Below are positions 1-64,000 of a DNA stretch of 64,000 bases, piece after piece. The notes beneath the pieces are model-generated. The model was not told the origin of the DNA. It was given only the letters and a program-made list of their open reading frames with translations, and searched no databases. Within the stretch, counting starts at the first letter, position 1. The number at the start of each line of letters is the position of its first letter. The DNA is taken from the NCBI GenBank assembly GCA_963812155.1, contig CAWETW010000002.1, positions 288,001-352,000 on the forward strand, read 5' to 3'. A program made the position numbers and the translations under genes. The DNA comes from Vulcanimicrobiota bacterium (GTDB lineage Bacteria; Vulcanimicrobiota; Vulcanimicrobiia; Vulcanimicrobiales; Vulcanimicrobiaceae).

Positions 1-102
1 AGCGGGAAGAATCTCCTCGCCGTCGAGCGCCATGACGGCACGCGCGCGCGCAATGCCTTCCGCGTACGTCTGCGCCGGATCGGCGGCTGGAAATGCGACC
101 AC
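1..102 (-). CDS. Partial CDS (N-terminus only, runs off the window); possibly an alpha/beta-hydrolase paralog of 688..1656
   Basis: Open frame read by hand from GTG at 102: VVAFPAADPAQTYAEGIARARAVMALDGEEILPA. It diverges from tag; too little sequence to assign a family firmly. Confidence 0.3.
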   Translation of the reverse strand, partial: MVAFPAADPAQTYAEGIARARAVMALDGEEILPA

Positions 103-143
103 GCGGGGGCGTTGGCGCGCCCGCGCGAATCGACCTTTCGACC

Positions 144-710
144 ATGGCACGACGAATCACGCCCAACCTACGGTGCTCGTGGGCGACGAGCGAACTTTCG
201 ATTCCCTATCACGACCGCGAGTGGGGCCGCCCGGTTCACGACGACCGGCGGCTCTTCGAGATGTTGACGCTCGAGGGCGCGCAGGCAGGGTTGAGTTGGG
301 AAACGATCTTGCGCAAACGCGAGCGGTACCGTCGCGTCTTCCACGATTTCGATCCTGCGCGAGTTGCAAGAATGCGGCCTGCCTCGGTGGAGCGTATTCT
401 CGGCGACCCTGGCGTCGTGCGCAATCGCGCTAAGATCGAATCGGTCGTTTCTAATGCGAAGGCATTCGTCGCAGTGCAACGCGAATTCGGCTCGTTCGAT
501 GCATTTATCTGGCAGTTCACCGGCGGCAAGCCGCGCGCCGAAACGCGCCGCAGCCGGGACGAGTTACCTGCGGCGACTCCGCAGTCGGAAGCCATGAGCG
601 CGGCCTTGCGCGCACGCGGCTTTCGGTTCGTCGGGCCGACGATCTGTTACGCGTTCATGCAAGCCGTCGGCATGGTGAACGACCACCTCACGACGTGTCC
701 GTGGCGGTAG
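144..710 (+). CDS. tag: DNA-3-methyladenine glycosylase I
   Basis: Motifs YHDREWGRP, LFEMLTLEGAQAGLSW, VVRNRAKI, GFRFVGPTICYAFMQAVGMVNDH..C. Start placed at ATG 144. Confidence 0.95.
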   Translation: MARRITPNLRCSWATSELSIPYHDREWGRPVHDDRRLFEMLTLEGAQAGLSWETILRKRERYRRVFHDFDPARVARMRPASVERILGDPGVVRNRAKIESVVSNAKAFVAVQREFGSFDAFIWQFTGGKPRAETRRSRDELPAATPQSEAMSAALRARGFRFVGPTICYAFMQAVGMVNDHLTTCPWR

Positions 711-1656
711 CAGCCCCAGCCACGGGATCGATCGCCGACAAAATTTCCGGATAGACGCGATCCGCGAGCCCTCCGCGGCGCAGCGGTTCGATGATGTCGT
801 GCGACAACGGCAGGCCCCCGAGCGCGCGCACCTCGACGCAGCCCGGCCGATGCGCTTGCCAGCGCGCGTACAGCCGCCGGATCGCGCGGTTGTTCACGCC
901 GGACTCGCGCGCGTTGACGACGAGCACGGCGTGCCGAGCCAACGGCTCGCCGGCTGCCGCTTCGTCCAGCACGGTGCGCGCCACGCGATACGCGTGTGCG
1001 AGCGCGTGCGTCGAGTAGCGCGGATAGCCGTGCTCGGGCATCTGGCGCTCGCGCACGATTGGATCCCACCAGTGGAAGCGGTTGGGAACGTGCAGCAGCA
1101 ATTCGGCGAGCGCCGTCATCAGTCGCGCCGGAATCCATGCCACGCCGAGGAACGGCGCGATCGCCACGCAACGGTCGATCTCGTAATGCTGCGCGCTCCA
1201 TGCGGCCAGCAAACCGCCCAGCGAGAAGCCCGCAATCGTCACCCGGTCGCCGAGTTCGCGCGCGATGGAGACGTAATCGCCGGCGGCGACGTAGAGTTCG
1301 TCGGGGCGCAGACGGGCCAGCGCCGTCGACAGACGATCGGCGTGACCGTGATGCGGTAAGCGTGGAACGAGGACGTTGTGTCCGCGCGCGTAGAGATCGC
1401 GCGCATACCGATCGAACTGTGCCGGACTCGAGCTCATGCCGTGCAGCAACACGACCGCACGCGGCCGGCGCCCTTCATGCAGGTGCGCGATGGTGCGGCC
1501 TTTTTCGCCGACGCGAGCATGATCGCGGGCCAAGAGCCGGTCGAGACTCGTCCAAGAGGTTCCCAAGGGATGCGTCCTTAAGTCAGCCCGTGAAGTGTTC
1601 CTCGAACGCGGGCCGGCTGCGCCCCCGCGGTCCCGCTCCTCGAGCGGTAAACACAC
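688..1656 (-). CDS. Alpha/beta-fold hydrolase (carboxylesterase/lysophospholipase-like); true start probably downstream of 1656
   Basis: VVLLHG oxyanion motif, PRLPHHG, nucleophile elbow GFSLGG, C-terminal SHD. Confidence 0.8.
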   Translation of the reverse strand: MCLPLEERDRGGAAGPRSRNTSRADLRTHPLGTSWTSLDRLLARDHARVGEKGRTIAHLHEGRRPRAVVLLHGMSSSPAQFDRYARDLYARGHNVLVPRLPHHGHADRLSTALARLRPDELYVAAGDYVSIARELGDRVTIAGFSLGGLLAAWSAQHYEIDRCVAIAPFLGVAWIPARLMTALAELLLHVPNRFHWWDPIVRERQMPEHGYPRYSTHALAHAYRVARTVLDEAAAGEPLARHAVLVVNARESGVNNRAIRRLYARWQAHRPGCVEVRALGGLPLSHDIIEPLRRGGLADRVYPEILSAIDPVAGAATATDTS

Positions 1657-1676
1657 GCGGCGCTTTGTGGAATTCG

Positions 1677-2888
1677 ATGCCGATACTTTCGGAACGCGCC
1701 CGCGATCTCGTCGCCGCCGAAGAACGCTACGGCGCTCACAACTATCATCCGCTCGACCTCATCGTCGATCGCGCGGAGGGCGTGTGGTTATGGGACGTCG
1801 ACGGAAAGAAGTACCTCGACTGCATCAGCGCCTACTCCGCGGTCAATCAGGGACATTGCCATCCGCGCATCGCGGCGGCGCTGCTGGAACAATCGAAAAA
1901 AGTCACGCTGACGTCGCGCGCGATGCGCAACGACCGGATGCCGGGATTTCTCGAGAAACTGACGCGCGTCTGCGGATTCGAGATGGCCCTTCCGACGAAC
2001 ACCGGCGTCGAGGCGGTCGAAACCGGCATCAAGCTCGCGCGCCGCTGGGGATATGAGGTCAAAGGCATTCGGGAAAACGCCGCTGAGATCGTCGTGTTCT
2101 CCGACAACTTCCACGGGCGCACGATATCGGCGATCAGCGCAAGTTCGACGCCGGAGTATCGCAAGGATTTCGGACCGTTCGTTCCAGGTTTCGTATGCGT
2201 TCCGTTCGGCGACGCCGACGCTCTCGAGCGAGCGCTGACGCCCGAAACCTGCGCTATTCTGATCGAGCCGATTCAAGGCGAAGGCGGCGTCAACGTCCCG
2301 CCCGACGGATACCTCAAGCGCGCGTGGGCGCTCTGCCGCGAACATCGCGCGCTCTTCATTGCCGACGAGATTCAGACCGGATTCGGCCGCACGGGCGACT
2401 TGTTCGCGTGCGACTACGACGGCATCAAACCCGACGTACTGCTCGTCGGCAAAGCGCTGGGCGGCGGCTACTATCCCGTCTCCGCAACGCTCGCCGATGC
2501 TTCGCTGATGCGGTTGTTTCGTCCGGGCGAGCACGGCAGCACCTTCGGCGGCAATCCGCTCGGATGCGCCGTCGCCGAAGCCGCACTCGACGTGCTCGTC
2601 GACGAGAACCTCGCGTCGCGCGCGCGCTACGCCGGCGCGAAGATCATGCAGGGTCTGCGCGCGATCGGTTCGCCGCTCGTCACGGAGCTTCGCGGGCGCG
2701 GGCTGCTGATCGGCATCCAACTGACCGTTCCGGCACGCCGGGTGTCCGAAGCGCTGCTCGAGCGCGGCGTCGCCGCGAAAGATACGCACGAGATGGTGCT
2801 GCGAATCGCGCCGCCACTGGTGATCGACGACGCGGCAATCGATTACTTCCTCGAACGGTTCCGCGACGCCATCAAAAGCGTCGCGTAA
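1677..2888 (+). CDS. rocD: Ornithine--oxo-acid aminotransferase (class III PLP)
   Basis: YGAHNYHPL, DCISAYSAVNQGHCHP, EPIQGEGG, DEIQTGFGRTG, PLP lysine in VGKALGGG, HGSTFGGNPL. Confidence 0.93.
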   Translation: MPILSERARDLVAAEERYGAHNYHPLDLIVDRAEGVWLWDVDGKKYLDCISAYSAVNQGHCHPRIAAALLEQSKKVTLTSRAMRNDRMPGFLEKLTRVCGFEMALPTNTGVEAVETGIKLARRWGYEVKGIRENAAEIVVFSDNFHGRTISAISASSTPEYRKDFGPFVPGFVCVPFGDADALERALTPETCAILIEPIQGEGGVNVPPDGYLKRAWALCREHRALFIADEIQTGFGRTGDLFACDYDGIKPDVLLVGKALGGGYYPVSATLADASLMRLFRPGEHGSTFGGNPLGCAVAEAALDVLVDENLASRARYAGAKIMQGLRAIGSPLVTELRGRGLLIGIQLTVPARRVSEALLERGVAAKDTHEMVLRIAPPLVIDDAAIDYFLERFRDAIKSVA

Positions 2889-2899
2889 TCTCGGGCCCG

Positions 2900-4765
2900 C
2901 TACTTCGACAGCGGAGCGATCACCTCCGACAGGCGATCCGGCGTGCCGTCGATTCGAACGAGATGCGGATAGCGCGGTCCGCCACCGTATGCAATCGAGA
3001 TCGTGCGGTAGACGTCGCCGTGCTGCACGAGCAGCGCAATCGGCTGCTGATTGCGAGAGGCCGCCTCAAGTGCGTCGTACAGCAAATCGCTCGAATAACT
3101 GCGGCCGTTGACGGCGACGAGTTTCGTATCGATGCCTAAGCTCGCATTCCACGCCGGCGAACCCGCGCGCACGTCCGCGACGGTACCGGCAGTCGCGGAG
3201 AAACCGAGCGAATACCAAAAATTGTCTTTATGCACCCAGTGCGAGGGTTGGTTGGTGTAGACGAGCCGCCACCCGTCTGCAGTGAATCCATCGGGCGGAT
3301 GAATCGCGATCTCGTCGATCCACGTGCGGAAGAATGCGTTCCAGTCGTAGGGGACGATCGCGTTGAGTGCGGCGACGACGTCGGGCCGATCGTAGGTTAC
3401 GACCGACGGACCGGTATCGTTGCCCCCGAAGAAGGCTCGCGCAAGCGTGTCGAGCGACTCGCGATCGCCGGTCTGCGCGCGAACGATCGAGTCGGCCTTC
3501 AGCCACATGAGTTCCGACTCTGAATAAAAGTCCGCGCCGCGGCGCTCGGCGCCGTATCCGCGCGGCGCCAAATAGATAAACGGTCCGGACACGGCCGTGT
3601 CGCCGAGCGTGCGCCAACGACGCCCCGGCTGATTGTCGTACGATGCATAAACGGCGGCGATGTGATCGGGATACGTGTAAGGTTTGCGAATCCCGTCGCG
3701 CCACGACATCACGTTGCCGTAGTACTGCGTCATCCCTTCGTAGACCCACAGCAGCGAGTCGTCGTAGGGCAGCTGCAAGTTCGATTGATAGAGACCGGCG
3801 GGCATGCGGTACTTGCCGTCCCACGAATGATTGAACTCGTGCGATAAGAGATCGGCGCCCCGGTCGAGCGATTCCGGATTGGTGAGATAGTCGCCGCCCG
3901 CGCCGTCGTCGCTCGATTCGTGATGCTCGATGCCCTCGCCGGGCATCGCATCGGAGAGGGTGAGCAGGAAGTTGTAATTGCGCCAATGGCGCGCGCCGTA
4001 CATTGCCAGCATTTCGCGCACGAGTTTTGCGTACGCTCCGACGGTGGCGGGCGGCACGGCGAGTTCCTCGGGCGTGTCCGCAAAGGCGTTGAGATACGCC
4101 GCCGCGCCGCCGTCGTTCCACAACAGCCATCGCTTGTAGTTCACGCCGGCGTCGAGCGGTGAATCGATCAAATGCTCGAGCGAGACGTCGTCGAAAGACA
4201 CGAAGTTCCCGTTGCGCCGCGCTCCCGTCAACGCGGTTGCGAACTGCCAGTCTTCGGCGGGCAGCAGAATCGACGGTTTGAAGAGGCTGTTCGAGATCGT
4301 GCCGGTCGACGGATAGAGCAAGTTTTGGTGCCACGTCATGACGAGCATGTTGGGCGTCGCGAGCCGGGCCGTCGAATAGCGGCCGAACGTCGCGCCGATG
4401 TATGCCGCCGCCACCTCAATTGACGACGCGCCGGCCGGAACGTCGACGTCGAAGGCGTAGAGGTCGCGCGGCTCGCGATGCCATACGAGCGGCGCACCGT
4501 TGGCGGAGATCGTCAAGCCGACGAAATTGGCGATCGGACCGGCCGGCATGTGCTCCCCGGGAATCCATTGCGGATAGTAGAGGACGAGCTTTCCGGGCGA
4601 AACCGGGATCGTTTCGCGGGTGAACACGACGTTTTGGGACGGAGCCTTGGATGCGTCGACCTGGAGAACGATCGGCGTTTCGGCGCGGGCGATCCCGCAG
4701 CACGCGACGGAAAAAACCAGGGCCGCGACGCCGGCGAGCCCGTGGCACGACCTTCGACCCGGCAT
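2900..4765 (-). CDS. Secreted M61-family (glycyl aminopeptidase-like) metallopeptidase with C-terminal PDZ-like domain
   Basis: Signal peptide, PQWIPGEH, LIDSPL, GIEHHES, zinc motif HEFNHSW, LWVYEGMTQYY, PDZ-like GSPAW..VAVNGR. Confidence 0.88.
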   Translation of the reverse strand: MPGRRSCHGLAGVAALVFSVACCGIARAETPIVLQVDASKAPSQNVVFTRETIPVSPGKLVLYYPQWIPGEHMPAGPIANFVGLTISANGAPLVWHREPRDLYAFDVDVPAGASSIEVAAAYIGATFGRYSTARLATPNMLVMTWHQNLLYPSTGTISNSLFKPSILLPAEDWQFATALTGARRNGNFVSFDDVSLEHLIDSPLDAGVNYKRWLLWNDGGAAAYLNAFADTPEELAVPPATVGAYAKLVREMLAMYGARHWRNYNFLLTLSDAMPGEGIEHHESSDDGAGGDYLTNPESLDRGADLLSHEFNHSWDGKYRMPAGLYQSNLQLPYDDSLLWVYEGMTQYYGNVMSWRDGIRKPYTYPDHIAAVYASYDNQPGRRWRTLGDTAVSGPFIYLAPRGYGAERRGADFYSESELMWLKADSIVRAQTGDRESLDTLARAFFGGNDTGPSVVTYDRPDVVAALNAIVPYDWNAFFRTWIDEIAIHPPDGFTADGWRLVYTNQPSHWVHKDNFWYSLGFSATAGTVADVRAGSPAWNASLGIDTKLVAVNGRSYSSDLLYDALEAASRNQQPIALLVQHGDVYRTISIAYGGGPRYPHLVRIDGTPDRLSEVIAPLSK

Positions 4766-4788
4766 GCAGCCGTCATATAAGAAGCGCC

Positions 4789-4819
4789 TTGACATTCCCC
4801 CTGCCGCCCGTGATATGCT
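4789..4819 (+). promoter_or_regulatory. Probable sigma70 promoter of infC-rpmI-rplT
   Basis: TTGACA at 4789-4794 and extended -10 TGaTATGCT at 4811-4819; the 19-nt spacer is slightly long. Confidence 0.55.
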
Positions 4820-4827
4820 CGGCGGGC

Positions 4828-4956
4828 CGAAGAAGCGACCCCAGGCTGCGAAGCTTGCGAACGCTCACCGGATGCCTGCGGGCGATCCGGTCTTCACTCG
4901 AGGAGCCGTCGGCCGGTTCCGCACGGTGGGGCTGCTCCGGCGGCGCCATTTTTTTC
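4828..4956 (+). ncRNA. L20-leader-like ribosomal protein autoregulatory RNA
   Basis: Upstream of infC-rpmI-rplT. AGAAGCGACCCC and CTCACCGGAT resemble Firmicute L20-leader motifs; AGCGACCCC can pair with GGGGCTGCT; ends in a U-tract at about 4949-4955. Confidence 0.55.
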
Positions 4957-5079
4957 TTTCTGGGGTTTTTGGGGACCCGCGAAGCGGGGGCGCGCAGCGC
5001 GAAGCGCGGAGCGCTTTCAAACTTAAGGGGCCCCCAAAGAACGAAGTTTTTTGGGGAGATATTTTTTGGGAGAGACGTC

Positions 5080-5667
5080 ATAGCACGACCGCTCCGCGTC
5101 AACGATCAGATTCGCATTCGATCGGTTCGGGTGATCGACGAAAACGGCGAACAACTGGGAATCTTGCCGACTGAAGACGCGCTCGCGCGCGCCCGCACGG
5201 CCGGCCTCGACCTCATCGAAGTTTCGCCGACGGCGCAGCCGCCCGTATGCAAGATCGCAGACTACGGCCGGCTCAAGTACGAGCAGTCCAAAAAAGACAA
5301 GGACGCTCGTAAGAAACAACGCCACTTCGAATTGAAAGAAGTCAAGTTGCGTCCGAAAATCGAGACGCACGACTACGAGACGAAGGCGCGCATGGCCGAG
5401 CGGTTGCTGATCGACGGCAGCAAGATCAAGGTAACGATCATGTTTCGCGGACGAGAGATCACGTACGCGTCGTTCGGGCGGCGGCTGCTCGATCGAATGG
5501 CCGAAGACATGATACCGCTGGCCACGATCGAGCGCGAGCCGAGACTCGAAGGAAGAAACATGTTCATGATTTTGGCGCCCCGTGCTACGCCGACCGGTCC
5601 GCCGAAATTCAGCCACACCGCACCAAAATTGGAGGAAAGCACCAGTGCCCAAAATTCGAACGCATAG
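5080..5667 (+). CDS. infC: Translation initiation factor IF-3, non-canonical ATA start
   Basis: RVNDQIR..VRVIDENGEQLG, PPVCKIADYG, KEVKLRPKI. No ATG/GTG/TTG at the expected N-terminus; ATA at 5080 follows SD-like GGGAGAG. Confidence 0.95.
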   Translation: MARPLRVNDQIRIRSVRVIDENGEQLGILPTEDALARARTAGLDLIEVSPTAQPPVCKIADYGRLKYEQSKKDKDARKKQRHFELKEVKLRPKIETHDYETKARMAERLLIDGSKIKVTIMFRGREITYASFGRRLLDRMAEDMIPLATIEREPRLEGRNMFMILAPRATPTGPPKFSHTAPKLEESTSAQNSNA

Positions 5668-5851
5668 AGGTACCGCCAAGCGCGTCAAAGTGAGCGCGAC
5701 GGGCAAGGTGCAGCATCGCCACCAATTCAGCGGCTGCGGCCATATCCTGAGCAAGAAGACCCGCAAGCGCAAGCGCAAATTCCGCAAGGATCAGCCGGTT
5801 TTCAAAGGCGACCTCAAGCGCCTGGCCCCCACGATTCCGTACTTGGTCTAG
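5645..5851 (+). CDS. rpmI: 50S ribosomal protein L35
   Basis: (M)PKIRTHRGTAKRVKVSATGKV..HILSKK; GTG start after GGAGG. Confidence 0.95.
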   Translation: MPKIRTHRGTAKRVKVSATGKVQHRHQFSGCGHILSKKTRKRKRKFRKDQPVFKGDLKRLAPTIPYLV

Positions 5852-5869
5852 CGAGGAGAACACCGAACG

Positions 5870-6229
5870 ATGGCACGCATCAAGCGCGGGGTCCACGGCC
5901 TCAAGCACCGCCGCAAAGTCATGAAGCTCGTCAAGGGCTTCCGCGCGGCTCGTGGACGCAACTACCGGGTCGCCAACGAGGCGCTTCTCAAATCGCTCGC
6001 ATATGCGTTTCGCGACCGTCGCGTTCGCAAGCGCGACTTCCGTTCGCTATGGATCAGCCGCATCAACGCAGCCGTACGCCGCGAAGGGCTTTCCTATTCG
6101 GTCTTCATGAACGGATTGAAAAAATCGGGCGTCAGTTTAAATCGCAAAGCGTTAGCCGAACTCGCAATTTCGGATAACGCGGCGTTCGGCTCGCTCATGA
6201 ACATCGCCAAACAAGCCGTCCGCAAATAG
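5870..6229 (+). CDS. rplT: 50S ribosomal protein L20
   Basis: MARIKRG, YAFRDRRVRKRDFRSLWISRINAA, LNRKALAELA. Confidence 0.98.
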   Translation: MARIKRGVHGLKHRRKVMKLVKGFRAARGRNYRVANEALLKSLAYAFRDRRVRKRDFRSLWISRINAAVRREGLSYSVFMNGLKKSGVSLNRKALAELAISDNAAFGSLMNIAKQAVRK

Positions 6230-6248
6230 AATAAATCTTCGAAGTATA

Positions 6249-6348
6249 TAAGGCTTCCGGTTTTTCCGAATCTAGGAAGCGAGGGCCGAAGTTTGCTACG
6301 GCAAATGAGGCCCGAGCTGACAACGAGTCGGGAAAATCGGGAGCCTTA
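6249..6348 (+). repeat. Dispersed ~100-nt palindromic structured element, copy 1
   Basis: 19-bp outer stem (6251-6269 with 6328-6346) and inner CTAGGAA..GTTTGC-TACG-GCAAAT..GACAACG core shared with 34233-34336. Confidence 0.8.
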
Positions 6349-6633
6349 TTCTTCGCCTTCGGCTAAGCGGCGGCCAGTCGCTTCCACCACCTTGCCGAGC
6401 ATCGTGACGGCTTCGGCGCGTGTGGTATTGCTGAACATGTAGCGCAGGCGTTCGTCGGCATCTTCGACGATCAGCACCGCGCGGCGGCCGGAACGCACGG
6501 AATCAATGAGCGAGTTCAAGTAGGCTTCGTCTTCGGGAGCCAGCGACGACGCTTCGGAATCGCGCGCGTCGAGTAGGCGTTTGAGGACGGCGTCGATATC
6601 GCTCGGTATTTCCACGGCTGCCTCCAAGACCAA
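6346..6633 (-). CDS. Small acidic hypothetical protein
   Basis: 95-aa ORF with protein-like composition filling the gap between the NUDIX gene and rplT. Confidence 0.65.
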   Translation of the reverse strand: MVLEAAVEIPSDIDAVLKRLLDARDSEASSLAPEDEAYLNSLIDSVRSGRRAVLIVEDADERLRYMFSNTTRAEAVTMLGKVVEATGRRLAEGEE

Positions 6634-6687
6634 AAACCCCCGCGTCCGTATGACCGGTGCGCGAGCCGTTCGGGAGACTACGATGCG

Positions 6688-7245
6688 TTAGGGCGGAAAT
6701 CCGCCTTCGAATTCGTCTTTCTGCGAACGCATCCACAACAACCCCAGCACCGTCTTACAATCGGCGATGCCGCCTTCGGCAACCAAGCGCCACGCATCTT
6801 CGCAGGCGAATCGGCGCACCTCGATCCGCTCGTCTTCGTCGAGCGCTTGTTCGCCGGCTTCAAGACGATCGGCGTAGAAAAAATGCATGAGTTCGTCGCA
6901 GAATCCCGGCGTCGAATACAGCGCGAACACGTGTCGAATGCGGCCGGCACGAAACCCCGTTTCCTCGCGAAGTTCGCGCAACGCGCCGGCAGACGGCGCT
7001 TCGCCCGCGTCCGACCGGCCGGCCGGAAGCTCCCACAGCGCGGCGCGTGCCGGATGCCGATATTGGCGCACCAAAACCACTTCGCCGGGTGCAGGCGCGG
7101 CTGCGATCGTGAAGGACGGCCCGTGCTCGACGACGTCGATGCGGTGTTGCGAGCCGTCATCGTATCGTAGCTGGTCGATGCGCACCTTGAAGACCCGGCC
7201 TTCGAAGACGCGCGTCGAGGAGATCGTTTCGGGCAGTTCGCTCAT
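6688..7245 (-). CDS. NUDIX hydrolase (ADP-ribose pyrophosphatase-like)
   Basis: LVRQYRHP, Nudix box ELPAG..GE....ALRELREETG, YSTPGFCDE. Confidence 0.92.
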   Translation of the reverse strand: MSELPETISSTRVFEGRVFKVRIDQLRYDDGSQHRIDVVEHGPSFTIAAAPAPGEVVLVRQYRHPARAALWELPAGRSDAGEAPSAGALRELREETGFRAGRIRHVFALYSTPGFCDELMHFFYADRLEAGEQALDEDERIEVRRFACEDAWRLVAEGGIADCKTVLGLLWMRSQKDEFEGGFPP

Positions 7246-7294
7246 CGCAACCGGGTTGGCGGGACCGTTCGCGCCCGCCTCGTATCATCTGTGC

Positions 7295-7501
7295 GTGCCG
7301 GCACCCCGTTCGTCCGTGCTCGTCGAGATCGGCTGGCTGGCGTTTTTCATCGCCGTCTTCGTCGTGCTCGTCTACCTGCTGGTCGGATTGCTGGTGCCGC
7401 ACCATTTCAACGACAAGATCGCGATCGCACTGGCGGCGCTCTTCGCCGGACTCATCATGATCGGTACGCGCGCCTGGGCGACGCGCGTGCAGCGACGGTA
7501 G
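7295..7501 (+). CDS. Small two-TM membrane protein
   Basis: Two hydrophobic helices; TATCAT 6 nt upstream of the GTG; lies directly before the TrmH-family gene. Confidence 0.6.
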   Translation: MPAPRSSVLVEIGWLAFFIAVFVVLVYLLVGLLVPHHFNDKIAIALAALFAGLIMIGTRAWATRVQRR

Positions 7502-7508
7502 CCCGCCG

Positions 7509-8285
7509 TTGCCCGTAGCACTCGGGCGGCACGCGCCCCGCCTCGCGGCCGTACGCGCGCTCAAGACGGTCAAGGGACGGCGCGAGCAGGGCCGTTTCGC
7601 CATCGAAGGCGCGACGCTGCTGGACGAAGCGTTGCGGGCTGGTCTTCCGATCGAAGCCCTGTACGTCACGCCGGCTGCCTACGCCGCGTCGCGGTTCGTC
7701 CGCGAACTCGACGAACGAGGGACGCCGACGTTCGCCATTGACGAGCGCACGGCCGCGGCGCTCTCCGACGTCGAAACGCCAAGCGGCATACTCGCCGTCG
7801 CACCGGTGCGCCGCGAGGAGGTTCTAGCGGTGCTGGGACGCGCGGGCCTGGTGCTCGTGCTCGCGGATCTCAACGACCCGGGCAACGCCGGCACGCTTGT
7901 CCGCTCGGCTGAAGCCTTCGGCGCGGCCGGCGTCGTCTTCGGACGCGCCGGCGTCGACCCGCATCACCCCAAGGTCGTCCGCGCCGCGATGGGCTCGCTC
8001 TTTCGTATGCCCGTGGCCGTCGGCGATGCGGGCGAAATGGGGCGGGCAGCGTCGGCGCTCGACGTTCGAGCGGTGGGGCTCGTCTCGGGCGGGTCGCCGC
8101 TGGAGAGCGGCGCCTGGCCTGCGCGCTGCGCCCTCGTCGTGGGCCACGAGCGCCATGGCCTCGGCGACTGGGCGGCCGCCTGCGACCGTCTGGTGGCGAT
8201 CCCAATGCAGGGTTCGGTCGAAAGCCTCAATGCGGCCGTGGCAGGATCGATCGCACTCTACCAAGCGGCTTCCAGGCAGTCCTGA
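7509..8285 (+). CDS. TrmH/SpoU-family RNA 2'-O-methyltransferase
   Basis: DPGNAGTLVRSAEAFG, KVVRAAMGS, VVGHERHGL, IPMQGSVESLNAAVAGSI. Confidence 0.92.
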   Translation: MPVALGRHAPRLAAVRALKTVKGRREQGRFAIEGATLLDEALRAGLPIEALYVTPAAYAASRFVRELDERGTPTFAIDERTAAALSDVETPSGILAVAPVRREEVLAVLGRAGLVLVLADLNDPGNAGTLVRSAEAFGAAGVVFGRAGVDPHHPKVVRAAMGSLFRMPVAVGDAGEMGRAASALDVRAVGLVSGGSPLESGAWPARCALVVGHERHGLGDWAAACDRLVAIPMQGSVESLNAAVAGSIALYQAASRQS

Positions 8286-8429
8286 GTGGATTTGCAAGCG
8301 GCTTGTCAAGAGAGTGTCTGGGGGCCAAAAAGTCAAGACTACCGGCCCTAAAAGTCACATGCTATACTCTCGGCATTCCTCGAGAACGCCGCCCAGGAGC
8401 CGACGGCTGAGAAGGAGACCGAGCGCGAC

Positions 8430-8528
8430 ATGACCGCCACTTTCTTCTGGAAGCTCTTCGCCCAAACGGGTTCGATCGACGCGTATCTGGCGTACCGAAA
8501 TCTGCATCCGGCATCTCATCCAAGCTGA
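8430..8528 (+). CDS. YqzL-like small protein (32 aa, absent from the ORF track)
   Basis: MTATFFWKLFAQTGSIDAYLAYRNLHPASHPS matches the W-x-x-F-x-x-TG-x-I-D-x-YL-x-Y pattern of YqzL; AAGGAG upstream. Confidence 0.75.
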   Translation: MTATFFWKLFAQTGSIDAYLAYRNLHPASHPS

Positions 8529-8567
8529 AAGCGTCGCCGCGGACGCAAGAAGTCCGAGCCATTTGTG

Positions 8568-8602
8568 AAACGCCCGGCATAGTATGACCACCGGGCGTTT
8601 TT
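8568..8602 (+). terminator. Intrinsic terminator-like hairpin between the yqzL-like gene and pheS
   Basis: AAACGCCCGG...CCGGGCGTTT followed by TT. Confidence 0.55.
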
Positions 8603-9639
8603 CTCATGGCGACCTCGCCTCCGAACTCCAATCCTTGGAACGGCGTTTCGACGACGCGCTCGCAGCGTCGTCCGGCGAAGCGGCGCTCGAAGCGGCGCGC
8701 GTCGCATTTCTCGGGCGCAGCGGCGAAGTCACGCGTCTGCGCCGGACGATCGGTACGCTTTCACCGGCCGAGCGCCCCGGCGCCGGAAAGCTGGTCAACG
8801 AAACCGTCGCCACGATGGAGGCCAGTTTCGCCGCCGCGCGCGAACGCTTCGAATCCGAATCGGTGCAGCGCGACCTCGAGCGTTCGATCGACGTGACGTT
8901 TCCCGCTATCCAACCCGAACTCGGCTCGTTGCATCCCGTGCGGCGCATCATCGACGACGCATGCGAATACTTTCGCCGGCACGGCTTCGCGGTGGTGACG
9001 GGCCCGGAGATCGAACCAGACTACTACAACTTCGACGCGCTCAACATTCCCGCCGATCATCCGGCGCGCGAAGGTTTCGATTCGTTTTGGCTCACCGACA
9101 CGCTGCTGTTACGTCCGCATACCTCGCCAATGCAGATTCGCACGATGCAGCTGCACCGGCCGCCCGTCGCGATCGTCGCTCCGGGAAAGTGTTATCGCCG
9201 CGATGCGCTCGATGCGCGGCACTTGTTTCAGTTCCATCAAATCGAAGGTTTGCTGGTCGCGCGCGGCATCCACTTCGGACACCTCAAAGGAATGCTGACC
9301 GGAATGTGCCGCGAGATCTTCGGCGCTTCCCAGAGCGTGCGTTTTCGGCCGTCGTTTTTTCCGTTCACCGAACCCAGCGCCGAGGTGGACACGACGTGCC
9401 CGAAATGCAAGGGTTCGGGCGGACGATGCGGCATGTGCGGCGGATCCGGTTGGATCGAACTAGGCGGGGCCGGGATGGTGCATCCCAACGTGCTGCGGGA
9501 GGTCGAATACGATCCGGACGTCTACTCGGGCTGGGCGTTTGGATTCGGGGCGGAACGGCTGGGTCTTTCACGTTACGACGTCGACGATATTCGTCGCTTC
9601 GTCGAAAGCGATCCCGGCTTTCTCGAGCAACTGCAGTAG
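8584..9639 (+). CDS. pheS: Phenylalanine--tRNA ligase alpha subunit (start uncertain)
   Basis: NFDALNIPADHPAR, LLRPHTSPMQIR, FHQIEGL, RFRPSFFPFTEPSAEVD, GMVHPNV, GFGAERL. Confidence 0.97.
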   Translation: MTTGRFSHGDLASELQSLERRFDDALAASSGEAALEAARVAFLGRSGEVTRLRRTIGTLSPAERPGAGKLVNETVATMEASFAAARERFESESVQRDLERSIDVTFPAIQPELGSLHPVRRIIDDACEYFRRHGFAVVTGPEIEPDYYNFDALNIPADHPAREGFDSFWLTDTLLLRPHTSPMQIRTMQLHRPPVAIVAPGKCYRRDALDARHLFQFHQIEGLLVARGIHFGHLKGMLTGMCREIFGASQSVRFRPSFFPFTEPSAEVDTTCPKCKGSGGRCGMCGGSGWIELGGAGMVHPNVLREVEYDPDVYSGWAFGFGAERLGLSRYDVDDIRRFVESDPGFLEQLQ

Positions 9640-9654
9640 AGGCGAGGCGACCCA

Positions 9655-12018
9655 ATGCTCGTTCCCATCGGATGGTTGCGTGAGTTCGTCGACCTGCCCC
9701 GCGATGCCGAAGAGATCGCGGAGCGCCTGGCGATGCTCGGCTTTCCCGTCGAGGAGATCGTGCGGCGCCCGCATATTACCGGCGTCGTCGTCGGCACGAT
9801 TCTCGACGTCGAGAAGCATCCCAACGCCGACCGGCTGTTGGTCGCGCGCGTCGACGCCGGCGGCGACCGTCCGCTGACGATTGCGACGGCGGCAACGAAC
9901 GTTGCGGCCGGCCAAATGATTGCGGTCGCGACGATCGGCGCGCGGCTGCCGGAGTTGACGATCGAGCCGCGCAAGATGCGCGGCATCGCGTCGGAAGGCA
10001 TGATGATCTCCGCCGGCGAGTTGGCACTTCCGCCGGAGTGGTTTGAAGACGGAATCCTGCAACTCGAGCCGGGCGCGTCGCCGGGCACCGACGCCGTCGC
10101 ACTGCTCGGACTCGATGCCGGCGTGCTCGACGTCGAAGTCACGAGCAATCGCGTCGACGCGATGTCGATGCTCGGGCTCGCGCGCGAACTCGCCGCATCG
10201 TACGGAACGCCGTTGCGCGCGCCGTCGCTGGAAAATCCCGGCACTGCAATCGAAGCGCCCGGCGATGCGCCGGATGTGACGATCGAATCGCCCGACTGCA
10301 CCCGCTTCGTCACGCAGCGCTTCGACGCTTCGATTGGGACGGCGCCGGCTTGGATGCGCGTGCGCCTCGCGCTGGCCGGACAGCGCCCGATCAACAATCT
10401 GGTTGACGTTTCAAACTACGTGATGCTCGAGATCGGCCAGCCACTGCACTTCTACGACGCCTCCGCCGTGAAGGACGCACATTTCTTCGTGCGCGACGCA
10501 CGCGACGGCGAACGCCTCGTCACGCTCGACGGCGTCGAACGCACGCTCTCGACGCAGATGCTGGTCGTCGCCGATGCGCGCGCCGCACTCGGCCTCGCCG
10601 GCGTCATGGGCGGACTCGACAGCGAGGTCGGCGACGCGACGCGCGCGATTCTGCTCGAAGCCGCAAACTTCAACGGCGCGCGCGTCCGGCGCACGAGCTA
10701 TGCGCTCGCGCTGCGCAGCGAAGCGTCGTCGCGCCACGAGAAGACGCTCGCGCCGGCGCTCACCGACGCCGGCGCGGCCCGTGCCGCGCAACTGCTCTGC
10801 GAACTCGGTGCGACGGCGTACCGGCCGCACGCCTTCGGCGCCGAGCTACGCGCGGCCGAGCCGATCGCGCTGCGCTCCGGTGAAGTCGAACGGCTTCTCG
10901 GCGTGGCGATTCCAGCGCAGCGCATTGCCGAACACTTGCGCGCGCTCGGGTGTACGGTGGCCTCCGACGGCGCCGGCGCGTGCTCGGTCGTGCCGCCGGC
11001 GTGGCGCCGGGATCTGGTCAGCGCCGCCGATTTGATCGAAGAGGTCGCGCGCATGGAGGGCTACGACCGCATCGAAGCCGTCGTTCCATCGGTCGAACCG
11101 CACGACATTTCGAGCGCGCAGTACGATCGCGAAGGTGACGTCGCGCGCACGCTGGCGAGCCTTGGGTATCGCGAGGTGATTACGCTGTCGCTGCACGGCC
11201 GCGAGACGCTCGAACGCGCGCAGCGAAGCGGCATCCCGTTCGACGACGCGTATCTCGAAGTGCTCAACCCACTTTCCGAAGAGCAACGGTATTTGCGCGC
11301 GTCGCTCGCCGACGGGCTGATTCCGTATTTTGCAAAAGTGAACGCGCCGGTGCGCGTTTTCGAAATCGGGCACGTCTTTCGGCGGGATGACGGCGCTCCC
11401 GGCGAGCGCGCGATGCTGGCGTTCGGGTTTGCCGCCGAGCCGCTCGACGAACCGCCCTGGCGCGACGCGAACTTCCTCCGTTTGAAGGGCGACTGCGAAA
11501 CGCTCCTCGAGCGCGTGTGCGGGCGTCGCGGCGACGTTGCTCGCGCGCAAGCACCTGGGCTGCATCCCGGCACGAGTGCGTCGTTTTCCATCGAAGGGCA
11601 AGCCGTCGCCGTCCTGGGACGGCTGGATCCGCGTCTCGCGCACGCTTTCGACGTGCGCCTTCCGGTGTATCTCTGCTTCGCATCGCTCGACGCGCTGCCG
11701 CCCAAGGCAACGCCGGAGTATCGTGCGCCCTCGAAGTTTCCGGGAACCACTCGCGACGTCGCGCTTTCGGTCGGGCTCGACGTCACCGCGCTCGACGTGG
11801 AGCGCGCGATCGCGCGCGCGCTCGGCGGCGAGTGCACCGGCGTTCGCGTCTTCGACGAATATCGCGGCCCGCAAGTGGGCGAAGGCCGTAAAAGCATTGC
11901 CGTGCGCGTGGCGCTGCAGCGCTTTGACGCGACGATCACCGACGAACAGGCCGACGAGGCGATCGAGCGCGCGCTCGACGCAGTGGGCGGCGAGCTCGGC
12001 GCGGCAATTCGGACGTGA
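9655..12018 (+). CDS. pheT: Phenylalanine--tRNA ligase beta subunit
   Basis: KHPNADRL, KMRGIASEGM, RPINNLVDVSNYVMLEIGQPLHFYD, DLIEEVAR, C-terminal FDEYRG..KSIA. Confidence 0.97.
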   Translation: MLVPIGWLREFVDLPRDAEEIAERLAMLGFPVEEIVRRPHITGVVVGTILDVEKHPNADRLLVARVDAGGDRPLTIATAATNVAAGQMIAVATIGARLPELTIEPRKMRGIASEGMMISAGELALPPEWFEDGILQLEPGASPGTDAVALLGLDAGVLDVEVTSNRVDAMSMLGLARELAASYGTPLRAPSLENPGTAIEAPGDAPDVTIESPDCTRFVTQRFDASIGTAPAWMRVRLALAGQRPINNLVDVSNYVMLEIGQPLHFYDASAVKDAHFFVRDARDGERLVTLDGVERTLSTQMLVVADARAALGLAGVMGGLDSEVGDATRAILLEAANFNGARVRRTSYALALRSEASSRHEKTLAPALTDAGAARAAQLLCELGATAYRPHAFGAELRAAEPIALRSGEVERLLGVAIPAQRIAEHLRALGCTVASDGAGACSVVPPAWRRDLVSAADLIEEVARMEGYDRIEAVVPSVEPHDISSAQYDREGDVARTLASLGYREVITLSLHGRETLERAQRSGIPFDDAYLEVLNPLSEEQRYLRASLADGLIPYFAKVNAPVRVFEIGHVFRRDDGAPGERAMLAFGFAAEPLDEPPWRDANFLRLKGDCETLLERVCGRRGDVARAQAPGLHPGTSASFSIEGQAVAVLGRLDPRLAHAFDVRLPVYLCFASLDALPPKATPEYRAPSKFPGTTRDVALSVGLDVTALDVERAIARALGGECTGVRVFDEYRGPQVGEGRKSIAVRVALQRFDATITDEQADEAIERALDAVGGELGAAIRT

Positions 12019-12551
12019 TCGGCGGCTTTACGTGGCCCGATGCCGTCATCGTCCTCGTGCTCGTGGCCGCGACGTTCAAAGGCTTTCGGCGGGGGTTCGT
12101 CGGCGAACTCGGGGGAGTCGCGGCGCTCGCTGCGGCGTTGATCGCGCCGTGGTACTACAACGGCGCGGCCGACGCGCAGATTCAAATCTATAGCAAACTC
12201 AACCCCGGACAGGCCCACGTCGCGGGCATGCTGCTCACCGCCGTCTTTGCCTATATCGTCGTGCTCGCGCTGGCCGGCATTCTGGGGCGTATCGCGCGGC
12301 TGCCGATTCTGGGTACGGGCAACGCGCTGGCCGGTGGGGTGGTCGGCTTCGCCAAGGGCGCGATCCTGATTTGGATCCTGCTCTTCGTCGCGCTGCTCTT
12401 TCCCTTAACGCCGGCCGTTCGCGACAGCCTGAGGGACGCGCGTCTCGTGCCGTATTTTACTTCGTTCGACGATCCGGCGGCGCGTGCGGTCGAAACGATC
12501 GTGCCGTCATTTTTGCGTCCGATTTTCGATCCGCTGATTCAACGCCGCTAG
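12015..12551 (+). CDS. cvpA: CvpA (colicin V production) family membrane protein
   Basis: D-x6-..GFRRGFVGEL motif, four TM segments, GGVVGFAKG; overlaps the pheT stop. Confidence 0.8.
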   Translation: MIGGFTWPDAVIVLVLVAATFKGFRRGFVGELGGVAALAAALIAPWYYNGAADAQIQIYSKLNPGQAHVAGMLLTAVFAYIVVLALAGILGRIARLPILGTGNALAGGVVGFAKGAILIWILLFVALLFPLTPAVRDSLRDARLVPYFTSFDDPAARAVETIVPSFLRPIFDPLIQRR

Positions 12552-13255
12552 TAAAATCGGCGGACGTTCTCGTTCCACCAGGGCCAGTCGTGTCCGAAGA
12601 CGCCGGGCCAAATCTCGCAGTGGTTCGGCACGCCGCGGCTCGAGAGCAGCGCCGAAAAGTCGCGATTGTCGTTGACGAGCGAATCGAACTCGCCGGTCGC
12701 GATCGTCCACTGCACGCCACGCAGGCGCGCTATCCACTCCGCATCCATGTTCGGAATGTACGCGGTTGGACAGTTAAAATAACACGTATCGTCCCAGTAG
12801 CCGTCGAGGAAACGATGAACGTCGTAAATCCCCGAGAAGCAGACGGCCTTCGTTACCAAACCGGGATAACGGGCCGCGAAATTGGCGGCATGATAGGCGC
12901 CGAAACTGCAGCCGAACACGCCGAGATCGCCGCGCCCGGTTACGCGTTGGACGTAAGGTACGAGTTCGTCGTGCAGGTAGCGATCGTACTGCGCGTGGCG
13001 CGCCGCGCGCGCCGCGGGCGGCGCTTTCTCGTTGTACCAACTCTCGGCATCGACCGAATCGACGCAAAAGAGCTGAATGAAACCCTGCTCGACCTTGTCG
13101 GCAAGCCAGTCGACGGTGTGCATGTCGGCATATTGATGGTAAGAGCCCATCGACGTCGGAAAGGCGATGACGCCGAAGCCGCGATCACCGAAGCGCAGAA
13201 ACTCCATCGACCGCTGCAACGCGCTGCTGACCCACGATTCGTGTTGGCAAAGCAT
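12548..13255 (-). CDS. Esterase (alpha/beta hydrolase, putative-esterase family)
   Basis: FPTSMG, QLFCVDSVDAESWY, nucleophile GCSFGAYHA, SGIYD, C-terminal GHDWPWW. Confidence 0.85.
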   Translation of the reverse strand: MLCQHESWVSSALQRSMEFLRFGDRGFGVIAFPTSMGSYHQYADMHTVDWLADKVEQGFIQLFCVDSVDAESWYNEKAPPAARAARHAQYDRYLHDELVPYVQRVTGRGDLGVFGCSFGAYHAANFAARYPGLVTKAVCFSGIYDVHRFLDGYWDDTCYFNCPTAYIPNMDAEWIARLRGVQWTIATGEFDSLVNDNRDFSALLSSRGVPNHCEIWPGVFGHDWPWWNENVRRFY

Positions 13256-13380
13256 CCGGCCGCGGTACGCCGCGTCGCTGCGCGGGGCCTCTCGCCGTGC
13301 GAGGCGACGGCGTGCGAGGTGCCCGGGTGCCGCCCTTGAATCAAAGACGCCCGGCGCCAGATGAAACGGAGGGAGCCGCG

Positions 13381-14343
13381 ATGGCAGACGCGTCCAAAAA
13401 AATCGGCATTCTGTTCGGCATGGAAGACACGTTTCCGTGGGCGCTCATGCACGCGATTACGACGCTCTCCGAGGGCGAGTTCGAAGGCTGTCCGGTCAGC
13501 GTCTCCTACCTCAGCGACCGCCAACAGTTCGACTACGCCGCCATCCTCGACCGCATCAGCCACGACGTCAAGTTTTATCGCGTTTATCTCAAGTGTGCGG
13601 CCGCCGCGGGCACGGCCGTCATCAACAATCCGTTCTGGTCCTGTGCCGACGACAAATTCTTCAACAACGTCGTCGCCGACGCCGCGGGCGTCGCGGTACC
13701 GAGGACGGTACTGCTTCCGCCCAAGCAACACCCGCCCGGAACGCAGGCCAAGTCGTTTCGCAACATGCGCTTCGTCGAATGGGACGATGTCTTCGCTTAT
13801 CTCGGCTTTCCCATTTTCATGAAACCCGCCGACGGCGGCGGCTGGCGCGACGTACACAAATGCGATTCGCCCGAAGCGTTCTTTACGGCGTACGACGGCT
13901 CGCGCGATCTCTGCATGATGGCACAAGAAGCGATAACCTTCACCGAATACTACCGGCTCTACGTCTTGGGCCGCGAGCACGTACTGATCATGGCGTACGA
14001 TCCGGGTGCGCCCCATCACGAGCGGTACGTGCGCGATGCGCCGCCGATCGAGCCGGCTCTCGAAGCGCGCATGCGCCGCGACGGCATCGCACTCTGCGAG
14101 GCCCTCGGCTACGACATGAATACGGTCGAGTTTGCGGTACGCGACGGCGTCCCGTACGCCATCGACTTCATGAATCCGGCACCCGACGCCGATCGCGACT
14201 CGGTCGGCGAAGAGAACTTTGCGTGGGTGGTCGATACGATGGCGCGCGTGCTGATCGAACGAGCGCGCCGCCCGCGTCCGCTCGAGACGACGGGGGCGTG
14301 GCCATCACTGCTCGCGCGCGAAACGGTGCCGGCCGCCCGATGA
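13381..14343 (+). CDS. ATP-grasp ligase (RimK/glutathione-synthetase-like)
   Basis: VINNPFWSCADDKFF, VPRTVLLP, GFPIFMKPADGGGW, MAQEAI, NTVEFAVRDGVPYAIDFMNP. Confidence 0.85.
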   Translation: MADASKKIGILFGMEDTFPWALMHAITTLSEGEFEGCPVSVSYLSDRQQFDYAAILDRISHDVKFYRVYLKCAAAAGTAVINNPFWSCADDKFFNNVVADAAGVAVPRTVLLPPKQHPPGTQAKSFRNMRFVEWDDVFAYLGFPIFMKPADGGGWRDVHKCDSPEAFFTAYDGSRDLCMMAQEAITFTEYYRLYVLGREHVLIMAYDPGAPHHERYVRDAPPIEPALEARMRRDGIALCEALGYDMNTVEFAVRDGVPYAIDFMNPAPDADRDSVGEENFAWVVDTMARVLIERARRPRPLETTGAWPSLLARETVPAAR

Positions 14344-15464
14344 TGCAAAGCGGCGTCACGCCCTCGTTCACGCTGGGAATCGAGGAAGAGTTCCAAGTCA
14401 TCGATCCGGAAACGCGCGAACTGCGCTCGCACTTGCAAGAAGAAATATTCGCTCAGGGCGAGCTGCGGCTGCACGATCAGATCAAGCGCGAGATGCACCA
14501 GCCGATGATTGAGGTCGGTACCGACATCTGCAAGAACGTTCAAGAGGCGCGCGCCGAGGTGACGCGTCTCCGCAGCGAGATCGTGAGCATCGTGCGCAAG
14601 AATGGGCTTCGCCTGGCGGCCGCCGGAACCCATCCATTCACGCACTGGTCGAGCGTACCGATCACGGATAGCGAACGCTACGCACGCTTGATCTACGATT
14701 TCCAAATGGTCGCGCGCGCCAATCTCATCTTCGGCTTGCACGTCCACGTGGCCGTTGAAGATCCGGATACCCGGATTCATCTCATGAATGCGACGCGTTA
14801 CTTTCTTCCTCACATCTTTGCGCTCTCGGTGAACTCGCCGTTCTGGTGCGGCACGAATACGGGCTGGAAGAGTTACCGCGCCAAGGTGTTCGAACGCTTT
14901 CCGCGCACCGGGATTCCCGACTACTTCGGTTCGGCTGCGGAACTCGACGAGTTCGTGCGCACGCTCGTCGTCACGGGTTGTATCGACGACGGCAAGAAGA
15001 TTTGGTGGGACGTCCGGCCGCATCCCTACTTTCCGACGCTCGAGTACCGGATCTGCGACGTGCCGATGCGCGTCGACGAAACGATTTGCCTGGCAGCCCT
15101 CTTCCAGGCCGTTACCTACAAATTGTGGCGCCTGTACAGCCGCAATCAAGGGTGGCGCCTCTATCGCCGGTCGCTCATCGCCGAAAATAAGCAGCGCGCC
15201 GCGCGTTGGGGTATCGACGGCAAGCTCATCGATTTGGGCAAACGCGTCGAACTTCCGACCGAATCTCTGCTCAACGAACTGCTCGAGTTCATCGACGACG
15301 TCGTCGACGAGCTCGGATCCCGCAACGAGGTCGATTACGTGCACGAGATCCTGCGGCGGCGGACCGGCGCCGACCGGCAACTCAAAGTCTTCGAAGAGAC
15401 CGGAAGCCTGCCTGCGGTGGTGGACTACATCATCGCCGAGACCGAACACGGGCTCGCCTCGTGA
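14340..15464 (+). CDS. Carboxylate-amine ligase, YbdK/GCS2 (glutamate--cysteine ligase family 2)
   Basis: FTLGIEEEFQ, IEVGT, AAGTHPF, FGLHVHV, ALSVNSPFW, FPRTG, WWDVRP..FPTLEYRICD, ENKQRAARWG. Confidence 0.93.
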   Translation: MMQSGVTPSFTLGIEEEFQVIDPETRELRSHLQEEIFAQGELRLHDQIKREMHQPMIEVGTDICKNVQEARAEVTRLRSEIVSIVRKNGLRLAAAGTHPFTHWSSVPITDSERYARLIYDFQMVARANLIFGLHVHVAVEDPDTRIHLMNATRYFLPHIFALSVNSPFWCGTNTGWKSYRAKVFERFPRTGIPDYFGSAAELDEFVRTLVVTGCIDDGKKIWWDVRPHPYFPTLEYRICDVPMRVDETICLAALFQAVTYKLWRLYSRNQGWRLYRRSLIAENKQRAARWGIDGKLIDLGKRVELPTESLLNELLEFIDDVVDELGSRNEVDYVHEILRRRTGADRQLKVFEETGSLPAVVDYIIAETEHGLAS

Positions 15465-16474
15465 GCGCTCGTTTCGCATTCGTTCGTCCCGAGTCGCGCG
15501 CGGCAGTGCCGAAGCCGAGCCCCGGGTTCGTGGACGTGCACGTGCTCGACATGAATCACGCATGGCATAACGCCGGTCACGATTCGATCGTTTGGCTGGT
15601 GCGCAGGCTGGCGAAAGACGACGAGACGCGTCTCGCACGCGCCGGTCTCACGGTACGCTTGATTTCTTACGACGTGCGTCGCCGCACGCTCGTGCCGGAC
15701 CAGCCGCAGGGCGTCGCGCTGTACGTCGGAACGGGTGGCCCCGGGCATCTCGACCCGCGCTTGAATCTGCGCGACGACGTTGATGCCGGGGAGATTCTCG
15801 AATCGGACGCGTGGGAGGCACCGCTCTTCGAGTTCTTCGACTCCGTGAAGCGTGACGATAACGCCATGTTCTACGGCGTCTGCCATTCGTTCGGATTGCT
15901 TTGCCGTTGGTCGGGCGTTGCGCGGCCGTCGCGCCGGACCTCGGAAAAGGGCGGCCCGAGCATCGGTATCGTCGAAAACGTTTTGACGCCGCAAGCGCTC
16001 GCGCATCCGTGGTTCGCGCAGTTGGCCGGCCGCCTTCCCGATGGGCGGCGTCTACCGATCGTCGACTCGCGCCACTACGATTTGATGCCGGAAGGCGACG
16101 CGTTTCCGCCTGGCGTCACGCCGATCGCTTACGAATCCGCCGAAGACGGCGCCGCGCTGACGATGTGCGAGTTTGCGCGCAAGGTGGACGGCATGCCGCG
16201 CATGTTCGCCGTGAACCACCATCCGGAAATCGCGGATGCGGCCGAACTCGGCGCGCTGCTAAAACACAAACTCGATTCGGGCGAAGTCTCACGCGAATGG
16301 TACGAGAGCCGTGCGGGACTGATCGGCGCGCTACAGGAGCGCAGCGACCGCGAAGAGCTGCGCCTGTTGGCGGCGGGATACTCGTTCGGATTCTTGCTGC
16401 GCGACGGCCTTCGCGAAGCGATCGACGCGGCGACGGGATCACGCCGTGGATCCACGATTTCGACCGCTCTTTAA
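15461..16474 (+). CDS. Class I glutamine amidotransferase-like protein
   Basis: GTGGPG oxyanion loop, catalytic Cys in YGVCHSF, His-x-Glu in NHHPE. Confidence 0.75.
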   Translation: MSARFAFVRPESRAAVPKPSPGFVDVHVLDMNHAWHNAGHDSIVWLVRRLAKDDETRLARAGLTVRLISYDVRRRTLVPDQPQGVALYVGTGGPGHLDPRLNLRDDVDAGEILESDAWEAPLFEFFDSVKRDDNAMFYGVCHSFGLLCRWSGVARPSRRTSEKGGPSIGIVENVLTPQALAHPWFAQLAGRLPDGRRLPIVDSRHYDLMPEGDAFPPGVTPIAYESAEDGAALTMCEFARKVDGMPRMFAVNHHPEIADAAELGALLKHKLDSGEVSREWYESRAGLIGALQERSDREELRLLAAGYSFGFLLRDGLREAIDAATGSRRGSTISTAL

Positions 16475-17669
16475 CGCCGGATATTCCGGCGAGCTGTACC
16501 GGCGTTACCTCGCCGACTTCGCGCGCCGCTGCGGCACGGCGATCGACATGCAAATCGCGGAGACGCCGGTCTTCCTGCCGCCGGATCTGCGCAAACGCGC
16601 CGAGTCGGCGGGAGCGGCGATCCTCGCGCAACTCTGCGATCCCGCGCGCATCGCCCGGCTGCGCTCCGCCGTGCCGGCGCGCTGGAACGCGCCGAACGAA
16701 ACGCCGCTTCCCACATTCTGCGCGATCGACTTCGCCGTAACGCTCGACGGCGCGGGGCAACTGCAACCCAAACTAATCGAACTGCAAGGCTTTCCGACGC
16801 TCATCGCTTACGAAACAATGCAGCACGACGCGTGGGCCGCCGCCCTGCAATCGATTCCCGGGCTCGATTTGCCGTGGACGTCATGGTTCTCGGGCTTGAC
16901 GCGGGACGCGTTCCTCGCGCTCGCGCGCCGAACGATTCTCGGCAGTTGCGATCCCGAGCACGTCATCCTCATGGACCTCGATCCACCCGCGCAGAAAACG
17001 TATCCCGACTTTACGGCGTCGCACCGTCTCTTCGGCATCGAAGCGGTCTGTCCGACGCAACTGGTCAAACGCGGCCGCCGCCTCTACCGGCGCGACGCCG
17101 GGGGCCGTGACATTCGCGTGCAGCGTATTTACAATCGCGCGATCGCCGACGAACTCGAGCGCAAGGCGGTGATGCTTCCGTTCGATTTTCGAGACGACCT
17201 CGACGTAGAATGGACGCCGCATCCGAACTGGTTCTGGATTTGGTCGAAGTATGCGCTTCCGCTGCTCGATCATCCATCGGTGCCGCGCGCGCGCTTTCTC
17301 TCCGAGGTCAAAACGCTGCCCGACGATCTCGGTGAACGCTACGTGCTCAAGCCGCTCTTCTCGTTCGCGGGTGCCGGCGTCAACGTCGCGCCCACCGCGG
17401 CCGCCGTCGCGGCGATTGCGCCCGAGCAACGCGGTGCGTGGTGCTTACAGGAGAAGATCGAGTATGCTTCGGTTCTGGTGGCCGCCGATGGTGGCCGCGT
17501 GAAAGTCGAACTGCGCCTTATTTATCTACGCCCCGACGACGAGCCGCAGTTTACGCTCGCGCAGAATCTCTGCCGCCTTTCACGCGGCGCGATGATGGGC
17601 GTCGATCACAATAAAGCGCACACGTGGGTCGGCTCGTCAATCGGCATGTGGCCCTTTGCATCACCCTGA
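16446..17669 (+). CDS. Circularly permuted ATP-grasp ligase (glutathionylspermidine/eukaryotic GSH-synthase-like)
   Basis: IDFAVT..PKLIELQG near the N-terminus, RIYNR, WSKYALP, YVLKPLFSFAGAGV, QEKIEY, ELR in permuted order. Confidence 0.8.
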   Translation: MDPRFRPLFNAGYSGELYRRYLADFARRCGTAIDMQIAETPVFLPPDLRKRAESAGAAILAQLCDPARIARLRSAVPARWNAPNETPLPTFCAIDFAVTLDGAGQLQPKLIELQGFPTLIAYETMQHDAWAAALQSIPGLDLPWTSWFSGLTRDAFLALARRTILGSCDPEHVILMDLDPPAQKTYPDFTASHRLFGIEAVCPTQLVKRGRRLYRRDAGGRDIRVQRIYNRAIADELERKAVMLPFDFRDDLDVEWTPHPNWFWIWSKYALPLLDHPSVPRARFLSEVKTLPDDLGERYVLKPLFSFAGAGVNVAPTAAAVAAIAPEQRGAWCLQEKIEYASVLVAADGGRVKVELRLIYLRPDDEPQFTLAQNLCRLSRGAMMGVDHNKAHTWVGSSIGMWPFASP

Positions 17670-17685
17670 CGCGGCGCCCAATCTG

Positions 17686-17733
17686 TGTCATCCTGAGCGC
17701 AGTGCGAACGCAGTTCGCGCGGAGTCGAAGGAC
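17686..17733. repeat. REP-like palindromic element of the TGTCATCCTGAGC...GTCGAAGGA type
   Basis: TGTCATCCTGAGC + GTGCGAAC-GCA-GTTCGCGC hairpin + AGTCGAAGGAC. Only one copy in this window; recognised by pattern. Confidence 0.55.
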
Positions 17734-18872
17734 GAAAGACGTTCGCTGGCGGCTGCGACGCCGCTGCCGGGAACGATGCGCGCGCCCAATTCGGCGAGCG
17801 CGAGCTCGATCGCCCCGATCGCGCCAAGGAGATCGCCTTCGCGCACGTCGCCCATCGTTCCGAAGCGAATGATTTTTCCGGAGAACGCGCCTTGGCCGCC
17901 GGCGAGTACCACGCCGTAGCGATCGTGAAGATGCTTTAGCAGCGCGGCAGGCGCCACGCCTTCGGGCGGATAGGCCGCCACGACGGTAACGGAGTGAGCG
18001 CCGGGACGCGAAAGGATCGTAAACCCGAGCGATTCCAAAGCCGCGCGCACCGCGGCCGCGTACCGTTCGTAGCGCGCCCACGCCGCTTCCATGCCGCCGG
18101 CATGGTAGCGCTCGAGCGCGACGTCGAGGGCCGCGAGGATCGGTATCGGCGGGGTCCACGGCGTTTCTCCGTTACGCATCGAATCGCGTGCGCGACGGAG
18201 GTCGAAGTAGAAGCGCGGAATCCGTGCGCGTTCCATTGCATTCCACGCGCGTTCGCTCGCCGCGACCATCGCGACCCCGGGCGGCGCGGCGAATGCCTTT
18301 TGTGATGCGGTCACGACGACGTCGTAGCCCCAATCGTCCATGCGAAACTCGGCGGCGCCTAAGCCGCTGATCGAATCCACCAGCGTGAGCGCGCCGTGCC
18401 GCCGCACGATCGGCGCCAGCGCCGCCATGTCGTTTTGAACGCCGGTCGACGTTTCGTTGTGGGTGAGCAGAATGCCGGAGATTTTGCGCTCGCGATCGGC
18501 CTCGAGGCGCGCGGCCAGCGCATCCGGCTGGAGTGCCGCACCCGGTTCGACGTCGAGCGATTCGACTTCGCAGCCGTACGTGCGCGCGATCGTGGCGAAG
18601 CGTTCGCCGAACGCGCCGAGCGAACACGAGAGTAACCGGTCGCCGGGAGAGAAGCAGTTTGCCACCGCCGCGTCGAGGCCGCCCGTGCCTGACGAACCCA
18701 ACACCAGGACGCCGCCGGCCGTACCGAATGCCGGCTGCATCGCGCCCACCACGCGTTCGAGTAACTCGCCGAAGGCGGCGTCGCGATGGTTGAACAGCGG
18801 ACGTGCCATCGCTTCGAGTACGGGCTGTGAAACCGTCACCGGACCGGGGAGAAGCAGCAGCGACCTCTTCAT
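17688..18872 (-). CDS. Class V PLP aminotransferase (alanine--glyoxylate/serine--pyruvate family)
   Basis: LLPGPV, SGTGG, THNETSTGVQN, VDSISGLG, TASQKAFAAPPG, FYFDL, RFGTMG. Confidence 0.92.
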   Translation of the reverse strand: MKRSLLLLPGPVTVSQPVLEAMARPLFNHRDAAFGELLERVVGAMQPAFGTAGGVLVLGSSGTGGLDAAVANCFSPGDRLLSCSLGAFGERFATIARTYGCEVESLDVEPGAALQPDALAARLEADRERKISGILLTHNETSTGVQNDMAALAPIVRRHGALTLVDSISGLGAAEFRMDDWGYDVVVTASQKAFAAPPGVAMVAASERAWNAMERARIPRFYFDLRRARDSMRNGETPWTPPIPILAALDVALERYHAGGMEAAWARYERYAAAVRAALESLGFTILSRPGAHSVTVVAAYPPEGVAPAALLKHLHDRYGVVLAGGQGAFSGKIIRFGTMGDVREGDLLGAIGAIELALAELGARIVPGSGVAAASERLSSFDSARTAFALRSG

Positions 18873-19048
18873 GGGCACCCCTTCGATTGCACCCCGGACG
18901 CATCCGCCCGAAGCGCTACGGTCGCTTCAGGCCGGGCCCGCTCGTAGCCTCGCGACGCTGTTCCTACAACCGGCCGCATGGTATAATTCTCGACGCAAAG
19001 CGCCGGCGTTGGAACGCGCCGTGACCTTGTGGGCGAGGTACAGCGGCT

Positions 19049-19675
19049 ATGATTCAAGACAATCCTAACGAGATGCAAAGCTCACTCGATATATGGACGA
19101 AGATCTTCGCCATCACTCGAGATGTGGTGTTCATTGCTGCAATCTATCTTTATTTCACCGGCGTCAACTACCGCTATAGCTATTACGATCACTTTGGGTT
19201 AAGGAATCTGATTTCGGATCCGACGCCGTTCAGCGCATTCGTCCTCTCATACGGTGTGATCGCGTCGCATTGGATGGTTATCGCTGCAGTAGCGATTCTC
19301 TTTTTGGCGGTTCTCGCTGCGGCAAGAGGCAATGCGCCTCGCGTTCAGCGGCGAGTGTCCGGCATCATTGCGATAGCAACCGCCCTCGCATTGTTCCCTA
19401 TACTAAACGTGTACGCTTCGCAAAAAGCCGATGCCGATGCGTCTCGCGACGAAATAGCAGCTTCCAACGGCAAAGATACACGGCTTACCATCGCTGCGGG
19501 TGCGAGTGCCAAATACAGCCAGTTTTTTCTAAATGCAGCCGCGGGTTACGACGTCCACATCCTGACGCGTGACGACAAGAATACCTACGTTTTATGGCAA
19601 ACGGACCCAAGCCGTGGGGAGGTTTATGCGATTCCGAACAACGCAATCATGTACGGGGAAACGGTCGAACACTGA
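19049..19675 (+). CDS. Hypothetical membrane protein (3-4 TM), lower GC
   Basis: Hydrophobic N-terminal half; AT-richer codon usage; TGGTATAAT upstream at about 18979-18988. Confidence 0.7.
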   Translation: MIQDNPNEMQSSLDIWTKIFAITRDVVFIAAIYLYFTGVNYRYSYYDHFGLRNLISDPTPFSAFVLSYGVIASHWMVIAAVAILFLAVLAAARGNAPRVQRRVSGIIAIATALALFPILNVYASQKADADASRDEIAASNGKDTRLTIAAGASAKYSQFFLNAAAGYDVHILTRDDKNTYVLWQTDPSRGEVYAIPNNAIMYGETVEH

Positions 19676-19676
19676 C

Positions 19677-19961
19677 GTGAGACTGTGCCGGAACCTCCTT
19701 ATCGTTCTCGTCGCGTTTGCGGCAATCGCGATCCCGGCACTTGGAGTGTGTTCGAGCCCACAACTCTACGTCGTCCAAACGGCGAAAGGCCCGCTTTTCG
19801 GCTACGAGAACGATGGATATTTCGTGCCGTGCCCCGGAAGCGGATCGCGAATACTGCTAACCGACGCCATGTTTAAGCAGCAGAAACCCTCACCCGTCCC
19901 GGGAAACTGCACTACCCCGTCGCCGCCGCCGACCCCGCACTCACCGGCGGACGTCCGATAG
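19677..19961 (+). CDS. Small secreted Cys/Pro-rich hypothetical protein
   Basis: GTG 2 nt after the previous stop; signal-peptide-like N-terminus; stop abuts the next ATG. Confidence 0.55.
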   Translation: MRLCRNLLIVLVAFAAIAIPALGVCSSPQLYVVQTAKGPLFGYENDGYFVPCPGSGSRILLTDAMFKQQKPSPVPGNCTTPSPPPTPHSPADVR

Positions 19962-21356
19962 ATGAGGCGCCTCCTACACAGTGGAATCGCCGTCGTTGCT
20001 TTAGCGCTCCTTGCCTCTTGTTTTAGCAATGCGGAGCCGGCCGGCGGCGTTGAGCCGAGCTTGGCTGGGCACGTTCAATCCGCGATGCCCTCGCGCGATG
20101 CCGTTCACAAGGGAACGGCCACTATTAACCACATCGTGGTCATCGTCCAAGAAAACCGGACCTTCGACAATCTCTTCGCGACGTTCCCCAAAGCCAACGG
20201 CACGACGCAAGGCACGATGCATACCGGCCAAGTGATTCCATTGACGAAGGGGCCGCTCGTATCGGAGGACATCAACCACAACTACGATACGTATTTGACC
20301 GACTGCGATTTGCAAGGCGGCAAATGCAAGATGGATGGTTTTGATCTGTCATACATTGATGGGCAGCGCATCAAGGCTAATAAATATCCCTACCGCTACG
20401 TCGACCCGTCCCAAATTACGCCGTATTGGACGCTGGCGCAGCAGTACGTGCTCGCCGACAATTTCTTTCAAACCCAAGGCAGCGGGAGTTTCATCGCGCA
20501 TCAGGATCTCATAGCCGGCGGTACCGCAATCAATTCGACCGAGAGTCTCGCCGACGATCCTTCCGGCCCACCGTGGGGCTGCAACGCACCGCCCAGCGTC
20601 GTAACGTCGCTCATTACTATTCAGGGACAATTCTTAAAGAATCAAGGGCCGTCCCCGTGCCTGACGTATCCGACCGGCACGCTGCGCGATCTGCTCGACA
20701 AACATCACGTCACGTGGAAATATTATACGCCGCCGTATCAGAAAAATACGATCGGCGTAATGTGGAGTGCATTCGCTGCGATCGACGCCGTTTACAACGG
20801 CCCCGAGTGGAAAACGAACATTTCAATGCCGGAGACAAATGTGCTCACTGACGTCACGAGCGGGAAGCTGCCGATGCTGTCGTGGGTGATTCCCAGTTCG
20901 CACGATTCCGATCATCCGTGGTCGGCGCACGGCGCCGACAATGGCCCCTCGTGGGTTGCATCCGTCGTCAACACAATCGGGCAAAGCAAATACTGGGACT
21001 CGACAGCCATCATCATCCTATGGGACGATTGGGGCGGATTTTACGATCACGTTCCGCCCGCGTTTTTCGACGACGCCGGCGGCCTCGGTTTTCGAGTTCC
21101 AGTGTTGATCGTTTCACCATACGTCAAGGCCGGCAGCATCGCGCACACGCAGTACGAGTTCGGCAGTATTCTTAAATTTATCGAAGGACGCTTCAATCTC
21201 GGTTCCCTGGGCACGACCGATAAGCGCGCCGTTTCCATCGGTGGCATCTTCAACCTCAACCAGAAGCCGATTCCATTCCAGCCGATTCCCTCGGCCCATT
21301 CGCGCGAGTACTTCTTGCACCAGCCTCCCGACTACGAACCGGTCGACACCGAGTAG
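19962..21356 (+). CDS. Phosphoesterase family (phospholipase C/acid phosphatase-like), secreted or lipoprotein
   Basis: INHIVVIVQENRTFDNLF, MDGF, YVLADNFF, SDHP, WDDWGGFYDHVPP, GFRVP..SPY. Confidence 0.92.
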   Translation: MRRLLHSGIAVVALALLASCFSNAEPAGGVEPSLAGHVQSAMPSRDAVHKGTATINHIVVIVQENRTFDNLFATFPKANGTTQGTMHTGQVIPLTKGPLVSEDINHNYDTYLTDCDLQGGKCKMDGFDLSYIDGQRIKANKYPYRYVDPSQITPYWTLAQQYVLADNFFQTQGSGSFIAHQDLIAGGTAINSTESLADDPSGPPWGCNAPPSVVTSLITIQGQFLKNQGPSPCLTYPTGTLRDLLDKHHVTWKYYTPPYQKNTIGVMWSAFAAIDAVYNGPEWKTNISMPETNVLTDVTSGKLPMLSWVIPSSHDSDHPWSAHGADNGPSWVASVVNTIGQSKYWDSTAIIILWDDWGGFYDHVPPAFFDDAGGLGFRVPVLIVSPYVKAGSIAHTQYEFGSILKFIEGRFNLGSLGTTDKRAVSIGGIFNLNQKPIPFQPIPSAHSREYFLHQPPDYEPVDTE

Positions 21357-21433
21357 GCGACACGAGCGCTCAGCAACCGGTAATCAGGGGATCGTTGCGT
21401 GGTCTGAGCGATTGTGCACTTCCAGAGTCTGGT

Positions 21434-23902
<2,469 letters not shown>

Positions 23903-23907
23903 GGTCG

Positions 23908-24297
23908 TTAGACGTGGGTCCTCTTTACGAGTATGTGAAGTTCGGTGCGAGATGGACGGCGATAAGCGGTGACCGCGATCGGCAGCGCGACGATGAGCAG
24001 GCCGTCGATGTAGTCGGCGGCAGCGCCCTCGTATTCCACTGCAACCGGGAGCGCGATGCGACGGGCAAAATCGCCCGACGCAATCTCCTTTTGCACGAAC
24101 GAGCCGTGGCGTAAACGCACCGCCTCGCGCCGCCGGCCCCGGACGTAGAGGTACTGCTCGTCGAAACCGACGCGCAGCGACTCCGGGTCGGCGCCGGCGA
24201 CGTCGACCACGGCCACCACCTGGCGGCCATCGTCGTCGACGAAGACGTCGGCGTTGGGCTCGAACGCTCCGAGCCGCCCTCGCAAAAGAAACTCCAT
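23908..24297 (-). CDS. Hsp20/alpha-crystallin small heat-shock protein
   Basis: PNADV, VDVAG, LYVRGRR, EIASGDFARRIALP, A.YIDGLL.V.LP. Confidence 0.88.
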   Translation of the reverse strand: MEFLLRGRLGAFEPNADVFVDDDGRQVVAVVDVAGADPESLRVGFDEQYLYVRGRRREAVRLRHGSFVQKEIASGDFARRIALPVAVEYEGAAADYIDGLLIVALPIAVTAYRRPSRTELHILVKRTHV

Positions 24298-24318
24298 TCT
24301 CTGCCTAGACCCCTGATT

Positions 24319-24345
24319 TTAGCACTCGGATGCGACGGGTGCTAG
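24319..24345. promoter_or_regulatory. CIRCE element (HrcA operator) upstream of hsp20-lon
   Basis: TTAGCACTC-ggatgcgac-GGGTGCTAG versus consensus TTAGCACTC-N9-GAGTGCTAA. Confidence 0.85.
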
Positions 24346-24364
24346 AGGACCTCGAATAGTGCCC

Positions 24365-24890
24365 CTACATGCTTGGGTCGGGGAGCGGCCGGCCAGGCGG
24401 CCAAGCGACGCACGGAACGATCTGAAATTCTCAGCGTACTGAGCATCGTGGGCGGTATCTGTACCTGAAAGAACTGCTGGTACTTAGTCGCCACGCCGTG
24501 ATTCATTTGCGGCGGAAACTTCGAGACGTTCTGGCCCGGAATGTGGGTGAACGACAGCACCTGATTGATTTGCTCGGCCGCCGCCGACGACATGTAGGGC
24601 GCCGCCCGCTGGCCGAGCCACGACGAACCGTCGCCGAGCGTGTACAGATAACCGATCGTCTCACGGGGCATCAGCGACGCCGTCGACTCGATTTTGTCGA
24701 TGCGAACGACCTGCATGTTCCGGATGACCGGAGGCTGGAGCACGTGCGGCACCGGACGCGGCGAATCGAGACACGCACCGGTATCCAGGGGTTGCTGCAT
24801 CGGCGGAACAACCGGAGCCATGGGCATCGCGGTTTGGACCGGCTGCACCTGCGCGATCGTGAGGGCTGAGAGAACGATGGCTTCAAGCAT
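24365..24890 (-). CDS. Secreted hypothetical protein with a probable 1-nt frameshift near 24425
   Basis: Signal-like N-terminus. Removing one T from a TTT run gives the C-terminus QIVPCVAWPPGRPLPDPSM* ending at 24365 and clears the overlap with the CIRCE. Confidence 0.55.
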
Positions 24891-25425
24891 GTCTGGGGTT
24901 ATTCGCAACGCGCCGCTGCAACTCCGCGTTGCGGCCTCGCTTTTTGCGGCGCTCGCCGTCGCACCGTCGTGCGCCGGCGCTGCGACGATTTTGCCGAACG
25001 GAACGTACGTCTACGAAATCGCCGAGAACGGCAAAGGCGAAGCGACGAGCACGGTCGTGGTCACGCGCACTCCCGGCGAGATCGTCGTCACCGAGCATTC
25101 GTCGCCGATGGAGGCCGGCGAAATCACTCGGCGCAGCTACGACGCCGCCACGCTTGCGGCGCTCACGTTTGACAACGCGGTCGGCGGCCACGCCTATACG
25201 ACGGTCAACGTCGACGGCACGACTGCGGTGCTGGTACAGGGCGGCCGAAAGACGACGCTTACCGCGCCGGCGGGCGACGCCCGGATCCAGGTGAGACTCG
25301 ACGAGAAGCCGGCGACGCTGTGGTACGATCCCGTGAGTTACGTGCTCGACGAGTTCGACGTTCCCGCGCAGCGGATGTCGTTCGTCCTCGCCAAGCGCAG
25401 CGACGCCGTCACATCACTGCCGTAA
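24889..25425 (+). CDS. Secreted beta-rich hypothetical protein (start uncertain)
   Basis: Signal-peptide-like segment, then GTYVYEI..., ATLWYDP; lies directly upstream of the permease. Confidence 0.6.
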   Translation: MSGVIRNAPLQLRVAASLFAALAVAPSCAGAATILPNGTYVYEIAENGKGEATSTVVVTRTPGEIVVTEHSSPMEAGEITRRSYDAATLAALTFDNAVGGHAYTTVNVDGTTAVLVQGGRKTTLTAPAGDARIQVRLDEKPATLWYDPVSYVLDEFDVPAQRMSFVLAKRSDAVTSLP

Positions 25426-25438
25426 GGAAATCGAAGGA

Positions 25439-26779
25439 TTGTCCACGCTGCTACGACGACTCGGAGTACGCGATGCCGCCCTCATCGTGATGGGAGGGAT
25501 CGTAGGCTCGGGCATTTTCATGAACCCGTCGGTGGTGGCCGCCTTCATTCCGTCGGCGCCGCTGATCATGGGCGTCTGGATTGCAGGCGGTGCGATCGCC
25601 CTGCTCGGCGGCGGCGTCTTTGCCGAACTCGCGTCGCGGCGGCCGAACGACGGCGGACTCTATGCGTACATGCGCGAGGCATTTCATCCGTCGCTGGCGT
25701 TCATGTACGGATGGACGTTGCTGCTCGTTTCTCAAAGCGGCGGAATGGCCGCCGCTGCGGTCACGTTCTCGAACTACTTCGAACCGCTGACGGGACTCCA
25801 CATTTCGACGAAAGGACTCGGCGTCGTCGCGATCGCGGCGTTCACGTTCGTCAACGCGCTCGGAGTTCGCGCCGGAGCCTCGGCACAGAACGCCTTCATG
25901 CTCGTGAAGATTGCGGCGATCGGCGGCTTCGTGGCGGTGGGATTGTTCGCACCGCACGCCGCAGCCGCCGCGCCGGCGCCTGCGGTTACGGGCAGCGCGA
26001 CGCTTGCGGCGATGGGCTTGGCAATGGTGCCGGTGCTCTTCGCGTATAGCGGCTGGCAGACGGCATCGTTCATGTCGGCCGAACTGAAGGACCCCGCGAG
26101 AACGCTGGCACGCGGACTGCTCATCGGCGTCCTCAGCGTCGTCGTACTCTATCTCGCGGTCAACGCCGTGTGCCTGCGCGTGCTCGGCGCCAACGGTTTA
26201 GCAGCGACGACGACGCCCGCATCGGCGGTTGCGCACCTCGCGTTCGGTCAGCCCGGCGAGCGGGTGATGGCGGCGATCGTCGCGATTTCCACGCTCGGCT
26301 TTCTCAGCAATCAAATCCTGACGTCGCCGCGCGTCTATTTTCAAATGGCCGCCGACAAAACGTTCTTCAAGCAACTCGCGTGGATCGATCCGCGCACGCA
26401 CGTTCCGGTGCTGGCCATTCTGCTGCAAGGCTGCGTTGCCGGAGTCATTACGCTTTCCGGACGCTACGATCAAATTCTGAACTACGTCACGAGCGTGGAT
26501 TACGTATTCTTCGGTTTGGCCGCGATCGCACTCATCGTTTTTCGGAACCGCGACCGCCACGATCCGCATGCGTCACAGCCCGCCTACCGCATGCCCGGCC
26601 ATCCCTGGACGACGTGCCTCTTTCTCGTGGCCGCATGGACGATCGTCGCTGACGTGCTCGTGAAATCGCCCGTTGCGACGTCGATCGGTCTGGGGATTCT
26701 GCTCAGCGGTCTGCCGGCCTACGCCCTTTTTACGGCGTGGCATCGCCGCCGCGCGCCGGCCGCAACGGAGGCGCCGTAG
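25439..26779 (+). CDS. APC-family amino acid permease
   Basis: LLRRLG, GGIVGSGIF, FAELASRRP..GG.YAY, FAYSGW, ELKDP; about 12 TM segments. Confidence 0.93.
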   Translation: MSTLLRRLGVRDAALIVMGGIVGSGIFMNPSVVAAFIPSAPLIMGVWIAGGAIALLGGGVFAELASRRPNDGGLYAYMREAFHPSLAFMYGWTLLLVSQSGGMAAAAVTFSNYFEPLTGLHISTKGLGVVAIAAFTFVNALGVRAGASAQNAFMLVKIAAIGGFVAVGLFAPHAAAAAPAPAVTGSATLAAMGLAMVPVLFAYSGWQTASFMSAELKDPARTLARGLLIGVLSVVVLYLAVNAVCLRVLGANGLAATTTPASAVAHLAFGQPGERVMAAIVAISTLGFLSNQILTSPRVYFQMAADKTFFKQLAWIDPRTHVPVLAILLQGCVAGVITLSGRYDQILNYVTSVDYVFFGLAAIALIVFRNRDRHDPHASQPAYRMPGHPWTTCLFLVAAWTIVADVLVKSPVATSIGLGILLSGLPAYALFTAWHRRRAPAATEAP

Positions 26780-26781
26780 CA

Positions 26782-28590
26782 GTGCGGTTCCTGCGAATCG
26801 CCGTCGTCACGCTGATCGCGGCGTATGAAATTGCCGCCTTCGTGACGACGATGGCGACCTTCAGCCAGCCCGTTGGAGAGTACGGCTATACGGTCGGGCT
26901 CGACGGCACGACCGTCGCCTCGGTCGAGCCGGGACTCCCGGCTGCCAACGCCGGAATTCAGGTCGGCGACCAGATTCCGTTCGCGACGCTCTCGGTGCTC
27001 GGGCGTCTCAACTCGCTTCAAGGTCAACTCGTTAAGCCGAATACGGCAATTCGCATGACCGTCGTGCACGACGGGCAACCGCGCTCGCTCGCGATGCGCT
27101 CGGCCGCGCTGCCGTCGACCTACGCGCTGACGAACCTCGCCTACGCCATTGCCGGGCTGGCGCTCGGGATCGTGAGTTTGGTGCTGGTGATGCTGCGGCC
27201 CAGCCGCATGACGTGGGGCTTTGCGCTGATCGCGCTGCCCGTGTTGCTGCCCGACGTTCTCATCGAATTCGAACACCAAGCGGCGGCCGTTCCGGCGCTG
27301 GCAGCCGACGTCTTTGGGTCGCTGCTGGCCGCGCTGCAGTTCTCGGGCATCATGATTTTTGCCAGCCGTTTTCCGAGCGACGACCCTCGCGGCCTCAATC
27401 GGGTGATCGACCGCCTCGCCGTGCCGTTCGGCGTTGCCGCGGCGGCGATCTATCTCTACGTGACCTTCGCCATCTTTTTCGGCAGCGCGCCGCCGCCGAT
27501 TTGGATGATGCTCACGCAGGATTACATCGCACCGACGCTGCCGAGTATCGCCGGCGTGGTCGCGCTCGTCACGACCTTCGTCATCAGCAGCCGCAGCCTG
27601 CGCAGCCGGCTGACGCCCGCGCTGGTGGCGTTCGTTCTCACGATCGTCACCGATGCATTGGCGCAGTACGTATCGATCGCGACGAGCAATGCCCGCGTCA
27701 TTCTCTTCGCGTATTTCGCGTTTCCGGTCGCGGTGATACTCTTGGCCTGCTCCGTCGCCTACGCCGTCGTCAGGCATCGCGTCATCGATGTGAGCTTCAT
27801 CGTGGGGCGTACGGTCGTCTATAGCATTCTCACGATTTTCGCGGTGAGCATCTTCACGCTGATCGAGTTCTTCGCCGGCAAACTTCTCGAACGCAACGGA
27901 TTGGCGATCGTGCTCGAGATCGTCGCCGCGCTCGCCCTCGGCCTGTCGCTCAACGCGCTGCACAACCGCCTCGACAAGGTCGTCGATCGCGTGCTCTTTC
28001 GCCGCCGCCACGTCGCCGAGGCGCGTCTGAAACGAATGGCGCTCACGCTGCCGCACGCCGTCTCGACCGAGACAGTCGCCGACATGCTCGTCGAGGAGCC
28101 TGCCGATGCGCTCGATCTGGCCTCCGCCGCCGTTTTCGTGCTGACCGAAGACGAACTCCGTTACGCGCGCGTCCGCGCCGAAGGCTGGAGCTCTGCCGAC
28201 GCGTTGGAATTCGATCTGGACGATCACCTCGTCGTGCGGCTGCGCGCCGAGTTGCGAGCGGTGCACCTGAACGATTTGCGCTGGCCGCGCACCGACGTGC
28301 CGACGGGGAACCGGCAGCCTACTTACGCCATTCCGGTCGCCGTCGGCAACCTGCTGGAAGCCATCGTACTCTACGGAGCGCATAGCGCCGGCGAGGATCT
28401 CGATCCCAACGAACGCCGCAGCCTGCGCGACCTCGCGCGCGGCGGCGCGCTTGCGTACGACCACCTGCGCGCGCAGGCGTTACGGAAGAGCCTCGACGAG
28501 GCCCGCGGCGAGAACGCGGCGCTGCGGCGCGTGGAGCAAACGCTCACGGCGCTGCTCGAGAAGCGCCTGAAAGAGACCGGCGGCGCCTAG
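26782..28590 (+). CDS. PDZ + multi-TM + GAF-like membrane sensor with no recognisable output domain
   Basis: PDZ signature VEPGLPAANAGIQVGD; about 8 TM segments; YAVVRHRVIDV..; GAF-like AIPV...LYGAH..GEDL; ends in a short coiled coil. Confidence 0.7.
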   Translation: MRFLRIAVVTLIAAYEIAAFVTTMATFSQPVGEYGYTVGLDGTTVASVEPGLPAANAGIQVGDQIPFATLSVLGRLNSLQGQLVKPNTAIRMTVVHDGQPRSLAMRSAALPSTYALTNLAYAIAGLALGIVSLVLVMLRPSRMTWGFALIALPVLLPDVLIEFEHQAAAVPALAADVFGSLLAALQFSGIMIFASRFPSDDPRGLNRVIDRLAVPFGVAAAAIYLYVTFAIFFGSAPPPIWMMLTQDYIAPTLPSIAGVVALVTTFVISSRSLRSRLTPALVAFVLTIVTDALAQYVSIATSNARVILFAYFAFPVAVILLACSVAYAVVRHRVIDVSFIVGRTVVYSILTIFAVSIFTLIEFFAGKLLERNGLAIVLEIVAALALGLSLNALHNRLDKVVDRVLFRRRHVAEARLKRMALTLPHAVSTETVADMLVEEPADALDLASAAVFVLTEDELRYARVRAEGWSSADALEFDLDDHLVVRLRAELRAVHLNDLRWPRTDVPTGNRQPTYAIPVAVGNLLEAIVLYGAHSAGEDLDPNERRSLRDLARGGALAYDHLRAQALRKSLDEARGENAALRRVEQTLTALLEKRLKETGGA

Positions 28591-30062
28591 CGAGTCACCG
28601 CGCGGTGATGGAGTCTCCCGAACGGCACGTAATGCCGCATGGGAATCTCTGCTTCGGCCGCGTGACGTAAGCCGAAGACGGCGACGAGCGTCGCGACGCC
28701 AAGTGCCACCGAAACCCAAAAGGCCGCATGCAACCCACCGGCGAGCGCTGTATTGGGCGACGCTCCGGCCTGCAGCAGCGCGCTCGTTCGCAGTTGCTGC
28801 GCCGCCGCTCCGAACGCGACGCCGAAGCCGATGCCGAGTTGAAGTGCAAAACTCAACGCCGCCGACGCGCTGCCCTCGTCGACGTCGTCGACGTGCGCGA
28901 GCCCGGCGATCATGCCGCTTTGATACGCGAGCATGCCGCCGAAGCCGCCGATGCACGTAGCCGGGAAGATCGCGGCCCAATATGAGGACGACGGCTCCAT
29001 GAAGAGCAGAATCGTTTCACCGGCGATCATCACCACGCTGGCGACGATTCCCATCGTCCGGACGCCGATGGCGCGCGCGAAACGCATCGTCAGCGGCGCC
29101 GCTATGAACGAGATGATCAACGCCGACGGCAGGAACGCGAGGCCCGCAAGCAAGGGCGAGTAACCGGAGACGCGCTGCACGTAGACCGAGGCAAAGACCA
29201 TGACGCCGGCTTCTGACATCGGCTGCAGCAAGACGACGCTCGCGCCGGCAAGCAGATCGGGATAGCGCAGCAAGGCGGGCGAGAGAATGGGAACGACGGC
29301 GCGCCGCTCGACCACCGCGAGCAGCGCGAGCACGACGACGGTGATCGCCAAGCCGGCGAACGTCGCCGGTGATAAAAAGCCGCGGTCCGGGATAGATTCT
29401 ATCGTGTAGACGAACGTCACGAGCGCCGTCGTCAGCAGCAACGCGCCCGCGACGTCCAGTTTGTGTCGCACCGCCGCGCCGCGGTCGTGCGTGAGAACGA
29501 ACGGCGCGACCGCGAGGACGATCGCAGCAAAAGGCACGTTGACGTAGAGCACGGAGCGCCAGCCGAGATACTGCACGAGCACGCCGCCGAAGAGCATCCC
29601 GGCAGCGATGCCCGCGCTTCCGATCGTCCCCCACAGCGCCACGGCCCGCGAACGCTCCGGACCGGCGGGAAACATCGAGAGCACGATTGCCAGCGCCGCC
29701 GGATTGACGAGCGCCGCCCCCAACCCCTGCAGAGCCCGCATCGTAATCAGAAACGTGCCGTCGCGTGCCAGGCCGCCGAGAAACGACGCGACCGTAAAGA
29801 GCACCAGACCCGCGATGAAGAAGCGGTAACGGCCGTAGAGATCGGCGCAGCGCCCCGTGAGCATGAGAAATCCGGCGAGAAAAATCGCGTACGTACTCAC
29901 GATCCACTGCCCTTGGACGGCGCTCATATGCAGTTCGGTTTCCATCGAGGGCAAGGCGATCGAGACGATCGAGAAGTCGACGAGCAGCATAAAAAAGGTC
30001 GCGCTCAGCAGCGTGAACGCGACCCAATTCCGCGTACCGGCCGACGTCGGTGCGACCGTCAA
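28587..30062 (-). CDS. MFS transporter, DHA2 (14-TM) type
   Basis: DFSIVSIALPS, QWIVSTY, GRCADLYGR, RALQGLGAA, WRSVLYVNVP, LDVAGA. Confidence 0.92.
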   Translation of the reverse strand: MTVAPTSAGTRNWVAFTLLSATFFMLLVDFSIVSIALPSMETELHMSAVQGQWIVSTYAIFLAGFLMLTGRCADLYGRYRFFIAGLVLFTVASFLGGLARDGTFLITMRALQGLGAALVNPAALAIVLSMFPAGPERSRAVALWGTIGSAGIAAGMLFGGVLVQYLGWRSVLYVNVPFAAIVLAVAPFVLTHDRGAAVRHKLDVAGALLLTTALVTFVYTIESIPDRGFLSPATFAGLAITVVVLALLAVVERRAVVPILSPALLRYPDLLAGASVVLLQPMSEAGVMVFASVYVQRVSGYSPLLAGLAFLPSALIISFIAAPLTMRFARAIGVRTMGIVASVVMIAGETILLFMEPSSSYWAAIFPATCIGGFGGMLAYQSGMIAGLAHVDDVDEGSASAALSFALQLGIGFGVAFGAAAQQLRTSALLQAGASPNTALAGGLHAAFWVSVALGVATLVAVFGLRHAAEAEIPMRHYVPFGRLHHRAVTR

Positions 30063-30472
30063 GGTGACGATTTTACTTTGGCGAGAAAGCGGTACATGTG
30101 CCCCTTCTGCGTAGCGGTTCCGGAGATCTCTCCGTTGCTCGAGAGCGTGCCGCGTACCGTAAATCCGCTCATGCCTCCAACGTCGAGGTTGATGTTGCCG
30201 TGCTGCACGGTGCCGGTGACGTTGATGATCCGTCCGTAGAGCGGGTCGGGTCGGGTCGAGATCGCGCTGTACGTGCCGCTGATGATCCCGTGATTGAACG
30301 TAAGCTTCATGTCGCCGGCGTAGGGTACGCCGCCGTTCCACAGGGGATTGTATGCAGCGACGTAGGTCGCGCTCCACACCGGGCCGTGTCCGACGACCGC
30401 GAGCGCCCCCGCGACGGCCGCCGCACCGAGGGCGAGCGTGAGAAAACCCATCCGAGCGTAACGTGCGAGCAT
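30059..30472 (-). CDS. Secreted hypothetical protein
   Basis: Signal peptide followed by a Gly/Thr-rich beta-strand domain; AAGGAG SD. Confidence 0.7.
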   Translation of the reverse strand: MLARYARMGFLTLALGAAAVAGALAVVGHGPVWSATYVAAYNPLWNGGVPYAGDMKLTFNHGIISGTYSAISTRPDPLYGRIINVTGTVQHGNINLDVGGMSGFTVRGTLSSNGEISGTATQKGHMYRFLAKVKSSP

Positions 30473-30493
30473 CGTTTTCTCCTTCGAACCGGA

Positions 30494-31505
30494 TTATGCG
30501 TGCATCATGCGATCCCAGTCGTCGCGGTCGATCCGCAAATCTTCCTCTTCCAGCGCGGCGAGCGGAACGTTGGGAAGGCGCTCGCGTCCGCAGAGATCGT
30601 GCGCTTTCGTGTCGACGTACAACAGTCCCGTGACGAACTCGCCGCGGCTGTTGGCGTCGTGAATCGTGCGTAAAGCCTGCATGGCATCCGACGGGTCGTA
30701 GTCGACGTCGAGTTTGCGCAACACGATGTGGGATCCGTCCTCGAGTTCTACGTCGTGCGCCGTGCCCGGTTCGTAGTCGACCGTCACTTCGCGGCCGCCC
30801 GGCGATGTAGTCGGCGGTGTGCAGCACGATGTCGTGATCTTTCACGTACGCGTAGCTCTTGGTCGAACCGGTATGGTCGTTGAAGGTAACGCACGGGCTG
30901 ACGATGTCGATGATCGACGTGCCGCGGTGCGAGAAAGCGGCCATCAGCAGCGGAACGATTTGCTTGCCGTCGCCGGAGAACGATCGCGCCACGAAGGTCG
31001 CGCCGAGTTCGATCGCTAGACCGCAAACGTCGATCGTCGAGTATTCGTTGACCTTGCCGCCCTTCTGGGTCGACCCGACGTCGGCGGTCGCGGAAAACTG
31101 CCCTTTGGTCAATCCGTAGCAGCCGTTGTTTTCGATCAGGTACGTCAGATCCACGTTGCGGCGAATCATGTGGCAGTACTGACCGAGGCCGATGCTGGCC
31201 GTGTCGCCGTCGCCGCTGATGCCGAGCACCATGAGTTCGCGATTGGCGACTTTTGCGCCGGTGGCGGCCGACGGCATTCGCCCGTGAAGGCTGTTGAAGC
31301 CGTGCGCCTGTTCGACGAAATACGCCGGCGTCTTCGAAGAGCAGCCGATGCCGCTCATCTTCGCCAGCTTGTGCGGATCGACGCCGTACTCGTAGAGCGC
31401 CTTGATGAGATGGTTGGTGATCGAGTTGTGGCCGCAGCCGGCACAGAGCGTGGTCGGCAGACCTTTGTAGACTTCTCGCGTGAGCCCGATCAAGTTGACG
31501 GTCAT
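30494..31505 (-). CDS. korB: 2-oxoacid:ferredoxin oxidoreductase beta subunit (apparent frameshift at about 30795)
   Basis: TLCAGCGH, SGIGCSSK, HGR, GDGDTASIG, NGCYGLTKGQFS, SPCVTFN. The C-terminus (EVTVDYEPG..TGLLYV) continues in another frame. Confidence 0.9.
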
Positions 31506-31519
31506 TTGCGAAACGTTCC

Positions 31520-33340
31520 TTATTCCGTCACGACGGCCGGCGCGCGCTCGGCATCGAGCAGAGGATCGATGATGGCGTGAGCGTCGATGGGGACGCCGTT
31601 GTAGTGACAGATGGATTCGAGACGCTGCACCAGATGCGTCGGGAGTTCGGTGCGCAGGATTCCGTAGAGTTGGCCGTCGCGGTTTTGTTCGACGACGTAC
31701 ACGCGGTCGTGACGCTGAATGAACGGCGCGATCTCCGGCGATAGCGGCAGCGCGCGTACGCGCATGTAGTCGATCTCGAGCCCTTCTTCGCGCAGGCGAT
31801 CGAGCGCTTCGACGACGGCGTGATGGGTCGTGCCGTACGCCACGATGGCGATGCGGTGGCCCTTGCCCTTCACGACCGGCGCCGGCACCGCCGTGCGCGC
31901 GGTCTCGTGCTTGCGCACGAGCCGATCGAGGTTGCGCTTCCACACCTCCGGCAGTTCGGAGTACCGCGCTTCCTCGTCGTGGCCGGTACCGCGCGTGAAA
32001 AAGGCGGCGTTGTGGTGGTTCGTGCCGGGCAGCGTGCGATACGGAATGCCGTCTTTGTCGACGTCGCGATAGCGGCCCCACGACGGCACGCGGTTGAGGT
32101 CTTCGGCGGTCAACACTTTGCCGCGCTCGAACGACTTCTCGGGATACGGCAGCGGCGGCGTAAGCCACGAGTTCATTCCGAGATCGAGATCGCTCAGCAC
32201 GAAGACCGGCGTTTGAAAACGATCGGCCAAGTCGAAGGCTTCCATCGCGAACTCGTAGGCCTCGCGGACGGTCGCCGGGAGAAGCACGACGTGCTTCGTG
32301 TCGCCGTGCGACAGGTTGTAAACGAATGCGACGTCACCTTGCATCGTGCGGGTCGGCAGGCCGGTCGACGGTCCGGCGCGCTGAACGTCGAAAATCACGC
32401 CCGGCACCTCGGCGAAATATCCAAATCCCGCGTACTCGGCCATCAGCGAAATGCCCGGGCCCGACGTCGAGGTCATCGCGCGTGCGCCGGCCCAGCCCGC
32501 GCCGAAAACCATGCCCGCCGCGGCCAGCTCGTCTTCGGCCTGAACGATCGCGTATTTGTGTTCGCCGGTTTCCTTGTCGACGCGAAAACGTTCGCAGTAA
32601 TCGATGAAGTATTCGCAGAGCGACGACGACGGCGTAATCGGATACCATGCCGCGACCGTGCACCCGCCCATGACGCAACCGAGTGCGGCGGCACGATTGC
32701 CTTCCATGAAGAGCAATCCCTCGGTCTTGCCGTTCGCACGTTCCAAGTGATACGGGTCGCGCTTTTCGAAGTGTTCGCGCGCGTACTCGAAGCCGACGTT
32801 GATCGCGGTCATATTCAACTCGACCGCGGCCGGCTTGGTACGGAATTGCGCCTTGAGCCCTTCCTCGAGGGTTTCGGCGGGAATGTCGAGCAGCTGTGCG
32901 AGCGCTCCCACGTAAATCATGTTCATCAGATATTTACGGAGATCGCCCTTATCCGCGAAGCGCTCTTTGGCGAGTTGCGCGAACGGGACGGCGTAATACG
33001 TCACGTCGTCGCGCAAGGTCGCGCCGGTCACCGGGAAGGCTTCTTCCTGAAGGATCGCGCCGCCGGGCTTGACGCCGGCGACGTCGGCTTGCCACGTGGT
33101 CGCGTTGAGCGCCACCAAGACGTCGACGTCGCGCGTGCGGCACTGATAGCCCTTCGCGGTGACCCGAATGTCGAACCACGTCGGCAGTCCCTCGATGTTC
33201 GAGGGGAAGACGTTCTTCGGCGCGACCGGAATGCCGAGCCGCAAAATGGCGTTGGTGATGACGAGATTCGAGGATTGGCTCCCCGAGCCGTTGACCGTCG
33301 CCACCCGAATGGTGAAGTCGTTGACCGCGCGTTTGGGCAT
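31520..33340 (-). CDS. korA: 2-oxoacid:ferredoxin oxidoreductase alpha subunit
   Basis: ATVNGSGSQS, GNRAAALG, WYPITPSS, VQAEDELAA, TSTSGPGISLM, QRAGPSTGLPT, VVEQNRDGQL. Confidence 0.93.
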   Translation of the reverse strand: MPKRAVNDFTIRVATVNGSGSQSSNLVITNAILRLGIPVAPKNVFPSNIEGLPTWFDIRVTAKGYQCRTRDVDVLVALNATTWQADVAGVKPGGAILQEEAFPVTGATLRDDVTYYAVPFAQLAKERFADKGDLRKYLMNMIYVGALAQLLDIPAETLEEGLKAQFRTKPAAVELNMTAINVGFEYAREHFEKRDPYHLERANGKTEGLLFMEGNRAAALGCVMGGCTVAAWYPITPSSSLCEYFIDYCERFRVDKETGEHKYAIVQAEDELAAAGMVFGAGWAGARAMTSTSGPGISLMAEYAGFGYFAEVPGVIFDVQRAGPSTGLPTRTMQGDVAFVYNLSHGDTKHVVLLPATVREAYEFAMEAFDLADRFQTPVFVLSDLDLGMNSWLTPPLPYPEKSFERGKVLTAEDLNRVPSWGRYRDVDKDGIPYRTLPGTNHHNAAFFTRGTGHDEEARYSELPEVWKRNLDRLVRKHETARTAVPAPVVKGKGHRIAIVAYGTTHHAVVEALDRLREEGLEIDYMRVRALPLSPEIAPFIQRHDRVYVVEQNRDGQLYGILRTELPTHLVQRLESICHYNGVPIDAHAIIDPLLDAERAPAVVTE

Positions 33341-33463
33341 GGGCGGCACTAACTTCCGAGGCGGCGGGGTCAACTCCCGGTTTATGGGGATCGAGCGTGC
33401 GCCAGCGCCGGGATCGTGGGGATTCCCTCGAGGCAGCACGTGGGGTTTTTCGGCGAGCGCACG

Positions 33464-33501
33464 TTGACTGTCTGATGGCATTGGCGATACAGTGATGGCA
33501 T
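33464..33501 (+). promoter_or_regulatory. Promoter of the vapBC operon with direct repeats
   Basis: TTGACT at 33464-33469, TACAGT at 33488-33493; TGATGGCAT at 33473 and 33493. Confidence 0.6.
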
Positions 33502-33769
33502 GCACCGCATTCAGGTACAACTGACGACCGAGCAGGAGCGTGCCTTGAAAGAGATCGCGCGCTTGCGCGGCGTCTCGATTTCGGCACTCGTGCGCGAAGG
33601 CGTTGACCGCATCCTCGAGCCCGAGCGGCACCGCGACGACGCGAGGGTCAAGCGGGCGCTCGGGCTCATCGGTTTGTTCAATTCGAAAGGGCCGCGTGAC
33701 GTCAGCGAACGTCACGACGAGTACGTTGCCGAGGCGATACACGAACGCTTCGCGCGGCGGAGCAGATGA
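33500..33769 (+). CDS. vapB: Ribbon-helix-helix (CopG-like) antitoxin
   Basis: MHRIQVQLT..ALKEIAR.RGVSISALVREGVD; C-terminal DVSERHDEY; ATGA overlap with the PIN gene. Confidence 0.85.
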   Translation: MHRIQVQLTTEQERALKEIARLRGVSISALVREGVDRILEPERHRDDARVKRALGLIGLFNSKGPRDVSERHDEYVAEAIHERFARRSR

Positions 33770-34170
33770 ATCCGATTTTCTGCGACACCTCGGGTTTCTA
33801 CGCATTGATCGACGCGTCCGAATCGCAGCATCCGATCGCCGCAGCGGCTTGGGAACGAATGATTTGCGATCGCCATCGGCTCGTAACGAGCAACTACGTC
33901 ATCACCGAGACGCTTGCCGTTACTCAGGCGCGCATCGGCGTAAGAGCGGTACGGGCTCTCCTGGAACGCATCGAGGACTTCGTCGAGGTCGCGTGGATCG
34001 ATCGCGCGCTTCACGAGGACGCTCTTCGCCAGCTCCTCAGTCACGATCGCCGGCATCGAAGCTTCGTGGATTGCACGAGTTTTGCGCTGATGCGACGGCA
34101 TCGCATCGTCGAAGCCTTTGCGGTCGACGCCGATTTCAAAGAGCATGGCTTCACGCTCTTTCAGGGCTAG
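33766..34170 (+). CDS. vapC: PIN-domain toxin
   Basis: IFCDTSGFYAL, TSNYVITET, SFVDCTSFALM, FAVDADF. Confidence 0.9.
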   Translation: MNPIFCDTSGFYALIDASESQHPIAAAAWERMICDRHRLVTSNYVITETLAVTQARIGVRAVRALLERIEDFVEVAWIDRALHEDALRQLLSHDRRHRSFVDCTSFALMRRHRIVEAFAVDADFKEHGFTLFQG

Positions 34171-34179
34171 CGAGCGAGC

Positions 34180-34216
34180 AAAAAAGAAAGGCCCGGCATC
34201 ACTGCCGAGCCCTTCG
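34180..34216 (-). terminator. Intrinsic terminator of groESL
   Basis: On the minus strand: GGGCTCGGCA-GTGA-TGCCGGGCC followed by TTTCTTTTTT. Confidence 0.75.
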
Positions 34217-34232
34217 AACGGTGACTGAGCCG

Positions 34233-34336
34233 TAGGAAGATCCGATTTCTCCTCAGAGCTAGGAACCGCGGGTCGCGGTTTGCTACGGCAAATAAGACCC
34301 GCGGCGACAACGCTATGAGGAAAATCGGGCTTCCTA
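34233..34336 (+). repeat. Dispersed ~100-nt palindromic structured element, copy 2
   Basis: Same CTAGGAA / GTTTGCTACGGCAAAT / GACAACG / GAAAATCGGG core as 6249-6348, with different but still pairing stems. Confidence 0.8.
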
Positions 34337-36010
<1,674 letters not shown>

Positions 36011-36020
36011 TTAAAACTCC

Positions 36021-36326
36021 TTAGACGCCGGCCGGCACTTTGTCGACGACGGCGAGGATATCTTTTTCAGGAATGATGAGATATTCGGTGCCGTCGATCT
36101 TGACTTCGCTGCCCGAATATTTGCGATAGAGAACGCGATCGCCGACCTTGACGCTCATGCCGAGCTTCGTGCCGCTTTCCAGCACGCGGCCGTCACCGGC
36201 CGCCCGCACCATGCCCTCTTGGGGCTTTTCCTTAGCGGTATCGGGCAGAAAAATACCGCCCGTCGTCTTGTCGTCTTGCTCGACGTGCTCGATAACCACG
36301 TTATCGTGCAAAGGCTTGAGATTCAC
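36021..36326 (-). CDS. groS: Co-chaperonin GroES
   Basis: LKPLHDNV, TTGGIFLPDTAKEKPQEG, VKVGDRV..KYSGSEVK. Confidence 0.98.
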   Translation of the reverse strand: MNLKPLHDNVVIEHVEQDDKTTGGIFLPDTAKEKPQEGMVRAAGDGRVLESGTKLGMSVKVGDRVLYRKYSGSEVKIDGTEYLIIPEKDILAVVDKVPAGV

Positions 36327-36361
36327 GGATTACCAACCTCCAAAAGCTGTCTCTACAGGAA

Positions 36362-36425
36362 TTAGCACTCTCAGCGCGAGAGCGCTAGCCGTGCCATCTT
36401 AGCAAACTGGACCGGAGAGTGCAAG
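36362..36425 (-). promoter_or_regulatory. groESL promoter with tandem CIRCE elements
   Basis: TTAGCACTC-N9-GAGCGCTAG (36362-36388) and degenerate TTAGCAAAC-N9-GAGTGCAAG (36399-36425). Minus-strand TTGCAC-17 nt-TAAGAT promoter with an extended TG. Confidence 0.85.
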
Positions 36426-36430
36426 TGGCC

Positions 36431-36724
36431 CTAGGGGGCCAGGCGAGCGAACTCCGGGCTGCCCAGCGCATAGGCGACGGCGAGCGCGACGGCGAGCAGC
36501 ACGAAGAAGATGCGCGCGAGGAGCCGCTCACTCCCGAGGCCGATGAGGGCCAGTCCTAGGCTCAGGCTCAAGACCGCACCCTGGGCCACCATCGGGCGAT
36601 CGGTGCGGTGCAGGAAGATCCACAAGAAGAACGCCGTCCCAAGCCCGACGACGACGGCCAGCAGGCTCGTGGAGGTCCAAATGACCACCTCGTTCGGCTC
36701 CCGTAAGGAGCGGTCGGGCATCAT
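36431..36724 (-). CDS. Small 3-TM membrane protein
   Basis: Three hydrophobic helices; TAGAGT 6 nt upstream of the ATG. Confidence 0.65.
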   Translation of the reverse strand: MMPDRSLREPNEVVIWTSTSLLAVVVGLGTAFFLWIFLHRTDRPMVAQGAVLSLSLGLALIGLGSERLLARIFFVLLAVALAVAYALGSPEFARLAP

Positions 36725-36743
36725 GCCGATACTCTACCTTTCG

Positions 36744-37256
36744 ATGCGTAGAGACCGCTTGGAAAAATCCGAAACCAGGAACAAGGATGCGCGCGCTTCG
36801 TGGGGCCGCATCGCGGCGCAGGTCCTGCTCGCAGGTTTGGCCGGCGCCGTTCTCCTCGACTGTTACCTCTTCGTCACGAAGCTGCTGCCGCACGGCAACG
36901 GCATCGTCGGGATGTGGCAGTGGATTGCGTCGACTGTGCTCGGCAAATCCGCGCTCGCCAACCCCGGATCGGCCGCAGTCGGAGCGGCGCTGCATCTCCT
37001 CGTCAGCATCGGTTGGGCGGCGGGCTACGTCTATATCGCGGTCAACCACCCGGCAAGCACGCGGCGATGGTTCGTTGCCGGCATCGTGTACGGCTTGATC
37101 GTCTACACGATCATGCAAGTGATCTTGCTCGCCGACGGCAACTTCATCTATCCGCCGACGCCCAATGCGTTCGTCAACGACCTGATCGCGCACGCACTCT
37201 TCTTCGGAGTTCCGGTGGCGCTCGTCGTACGAGCGTTGCAGCCCCGGCGCACGTGA
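36744..37256 (+). CDS. Four-TM hypothetical membrane protein
   Basis: WIAS.VLG..A, LH..VS..WA..Y, G..YG, H..FFG.PVA; GTGA overlap with alr. Confidence 0.7.
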   Translation: MRRDRLEKSETRNKDARASWGRIAAQVLLAGLAGAVLLDCYLFVTKLLPHGNGIVGMWQWIASTVLGKSALANPGSAAVGAALHLLVSIGWAAGYVYIAVNHPASTRRWFVAGIVYGLIVYTIMQVILLADGNFIYPPTPNAFVNDLIAHALFFGVPVALVVRALQPRRT

Positions 37257-38410
37257 TCGGACGCCTGCGCGTCTCGCTGCGCGCGCTCCGCAACAACGCA
37301 CAACTGCTGCGCGACATGGTCGGACCCAAACACGCCGCATTCGTCGTCAAAAGCAACGGGTACGGACATGGCCTGCTCGAAACGGCGCGCGCGGCCGAGC
37401 CGCTCGCGCGGCGCATTTGCGTGTACGCTTTCGAAGAAGCCCTAGCGTTGCGCGCAGGCGGTATCACGAAGCCGATACTCGTGCTCGGTCCCATTCCGCC
37501 GGAGGCGCTCGACGACGTCATGGCGGCGAAGCTCGACGTCGCGCTTTGGGACACCGGCGAATTCGCGCGCCGGCTCGCCAACGCCGCACGCAAACGCCAG
37601 ACGCGCGCACCCGTGCACGTAAAAGTCAATACCGGATTGAACCGGCTTGGATTCGAACCGCACGAGCTGGCCGACGCGATCGAGGACTACCTGCACGTGT
37701 CGGAGATCGAAATCGCCGGCGTCTTTTCGCACTTGTCGGCGGCCGAGGAACTCGACTCGCCGTATACGATGTATCAACTGGAAACGTTCGAGCGCGCGCT
37801 GACCGCAGCGGAGCCGCTGTTCGAACGCGAGCGCATCGTTCCGCTGCGCCACATCGCGGCGTCTGCGGCAGCCATCCTCTGGCCCCAAACGCGGCTCGAC
37901 CTCTCGCGCTTCGGCATCGCGCTGTACGGACTGTGGCCCTCGAAAGCCACGCGTGAGGCGGCCGATTCCAACGGCATCGCGCTCGAGCCCGCACTATCGT
38001 ACGAGTCCGAAATCGTCGTCGTCCGATCGGTGCCGGCCGGCTCGGCCATCGGCTACGGCGCGACGTTCCACGCACCGCGCGATCTGCGCGTCGGCGTCGT
38101 GCCGGTCGGTTACGGCGACGGCGTGCCGCGGGCCCTCTCCAATCGTGGCGCATTTCTGGTGGATGGTGCCGTCTGCCCGATCGTCGGACGCGTCGCGATG
38201 AATCTTAGCGAGGTCGATCTCACCTCCGCGCCCGGAGCGCATCCGGGCTCGAAGGTAACGCTGATCGGCCGCGACGGCGATGCCTACGTCGGTGCCGACG
38301 ACTGGGCGCAATGGGCGGAAACGATCAACTACGAAATCGTCGCGCGTCTACCGTCCGAGATACCGCGCGTCTACGACGATCTAAGCGACGGCGGCGATAG
38401 CGTCCTTTAG
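37253..38410 (+). CDS. alr: Alanine racemase
   Basis: VVKSNGYGHG, HVKVNTGLNRLG, FSHL, GIALYG, IGYG, GYGDG, VGRVAM, TINYEI. Confidence 0.95.
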   Translation: MIGRLRVSLRALRNNAQLLRDMVGPKHAAFVVKSNGYGHGLLETARAAEPLARRICVYAFEEALALRAGGITKPILVLGPIPPEALDDVMAAKLDVALWDTGEFARRLANAARKRQTRAPVHVKVNTGLNRLGFEPHELADAIEDYLHVSEIEIAGVFSHLSAAEELDSPYTMYQLETFERALTAAEPLFERERIVPLRHIAASAAAILWPQTRLDLSRFGIALYGLWPSKATREAADSNGIALEPALSYESEIVVVRSVPAGSAIGYGATFHAPRDLRVGVVPVGYGDGVPRALSNRGAFLVDGAVCPIVGRVAMNLSEVDLTSAPGAHPGSKVTLIGRDGDAYVGADDWAQWAETINYEIVARLPSEIPRVYDDLSDGGDSVL

Positions 38411-39100
38411 TTCCATCGTTCCGGTGTAGAGCGCGCTGCCGACGATGCACGAATCGACGTTGGCCGGAACGGAGTGCTTGAGTTCCTGTAAGTCCTCGAT
38501 ATTGCGCGCGCCGCCGCTGGCCGTCACGGCGACGCCGGCCGCGCCGGCGACCGCATTGAGCGCCTCGATGTCGTAGCCTTCGCCCATGCCGTCGCGCCGG
38601 ATCTCGGTGAAAATGACGCGACCGATGCCCCACTGCGCGACGCGGCGCACGAGCGCGTCGCGATCGACCGGCGTCCGTTCTTGCCAGCCGTGCGTTGCCA
38701 CTTGGGATCCGCGCGCGTCGATGCCGGCGATGACTTTGCCGGGAAAACGTCCGACGATATGGCGCGCCAGCCGCTCGTCTTCCACCAGCAGCGTTCCGAG
38801 GATGATTTCGGAAACGCCCGCGGCAAACGCCGTTTCGGCGTGCTTGAGATTGCGCAAGCCGCCGCCCATCTGCACGGGAACGCCGACGGCCGCGCAGATC
38901 CCCTCCACGGCCGCGAGATTCTCACCCGATCCGAACGCTCCGTCGAGGTCGATCACGTGCAATCGCTGTGCGCCTTGCGCAACGAACTCCGTTGCGCGCT
39001 CGACCGGGTCGTCGTCATACGCCGCGGTGGTCGAGGGATCGCCCTGTCGCATGCGCACGCATTTGCCGCCGCGCAGGTCGATCGCCGGGATCACGATCAC
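38381..39100 (-). CDS. hisA: Phosphoribosylformimino-5-aminoimidazole carboxamide ribotide isomerase
   Basis: IPAIDLRGGKCVR..QG, LHVIDLDGA, QMGGGLR, RDGM..G, ASGG, IVGSALY. Confidence 0.92.
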   Translation of the reverse strand: MIVIPAIDLRGGKCVRMRQGDPSTTAAYDDDPVERATEFVAQGAQRLHVIDLDGAFGSGENLAAVEGICAAVGVPVQMGGGLRNLKHAETAFAAGVSEIILGTLLVEDERLARHIVGRFPGKVIAGIDARGSQVATHGWQERTPVDRDALVRRVAQWGIGRVIFTEIRRDGMGEGYDIEALNAVAGAAGVAVTASGGARNIEDLQELKHSVPANVDSCIVGSALYTGTMELKDAIAAVA

Positions 39101-39113
39101 CGCGACGGCTCTC

Positions 39114-40280
39114 TCAATTCCTCGCCCCGTTCGATTCGCGCTTTTCGAGCGGCACGTACGGACCGGCCGGCGGTCCGTCGTAGGTTGCCTGCGGCCGAAT
39201 CAAACGATTGTCGGCGAGTTGCTCGAGCACGTGCGCCGTCCAGCCCGCGATGCGTCCGCACGCGAAGAGACAGGTGAACTCGTCGCCCGGGATGCCCAAA
39301 TCCGCCAGCACCGGCGCCGTATAGAAATCGACGTTGGCGTAGATGGTGTTGTCCGGTTTTTTCTCTTGCAGAACTTTGCGGCTGGCCTCTTCGAGCCGAT
39401 GCGCGATTTCGTACCAGGGGCTGTTGCCCTGCTGTTCCGAGAGCTTCTTTGCCATCGCTTCGAGATGACGGGCGCGCGGGTCGCGAACTTTGTATTCACG
39501 GTGGCCCATGCCCATGATGCGCTCGTTGCGTGCGAGCGCGTCGCGCACGTACTGTTCGGCGTTCTCGGGCGAACCGGCTTCCTTGAGCGCACGGAACGCG
39601 GCGGTGGCCGCGCCGCCGTGCAGATCGCCTTGCAGCGTCGCAAGCGCCGCCGTGATCGAAGCGTAGAGGTCGGCGCGCGTCGATGCGGTGACGCGACCCG
39701 AGAACGTCGACGCGTTGTACGAATGGTCGGCGAGGAGCACGAAATACGTATCCAGCGCGTCCGCCTCGACGCCGTTGGAGACTTTTCCGGAACGCATATA
39801 GAGGAAGTTGGCCGCCTGCGAGAGGTCGGTGCGCGGCTCGATCGGATCGAGTCCGCGACGAATACGATCCCACGCGGCCACGATCGTCGGCATCTTCGCG
39901 ATCAGTTCCACGGCGACGTGCACGTCGGAAACGTGTTCGCCGCGCGCGTCGACCGGCGAGAAGAGCGCAAGGCCGCTGACGATCGTGCGAAGGACGTCCA
40001 TCGGCCATGCCGTCTTCGGGACGTTCTGCATCGCGCTGATCAGCGGTTCGGGCAGCGAACGGCGCGAGCCTAACTCGCGTTTGAGGGCTTCAAGTTCGGC
40101 GCGGTTCGGCAGATGGCCGTACAGCAACAGGTGGACGACCTCTTCGAACGTCGCGCTCGGCGCGAGATCGTCGATATCGTAACCGCGATAGGTCAGGCGG
40201 CCGACGGCGCCTTCGACGTTGCTGAGTTGAGTGGTTCCTACGACGACGCCTTCGAGGCCACGGTCGACTACGGTTGACAA
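39114..40280 (-). CDS. Citrate (or 2-methylcitrate) synthase, TTG start
   Basis: GLEGVV, LTYRGY, DHSYNASTF, LHGGA, GMGHREYK..DPR, NVDFY; GGAGG upstream of the TTG at 40280. Confidence 0.92.
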   Translation of the reverse strand: MSTVVDRGLEGVVVGTTQLSNVEGAVGRLTYRGYDIDDLAPSATFEEVVHLLLYGHLPNRAELEALKRELGSRRSLPEPLISAMQNVPKTAWPMDVLRTIVSGLALFSPVDARGEHVSDVHVAVELIAKMPTIVAAWDRIRRGLDPIEPRTDLSQAANFLYMRSGKVSNGVEADALDTYFVLLADHSYNASTFSGRVTASTRADLYASITAALATLQGDLHGGAATAAFRALKEAGSPENAEQYVRDALARNERIMGMGHREYKVRDPRARHLEAMAKKLSEQQGNSPWYEIAHRLEEASRKVLQEKKPDNTIYANVDFYTAPVLADLGIPGDEFTCLFACGRIAGWTAHVLEQLADNRLIRPQATYDGPPAGPYVPLEKRESNGARN

Positions 40281-40424
40281 AGAATCCCTCCACAGAGAAG
40301 TTCCGCTGATGCGCGGGGTGGCTGAGTTTTCAGTCTCCATTATTAACCCCTCTCGGGGCCGGAACGTGCCACAAAGGCGGCTGGCGCAAAGACGTGGAGG
40401 GGCGCCGAAGCGAAGCAAGGCGGC

Positions 40425-40860
40425 ATGGAAAGCCTCGATCTCTCCGGCCGGCCGCCGCGCGGACCCCGCCTGCCGCTCGCCGGTCTCGATCTCTTCATGC
40501 TGGCGCGTACCGTCGATAAGGTTCGGGCAACGCTGCCGGGCGGCAGCCTCGGCACCTATCAAATTCCCGGCTTCAGCGCGCGTCTGTTGGAAAGGCTCGG
40601 CATTACCGAGGACGAGATGCGCGATGCCGTTGCGCGCGCGGACTCCGACGAGGCCGTCGCCGCATGGGTCCGCGAGCGCACCGACCAGGCGCGCTACCCG
40701 GAAATCAACGCGGCGATGGAGCAACGGACGATCGCGCGACCGGCTCGGCGATCCCGCCTTCGTAGCGAAATATCCGATCGCGCGCTCGCTTCCGCCCGAC
40801 ATGCCGTTGCTCGATTTTCTCTCGACCGACGACGCCGACATGTTTCCGCCGCGCCCATGA
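40425..40860 (+). CDS. DUF5069-like protein (apparent frameshift at about 40737)
   Basis: DLS..PPR.PR..LAG....ARTVDK.RA..G..G.Y; SDEAVAAW. The C-terminus ..LLDFLSTDDADMF lies in another frame. Confidence 0.6.
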
Positions 40861-41606
40861 CCGCGGAAATTATCGTTTCGGCGGATTCGGGCGTCGGCGA
40901 GATTCGCATCGATCGTCCCGCAAAAAAGAACGCACTCACTTCCGGCATGTACGCCGCCATGGCCGAAGCACTCGAAGCATTCGATCGCGACGACGCCATT
41001 CGCGTTGCGGTGATTCGCGGCGGAAACGATTTCACGGCGGGCAACGATCTCCGCGATTTCATCGATGCGTCCGCCGCCGGCGATCGCAAAGCGCTCGACG
41101 CGATCGTCGAGTTTCTCACGCACCTCGCAGATTTCTCGAAACCGCTGATCGCGGCCGTGCGCGGAAATGCCATCGGCGTCGGCACGACGATGCTGCTTCA
41201 TGCCGACGCCGTCGTCGCCGGAACGTCGGCGCGCTTTCGTGTGCCGTTCACGCAACTGGGCCTCGTCCCCGAAGCCGGCTCGTCGCTGCTCTTACCGCTG
41301 ACCGTCGGACGCATGCGCGCAGCGTGGATGCTGCTTGCGGGCGAGTTTTTCAGCGCGGGCGACGCGTTTGCAGCCGGCCTGATCACCAGCGTCGTCGCGG
41401 ACGACCGCGTCGAGGATACGGCCGCCGCAATGGCGGCCAAACTCGCGTCGCTTCCACCCGTCGCGGTACGCGAGACCAAACGTTTGATGCGCGATGCGAT
41501 CGCTCGAGACGTTCGCGAGCAAATGGATGCAGAGATCGCGGCCTTCGCCGAGCGCCTGACGTCCGAAGAGTTCCGAGCGTCCGTTAGCGCAGTGCTCGCG
41601 CGTTAG
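40857..41606 (+). CDS. Enoyl-CoA hydratase/isomerase family
   Basis: DRPAKKNALT, FTAGNDL, KPLIAAVRGNAIGVG, PFTQLGLVPEAGSS. Confidence 0.92.
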   Translation: MTAEIIVSADSGVGEIRIDRPAKKNALTSGMYAAMAEALEAFDRDDAIRVAVIRGGNDFTAGNDLRDFIDASAAGDRKALDAIVEFLTHLADFSKPLIAAVRGNAIGVGTTMLLHADAVVAGTSARFRVPFTQLGLVPEAGSSLLLPLTVGRMRAAWMLLAGEFFSAGDAFAAGLITSVVADDRVEDTAAAMAAKLASLPPVAVRETKRLMRDAIARDVREQMDAEIAAFAERLTSEEFRASVSAVLAR

Positions 41607-42544
41607 GCGACGGCGTCGCGCACGTCTCCTCGCGCCAGCGCGTACCCAACCAAACGGTCGACGAGCGCGTCGTACGTAATTCCGGCAGCGCCGCACGCAT
41701 CGGGCAATAGGCTCGTCGGGGTGAGTCCGGGCAGCGAATTGATCTCGAGAATGTACGGCCGGCGGTCTCCGCTGACGATGAAGTCGGTGCGCGAGTAGTC
41801 GCGCAGGCCGAGCAGCCGGTGCGTCGAGAGCGCGAGCATCTGCAGCCGCGCGGCGAGATCGTCGTCGATCTGCGCGGGAGCGACGTGCGTGCTGCCGCCG
41901 GGTTCGTACTTGGCATCGAACGAGTAGAATCCGTCGCGGTTGGCAACGATCTCGACGACCGGGAGCGCTTCTTCGCCCAGCACGCCGCACGTGAACTCGC
42001 GTCCTTCGACGTACTCTTCGGCGAGAATCTGCCCGAACGACTTGGATGCGGCCAGCATGGCCTCCGTCCACTGTTCGTGCGTGCGCACGATCGCAACGCC
42101 GGCCGACGAACCTTCGAAGCGCGGCTTGACCACGAGCGGAAGATCGAGCGACCCGGGAAGCAGCGGCAGCGTGCCGCCGCTCAGATCGAACATATCCCAA
42201 GCCGCGGTCGGCAGTCCCTCGGCCGCCAACAGTTTCTTCGTGAGGTGCTTGTCCATCGCGAGCGACGACGCTTCGACCTCGCTTCCGGTGTACGGAACGC
42301 CGGCATATTCGAGCAGTGCTTGGATGTGGCCGTCTTCACCGCCCGGCCCGTGCAGCGCGTTGAAGACGACGTCGGGACGCATCTCGCGCACCGCCTCGAA
42401 GAACCGGTCGTCGTAGTCGAGCGAAGCGGCATCGTAGCCGAGCGCGCGCAGCGCCCGCATCACGCCTTCACCGCTGAGCATCGAGATCTCGCGTTCGGCA
42501 CTGCTGCCGCCCATGACGACGACGATCTTTGACGTTCGTTTCAT
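41603..42544 (-). CDS. ddl: D-alanine--D-alanine ligase
   Basis: MGGSSAEREIS..SG, NALHG.GGEDG, MDK, KP..EGSS.G, FYSFDAKY, LEINSLPG.T. Confidence 0.96.
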   Translation of the reverse strand: MKRTSKIVVVMGGSSAEREISMLSGEGVMRALRALGYDAASLDYDDRFFEAVREMRPDVVFNALHGPGGEDGHIQALLEYAGVPYTGSEVEASSLAMDKHLTKKLLAAEGLPTAAWDMFDLSGGTLPLLPGSLDLPLVVKPRFEGSSAGVAIVRTHEQWTEAMLAASKSFGQILAEEYVEGREFTCGVLGEEALPVVEIVANRDGFYSFDAKYEPGGSTHVAPAQIDDDLAARLQMLALSTHRLLGLRDYSRTDFIVSGDRRPYILEINSLPGLTPTSLLPDACGAAGITYDALVDRLVGYALARGDVRDAVA

Positions 42545-43494
42545 GCGTCGATGAAGACCCCGACCAAATGCACTTCGAGTTGCAACTCGACCCCGAACCG
42601 TTCGTACACGGCGGAGCGCACGCGCGCGAGCAGCGTCGCGACGTCTTTGGCGCTCGCGCCGCCGACGTTGTTGATGAAGTTCGCGTGCAGCGTCGAGACT
42701 TCCGCGCCGCCTTCGCGCCACCCCTTGGCGCCGGCGGCTTCGATGAGCCGGGCCGCCTTGTCGCCCTCGGGGTTACGAAAGCACGAGCCGGCGTTGGGCA
42801 GGGCGATCGGCTGCGTGTCCTTGCGCCGGACGAGGCGCGCCTGCATCTCCTCGCGGACGGCGCTTGGGTCGTGCCGCGCGAACGCCAGCGTCACGCGCGA
42901 AACGATCGCGTCGCGCGCGAGCGTCGAATGGCGGTAGAAATACTGCAGCGTCACCGGGTGCGCCTCCGGCTTCGCGGGCGACTGCACCCACACGTCGCGA
43001 ACGAAATCGCCGATCTCGCGGTCGGTGCCGGCGTTCATACGCAGCGAGCCGCCGACCGTTCCCGGGATTCCCGAGAGCGAACCGATGCCCGCGGCGCCGG
43101 CGGTCGCGGCCTTTGCCGTCACGGCCGCCATGTTCGCCGACGCGCCCGCCTCGACAACGACCGCGCCGTTTTCGACGCCGACCTCGATTCCGGCAAAATC
43201 GCCGCCGAGACGAATCGCGACGCCGCGCAGGCCGCCGTCGCCGATCAGCATGTTGCTGCCGCTGCCGATCGCCATCCACGGTATCTTGCGTTTGAAGCAC
43301 CAGCGCATCAACGCCTCGAGTTCACCCTCACGGTGTGCGACCACGAACGCGTCGGCCGGACCGCCGATTTTCCAGGAGGTGTGTGGCGCGAGCGGCTCGT
43401 CGAAGGCGGCCCGGCCGGCGAAAATCTCGACCAGCGCCGCGCGATCGCGATCGGTCAGCAGGGAACGCGTCGCTTGTTCGGTGGTCAGACTCAC
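42541..43494 (-). CDS. murB: UDP-N-acetylenolpyruvoylglucosamine reductase
   Basis: TSWKIGGPA, IGSGSNML, GIPGTVGG..MNAG, QP..PNAGSCFRNP, HANFI.N, LEV. Confidence 0.95.
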   Translation of the reverse strand: MSLTTEQATRSLLTDRDRAALVEIFAGRAAFDEPLAPHTSWKIGGPADAFVVAHREGELEALMRWCFKRKIPWMAIGSGSNMLIGDGGLRGVAIRLGGDFAGIEVGVENGAVVVEAGASANMAAVTAKAATAGAAGIGSLSGIPGTVGGSLRMNAGTDREIGDFVRDVWVQSPAKPEAHPVTLQYFYRHSTLARDAIVSRVTLAFARHDPSAVREEMQARLVRRKDTQPIALPNAGSCFRNPEGDKAARLIEAAGAKGWREGGAEVSTLHANFINNVGGASAKDVATLLARVRSAVYERFGVELQLEVHLVGVFIDA

Positions 43495-44868
43495 GCCCGC
43501 ACCGTATCGGAGCGCGCGAGGCGCTCCGCAAGCCGCGCCGCGACGTCGGTCACGTTCCCGGCGCCCAAGAACAGGACGAGCGCGCCCGGCGGCGTTTCCT
43601 CAAAAATCCGTTCCTCCAAATCGTCGACCTGCGTAACGTAGCGCACCTCCGAACCGGCGGCCTCCAGTGGTTCGCCGATCGAGCGTTCGCTGACGCCGGG
43701 AATCGCCGGTTCGGAAGCCGCGTACACCGGCGTGAGATAGACGCGGTCCGCGCCGTGGAGCGCGTCTGCGAAATCGCGCGCGAGAAAAGCGGTGCGCGTG
43801 TAGCGGTGCGGCTGAAAGGCGACGATCAGCGGACCCGAATGAAAGTCGCGCGCCGCCGCGATCGTCGCGCGCACGGCCGTCGGATGGTGCGCGTAATCGT
43901 CCACGACCGTCATGCGCTCGCCCGACACCAGCACGTCGAAGCGGCGCCGCACGCCGCGAAAGCCGTGCAGCGCAGCCGCAATGGCATCGAACGGAAGGTC
44001 GAGTTCGAGCCCGACCGCGACGGCGGCAAGCGCGTTCAGCACGTTGATTTCGCCCGGAACGCGCAAACGAACGTGCCTAGCGTCGCGTCGCGCGCAATCG
44101 CGTCGAAACTCGCGTGTCCGCCTTCGTAACGAACGTTCGCGGCTCGCACGTCCGACGGCGCGACGCCGAACGTGACGGTTCGCGCACGCAACGCATGTTC
44201 GCTCAGCGACGCGCTGCGCGCGTTGTCGATTCCCAGGATCGCCGCGCCTCCGGACGGCAACCGCTCGAGGAATTCCTCGAACGCGCGTACGAGGTGCGGA
44301 AGGTCGTCGTCGCTGGCGAGATGGTCGTTTTCGACGTTCGTGACGACCGCGATCGACGGCTCGAGCAGTGCGAACGAACCGTCGGACTCGTCGGCTTCGG
44401 TCACGAACCACGGCGACGTTCCGTCGTGGGCGTTTGCATCGAGCGTGCGGTCGATGCCGCCCAAGACCAAGCTTGCGTCGATGCCTCCGGCGCGCAAAAC
44501 GGCGTGCGTCATCGCGGTCGTCGTCGTCTTTCCGTGCGTGCCGCAGATCGCAATGCCTCGCCTTCCCGCAATGAGTTGCGCGAGCATCTCGCCGCGGTGG
44601 AGCACCGTCGTGCCGTTTCGGCGCGCGGCGACGCACTCGGGGTTACTGCGATCGATTGCCGAACTGACGACGACCGCGCGTGCACCGCGCACGTTTTCGC
44701 CGCGATGGCCGATCGTCACCGACGCGCCTTCGCGGCGCAGCTCTTCGACCAGCGGCGTTGCCTTCACGTCGGATCCGGTCACGCTTCGCCGCGCGCCAGC
44801 AGGATGCGCGCGATAGCGCTCATGCCGATGCCGCCGATGCCGACGAAGTGGACGGGCTGCTTGGTCAC
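43491..44868 (-). CDS. murC: UDP-N-acetylmuramate--L-alanine ligase, with two apparent 1-nt deletions (about 44783 and 44075)
   Basis: HFVGIGGIGMS, VTGSD, GTHGKTTTT, EADESDGSF and DDYAHHPT..FQPHRYTR are spread over three frames. Confidence 0.9.
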
Positions 44869-45986
44869 CGCTCGTCTTTTCTCGCCGCAAGCCAATCGAC
44901 CCGGGCGAGAATGGTCGCAAGCGGATCTCCGGTTTGCAGGCGGCCCGCCGCGGCGCGCAACGCGCCGAGCGCCGGCTCCTCCGACGCGCGCGCAAACGCG
45001 TGTAGCGCGCCCGCGGGAAGGTCGCCGTCTGCGACGACCACGGCCGCGCCGCTTTCGGCGAAGCGCTGGGCGTTGGTCGTCTGATGATCGTCGGCTGCAA
45101 ACGGATACGGTACGAGAATGGCCGGCTTTCCGACGGCCGTAAGTTCGGCGAGCGTCGAAGCGCCGGCTCTGGCGAGCACGAGGTCGGCTGCGGCGTACGC
45201 CGCGGCCGGATCCTCCAGATATTTCACCACCGCCGCACGGCCGGCGGGCATCGCGGTCACGACGCGTTCGAAATCGTTTTCACCCGTAACGAGCAGCAGT
45301 TGCCAGCCGGGCGCCAACGCGCGCGCGATCGCGATGACGGCGTCGTTGACGCTGCGCGCGCCTTGGCTGCCGCCCATCGCCAGGAGCGTTTTTCGCGCGG
45401 GATCGAGCCCGAGCGATGCGATCGCACCGTCGCGCGACGGCAACGCGCGCAGACTCGCGCGAACGGGAACGCCGGTGCGTACGTACTTGCCGGCGAAACG
45501 CGAGTCCGCGTCGCCGAACGCGCCCCAGACTTCGTCGACGAACGGCGCGAGCATCCGGTTCGTGAGCCCCGGCTTAGCGTTCGGTTCGAGCAGCGCGATG
45601 GCGGCGCGATGCAGTCGCGTCCAGCGCAGCGCGCGCGCCGCGAGCACGGCCGGGAAGCAGACGTATCCTCCAGTGGCGATGACGGCGTCGGGACGATCGC
45701 GCAACAGCAGCGCGAGGCTTTGCAGCGTTCCCACGGCGTTCGCCCACGCCGTTCGGAGGAGATCGAACGAGAGCCGTCGCGTCAGCGCACGAGACGCAAT
45801 CGTGTGCAGGGCGTAACCGGCGCCCGGCACGATGCGTGCTTCGAGCCGGTCGGCGCTGCCGACGAACGCTGCGTGCGCGCCGCGCGCGCGCAGCGCATCG
45901 GCAACCGCAATCGCCGGATAGAGATGTCCGCCCGTGCCTCCGCCGGCAAAGAGGATGCGGCGACCGCCGCCGCCACTAACGTCCAC
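44865..45986 (-). CDS. murG: Lipid II GlcNAc transferase
   Basis: AGGGTGGHLYP, TGGYV, EPNAKPGLTN, GVPVR, GGSQGA, RAGAST, DHQ..NA. Confidence 0.96.
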   Translation of the reverse strand: MDVSGGGGRRILFAGGGTGGHLYPAIAVADALRARGAHAAFVGSADRLEARIVPGAGYALHTIASRALTRRLSFDLLRTAWANAVGTLQSLALLLRDRPDAVIATGGYVCFPAVLAARALRWTRLHRAAIALLEPNAKPGLTNRMLAPFVDEVWGAFGDADSRFAGKYVRTGVPVRASLRALPSRDGAIASLGLDPARKTLLAMGGSQGARSVNDAVIAIARALAPGWQLLLVTGENDFERVVTAMPAGRAAVVKYLEDPAAAYAAADLVLARAGASTLAELTAVGKPAILVPYPFAADDHQTTNAQRFAESGAAVVVADGDLPAGALHAFARASEEPALGALRAAAGRLQTGDPLATILARVDWLAARKDER

Positions 45987-47163
45987 TGAGACGGCGGTGG
46001 CGCCCGACGTTGGCGATCAAAGCCACTGCGACGAGGTTGACGATGAGCGAACTGCCCCCAAAGGAGACGAACGGCAGCGGCACGCCGGTCACCGGCCACG
46101 ACGACGTCACGACGCCGATGTTGATGAAGGCTTGGATCGCGATCATCGCGCCGCAACCGATTGCGAGGAAATACCCGAACCGGTCGGGCGCCGCCAACGC
46201 GATTCGCACGGCGCGATAGGCGAATGCCACGAAGAGCGCCACGACGACGAACGCGCCGACCAGTCCGAGCTCCTCGCCCAGAACCGAGAAGATGAAATCG
46301 GTGTACTGTTCGGGCAGATAGAAGAACTTCGCGCGCGACGCGCCCAGCCCCATGCCGAAGAAGCCGCCGCTGCCGAGCGCGAGCAGCGATTGCACGATGT
46401 GGAAGCCGGTGTTCTGCGGATCCTTCCACGGATTCAGAAACGCGAAGACGCGCGCCCTCCGGTAGGGACTCGCAATGACGCTGACGATGGCAAGCGGCGC
46501 CGTGACCGCCAGAATCGCGACGAGATGAAAGACGCGAGCACCGGCGGCGAAGAACATCGTGAAGGCGACGAACACCAGCAGCGACGCCGTTCCCATGTCG
46601 GGTTCTTTGAGGATGAGCACCGCCATCAGCAGCACCGGAACGCACAGCGGAAAGAGTCCGCGCGTCAACGACGTGATGCGATCGCCGCGATTGGAAAGAA
46701 TCGCCGCGAGATAGACGACCAGCGCGAGTTTCGCGAACTCGGACGGCTCGAGACTCAGCGAGGAGAAACCGATCCACCGGCGTCCACCGTTGACGCCGAC
46801 GCCGACGTGCGGCACGAAGACGAGCAGCAGCCCGGCGAGCGCTGCCACGAGCAGATACGGCGCGGCACGCTTGAGGCGCGCAAGATCCATGCGATACACC
46901 GCAAACGCGGCGATCGACCCGACGAGCAGCCATATCAGTTGGCGTTTGAGATAGTACGCGATGTCGCCGTGCTCGGCGTACGCCGTCGCGCTCGATGCCG
47001 AGAAGACCATGACCAGACCGATGCCTACGAGCGTCGCGACGACGGCGAACAGTACCGCGTCGGGCGCAGCCGTAACAAAGGAACGCACCGGCACGCGGTC
47101 GGCGGCATCGCGCCGCAGTGCGGTGCGGCCGCCCTTCGCGGCACGCGCCGACGCGTTAGGCAC
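45976..47163 (-). CDS. ftsW: SEDS peptidoglycan polymerase FtsW (start uncertain)
   Basis: GLVMVFSAS, NGGRRWI, EPSEFAK, EPDMGT, YLPEQYTDFIFS..GEELG, GVPLPFVSFGGSS. Confidence 0.95.
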   Translation of the reverse strand: MPNASARAAKGGRTALRRDAADRVPVRSFVTAAPDAVLFAVVATLVGIGLVMVFSASSATAYAEHGDIAYYLKRQLIWLLVGSIAAFAVYRMDLARLKRAAPYLLVAALAGLLLVFVPHVGVGVNGGRRWIGFSSLSLEPSEFAKLALVVYLAAILSNRGDRITSLTRGLFPLCVPVLLMAVLILKEPDMGTASLLVFVAFTMFFAAGARVFHLVAILAVTAPLAIVSVIASPYRRARVFAFLNPWKDPQNTGFHIVQSLLALGSGGFFGMGLGASRAKFFYLPEQYTDFIFSVLGEELGLVGAFVVVALFVAFAYRAVRIALAAPDRFGYFLAIGCGAMIAIQAFINIGVVTSSWPVTGVPLPFVSFGGSSLIVNLVAVALIANVGRHRRLSGR

Positions 47164-48559
47164 CGGCCGGCTCCGGCAACGCGGCGACCGCCGCGGCAAA
47201 ACGCTCCCCGCGGTCCTCGGCCGACGCGAACATGTCGAACGATGCGCATGCCGGGGAAAGCAGCACGACGTCGCCCGCTACGCTGAGATCGCGCGCGCGC
47301 CGCACCGCTTCGTCCATCGAAGCCGCTCGCACGCCGGTCACGCCGCGGCTCGCGCTCAGAACGTCGCCGGCAGCTTCGCCGATCGCCACGACCGCTTTCG
47401 CGCGGCGGCGAATCGCGGCGCCGAGTTCGCTGAAACCCGTTCCCTTTGCACGACCGCCCGCGATCAGGACGATCGGACGATCGTAACTGTAGAGCGCCGC
47501 AACGCTCGCGTGGGGATTGGTCGATTTGGAGTCGTCGACGAACAGAACGCCGTCGATTTCCGCGACCGGTTGGAGCCGGTGCGGCATCGGCGCAAACGTG
47601 GCGATTGCCGAACGCAATGCGGCCGGTTCGCAGCCCGCTGCCAGCGACGCCAGCAACGCGGCCATCGCGTTACGCACGTTATGATCGCCCGGCAGTGCGA
47701 TCTCTTCGCGCGGAACGATGGCTCGGGGACGCGGATCGCCGGCAACCGGCGCGTACGTCAGCACTCCGCCGCGCAAGAACATTGCCGCGCGCTCTTCCTG
47801 CGCGCCCAGCGTGAACCAGAGTTGGCGCGCCTGCGCGCGAGCGTTACCGCATCCCCAGTGCAGTTGCGCGATGCGCGGGTCGTCGAGATTGCCGACGAAC
47901 CAATCGGTGAGACTCTGATTGGCGAAGATGCGATACTTCGCTTCCGCATATTCGTCCATCGAATGGTAGCGATCGAGATGATCCGGTGCGACGTTGAGGA
48001 GCACCGCGATACGCGGCTTGAACGATCGAATCGTTTCGAGTTGGAACGACGACACCTCGGCGACCACCCAATCGCGCTCGCTCGCGCCGAGGACTTCCTT
48101 GATCAGCGGATTGCCGATGTTGCCGCCGACGCGAACGCCGAAACCACACTCGCGCAGCAAGTGGGCGATGAGCGCGGTCGTCGTCGACTTGCCCTTCGTT
48201 CCGGTCACGGCCACGATCGGCGCGCGGCATAAACGGTAGGCGAGTTCGATTTCGCCGATCACCGGGACGTTGGCCGCGTTGATCGCTCGTACCACCGGCG
48301 ACGTGGGAGGAACGCCCGGCGACAACACCGCCGACGTCAGGCCGCTCGCAATCGTCGCGACGCCGGACGGCGCGACGAAACGCGCGCCCGTTCCCTCGAT
48401 CGAGGCAATCGCGCGAGTCAGCTCCGCCCAAGGCTTCTCATCGGTTGCGCAGACGTCGACGCCGCGCTCGCGCAATACGTCGACGCAGGCAAGGCCGCTG
48501 CGGCCCAGTCCGATGACGAGCACGCGATCTTGCGGACCGAACGCGAACATCTCGTTCAT
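47156..48559 (-). CDS. murD: UDP-MurNAc-L-Ala--D-glutamate ligase
   Basis: GLGRSG, SPGVP, TGTKGKSTT, GGNIG, EVSSFQL, PDHLDRY, DDSKSTN, LLSPACASFD. Confidence 0.97.
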   Translation of the reverse strand: MNEMFAFGPQDRVLVIGLGRSGLACVDVLRERGVDVCATDEKPWAELTRAIASIEGTGARFVAPSGVATIASGLTSAVLSPGVPPTSPVVRAINAANVPVIGEIELAYRLCRAPIVAVTGTKGKSTTTALIAHLLRECGFGVRVGGNIGNPLIKEVLGASERDWVVAEVSSFQLETIRSFKPRIAVLLNVAPDHLDRYHSMDEYAEAKYRIFANQSLTDWFVGNLDDPRIAQLHWGCGNARAQARQLWFTLGAQEERAAMFLRGGVLTYAPVAGDPRPRAIVPREEIALPGDHNVRNAMAALLASLAAGCEPAALRSAIATFAPMPHRLQPVAEIDGVLFVDDSKSTNPHASVAALYSYDRPIVLIAGGRAKGTGFSELGAAIRRRAKAVVAIGEAAGDVLSASRGVTGVRAASMDEAVRRARDLSVAGDVVLLSPACASFDMFASAEDRGERFAAAVAALPEPAGA

Positions 48560-49530
48560 CGCACCACCGCCAGCCCTACGAGCGAACACACGAGCGAACC
48601 GAGCCAAAAACGCGCCGTGACTTTCGTCTCGGGCCAGCCGCTCAACTCGAAGTGATGGTGCAGCGGACTCATCTTGAAGACGCGCCGGCCGTTGGTGAGC
48701 TTGAAATACGCGACCTGCACGATGACGGACAGCGTTTCGGCGACGAACACGCCGCCGACGAGCAAGAGCAGCAGCATTTCGCCGCTGAGGATGGCGATGC
48801 CCGAGAGCAGCGCGCCCAGTGCGAGCGACCCCGTATCGCCCATGAAGAGTTTGGCCGGATGCCGGTTATAGAAAAGGAAGCCCGCGCAGGCGCCCGCGCC
48901 CGTCGCCGCGGCGATCGCCGCTGCCGGCACGAGTGCCTGCGCCGCGATCGGGACGAAGACCGCCAGCGGCGGCAAGATCGTGCCTGCCGCCAGGCCGTCG
49001 AGTCCGTCGGTCAGATTCACGGCGTGAATCGTTCCGGTAATGGCCGCGATGCCGAGCAACAGCCAGAGCCAGTGCGGCGCGACGAGCGAGTACGAGCCGG
49101 CGTGAAAGAGCACGTCGCGCGGAAAGAAGCTCAACGACGCGTCGATCGCGCGCAGGAAGATTACGGCGACCAGTGCGGTGGCGAGAAACTTCGTGCGGGC
49201 TCGCAATCCGCGGTTGCGCCCCGACCGAATTCCCAGAACGTCGTCGATCGCTCCGACGGCGGCGCAGAGCAGCACCAGCACTCCAAGCGTCTGCACGAGC
49301 GGCAGGCGCGCCGTCAGCATCATTGCGGCGAATGCCGCGACGAAGACGAGGCCGCCCATCGTCGGCGTTCCGGTCTTGCGCTGATGGGTTTCGGGCGCGT
49401 CTTCGTAGGCGTGCTGGAAGACCTCGAGCCGGCGCAGGAGCGGCAGGAGCAGCGCTCCGGCAACGAGTGCGACGACCGCACCGAACACGATCCAGAACGG
49501 CGTTTGCGCAAAAATGACGCGCGCGTTCAC
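48556..49530 (-). CDS. mraY: Phospho-N-acetylmuramoyl-pentapeptide transferase
   Basis: KTGTPTMGG, DD, AVNLTDGLDGL, FMGDTGSL, ETLSVIVQ, MSPLHHHFELSGW.E. Confidence 0.96.
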   Translation of the reverse strand: MNARVIFAQTPFWIVFGAVVALVAGALLLPLLRRLEVFQHAYEDAPETHQRKTGTPTMGGLVFVAAFAAMMLTARLPLVQTLGVLVLLCAAVGAIDDVLGIRSGRNRGLRARTKFLATALVAVIFLRAIDASLSFFPRDVLFHAGSYSLVAPHWLWLLLGIAAITGTIHAVNLTDGLDGLAAGTILPPLAVFVPIAAQALVPAAAIAAATGAGACAGFLFYNRHPAKLFMGDTGSLALGALLSGIAILSGEMLLLLLVGGVFVAETLSVIVQVAYFKLTNGRRVFKMSPLHHHFELSGWPETKVTARFWLGSLVCSLVGLAVVR

Positions 49531-50243
49531 GATGCGGCGCTTTCGAAGAGCGGATTCGGTCCGCGACCACGCCATTTCAGCACGACCAGGGGCGTCTGCT
49601 CGTCGCCGTTGCCGTGCGGATTGTCGAGCAACGCCCGTTCGACCAGCGCGGCGTCCACGCCGGCCGACGCGCCGAGAACCTTTGCTTTTTCGAGATCGTT
49701 GACGTCGACGACCGCGCAGCCGGAACCGGTCCGTTCGAACGCTGACTGCGCGAACGCGGCCGGCTCACGCGGCGCAAAGACGATTGCGCGTTCGTAGGGC
49801 GGCATCGTTCCGGTATACCCGTCGATCGCAGCCAGCGCTCCGCCCATCACTTCATAAAAAGCGCCGCGGCGGCCGAACGCGCGGCCGAAGACGTGTGCGA
49901 GCGTTGCGTAGAGCACTCTGGCACGTCCGGCTTTGTCGATAACGAGCTGCATCGATTCCGGCTGGCTCACCGTCGCCATGGCGTCGGCCCGGCGGCAGAG
50001 CGCATACGCGAGTGCCGATGGCCGCACGTGCTCGGCGGCGACGAACTCGGACTGCGCGATCGCCAATGCCGTCTCGGAAACGGCGATCACGTCGCCGGGT
50101 CTTGCAATGCCCGCCACTGCCTCCGCGACGATGCGCACCAGATCGTCGCCCGGGTTCACGAGCGCCGTGCGCACCGGTATGGCGACGATGCCTTCGGGGA
50201 CGCCTTCGCGTGCGACGGCGAGCGGTCGCGTTGCGACGCTCAC
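49527..50243 (-). CDS. CofE-like (F420-0:gamma-glutamyl ligase family) protein embedded in the dcw cluster
   Basis: IPVRT.LV.PGDDL, PGDVIAVSETALAIAQ, AIDG..G, VVDVND, DNP.G..DEQTPLVV resemble the CofE-like fold; GTGA overlaps with both murF and mraY. Confidence 0.75.
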   Translation of the reverse strand: MSVATRPLAVAREGVPEGIVAIPVRTALVNPGDDLVRIVAEAVAGIARPGDVIAVSETALAIAQSEFVAAEHVRPSALAYALCRRADAMATVSQPESMQLVIDKAGRARVLYATLAHVFGRAFGRRGAFYEVMGGALAAIDGYTGTMPPYERAIVFAPREPAAFAQSAFERTGSGCAVVDVNDLEKAKVLGASAGVDAALVERALLDNPHGNGDEQTPLVVLKWRGRGPNPLFESAAS

Positions 50244-51616
50244 GAGCGCAACTCCGTCAGCACTTCCTCCAGCCGATACTTTCGGGCGCCCTTCAGCAGC
50301 ACGACGTCGCCGCTGCGGACGTTGTCGCGCAGCCAGCGCGCGGCGTCGTGGTTGGACGAAACGCGCACCACGTCGCTGCAGCCTTCGCGCCGAGCGGCGC
50401 GCGCCAGCACCTCGGCATACTCGCCGCCGACGAGCAGCACGCCCGCGCGGCCGGCGGCATGCGCGCCGACGCGCTCGTGCAGCGGCACCGCCTCCGTACC
50501 GAGCTCCGCCATGCTGGCAAGCACGGCGATCGTACGCGACGCCTCTTCGTTCGCCAGCGCGTCCAGGGCCGCGACCATGCCGCCCGGGCTCGCGTTGTAC
50601 GCGTCGTAAATCATTCGCCATCCGCCCGGCATCTCGATCGACTCGTAGCGGCCGGGCGGCAAACGCAGCGCCGGAATCACGTCGCTCATCGCTGCGAGGT
50701 CGGCACCCAGTTCCACCGCTCCGGCCAGTGCCGCTGCGAGATTGGCGGCGTTGTGCGCTCCGGGGAACGCGATGCGAACGTGCCGGTCGAATATGCGGCG
50801 TCCGCCGGCGACGTCGATGAGGTGCGAACGCGCGAGCAGCGCGGTGACGCGCCCGAATCCGCCGGCGTCCGCGCCGGGATCGTCGTCGGCAAGAAACCAG
50901 TGCGGCGAGGCCGGCAACGTCTCGGCCCGAGCGAGCGAAACGGCGTCGCGCGCATTGAGCACCGCCTGCGCGCCGGCGCCGAAGAGCGCCCATTTCATCT
51001 CCGCGATGCGCTCGCGAGACCCGGCAATCTCGAGGTGCGCGTCGCCGACGTTGGTGAGGATCCCGACGTGCGGTCGGGCGATCGCCACGAGTTCGGCGAC
51101 GTCGCCATAACGGCGCGCACCCATTTCGACGACGATCGCGTCGTGCGCTTCGTTGGAGGCGCCCAGCAGCAGTCTGCTTACGCCGATTTCGTTGTTCTCG
51201 TTGGCCGGCGCCACGGCAATTCGTTCGCCGTAATGCGCCGTCAACAACTGCGCGGCGAAGACTTTGCAGGTCGTCTTGCCGGCGCTCCCCGTGATCGCGA
51301 GGATGCGTCCTTCGAATCGTTCGCGGGCCAGCGCGGCCAGCGCCATGTAGGCGCGCAGCGTATCCTCGACGACCATCGTAGCGACGCCGTCGCAGCGCGC
51401 ATCGGCGCGATCGACGACGATCATGTGGGCACCGCGCGCAACGGCGTCTGCGACGAAGTCGTGTCCGTCGAAACGCTCGCCGTGCAGCGCCAGGAACGTG
51501 TCGCCCGCATCGGTGCTGCGCGTGTCGGTCGAGACGCGTACCCGCGCCGGCGCGAACTGCGGATCGAGCAGGGTCGCCGACGTTGCCGCGACCGCGTCGT
51601 CGAGCGGCAGGTTCAT
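50240..51616 (-). CDS. murF: UDP-MurNAc-tripeptide--D-Ala-D-Ala ligase
   Basis: STDTR, GERFDGH, ITGSAGKTT, NENNEIGV, EMG, AHLE, DAYNASP, M.ELG, LLKGAR. Confidence 0.96.
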   Translation of the reverse strand: MNLPLDDAVAATSATLLDPQFAPARVRVSTDTRSTDAGDTFLALHGERFDGHDFVADAVARGAHMIVVDRADARCDGVATMVVEDTLRAYMALAALARERFEGRILAITGSAGKTTCKVFAAQLLTAHYGERIAVAPANENNEIGVSRLLLGASNEAHDAIVVEMGARRYGDVAELVAIARPHVGILTNVGDAHLEIAGSRERIAEMKWALFGAGAQAVLNARDAVSLARAETLPASPHWFLADDDPGADAGGFGRVTALLARSHLIDVAGGRRIFDRHVRIAFPGAHNAANLAAALAGAVELGADLAAMSDVIPALRLPPGRYESIEMPGGWRMIYDAYNASPGGMVAALDALANEEASRTIAVLASMAELGTEAVPLHERVGAHAAGRAGVLLVGGEYAEVLARAARREGCSDVVRVSSNHDAARWLRDNVRSGDVVLLKGARKYRLEEVLTELRS

Positions 51617-53073
51617 CGCAGCACTCCGCGCATGCGCAGCGCGCGCCGCGCCGTTTCGGCGTCGTCGAATTCGAACACGTCGTTGCCGACGATTTGATGC
51701 GTCTCGTGGCCCTTCCCTGCGATCAGCACGACGTCGCCCGGCTCCGCTTCGAGAACGGCGCGTTCGATGGCTCGCGCGCGATCGAGTTCGACGACGTGTG
51801 GATGCGTCCCGATGCCCGCCACGATCTCATCGGCAATCACTTGGGGATCTTCGGTGCGAGGGTTGTCGTTCGTCACGTACAGCCGGCCGGCCAAGCGTGC
51901 GGCCGTCGCTCCCATCTCGCGCCGCTTCCCGCGGTCGCGATTTCCACCGCAACCGAACACGACCGATAGCGAACCGCCGGTCGTCTCGCGCAGTGCCGAG
52001 AGCGCCTGATGCAGCGCATCGGGCGTATGCGCGTAGTCGACGACCACGTCAACGCCGTCTTGGCACAACCGCTGCATGCGTCCGGGAACGCGTTCGAGCT
52101 GCAGCAGCCCGCGCGCGCTGTCGGCGTCGCGGGCGCCGAGCGCGCGCGCCGCACCGATGGCGGCCAGCGCGTTGGAGACGTTGAAGCGCCCGGGAAAGCG
52201 CACGACGAAGCGCGTGCCGTCGAGCGAAAAGGCAACCGCTTCCGGCGAGGCTTCGACGCCGGTCGCGACGAGCTCGGCGCCCTCGCGTTCGCCGTACGTG
52301 GTGACGCGCACTCCGGCCGCCGCGAGTTCGCGCGCCCACTGCGCGCCGAGAGGGTCGCCGGCATTGAGCACCGCTTCCGCCGATATGTCGAAGAGGCGCC
52401 GCTTCGCTGCCGCGTACGCCTCGCGCGTTTGATGAAAGTCGAGATGGTCGCGGGTCACGTTGGTGAGCACGCCGACGCGAAAGCGCACGTCGTCTACGCG
52501 GCCGAGCGCCAGCGCGTGGGAACTGACCTCCATCGCGACCGCACGCGCGCCGTCGTCGCGCATTCCCGCGAGCAGTGCGTGCAGTTCGGGAGGCAACGGC
52601 GTCGTATGGGCCAGCGCCCGATCCTGCGCGCCGAACGAAGCGCCGACCGTGCCGATCGTTCCGGACGGTATTCCGGCTTCTTCAAGAATCCCGCGAAGCA
52701 TGTGCACGGTCGTCGTCTTACCGTTGGTTCCGGTAACGCCCACGACGTCGAGGGCATGCGACGGATCCCCGTAAAACGCCGCGGCGAGCGTTGAAAGCGC
52801 GCGTCGCGTGTCGCTCACCGCGATCGCCACCGTTTCGGAAGCCACGGGCACCGCGGCGTCGACGACCACCGCGGCCGCACCCGCCGCAACCGCTTGTGCG
52901 ACGAACGCGTGGCCGTCGGAGTGCTCGCCGCGCAACGCGACGAAGAGTGCGCCCGGTACGATTCGGCGCGAGTCGCTTTCGATCGCACAAACTGCACGCG
53001 ATGCGTCGCCGCGCACGACGGTTTCAGGCGGAAGTCGCGCGATCAGCGCACGCAGATCGACGGTTTCAGCCAT
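51613..53073 (-). CDS. murE: UDP-MurNAc-dipeptide--meso-DAP ligase
   Basis: DSR, TGTNGKTT, TTP, MEVSSHAL, TNVTRDHLDFH, DYAHTPDA, DNPR (DAP-type motif), AGKGHE. Confidence 0.97.
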   Translation of the reverse strand: MAETVDLRALIARLPPETVVRGDASRAVCAIESDSRRIVPGALFVALRGEHSDGHAFVAQAVAAGAAAVVVDAAVPVASETVAIAVSDTRRALSTLAAAFYGDPSHALDVVGVTGTNGKTTTVHMLRGILEEAGIPSGTIGTVGASFGAQDRALAHTTPLPPELHALLAGMRDDGARAVAMEVSSHALALGRVDDVRFRVGVLTNVTRDHLDFHQTREAYAAAKRRLFDISAEAVLNAGDPLGAQWARELAAAGVRVTTYGEREGAELVATGVEASPEAVAFSLDGTRFVVRFPGRFNVSNALAAIGAARALGARDADSARGLLQLERVPGRMQRLCQDGVDVVVDYAHTPDALHQALSALRETTGGSLSVVFGCGGNRDRGKRREMGATAARLAGRLYVTNDNPRTEDPQVIADEIVAGIGTHPHVVELDRARAIERAVLEAEPGDVVLIAGKGHETHQIVGNDVFEFDDAETARRALRMRGVLR

Positions 53074-54799
53074 GGGGTCCAGCCGCCGGCAGGATTCCAG
53101 CATGCAGCATCGCCGCACGCGAAATCTCCGCAAACGCCGGGGCTGCGACCACGCTTCCGTAGTAGGATCCGATTGGGCGCTCGACCTTCACGTAAACGAG
53201 ATAGCGAGGATGCTCGTAAGGCACCATGCCGATAAAGGATGCGGCGTAGTATCCCGAGCGATATTCACCGTCGACGACCATCTCCGCGGTTCCGGTCTTA
53301 CCGGCGGTCGAGTATCCGGGAATTTGCGCGGTCGGATCGCCGGTTCCGTGTAACACGACCATCCGCAGAAAACCGCGCAACTCGCTTGCGGTGCGACGCG
53401 AGAAGACGCGGCGAACCACGTGGGGCGCAACGCTGTGCACGAGCTTGCCCTGCTGGTCGTAGACGGCCCGCACGATGTGCGGCTGCATCAGAAGGCCGCC
53501 GTTGGCGATCGCGCAGTAGTAACGGGCCATTGCAATCGGCGTAACCGAAACGCCTTGTCCGAACGACATCGTCGCCAGCGACGGCGCGCTCCAATCCCGC
53601 GGATTCGGAACGATGCCGGGATTCTCTCCGGGCAGTTCGATGCCGGTCGTGTCGCCGAAGCCGGCGCGCCGCTCCATTGCGTAAAAGGTTTTTGCTCCGA
53701 TCGACATGCCGACTTCGGCGGCTCCGACGTTATGCGAAAATTCGATGATTTGCCCCAGCGTCTCGCTTGCGCCGGTACCGGCCATGAAGCCGTCTTCCGC
53801 GTTGTGAATGATTCGCCCGCCGACTTCTAAACGATCGTGCGCCGGGAAACGCGTCGTCAACGATACTTTGTGCGAATCGAGCGCGGCGGCAGCCGTTAGG
53901 AGTTTGTAGGTCGAGCCGGGTTCGTACGCGTCCATCACCGCGCGGTTGCGCCGGTGGGCGTCGTCGTATTTCCAGAACCGGTTCGGATCGAAGGTCGGCG
54001 CATTGGCTAGAGCGAGCACTTCTCCGGTGTAGGGATCCATGACGATGGCGGTGCCGTCGAGCGCATGGTACGTCGTGACTTGCGTAGCGAGCGCACGCTC
54101 GGCGACGAACTGGATGTAGGAGTCGAGCGTCAACTCGATCGTCGAGCCGGGGTCGGCGGCCGTCACGACGCGCTCGCGGCCGAATGGAATCGGACGTCCG
54201 AACTCGTCGGTCTCGAGCATCACGCTGCCCGAGCGGCCGCGCAGCAGCGCGTCTTGCGAATACTCGATGCCGTCGAGGCCGTTTTCGTCGGTACCGACGA
54301 AGCCGAGCACCGTCGCAGCCAATCTGCCCGACGGGTCGACGCGCTGGCCCGTTTCTTCTTCCTTTAAAGCGATGCCGCCGATACCGAGCGCGCGCACCCG
54401 CTCGACCTCGTCGTGCGGCGCCTTGCGCGCAATCCACGCAAACCAGGAACGCTTGTCGTGAAGCTGCGCAACCGTAGCGGGATCGAGCTTCCCGAATATG
54501 CTTTGCAGTTTCGCGGCGGTCGCATCCGGATTGGCGAGATCGCGCGGCACCGCGTAGACGCTCTCGGAAGGGAGCGAACGCACCAGCACGCTGCCGTTGC
54601 GGTCGAGGATGCTGCCGCGGCGCGCAAAGACTTCAACCGCGTTGGAACGCTGCGCGAGGGCCTGGCGCGCGTACGAGGCGCCGTGAACCACTTGCACGTC
54701 GTAGAGCCGCCACGCGAGGTACGCGGCGGTGACCAGAAGCGCGTAAAAGACGAACTTGGCGCGAATCGGCGAGATGCGTGCGAAGGCTCGCTGATGCAC
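53066..54799 (-). CDS. ftsI: Class B penicillin-binding protein (FtsI/PBP3-like)
   Basis: RGSILDRNG, EPGSTYK (SxxK), SHN (SxN), KTGT, FGQG. Confidence 0.93.
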   Translation of the reverse strand: MHQRAFARISPIRAKFVFYALLVTAAYLAWRLYDVQVVHGASYARQALAQRSNAVEVFARRGSILDRNGSVLVRSLPSESVYAVPRDLANPDATAAKLQSIFGKLDPATVAQLHDKRSWFAWIARKAPHDEVERVRALGIGGIALKEEETGQRVDPSGRLAATVLGFVGTDENGLDGIEYSQDALLRGRSGSVMLETDEFGRPIPFGRERVVTAADPGSTIELTLDSYIQFVAERALATQVTTYHALDGTAIVMDPYTGEVLALANAPTFDPNRFWKYDDAHRRNRAVMDAYEPGSTYKLLTAAAALDSHKVSLTTRFPAHDRLEVGGRIIHNAEDGFMAGTGASETLGQIIEFSHNVGAAEVGMSIGAKTFYAMERRAGFGDTTGIELPGENPGIVPNPRDWSAPSLATMSFGQGVSVTPIAMARYYCAIANGGLLMQPHIVRAVYDQQGKLVHSVAPHVVRRVFSRRTASELRGFLRMVVLHGTGDPTAQIPGYSTAGKTGTAEMVVDGEYRSGYYAASFIGMVPYEHPRYLVYVKVERPIGSYYGSVVAAPAFAEISRAAMLHAGILPAAGPHG

Positions 54800-54812
54800 T
54801 AGGGAACGGCCG

Positions 54813-55268
54813 CTAACGCTGCCGGGTTGCCGCCGGAACGAACAGTCCGGCCAGCGACGAGAGCACCGCGACGCGCGGTTGTCCGGCGGCCGCCGAAGGC
54901 CGCGGGACGTGGAGCACGGCAAACTGTACGGGCTCGGTCATCTTCAAACGCGTTGCGATCGCGGAGAGGCGATCGTCGGAGCGCAACGCGGCAATTCGAT
55001 CGTCGAGGCGCATCGTCTCCTCGAGCAGGGATTCGCGTTGATGTGCGGCGCGTGCCACCGCGTACGAGAGTCCGGTTAGCGTCGACGTCAGCAGCACGTA
55101 GCCCATGAACAGCACGAGCAGGCCGGTGACGGCGGCAGTCACCCGTCCGATGCTGGAGTAACGGGCACGCGATTTGTGCACGATGCGCCGGCGCGTTGCG
55201 GCGCGTGCGGTGCGCGGATTGCGCACGCGGGCGGAGCGTTCGGAGGGTCGCGGCGCAATCACGATCAA
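54813..55268 (-). CDS. ftsL: FtsL-like cell division protein
   Basis: Basic N-terminus, one TM, coiled coil, ..RL..IA..L.M; located between rsmH and ftsI. Confidence 0.7.
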   Translation of the reverse strand: MIVIAPRPSERSARVRNPRTARAATRRRIVHKSRARYSSIGRVTAAVTGLLVLFMGYVLLTSTLTGLSYAVARAAHQRESLLEETMRLDDRIAALRSDDRLSAIATRLKMTEPVQFAVLHVPRPSAAAGQPRVAVLSSLAGLFVPAATRQR

Positions 55269-56137
55269 CTCGCCTTCCGCCGCGCGGCGCGCAGCTTGGC
55301 GCTGCGGGAGCGCGGGTTTTCCGCGATCTCGTCAGCATCGGGTAGCAACGGTTTTTTGGTCAACACCTCGAGACGCTCGTCGTCCTTGAACGAGCGCTTG
55401 ACGATCCGGTCTTCGAGCGAATGGAAACTGATGGCCACGACGCGACCGGCTTCACGCAGCCGGCCGGCGGCGGAGCTCAATCCGTCGAGCAGCGCGTCGA
55501 GTTCGCCGTTGACCGCGATGCGCAATGCTTGAAACACGCGCGTCGCCGGATGCAAGCGCTCGCGGTGACCCCGGCGATGAACGACTCCTGAAACCAGCGA
55601 CGCCAACTCGGTCGTCGTGGTCGGCAACTCGCCGGCGCTTCGCCGTTCGACGATTGCGTGCGCGATTTTTCGCGCGAACCGCTCTTCGCCGTAGAAGTGG
55701 AAAATGTCGGCGAGTTCGCTTTCGCTCGAACTCGAAAGGACGTCGTACGCGCTGCGCCCCTCGTGCGGATCCATGCGCATGTCGAGCGGCGCCGTCTTTC
55801 CGAGCGAGAATCCGCGGTGCGCGTCGTCAAACTGCATCGAGGAGACCCCCAAGTCGAAGAGGACGCCGTCGACCGACGCGATTGCGCAGCCGTCCAGAAC
55901 GGCTGCCAAGTTTCGAAAGTTCTCGCGCACGAACGTCAAGCGCGCATCGTCGATTTCCGCCGCTCGCGCACTCGCCGCCGGATCCGCATCCAGCGCAATG
56001 AGCCGCCCCGATTCCAGGCGCTCCAGGATCGCTCTCGCGTGGCCGCCCGCGCCAAAGGTTGCATCGACGTAGATCCCATCGGGCCGGATCGCCAGCAATT
56101 CCAACGCCGGCCGGAGCAGGACCGGGACGTGCCTCAT
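55265..56137 (-). CDS. rsmH: 16S rRNA m4C1402 methyltransferase
   Basis: HVPVL, DATFGAGGH, DLGVSSMQ, PLDMRM, FQALRIAVN.EL, ISFHSLEDRIVK, NPRSRSAKLR. Confidence 0.98.
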   Translation of the reverse strand: MRHVPVLLRPALELLAIRPDGIYVDATFGAGGHARAILERLESGRLIALDADPAASARAAEIDDARLTFVRENFRNLAAVLDGCAIASVDGVLFDLGVSSMQFDDAHRGFSLGKTAPLDMRMDPHEGRSAYDVLSSSSESELADIFHFYGEERFARKIAHAIVERRSAGELPTTTTELASLVSGVVHRRGHRERLHPATRVFQALRIAVNGELDALLDGLSSAAGRLREAGRVVAISFHSLEDRIVKRSFKDDERLEVLTKKPLLPDADEIAENPRSRSAKLRAARRKAS

Positions 56138-56160
56138 GCGCGACGCTCCACATGGCGCCC

Positions 56161-56601
56161 CTACAGCCCCAGGTCGGCCATGAAGCCGGCCACCTCGCCC
56201 TCGGGCGGCTGCTGAAAGGCATAACGTTCTTTCGCCCAGATCTCGACCCGCGTGAGCAGTCCGACCGAAACCACCTGGCGTTCGATTCCGGCGTACTCCC
56301 GCAGCCGCGCGGGCACGACCACCCGGCCTTGGTTATCGCATCCGACCTCCTCGCTGTTTGCGAAGAGATAGCGCACGAAACGCCGGTACGGCTCGTCCTT
56401 CTGCGGCACCGATTCGAGCCGTCCGCAAATCTCCACCCAGGTTGCGCTTGGATAGAGCGCGAGGCATGGATCGGGGTGTGCGATGGTCAGCACGAACTGC
56501 GATCCGAGCCGTTCGCGGAAGCGCGCGGGCACGATGAGCCGTCCCTTATCGTCAAGGGCGTGCTGCTCCGAACCGGCAAAACGCGGCAATCCGGCGTGCA
56601 C
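56161..56601 (-). CDS. mraZ: Division/cell wall cluster transcriptional repressor
   Basis: LDDKGRLIVPARFR and DNQGRVVVP duplicated AbrB-like motifs; RVEIW. Confidence 0.95.
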   Translation of the reverse strand: MHAGLPRFAGSEQHALDDKGRLIVPARFRERLGSQFVLTIAHPDPCLALYPSATWVEICGRLESVPQKDEPYRRFVRYLFANSEEVGCDNQGRVVVPARLREYAGIERQVVSVGLLTRVEIWAKERYAFQQPPEGEVAGFMADLGL

Positions 56602-56617
56602 AGAATCCTCCGAGCGG

Positions 56618-56654
56618 CACCACTACGCACTACTTCACACCACTATACGCCCCC
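56618..56654 (-). promoter_or_regulatory. MraZ-binding direct repeats
   Basis: Minus-strand AGTGGTG / AGTAGTG / AGTGGTG at an exact 10-bp period (56638, 56628, 56618), with a degenerate fourth at about 56648. Confidence 0.75.
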
Positions 56655-56713
56655 AGGAAACTCAAAGCAAGGCCGGCGTTCCACGGTAAAAGGACGGTGA
56701 GCCGGTACGGAGA

Positions 56714-56743
56714 TGCAGATGCGAACAACAGTTCGCATCTGCA
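56714..56743. repeat. Perfect 13-bp inverted repeat containing CGAAC-N4-GTTCG
   Basis: TGCAGATGCGAAC-AACA-GTTCGCATCTGCA. Confidence 0.8.
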
Positions 56744-56827
56744 AGGCTAGCTGCCGTAACGCCGGCTCCGCGCAGACAGGATCGCCGCCGCGACGTTACC
56801 CGGCCGCGATGCGGGTATGACCGTCGC

Positions 56828-57271
56828 ATGAGAGCGACGTGGAAACCTCACGAAAAGCATGGGCGTCTCACTCGCCAGAGCGACCTCCCCGATAGCGTGT
56901 ACGCCTTTCCAAAGGAGCGCAAAGAACCGCTGACCGACGCAAAACACGTTCGCAACGCGGTCGCGCGCTTCGATCAGGTGACCGGCGTGTCGGAGAGTTC
57001 GCGCGAACTTGCGTTTGCAAACATCAAGAAAGCCGCAAAGCACTACGGCATCGATCTCGGGGAATCGTCGGCAAAGGATCTCGGCGTGCATCCGCAACGC
57101 CATCGCAAGACCGCGTCGCGCAAGGGTGCCGCTATTCGCAAAAAAACGGGCGTCGCAAAAAAAGCAGCGCGCAAGGGCGCTGCTACGCGCAAGCGGACCG
57201 GGGTTGCGAAGAAGGCGGCACGCAAGGGCGCCGCGACGCGCAAAAAGCAGGCCGGGCGCTCCTCACGCTAA
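56828..57271 (+). CDS. Small basic protein (DUF6582-like N-domain) with a histone-H1-like Lys/Arg/Ala repeat tail
   Basis: LPDSVYAFPKERKEPLTDAKHVRNAVARFDQV; 17-aa (51-bp) repeats RKGAA.RK.TGVAKKAA at 57119-57247. Confidence 0.75.
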   Translation: MRATWKPHEKHGRLTRQSDLPDSVYAFPKERKEPLTDAKHVRNAVARFDQVTGVSESSRELAFANIKKAAKHYGIDLGESSAKDLGVHPQRHRKTASRKGAAIRKKTGVAKKAARKGAATRKRTGVAKKAARKGAATRKKQAGRSSR

Positions 57272-57286
57272 TCGGCGGATCGCTCC

Positions 57287-59161
57287 TTACACGTAGTCTC
57301 GCAACGTTACGATGACGTCGCGCGACGTGCCGTCCTTCCCGCTGACCGTCATCCGAATCGCCGTGCCCGATACGCCGTAGAATAACTCGCGCACTTGCTG
57401 GAGCGTCATATCCGCAGCCGGTTTGCCGTCGACGCTGACGATCGTGTCGCCCTTGGCTAAGCCCGCGTCGGCCGCCGGCGTGCCGGGCCGCGCGTCGAGC
57501 ACGAGATACTTGCCGTCGCGATTGAGCAGAAACAGTCCCGCGCGCTCGTACGTGTCGCGCTGACCGAACGCCGCGTTCGGCGTCAGCGTCATCGTTTGCT
57601 TGCCGTAGTCGAGCGTCAAGGTAAACCGCCGGAAGAGATTGCCGCCGACGTTGGCCGCGACGAACGGCTCGGCGAACGCGCCTTTGGTTTGCGTGGTGAA
57701 ATCGCCGATGACGTCGTTCAGCGTGAATCCGCCGAAAGCAACCGACTGCATGCGGCCGAGTTTTCCGAATGATGGGCCGCCGAACCCGTAGCCGGTGACC
57801 CCTACTCCGGTCAACGTGGCCGGCACGACCTGCGGATGCTCTGCGAGGAACGGACCAAAGAGCGTGATCGAGTCGCGCGCCCCCGTGTCGAGCGTGCATT
57901 GCGTGTCGACGCCGTCGATGGTGCACGCGAACTGCGGTTGACGTCCGTCGAGCACGAACGGCGACGTCTTCGCTTCGCCCGGCGCGGCCGGAGCGCTGCC
58001 CGGCATTGCCAGCGTCACCGACTTAGCCGCGTAGTCGAAGGTCGTAATGAAACGCGAGAGCACTTCGAAACCGATCAGCCCGTCGACCGGGCGTCCGCTC
58101 GAAATGCCGAAACCCAAGCGCGTCGGCGCGACGCCGAAGAGTTGATTGCGGACCGTCGCATCGCCGATCTGCATGGATGCGACCTTTGCAAAACTCACCG
58201 ACTCCGTGGTCGATCCGACGCCGCCGCCTTGAATCGATCCATGACCGGCAGCGCCGATTTCTCGTGCGACCGCCGGATCGACGATATTCGCTCCGCCCGT
58301 ATCGTAGATGAAGCGATAGGGTCCTTTGCCGTTCAGCATCAGCGAAAGATAGACGTGATTGTCGACCAGTTCGATGGGAATGGTGGTGCTCGTCGCGCTG
58401 CCGGCGATCGAAAAGTCGTGCACGGTCGACGCGGGCTTGGCAAGATGCTCGGCTGCGCCCGCGGGATTCGCGATGGCTTGCGTGACGGTGGAATCGCCGG
58501 AGTTTCCGTCGCTCGATTGCGTGTGACTCGCGCGCGGAATCATCAAACCGTCCACCGGCTTATAGTTTGAAAACGTCGAAACCGTCGTCGTCGGACCGAT
58601 GGTTTGCACGAAACGCACCGGTAAGTGCGTCGTGCGATCGAACCACAACTCGAACGGGACGAGCGATTGGGGAGCGGTGATCTGCAGCACGTCGTAACTG
58701 CGGCCGGCGTCTTGCTTGACGCCCGCAAAGTGGACCGTCGCGCCGCCGCGGTTTGGACCCCAGAGCGCGCCGTCGTTTACGAACGCCTGGCTGATGGCTT
58801 GCGCGCGCCCCGCTTGTCCGCCGTCGACCCAGACGAGGCCCGAGTCGTCGCTATTCCACGCGTCGGTTCCGTCGAAGCCGTCGCCGCCGCTCAGCGGCTG
58901 GGCATCGTACGACTCCGAAAACCGCTTTCCGCCGATCTCAAGCCACGAACTTCCCTTGCCGCTCATGCCGCCGAAGCTGACGGTGCCTTCCAACTCCAGC
59001 GTCTTCACGCGTTCCAGGGCGGCGCCGCCGAGCGCGGCTCGCGATTGCGCCAGCAGCCGGGCGAGCGGATCGGCCGGTGTAGCGGCCTGTGCCGCTAGCG
59101 GGCATCCTGCGGCGAGGGCGAGCCCCATGGCAAATCGCGCGAACGTCTTTACAAACTTCAT
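57287..59161 (-). CDS. Secreted aspartyl protease (two retropepsin-like domains) with C-terminal PDZ
   Basis: Signal peptide; FIYDTGG and TLDTGA catalytic motifs; DGLIG; PGTPAADAGL..GD.I..VDG. Confidence 0.85.
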   Translation of the reverse strand: MKFVKTFARFAMGLALAAGCPLAAQAATPADPLARLLAQSRAALGGAALERVKTLELEGTVSFGGMSGKGSSWLEIGGKRFSESYDAQPLSGGDGFDGTDAWNSDDSGLVWVDGGQAGRAQAISQAFVNDGALWGPNRGGATVHFAGVKQDAGRSYDVLQITAPQSLVPFELWFDRTTHLPVRFVQTIGPTTTVSTFSNYKPVDGLMIPRASHTQSSDGNSGDSTVTQAIANPAGAAEHLAKPASTVHDFSIAGSATSTTIPIELVDNHVYLSLMLNGKGPYRFIYDTGGANIVDPAVAREIGAAGHGSIQGGGVGSTTESVSFAKVASMQIGDATVRNQLFGVAPTRLGFGISSGRPVDGLIGFEVLSRFITTFDYAAKSVTLAMPGSAPAAPGEAKTSPFVLDGRQPQFACTIDGVDTQCTLDTGARDSITLFGPFLAEHPQVVPATLTGVGVTGYGFGGPSFGKLGRMQSVAFGGFTLNDVIGDFTTQTKGAFAEPFVAANVGGNLFRRFTLTLDYGKQTMTLTPNAAFGQRDTYERAGLFLLNRDGKYLVLDARPGTPAADAGLAKGDTIVSVDGKPAADMTLQQVRELFYGVSGTAIRMTVSGKDGTSRDVIVTLRDYV

Positions 59162-59281
59162 GCGATGGTTACGGGCGGGGATCTGGATTTGTTTCCATAG
59201 CGCGGGCAAAAAGGTTACGCCCCAGGGGGGCTCCGGGTACAGTAAGCGCGTCTGGGGGAAGGGGAGATCGTCGTTTCAGAG

Positions 59282-60871
59282 TTGGGCCGCCCGAGTGCGC
59301 TGTGGACCGAAGCCGACGCTCACCTGCGCGCGCTGTCGGAGTCGCTGCCGCTCATCCTTTTTAGTGCTGGGCCCGACGGCTGGGTCGACTGGTACAGCCG
59401 GCGGTGGTATGAGTACACGGGCCAAGCGCCGGAACAGGCGGCCGGTTGGGGCTGGCAGGCGGTGCATCACCCCGACAGCCTGCTCGACGTCATGCGGGAA
59501 TGGCCGCATTCGATCGCAACCGGCGAGCCCTTCGAGATGGAAGTGCGCTTACGCCGTAACGACGGAACGTTTCACTGGTTCTTGGCGCGCGCAGAGCCGT
59601 TTCGCGACGAGAACGGTACCATCCGGCGCTGGTACGGAAGCATCGTGGATATCGACGCGCAGAAGTTCAGCATCGACCGCAGCAAGCGCATCGCCGAGAC
59701 GATGCACGAAATTTTTCTTCCAAAGGTGCTGCCGCAATACGCCGACCTGCGTCTCGACTCTATGTATCTCTCGGCCGAACGCGACGCGCTCGTCGGCGGC
59801 GATTGGTACGACGCGTTCGAACTTCCGGACGGACGGCTAATTCTTTCGATCGGCGACGTCGCGGGACACGGGCTCGAATCGTCGATCACCGTCGGGCGGC
59901 TTCGCCAAGCGATCTATACGATGGCGTGGCGCGGCGACGACCCGGGGACGATTTTGAAAGAAGCCGACCGGATTCTCAGCTTTCAGGATCCAGGAACGAT
60001 GGTGACGGCGATCGTCGGCTCGATCGATGCCGCGCACGCGACGCTGCGTTACGCGGTTGCCGGGCATCCGCCGCCAATGATTGCGCGCACCAAGGGAAAA
60101 CCGGCGGAGGTACTTCCCTTCGGCGACCCGCCGCTCGGCATCGGCTTGAACGTCGACCCGCAGACGCACGTCGTGCCGATCGACCGCGACAACGTCGTCG
60201 CGCTCTACACCGACGGCGTCACGGAGTTCTCGCGGGATGCCGTCGCAATCGAGAAAAAACTTGCACGCGCGCTGTCGTCGCTCGTCGGTGACGCCGAGGT
60301 CGCCAGTCCCGCGAGAACACTAGCCGAAAAGATTTTTGAGGGTAGGCGGCCGTCCGACGACGCAGCGCTGCTCGTGCTGCAGTTTTCCGCGACGCGACCC
60401 CACATCGCCAACGATCCCGGCCCCCTCGAAAAGGTGTGGCGTTTTCATTCGAGCAGCGCTCACACGGCGCAGGCGTCGCGCCGCGAGGTCATGGCCTTTT
60501 TGCGCGCGCTGGCGCCTGCCGGCGAAAATCTCTTTGATGTAGAGCTGATCGTGGGCGAACTTTTCGCCAATACGGTACAGCACGCGCCGGGTCTGGTCGA
60601 AGTGCGCGCCGATTGGTCGAAGGAACACCCCGAACTGATCGTCCGCGATACGGGACCCGGGCTGGAGTTTCTCGTCGGGCGGCTGCCGGAGAACGTCCTC
60701 AGCGAAAACGGACGCGGCCTGTTTTTGCTCAAGACGCTCGCCACCGGCGTCACCGTGCGGTCGCGTCCCGGCTATGGAACGGAGCTGCGCGCGGTGCTTC
60801 CGATTTCGCGCGCTTTACACGCACGCTCGCGGTCGATCAAGACGCGCTTGCGCGCCAAGCCCCAGCGATAG
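59282..60871 (+). CDS. PAS-PAC + SpoIIE/PP2C phosphatase + RsbW-like HATPase fusion (start uncertain)
   Basis: W..YTG..GWGW..VHHPD; VGGDWYD, IGDVAGHG, AGHPPP, LYTDG, DDAA; ELFAN.VQH, VRDTGPG, GRGLFL. Confidence 0.88.
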   Translation: MGRPSALWTEADAHLRALSESLPLILFSAGPDGWVDWYSRRWYEYTGQAPEQAAGWGWQAVHHPDSLLDVMREWPHSIATGEPFEMEVRLRRNDGTFHWFLARAEPFRDENGTIRRWYGSIVDIDAQKFSIDRSKRIAETMHEIFLPKVLPQYADLRLDSMYLSAERDALVGGDWYDAFELPDGRLILSIGDVAGHGLESSITVGRLRQAIYTMAWRGDDPGTILKEADRILSFQDPGTMVTAIVGSIDAAHATLRYAVAGHPPPMIARTKGKPAEVLPFGDPPLGIGLNVDPQTHVVPIDRDNVVALYTDGVTEFSRDAVAIEKKLARALSSLVGDAEVASPARTLAEKIFEGRRPSDDAALLVLQFSATRPHIANDPGPLEKVWRFHSSSAHTAQASRREVMAFLRALAPAGENLFDVELIVGELFANTVQHAPGLVEVRADWSKEHPELIVRDTGPGLEFLVGRLPENVLSENGRGLFLLKTLATGVTVRSRPGYGTELRAVLPISRALHARSRSIKTRLRAKPQR

Positions 60872-61665
60872 CCGCCGAGATCTCCGTCACCGCGAATGAC
60901 GCGATGACACGGTATCACGATCGCTGCAACGTTGGCCGCGCAGGCGCGCGCGACCGCACGGGCCGCGCCGGGCGACCCGATCGCTGTGGCGATTTCGCCG
61001 TACGATGCAACCGAGGCGTACGGTATCGATGCAATGCAGTTCCACACGCGCATTTGGAAAGCCGAGGCTCGAATGTCGAGCGGCAGATCGACGTGCGGGC
61101 GATGGCCCTGCAAATGCTCGGCGATCGCGTTCGCCCAGCGCGAGAGCGCAGGATCGGCGGGCTCCCGGATCCGCTCGATGCATGCGGCGTTGTATTCACG
61201 CCGTAATTCACCGGCAAGCGCCGCTTCGGTGTCGCCGAACTGCACGAAGCAGACGCCGCGGTCGGTCGCGCCGATCATCATCAGCCCGACCGGCGTCTCC
61301 ATGGCTGCATACGTGATCGCCACGCCCGCGCCGGCGGCGCGATATTGCGCGGGCGTCATGCCGAGCCGCCGCGGGGCTCGTTCGTAGACGCGGCTGGCAG
61401 AACCGTAGCCGGCGTCGTACACGGCCGCGTCGACCGACGCCGCGGCGCGAAGGCCGCCCTTCAGGCGCTCGACGCGCTTTTCGGCCGCGTACCGCTTGGG
61501 CGTGACGCCGACGACGTCTTTGAAACTGCGGGCAAAGTGAAATCGGCTCATGGCGGCCTTCGAGGCAAGAAAGCCCAGCGTCAAGGCGTCGTCGCAGTGA
61601 TCCTCGATGTAGCGGCAAATCTCGCGAACTCGCTCAGGAACCGAACAGGGTGCGTGCTCTAACAT
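60772..61665 (-). CDS. Ada-like AraC HTH + O6-methylguanine-DNA methyltransferase lacking the N-terminal Zn domain
   Basis: SRFHFARSFK..GVTPK.Y, LGMTP..YR, FQMRVW, IPY....SY, active-site IPCHRV, GYRWG. Confidence 0.88.
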   Translation of the reverse strand: MLEHAPCSVPERVREICRYIEDHCDDALTLGFLASKAAMSRFHFARSFKDVVGVTPKRYAAEKRVERLKGGLRAAASVDAAVYDAGYGSASRVYERAPRRLGMTPAQYRAAGAGVAITYAAMETPVGLMMIGATDRGVCFVQFGDTEAALAGELRREYNAACIERIREPADPALSRWANAIAEHLQGHRPHVDLPLDIRASAFQMRVWNCIASIPYASVASYGEIATAIGSPGAARAVARACAANVAAIVIPCHRVIRGDGDLGGYRWGLARKRVLIDRERACKAREIGSTARSSVP

Positions 61666-61810
61666 GGGTATCACTTTAACCGCCGCCGGCACGACGGACC
61701 ATCCGGAAATTGCGGTGAAACGAGCTTGCTTGCTTTAACCCGACCCGGCCGCTTGCAAGGCCCGCCGGTAAGATGGGAAGAAAGCGCGGTCACAGGTTTT
61801 AACGAGGACG

Positions 61811-62284
61811 ATGCGGCGATTATTTGCACTGTTCGGGATTCTGGGACTGCTTTACGGCTGTAGCGGCGCCGGTTATCTTCCCTATGCGCCGCACGCCCTG
61901 AAGCCGGGCGATATCCACGTGCTCGTCTCGGATGCGGCGCGCAACAACGGCGTCCCCGAAGCCCTCGTCCACGCCGTCCTGATGGCCGAGTCGGCCGGCG
62001 ATCCGTCGGCGATCAGTTCGGCCGGCGCCCAAGGGCTGATGCAGCTCATGCCGGGGACCTCCAGCAGCTGCGGGATCGCCAACCCGTTCGATCCGATGCA
62101 AAACGTGGAATGCGGGACGACGTACCTTCATTCGCTGCTGGTACGCTATCACAACGACGTTCGGCTCGCGGTGGCCGCATACAACGCCGGCCCCGGCGCC
62201 GTCGATCGCTACCACGGGGTTCCGCCTTATCCGGAAACGCGCGCCTACGTAACGCGCGTCCTGACGGCGTACCGAAGCTACTAG
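61811..62284 (+). CDS. Lytic transglycosylase (SLT) lipoprotein
   Basis: Lipobox LYGC; AES, AQGLMQLMP.T, AAYNAG, ETRAYV. Confidence 0.92.
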   Translation: MRRLFALFGILGLLYGCSGAGYLPYAPHALKPGDIHVLVSDAARNNGVPEALVHAVLMAESAGDPSAISSAGAQGLMQLMPGTSSSCGIANPFDPMQNVECGTTYLHSLLVRYHNDVRLAVAAYNAGPGAVDRYHGVPPYPETRAYVTRVLTAYRSY

Positions 62285-62295
62285 TCGCTTTCGCG

Positions 62296-63450
62296 ATGGC
62301 GACGCTCACCCGCCCACAACCGCTCCCTCGTATCAGCGCGGCAGCCTTTCGCCTGCCGATTCTCGACGGCTACCTGCTGCGGGAGATGCTGGGTCCCTTC
62401 ATGTTTGCCTTCGGCGCGTTCTTGCTCTTTTGGGCGTTGAACATCTTTTTTCTCGCCGCCGACTACATCATCAATCAGCACGCGCCGTTCTTCCTCGTCT
62501 TGCGGTTCGTCATCTTCCGCATTCCTCAAGCGATCCCAATGGCGTTCCCGTTCGGCTGTTTGTTTGCAGCGTTGCTGTCGATCGGGCGCGTGATGGGCGA
62601 CAACGAAATCACTGCAATGCGTACGGCCGGCATCGCGGTCTGGCGCATCGCGGTGGCGCCCCTGTCGTTCGGCGTCGCTATGTTTGCGATTTGCTATTCG
62701 ACCAACGAGTGGATCGCGCCACCGTCGGTCGACCTGTCGACGCGGACCTTCTACCAAATTATTTACCATACCGAATCGCTGCCGGTCGAGCCGCAGTTCT
62801 TTCGCAAAGATCAGGATACCGGCAACGTTTTCTACGTCACCCAGGTCGCGCCCGACAACAAGACGATGATCGGGGTGCAGATCTTTAAACCGGCGAAGTA
62901 CGGTACGTGGAACGAAACCCTGCAGGCCAAGCGCGCCACCGTGAAGGGTACGTCGCTGCTGCTGCACGACGTCGTCGACACGCGCTTCAACAACGACGGA
63001 TACATGAGCAGCCAGCAGCACGTCGACGAGATTACGATCGGCCTGCCGATGGGCGAGACGGCCTCGCAGTTCGTCAGCAACGTCAACAACGATCCCTGGA
63101 CGATGAGCAGCAAGTCCCTGCGCACCCAGGTCAACGCCCTGCAGGAACAGGGCATCGGCGGAACGGCGTTGGGAAACCTGCAAATCAATCTCGCCAACAA
63201 GCTCGCATGGCCGTTCGCCTGCATCATCAGCATCCTGCTTGCGGTTCCGCTCGCGCTGCGGTTCGGAAAGCGCGGACGCACCCTCGGCATCGCGCTGGCG
63301 ATCATTTTGTTCTTCGTGTATTATCTCATGATTTCGGCCGCCGCGGCTTTCGGACGTAACGGAGCAATCAATCCATTCCTCGCCGCCTGGCTGCCCAACA
63401 TCATCATGGCTACGGCCGGCGCGACGCTGCTGTGGATGGAAGAGCGCTGA
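62296..63450 (+). CDS. LptF/LptG family permease
   Basis: LDGYLLRE, P...L.A.L..GR...DNEITAMRTAGI, K.AWPFAC, LAAWLPNI. Confidence 0.9.
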   Translation: MATLTRPQPLPRISAAAFRLPILDGYLLREMLGPFMFAFGAFLLFWALNIFFLAADYIINQHAPFFLVLRFVIFRIPQAIPMAFPFGCLFAALLSIGRVMGDNEITAMRTAGIAVWRIAVAPLSFGVAMFAICYSTNEWIAPPSVDLSTRTFYQIIYHTESLPVEPQFFRKDQDTGNVFYVTQVAPDNKTMIGVQIFKPAKYGTWNETLQAKRATVKGTSLLLHDVVDTRFNNDGYMSSQQHVDEITIGLPMGETASQFVSNVNNDPWTMSSKSLRTQVNALQEQGIGGTALGNLQINLANKLAWPFACIISILLAVPLALRFGKRGRTLGIALAIILFFVYYLMISAAAAFGRNGAINPFLAAWLPNIIMATAGATLLWMEER

Positions 63451-63459
63451 CGTAGCGCG

Positions 63460-64000
63460 GTGCCTGTCCGTAACCTGACGCCTCGCGGCTTGGCCGCGCT
63501 CGCGTGTCTCGTGGCGTTTTTCTGCAGCGCGCTTCCGGCGCTCGCCGACTCGGCCGCCCCGACCGACGACGACCGTGCCGCGGCGATGGCCCTGGTGCTT
63601 TTCAGCAAGCAAACTTGCGCGCAGCGCGCCGGCGCGAAAATCCTCGACGACGCGGTCGCACAGGCCACGACGCAGCCCTCGCCGGCGCCGCCGTCTCCGC
63701 CCGAAGGCTCGACGCCGAGTGCGTCGCCGACGCCGCTGTCGACGCCGGGGTTACCCGGACCGCCGCCGGGCGTCGGCAACGGAACCTATCAAATCTACCA
63801 AACGCCCCGGCCCCCGCCGGGCTCGTCTCCGGGTGCGTCGGCGCCGCCGGTTCCGACGCCGACGCCCAGTCCGCAGACGTCGGGCGAACCGATCTTTCTC
63901 ATCCGCGGCGGTGAAACGCCGCCACCACTTACGCCGGCCGGCATCTCGACGCCGGAGCCGACCGCCGAGCCGACCGGCGCCCCGACGCTTTCACCCGGCT
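63460..64000 (+). CDS. Partial secreted protein with a Pro/Ser/Thr-rich N-terminal linker (possibly LptD-like by position)
   Basis: Open from GTG 63460 to the window end: signal peptide ..ALPALA, then PSPAP/TPSP repeats. Confidence 0.6.
   Translation, partial: MPVRNLTPRGLAALACLVAFFCSALPALADSAAPTDDDRAAAMALVLFSKQTCAQRAGAKILDDAVAQATTQPSPAPPSPPEGSTPSASPTPLSTPGLPGPPPGVGNGTYQIYQTPRPPPGSSPGASAPPVPTPTPSPQTSGEPIFLIRGGETPPPLTPAGISTPEPTAEPTGAPTLSPG

What the first reader, a model, noticed from the sequence alone, without database searches (positions are those of the whole stretch)
49527..50243. CofE-like amide ligase locked into the dcw cluster between murF and mraY: candidate new peptidoglycan-precursor modifying enzyme
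Seen: a ~238-aa ORF whose GTG overlaps the murF stop (50240-50243) and whose stop overlaps the mraY GTG (49527-49530). It is therefore coupled on both sides inside a normally uninterrupted murF-mraY pair. Its motifs resemble CofE/F420-0:gamma-glutamyl ligases, and no other F420 genes are in the window. Known: CofE uses GTP to add glutamate to the lactyl carboxylate of F420-0 and then to a Glu gamma-carboxylate. UDP-MurNAc-peptides carry a lactyl group plus D-Glu and meso-DAP carboxylates (murE here has the DAP-type DNPR motif). Inference: this is a repurposed ligase that adds an amino acid or amine to the stem peptide or lipid I/II, giving a lineage-specific peptidoglycan chemotype.
Basis: partly seen in the sequence, partly recalled or inferred. 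Interest (0 to 1): 0.82.

Follow-up and report, generated by a model that had tools for sequence, protein, structure and literature searches.

The report
Candidate missing peptidoglycan-polyamine ligase
A gene wedged between two cell-wall genes encodes a distant relative of a cofactor-making enzyme, and its family likely attaches a polyamine such as putrescine or cadaverine to the cell-wall building block, a long-known modification for which we found no gene in print, and it is also kept by mosses, ferns and algae whose chloroplasts are thought to retain a bacterial wall.

Summary
Observation confirmed. The 238-aa ORF has the CofE fold (Z 14.4) but is not CofE: TIGR01916 gives 28 bits against a cut-off of 181, and cofD is missing in 82 of 82 genomes of the class, all of which carry the gene. 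murF-X-mraY holds in 36 of 36 loci. The family is not lineage-specific. It occurs in 120 of 121 Negativicutes (often after murI), 92 of 251 Bacillota, cyanobacteria, and as nuclear genes with transit-peptide-like ends in bryophytes, ferns, a conifer, charophytes and Micromonas pusilla, with no named angiosperm hit. In the motif subfamily of this gene, 18 of 44 Bacillota loci have a Lys/Orn/Arg decarboxylase within 1.5 kb (0 of 43 in the other subfamily) and 28 of 44 a muramoyl amidase. A peptidoglycan role is likely (about 0.85). Best mechanism (0.47): ligation of a diamine to the stem D-glutamate of lipid I/II, the modification known from Selenomonas, Veillonella and Cyanophora. Against: no exclusion with MurT, and this clade is distant from the Negativicutes one. 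The scan noted this gene before in another genome (e1-3090157).

The parts
49527..50243 (-). Gene X, 238-aa CofE-fold protein; candidate lipid I/II amide (diamine) ligase
50252..50255 (-). GGAG ribosome-binding-site-like motif 8 nt before the X start, inside the end of murF
   Evidence: read from sequence
50240..50243 (-). GTGA overlap: X start and murF stop
   Evidence: same 4-nt overlap in 34 of 36 class loci
49527..49530 (-). GTGA overlap: mraY start and X stop
   Evidence: same pattern in 29 of 36 loci
50073..50075 (-). Glu57, conserved in 95 of 106 rows; aligns to the Ser-Thr stretch of the CofE N-terminal region (nucleotide-binding role recalled)
49863..49925 (-). Residues 107-127: basic, hydrophobic helix (net charge at least +2 in 106 of 106 rows); inferred membrane or lipid-substrate contact
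49821..49823 (-). Asp141 (105 of 106 rows), aligned with the Asp of the CofE NAGxD motif; inferred metal ligand
49695..49706 (-). DxND motif, residues 180-183 (D180 105 of 106, N182 102, D183 99); aligned with the CofE DT/DS motif; inferred metal ligands
49590..49622 (-). NPxGNxxEQTP motif, residues 208-218; N versus Q at 212 separates the two subfamilies
50240..51616 (-). murF
   Evidence: TIGR01143 323.5 bits, cut-off 288.6
48556..49530 (-). mraY
   Evidence: TIGR00445 254.1 bits, cut-off 192
51613..53133 (-). murE, DAP type (DNPR motif)
47156..48559 (-). murD
   Evidence: TIGR01087 418 bits

Best explanation
The gene encodes a CofE-fold protein, co-translated with murF and mraY, that likely works as a nucleotide- and metal-dependent ligase which would attach a diamine (putrescine, cadaverine or agmatine) to the free alpha-carboxylate of D-glutamate in lipid I or lipid II. 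Shown: the fold, the conserved acidic motifs, the operon position, the family's range, neighbours and fusions. Inferred from CofE chemistry: phosphoryl transfer from an NTP to the carboxylate, then attack by the amine. Inferred from neighbours: the donor is a decarboxylation product of Lys, Orn or Arg, and the site is D-Glu. Inferred from the basic helix and from the membrane-anchored partner domain of relatives: it acts at the inner membrane face, after MraY. Its Negativicutes orthologue would be the enzyme that makes the cadaverine/putrescine peptidoglycan bound by OmpM. The nucleotide is open, since the CofE lysine of SKAEGR is Ile in 87 of 106 rows. A peptidoglycan role of any kind is about 0.85; the confidence given is for the diamine-on-D-Glu version in this organism.
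For: Fold: Foldseek E 2.6e-9, TM 0.54; VIA Z 14.4, 185 aligned, rmsd 3.5, next Z 4.6. CofE forms an amide through an acyl-phosphate, like MurD (PMC10861534). dcw position in 36 of 36 class loci; MurF fusions (P0126; L050). Negativicutes, where the modification is known on the D-Glu alpha-carboxyl (PMC10628300, PMC5020339): 120 of 121 genomes, one match each except one gene split over two contigs, including S. ruminantium, Veillonella and A. lipolyticus. Glutamate racemase lies within 2 kb upstream in 45 of 71 loci with room. Bacillota GN subfamily, within 1.5 kb: decarboxylase 18 of 44 (8 PLP type, 10 pyruvoyl type, in several tree clades; 7 PLP genes directly downstream with gaps of -25 to +17 nt), amidase 28, flippase-like 7; GQ subfamily: decarboxylase 0 of 43. 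The window's class has a PF01276 decarboxylase in 59 of 61 and MurT in 0 of 61 genomes. Nuclear homologues occur in lineages reported to keep plastid peptidoglycan genes, with no named angiosperm among the best 120 in two searches (papers). Cyanophora adds its putrescine derivative at the membrane stage, best on lipid II (cited in PMC3266927).
Against: No activity or muropeptide data for any member. No mutual exclusion with MurT, which amidates the same carboxyl: 28 of 92 X-positive versus 58 of 159 X-negative Bacillota. The window's clade is long-branched and not sister to the Negativicutes, cyanobacterial or other-class proteins; midpoint rooting puts it beside the GQ subfamily (0.91). It lacks the membrane partner Y, and a Y profile finds nothing in the genome. 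No decarboxylase lies beside X in this class. SLH domains are found in only 19 of 31 class genomes and not in this one. X is not tied to an outer membrane: 25 of 52 LpxC-positive genomes, and 67 X-positive genomes without LpxC. In cyanobacteria the tether is reported to use pyruvylated polymer, not cadaverine. No glaucophyte appeared in my lists, which show only the best 120-150. murI-rph is an old gene cluster (recalled), so that adjacency may be positional. Kin are not independent in these counts.
Confidence: 0.47

Rival explanations
1. It is a peptidoglycan-precursor amide ligase with another donor or site, for example an amino acid or ammonia-derived amine on the meso-DAP carboxylate, or a dicarboxylic cross-bridge residue that a fused AsnB then amidates.
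For: All peptidoglycan links above. AsnB-X fusions in 6 of the 60 longer representatives scanned, one of them lacking the synthase domain hit. Co-occurrence with MurT, and murT-gatD about 2-3 kb from X in 2 loci. The window's clade sits apart from the decarboxylase-linked clades.
Against: The 5 AsnB fusions placed on the tree all fall in the GQ subfamily, while the window's protein has the GN motif. This does not explain two unrelated decarboxylase families as neighbours.
Confidence: 0.28
2. It is a recycling or remodelling ligase that re-joins a peptide or amine to the lactyl carboxylate of MurNAc after an amidase has removed the stem, like CofE acting on the lactyl group of F420-0.
For: An amidase is the commonest Bacillota neighbour (28 of 44 GN loci, fusions included) and is fused in 6 representatives. 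CofE activates a lactyl carboxylate.
Against: MurC is present in the window. Near-universal presence in three lineages and coupling between murF and mraY suit a biosynthetic step better. No amidase lies beside X in this class or among the recurrent Negativicutes neighbours.
Confidence: 0.1
3. It is a non-catalytic or regulatory partner of the MurF/MraY/MurG complex that kept the CofE fold.
For: The CofE lysine is not kept; TPR fusions in about 11 representatives; tight translational coupling.
Against: D141, D180, N182, D183, N208 and G211 are at least 93% conserved across 106 rows of 27-100% identity, as expected of an active site.
Confidence: 0.08
4. It glutamylates a cofactor (F420, folate or another pterin), and the dcw position is incidental.
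For: NCBI names members coenzyme F420-0:L-glutamate ligase. FTHFS or pabB lie beside 4 of 43 GQ loci. TIGR04132 gives a marginal hit (E 0.03). A CofE-like folate ligase in Chlamydia is recalled.
Against: cofD in 0 of 82 class genomes. F420-positive relatives keep a separate true CofE in a cofD-cofC-cofE operon. folC passes its cut-off in 31 of 31 class genomes and 5 of 5 Negativicutes. The folate neighbours belong to the other subfamily.
Confidence: 0.05

Closest known systems
CofE / FbiB N-terminal domain, F420-0:gamma-glutamyl ligase (A. fulgidus; PDB 2PHN, 2G9I, 7ULD)
   Same: Same fold (Z 14.4, TM 0.54-0.56); aligned N-terminal region and acidic motifs; predicted to use the same acyl-phosphate amide chemistry.
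   Different: 18-24% identity; far below the TIGR01916 cut-off; conserved lysine replaced; residues 95-138 are helices with a basic face in the model, where CofE is described as gripping F420 with a hairpin and F92 (mapping inferred); no F420 pathway; cell-wall gene context.
Peptidoglycan polyamine (cadaverine/putrescine) modification of Negativicutes and N-acetylputrescine modification of Cyanophora cyanelles
   Same: An amide on the D-Glu alpha-carboxyl made at the lipid stage; the family is in 120 of 121 Negativicutes, next to murI.
   Different: No gene for it was found in my searches, so there is no sequence to compare. The name lipid intermediate:diamine transferase and its ATP use are recalled. 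Presence in Cyanophora was not seen.
MurT-GatD lipid II isoglutaminyl synthase
   Same: Amidates the same D-Glu carboxyl on lipid II with a nucleotide (PMC3266927).
   Different: Mur-ligase fold with a glutaminase partner and ammonia as donor; not found in 61 class genomes; co-occurs with X in 28 of 92 Bacillota.
TIGR04132 putative folate gamma-glutamate ligase (CofE-like)
   Same: A CofE-fold protein proposed to act outside F420 synthesis.
   Different: 13.7 bits against a cut-off of 350; folC is present in all genomes tested.

Membership tests
CofE-fold superfamily (PF01996) | Pfam score above gathering cut-off | tested here: met
   46.8 bits vs 25, residues 24-107 only
CofE-fold superfamily (PF01996) | CofE fold over most of the chain | tested here: met
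   Z 14.4, 185 aligned, rmsd 3.5, model range 18-235; hhalign probability 97.6 to true CofE
CofE equivalog (TIGR01916) | Score above equivalog cut-off | tested here: not met
   27.7 vs 180.65; true CofE of relatives scores 252 and 261
CofE equivalog (TIGR01916) | Co-occurrence with the F420 pathway (cofC, cofD, cofG) | tested here: not met
   cofD in 0 of 82 class genomes and below cut-off in 5 of 5 Negativicutes
CofE equivalog (TIGR01916) | Conserved Lys of the SKAEGR motif | tested here: not met
   Ile in 87 of 106 rows; its GTP-binding role is recalled
CofE equivalog (TIGR01916) | GTP-dependent glutamylation of F420-0 | not testable with these tools
   needs an assay
Folate gamma-glutamate ligase (TIGR04132) | Score above cut-off; fills a folC gap | tested here: not met
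   13.7 vs 350; folC in 31 of 31 and 5 of 5
Peptidoglycan diamine ligase (orphan activity) | Present throughout lineages with polyamine peptidoglycan | tested here: met
   120 of 121 Negativicutes; glaucophytes not seen and not properly tested
Peptidoglycan diamine ligase (orphan activity) | Membrane-associated, acting at the lipid stage | tested here: inconclusive
   TM partner adjacent in 79 of 80 Negativicutes loci or fused elsewhere; absent in this genome; basic helix only
Peptidoglycan diamine ligase (orphan activity) | Excludes MurT-GatD, which uses the same carboxyl (my expectation, not an established rule) | tested here: not met
   28 of 92 vs 58 of 159 Bacillota; holds within this class (0 of 61) and the 8 Negativicutes of that sample
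Peptidoglycan diamine ligase (orphan activity) | Ligation of a diamine to D-Glu of lipid I/II | not testable with these tools
   needs an assay or a mutant

The most novel reading that the evidence does not exclude
This family, misnamed F420 ligase in databases, is the missing peptidoglycan-polyamine ligase. Polyamine-amidated stem peptides would then be an ancient Terrabacterial trait shared by Eremiobacterota, Negativicutes, many monoderm Bacillota and cyanobacteria, and the gene would be an overlooked component of the chloroplast peptidoglycan pathway, inherited from the cyanobacterial endosymbiont and lost with the plastid wall in flowering plants.
Probability: 0.4. Interest if true: 0.93.

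Novelty: new variant of a known kind. Interest (0 to 1): 0.85.

Why it matters
Polyamine-modified peptidoglycan anchors the outer membrane of Negativicutes through OmpM, and I found no gene for it in the papers searched. This gives one testable gene, plus a membrane partner, in the genetically tractable Veillonella parvula. The same family supplies a candidate for the stem modification that Dowson et al. 2022 predicted for moss chloroplast peptidoglycan but could not name, testable by knockout in Physcomitrium (XP_024398868) or Marchantia (MPTK1_2g07820). It also corrects an F420 annotation carried by many genomes that lack F420.

Tried and rejected
True CofE and folate ligase readings: rejected. 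Mobile origin: no match in plasmids, and two phage-labelled records look chromosomal; codon GC matches the neighbours. Link to having an outer membrane: not found. Mutual exclusion with MurT: not found. Partner Y in this genome: not found, best E 2.6. Fold of Y: low-confidence single-sequence model (pLDDT 61), best Z 5.9 among generic Ig-like sandwiches, uninformative. X-MraY 'fusions' among the representatives (P0196, P0228, P0235) are partial and treated as frameshift artefacts. The ESM Atlas returned only same-family clusters. The PF01996 control genomes cannot show absence of X, because a cyanobacterial member scores below the Pfam cut-off; absence from E. coli or B. subtilis was therefore not tested. 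No complex prediction or read mapping was run. Ten paper searches found no paper linking this family to peptidoglycan or naming the diamine ligase gene. The Kamio, Kojima and Pfanzagl originals were not held, and no supplements were opened, so a prior assignment in unseen papers or supplements is possible.

Full report
Observation. The ORF, both GTGA overlaps and the flanking genes are as described. Named homologues are Candidatus Eremiobacteraeota, Tumulicola, Cybelea and Baltobacteraceae, and the Atlas clusters are mostly Vulcanimicrobiota, so the window is from that phylum. The genome is 83.85% complete and has one PF01996 gene, this one.

Fold and motifs. An AlphaFold2 model from 106 sequences has pLDDT 92. 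Its only clear match is A. fulgidus CofE: Foldseek E 2.6e-9, TM 0.54; VIA Z 14.4 over 185 residues, next hit 4.6. D141, D180, N182, D183, N208 and G211 are nearly invariant. D141 aligns with the CofE NAGxD aspartate and D180 with the DT motif; that these bind metal in CofE is recalled. The CofE lysine of SKAEGR is Ile in 87 of 106 rows, so the nucleotide is open. Residues 95-138 are helical, and 107-127 carry a net charge of at least +2 in 106 of 106 rows (hydrophobic moment 0.34, modest). CofE holds F420 with a domain-swapped hairpin, F92 and R234, and makes an amide through an acyl-phosphate (PMC10861534, section 8 and passages). I infer that the chemistry is kept and the F420 site is remodelled.

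Not CofE. TIGR01916 gives 27.7 bits against 180.65. X is in 82 of 82 sampled genomes of the class and cofD in 0 of those 82. In the rest of the phylum cofD hits 38 of 69 genomes; the two such loci I read hold a cofD-cofC-cofE operon whose CofE passes the cut-off, and one of those genomes (G110) has X as well. folC passes its cut-off in 31 of 31 class genomes and 5 of 5 Negativicutes, so no folate gap needs filling.

Within the phylum. 149 of 151 genomes match, one only weakly (G072, 1.7e-7); 120 of 120 high-quality ones. murF-X-mraY holds in 36 of 36 class loci read (the 30 best hits, the window's own included, and 6 chosen from two other families), with one in-frame murF fusion and a MurF-X representative. 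In 14 of 14 loci read from the rest of the phylum the gene lies outside dcw and is 398-449 aa, with an N-terminal transmembrane helix and an unnamed domain, here called Y; one follows ddl directly. These tallies include the unpublished genomes G128 and G526; leaving them out changes no conclusion.

Negativicutes. 120 of 121 genomes of the class match. A separate Y gene lies directly upstream in 79 of 80 loci and is homologous to the fused domain of the long forms (E to 1e-25). Glutamate racemase lies within 2 kb upstream in 45 of the 71 loci with at least 2.5 kb of room (49 of 80 overall). These are the bacteria known to carry cadaverine or putrescine on the D-Glu alpha-carboxyl, needed for OmpM binding (passages of PMC10628300, PMC5020339, bioRxiv 2021.05.31.446380 and PMC12826042). 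None of the passages I saw names an enzyme.

Other Bacillota. In an even sample, 92 of 251 genomes have a full-length member and 8 more a weak partial hit. I read 87 of the 104 places with E below 1e-39, leaving out 8 Negativicutes and 9 others. A tree splits the family into an NPxGQ subfamily (support 1.00) and NPxGN forms, the window's type. Within 1.5 kb of X, GN loci have an amidase in 28 of 44 (fusions included), a SpoVB/MurJ-like flippase in 7, a PLP Orn/Lys/Arg decarboxylase in 8 and a pyruvoyl arginine decarboxylase in 10; 39 of 44 have one of the four. GQ loci have a decarboxylase in 0 of 43, an amidase in 1, a flippase in 5, FTHFS in 2 and pabB in 2. Seven PLP genes follow X on the same strand with gaps of -25 to +17 nt. 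The decarboxylase links lie in several clades, but kin are not independent and I ran no formal test. The decarboxylase substrates are family labels only.

Cyanobacteria and plants. Of 13 metagenome loci found with a cyanobacterial query (three look identical), 9 show X followed by a large GNAT-like gene and ruvX. The GNAT hits are weak (E 1e-5 to 6e-5, 4 scanned). mltG follows in L232 (scanned) and apparently in 5 more, and a class A PBP is divergent in one. Named eukaryotic members are Marchantia, Riccia, Calypogeia, Physcomitrium, Ceratodon, Sphagnum, Diphasiastrum, Adiantum, Ceratopteris, Cryptomeria, Klebsormidium, Mesotaenium, Closterium, Chlorokybus, Mesostigma, Micromonas pusilla CCMP1545, Pycnococcus, Pseudoscourfieldia, Pyramimonas and Tetraselmis. 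They group with cyanobacteria (support 0.97), and most of those inspected have Ser/Thr/Arg-rich, acid-poor N-termini in place of the transmembrane helix (read by eye). Two searches listed the best 120 down into cyanobacteria with no named angiosperm, Chlamydomonas, Ostreococcus or red alga. Unnamed land-plant clusters group with Cryptomeria (4) or ferns (4), and the members listed for the four seed-plant ones carry no NCBI record. This matches the reported retention of plastid peptidoglycan genes in bryophytes, lycophytes, gymnosperms, Klebsormidium and M. pusilla and their loss in most angiosperms (PMC10784329 parts 1-2 of 3; passages of PMC12681378 and PMC4815162). Caveats: only 8000 candidates were scored per search; M. 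commoda could hide in unnamed Micromonas-like clusters; the pathway status of Tetraselmis, Pyramimonas and Pycnococcus was not in the passages I saw; no glaucophyte appeared. Moss makes an ordinary UDP-MurNAc-pentapeptide, and the authors predict later modification by unknown enzymes (passages of PMC9434261); that fits a lipid-stage enzyme.

Mechanism. Four separate contexts tie the family to peptidoglycan: dcw here, murI in Negativicutes, amidase and flippase in Bacillota, and plastid-wall lineages. Two unrelated decarboxylase families point to a diamine donor. CofE chemistry needs a carboxylate and an amine, and the known orphan reaction is exactly that, at the membrane stage (PMC3266927 passage on Cyanophora). 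In this class a PF01276 decarboxylase is in 59 of 61 genomes and MurT in 0 of 61, and the one isolate has a thin peptidoglycan and an outer membrane (passages of PMC9758169). I put a peptidoglycan role at about 0.85 and diamine-on-D-Glu at 0.47.

Against. MurT is no rarer with X (28 of 92) than without (58 of 159). X is in only 25 of 52 LpxC-positive Bacillota and in 67 without LpxC. The window's clade (support 1.00) is long-branched and does not join the Y-associated group; it lacks Y; SLH is found in 19 of 31 class genomes and not in this one. Cyanobacteria are reported to tether through pyruvylated polymer. The donor or site may therefore differ between clades.

Novelty. The fold and the modification are known; the link between them was not found in ten searches of an open-access library (listings only, except the papers cited above). 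An earlier scan note on another genome (e1-3090157) reached the peptidoglycan reading; a word search for the polyamine reading found no note. I had formed the polyamine idea before that look-up (note). Verdict: real, not CofE, likely a new peptidoglycan-modifying ligase family; interest 0.85.

Noticed in passing
L079:5432-5989 (+); N-terminal 180 aa of L034-L047 long forms: Partner domain Y: transmembrane helix plus beta-sandwich with a conserved RxDxY(W) motif and no Pfam family. It is a separate gene in Negativicutes and 6 other Bacillota loci, fused in the other class of this phylum, cyanobacteria and plants, and not found in this genome.
   Followed up: partly
L068:6738-8438, L076:8318-9640: Hydantoinase/oxoprolinase and histone-deacetylase-family genes follow X in 33 and 32 of 80 Negativicutes loci; a hydantoinase also lies near X in 5 other Bacillota loci. 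Possibly acyl-polyamine metabolism.
   Followed up: no
P0202, P0240, P0253, P0258, P0263; L055:3955-6711: AsnB-X fusions in the NPxGQ subfamily suggest a second, different peptidoglycan step, such as ligation followed by amidation.
   Followed up: partly
L156:1507-3105, L161:481-2139, L176, L182, L184, L186, L187, L190: Amidase_3-X fusions, mostly followed directly by a SpoVB-like flippase; those read show no obvious signal peptide by eye, hinting at a cytoplasmic or spore-related amidase.
   Followed up: no
L232:6463-7800: A 415-448 aa GNAT-like gene follows X in 9 of 13 cyanobacterial loci; a candidate for acetylating the diamine, as in the N-acetylputrescine of cyanelles.
   Followed up: partly
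window 43491-45100 (-): murC appears split over two overlapping frames (44036-45100 and 43491-44636), read from translation only. The conserved decarboxylase at G000:C3:644258 is also in pieces. Both are probably assembly indels.
   Followed up: no
window 39114-42721 (-): By translation, ddl is followed by non-dcw genes including citrate synthase; ftsQ, ftsA and ftsZ do not follow. An alanine-racemase-like ORF ends at 38410 on the plus strand.
   Followed up: no
L088; L054, L055: L088 is labelled Patescibacteria but has the Negativicutes gene order, probably a binning error. The two phage-labelled records carry FTHFS or an AsnB-X fusion and look like bacterial chromosome pieces.
   Followed up: no
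G000 whole genome: PF02784 (Orn/DAP/Arg decarboxylase family) finds no candidate although it rings in 13 of 14 control genomes; incompleteness or a missed first look is possible.
   Followed up: no
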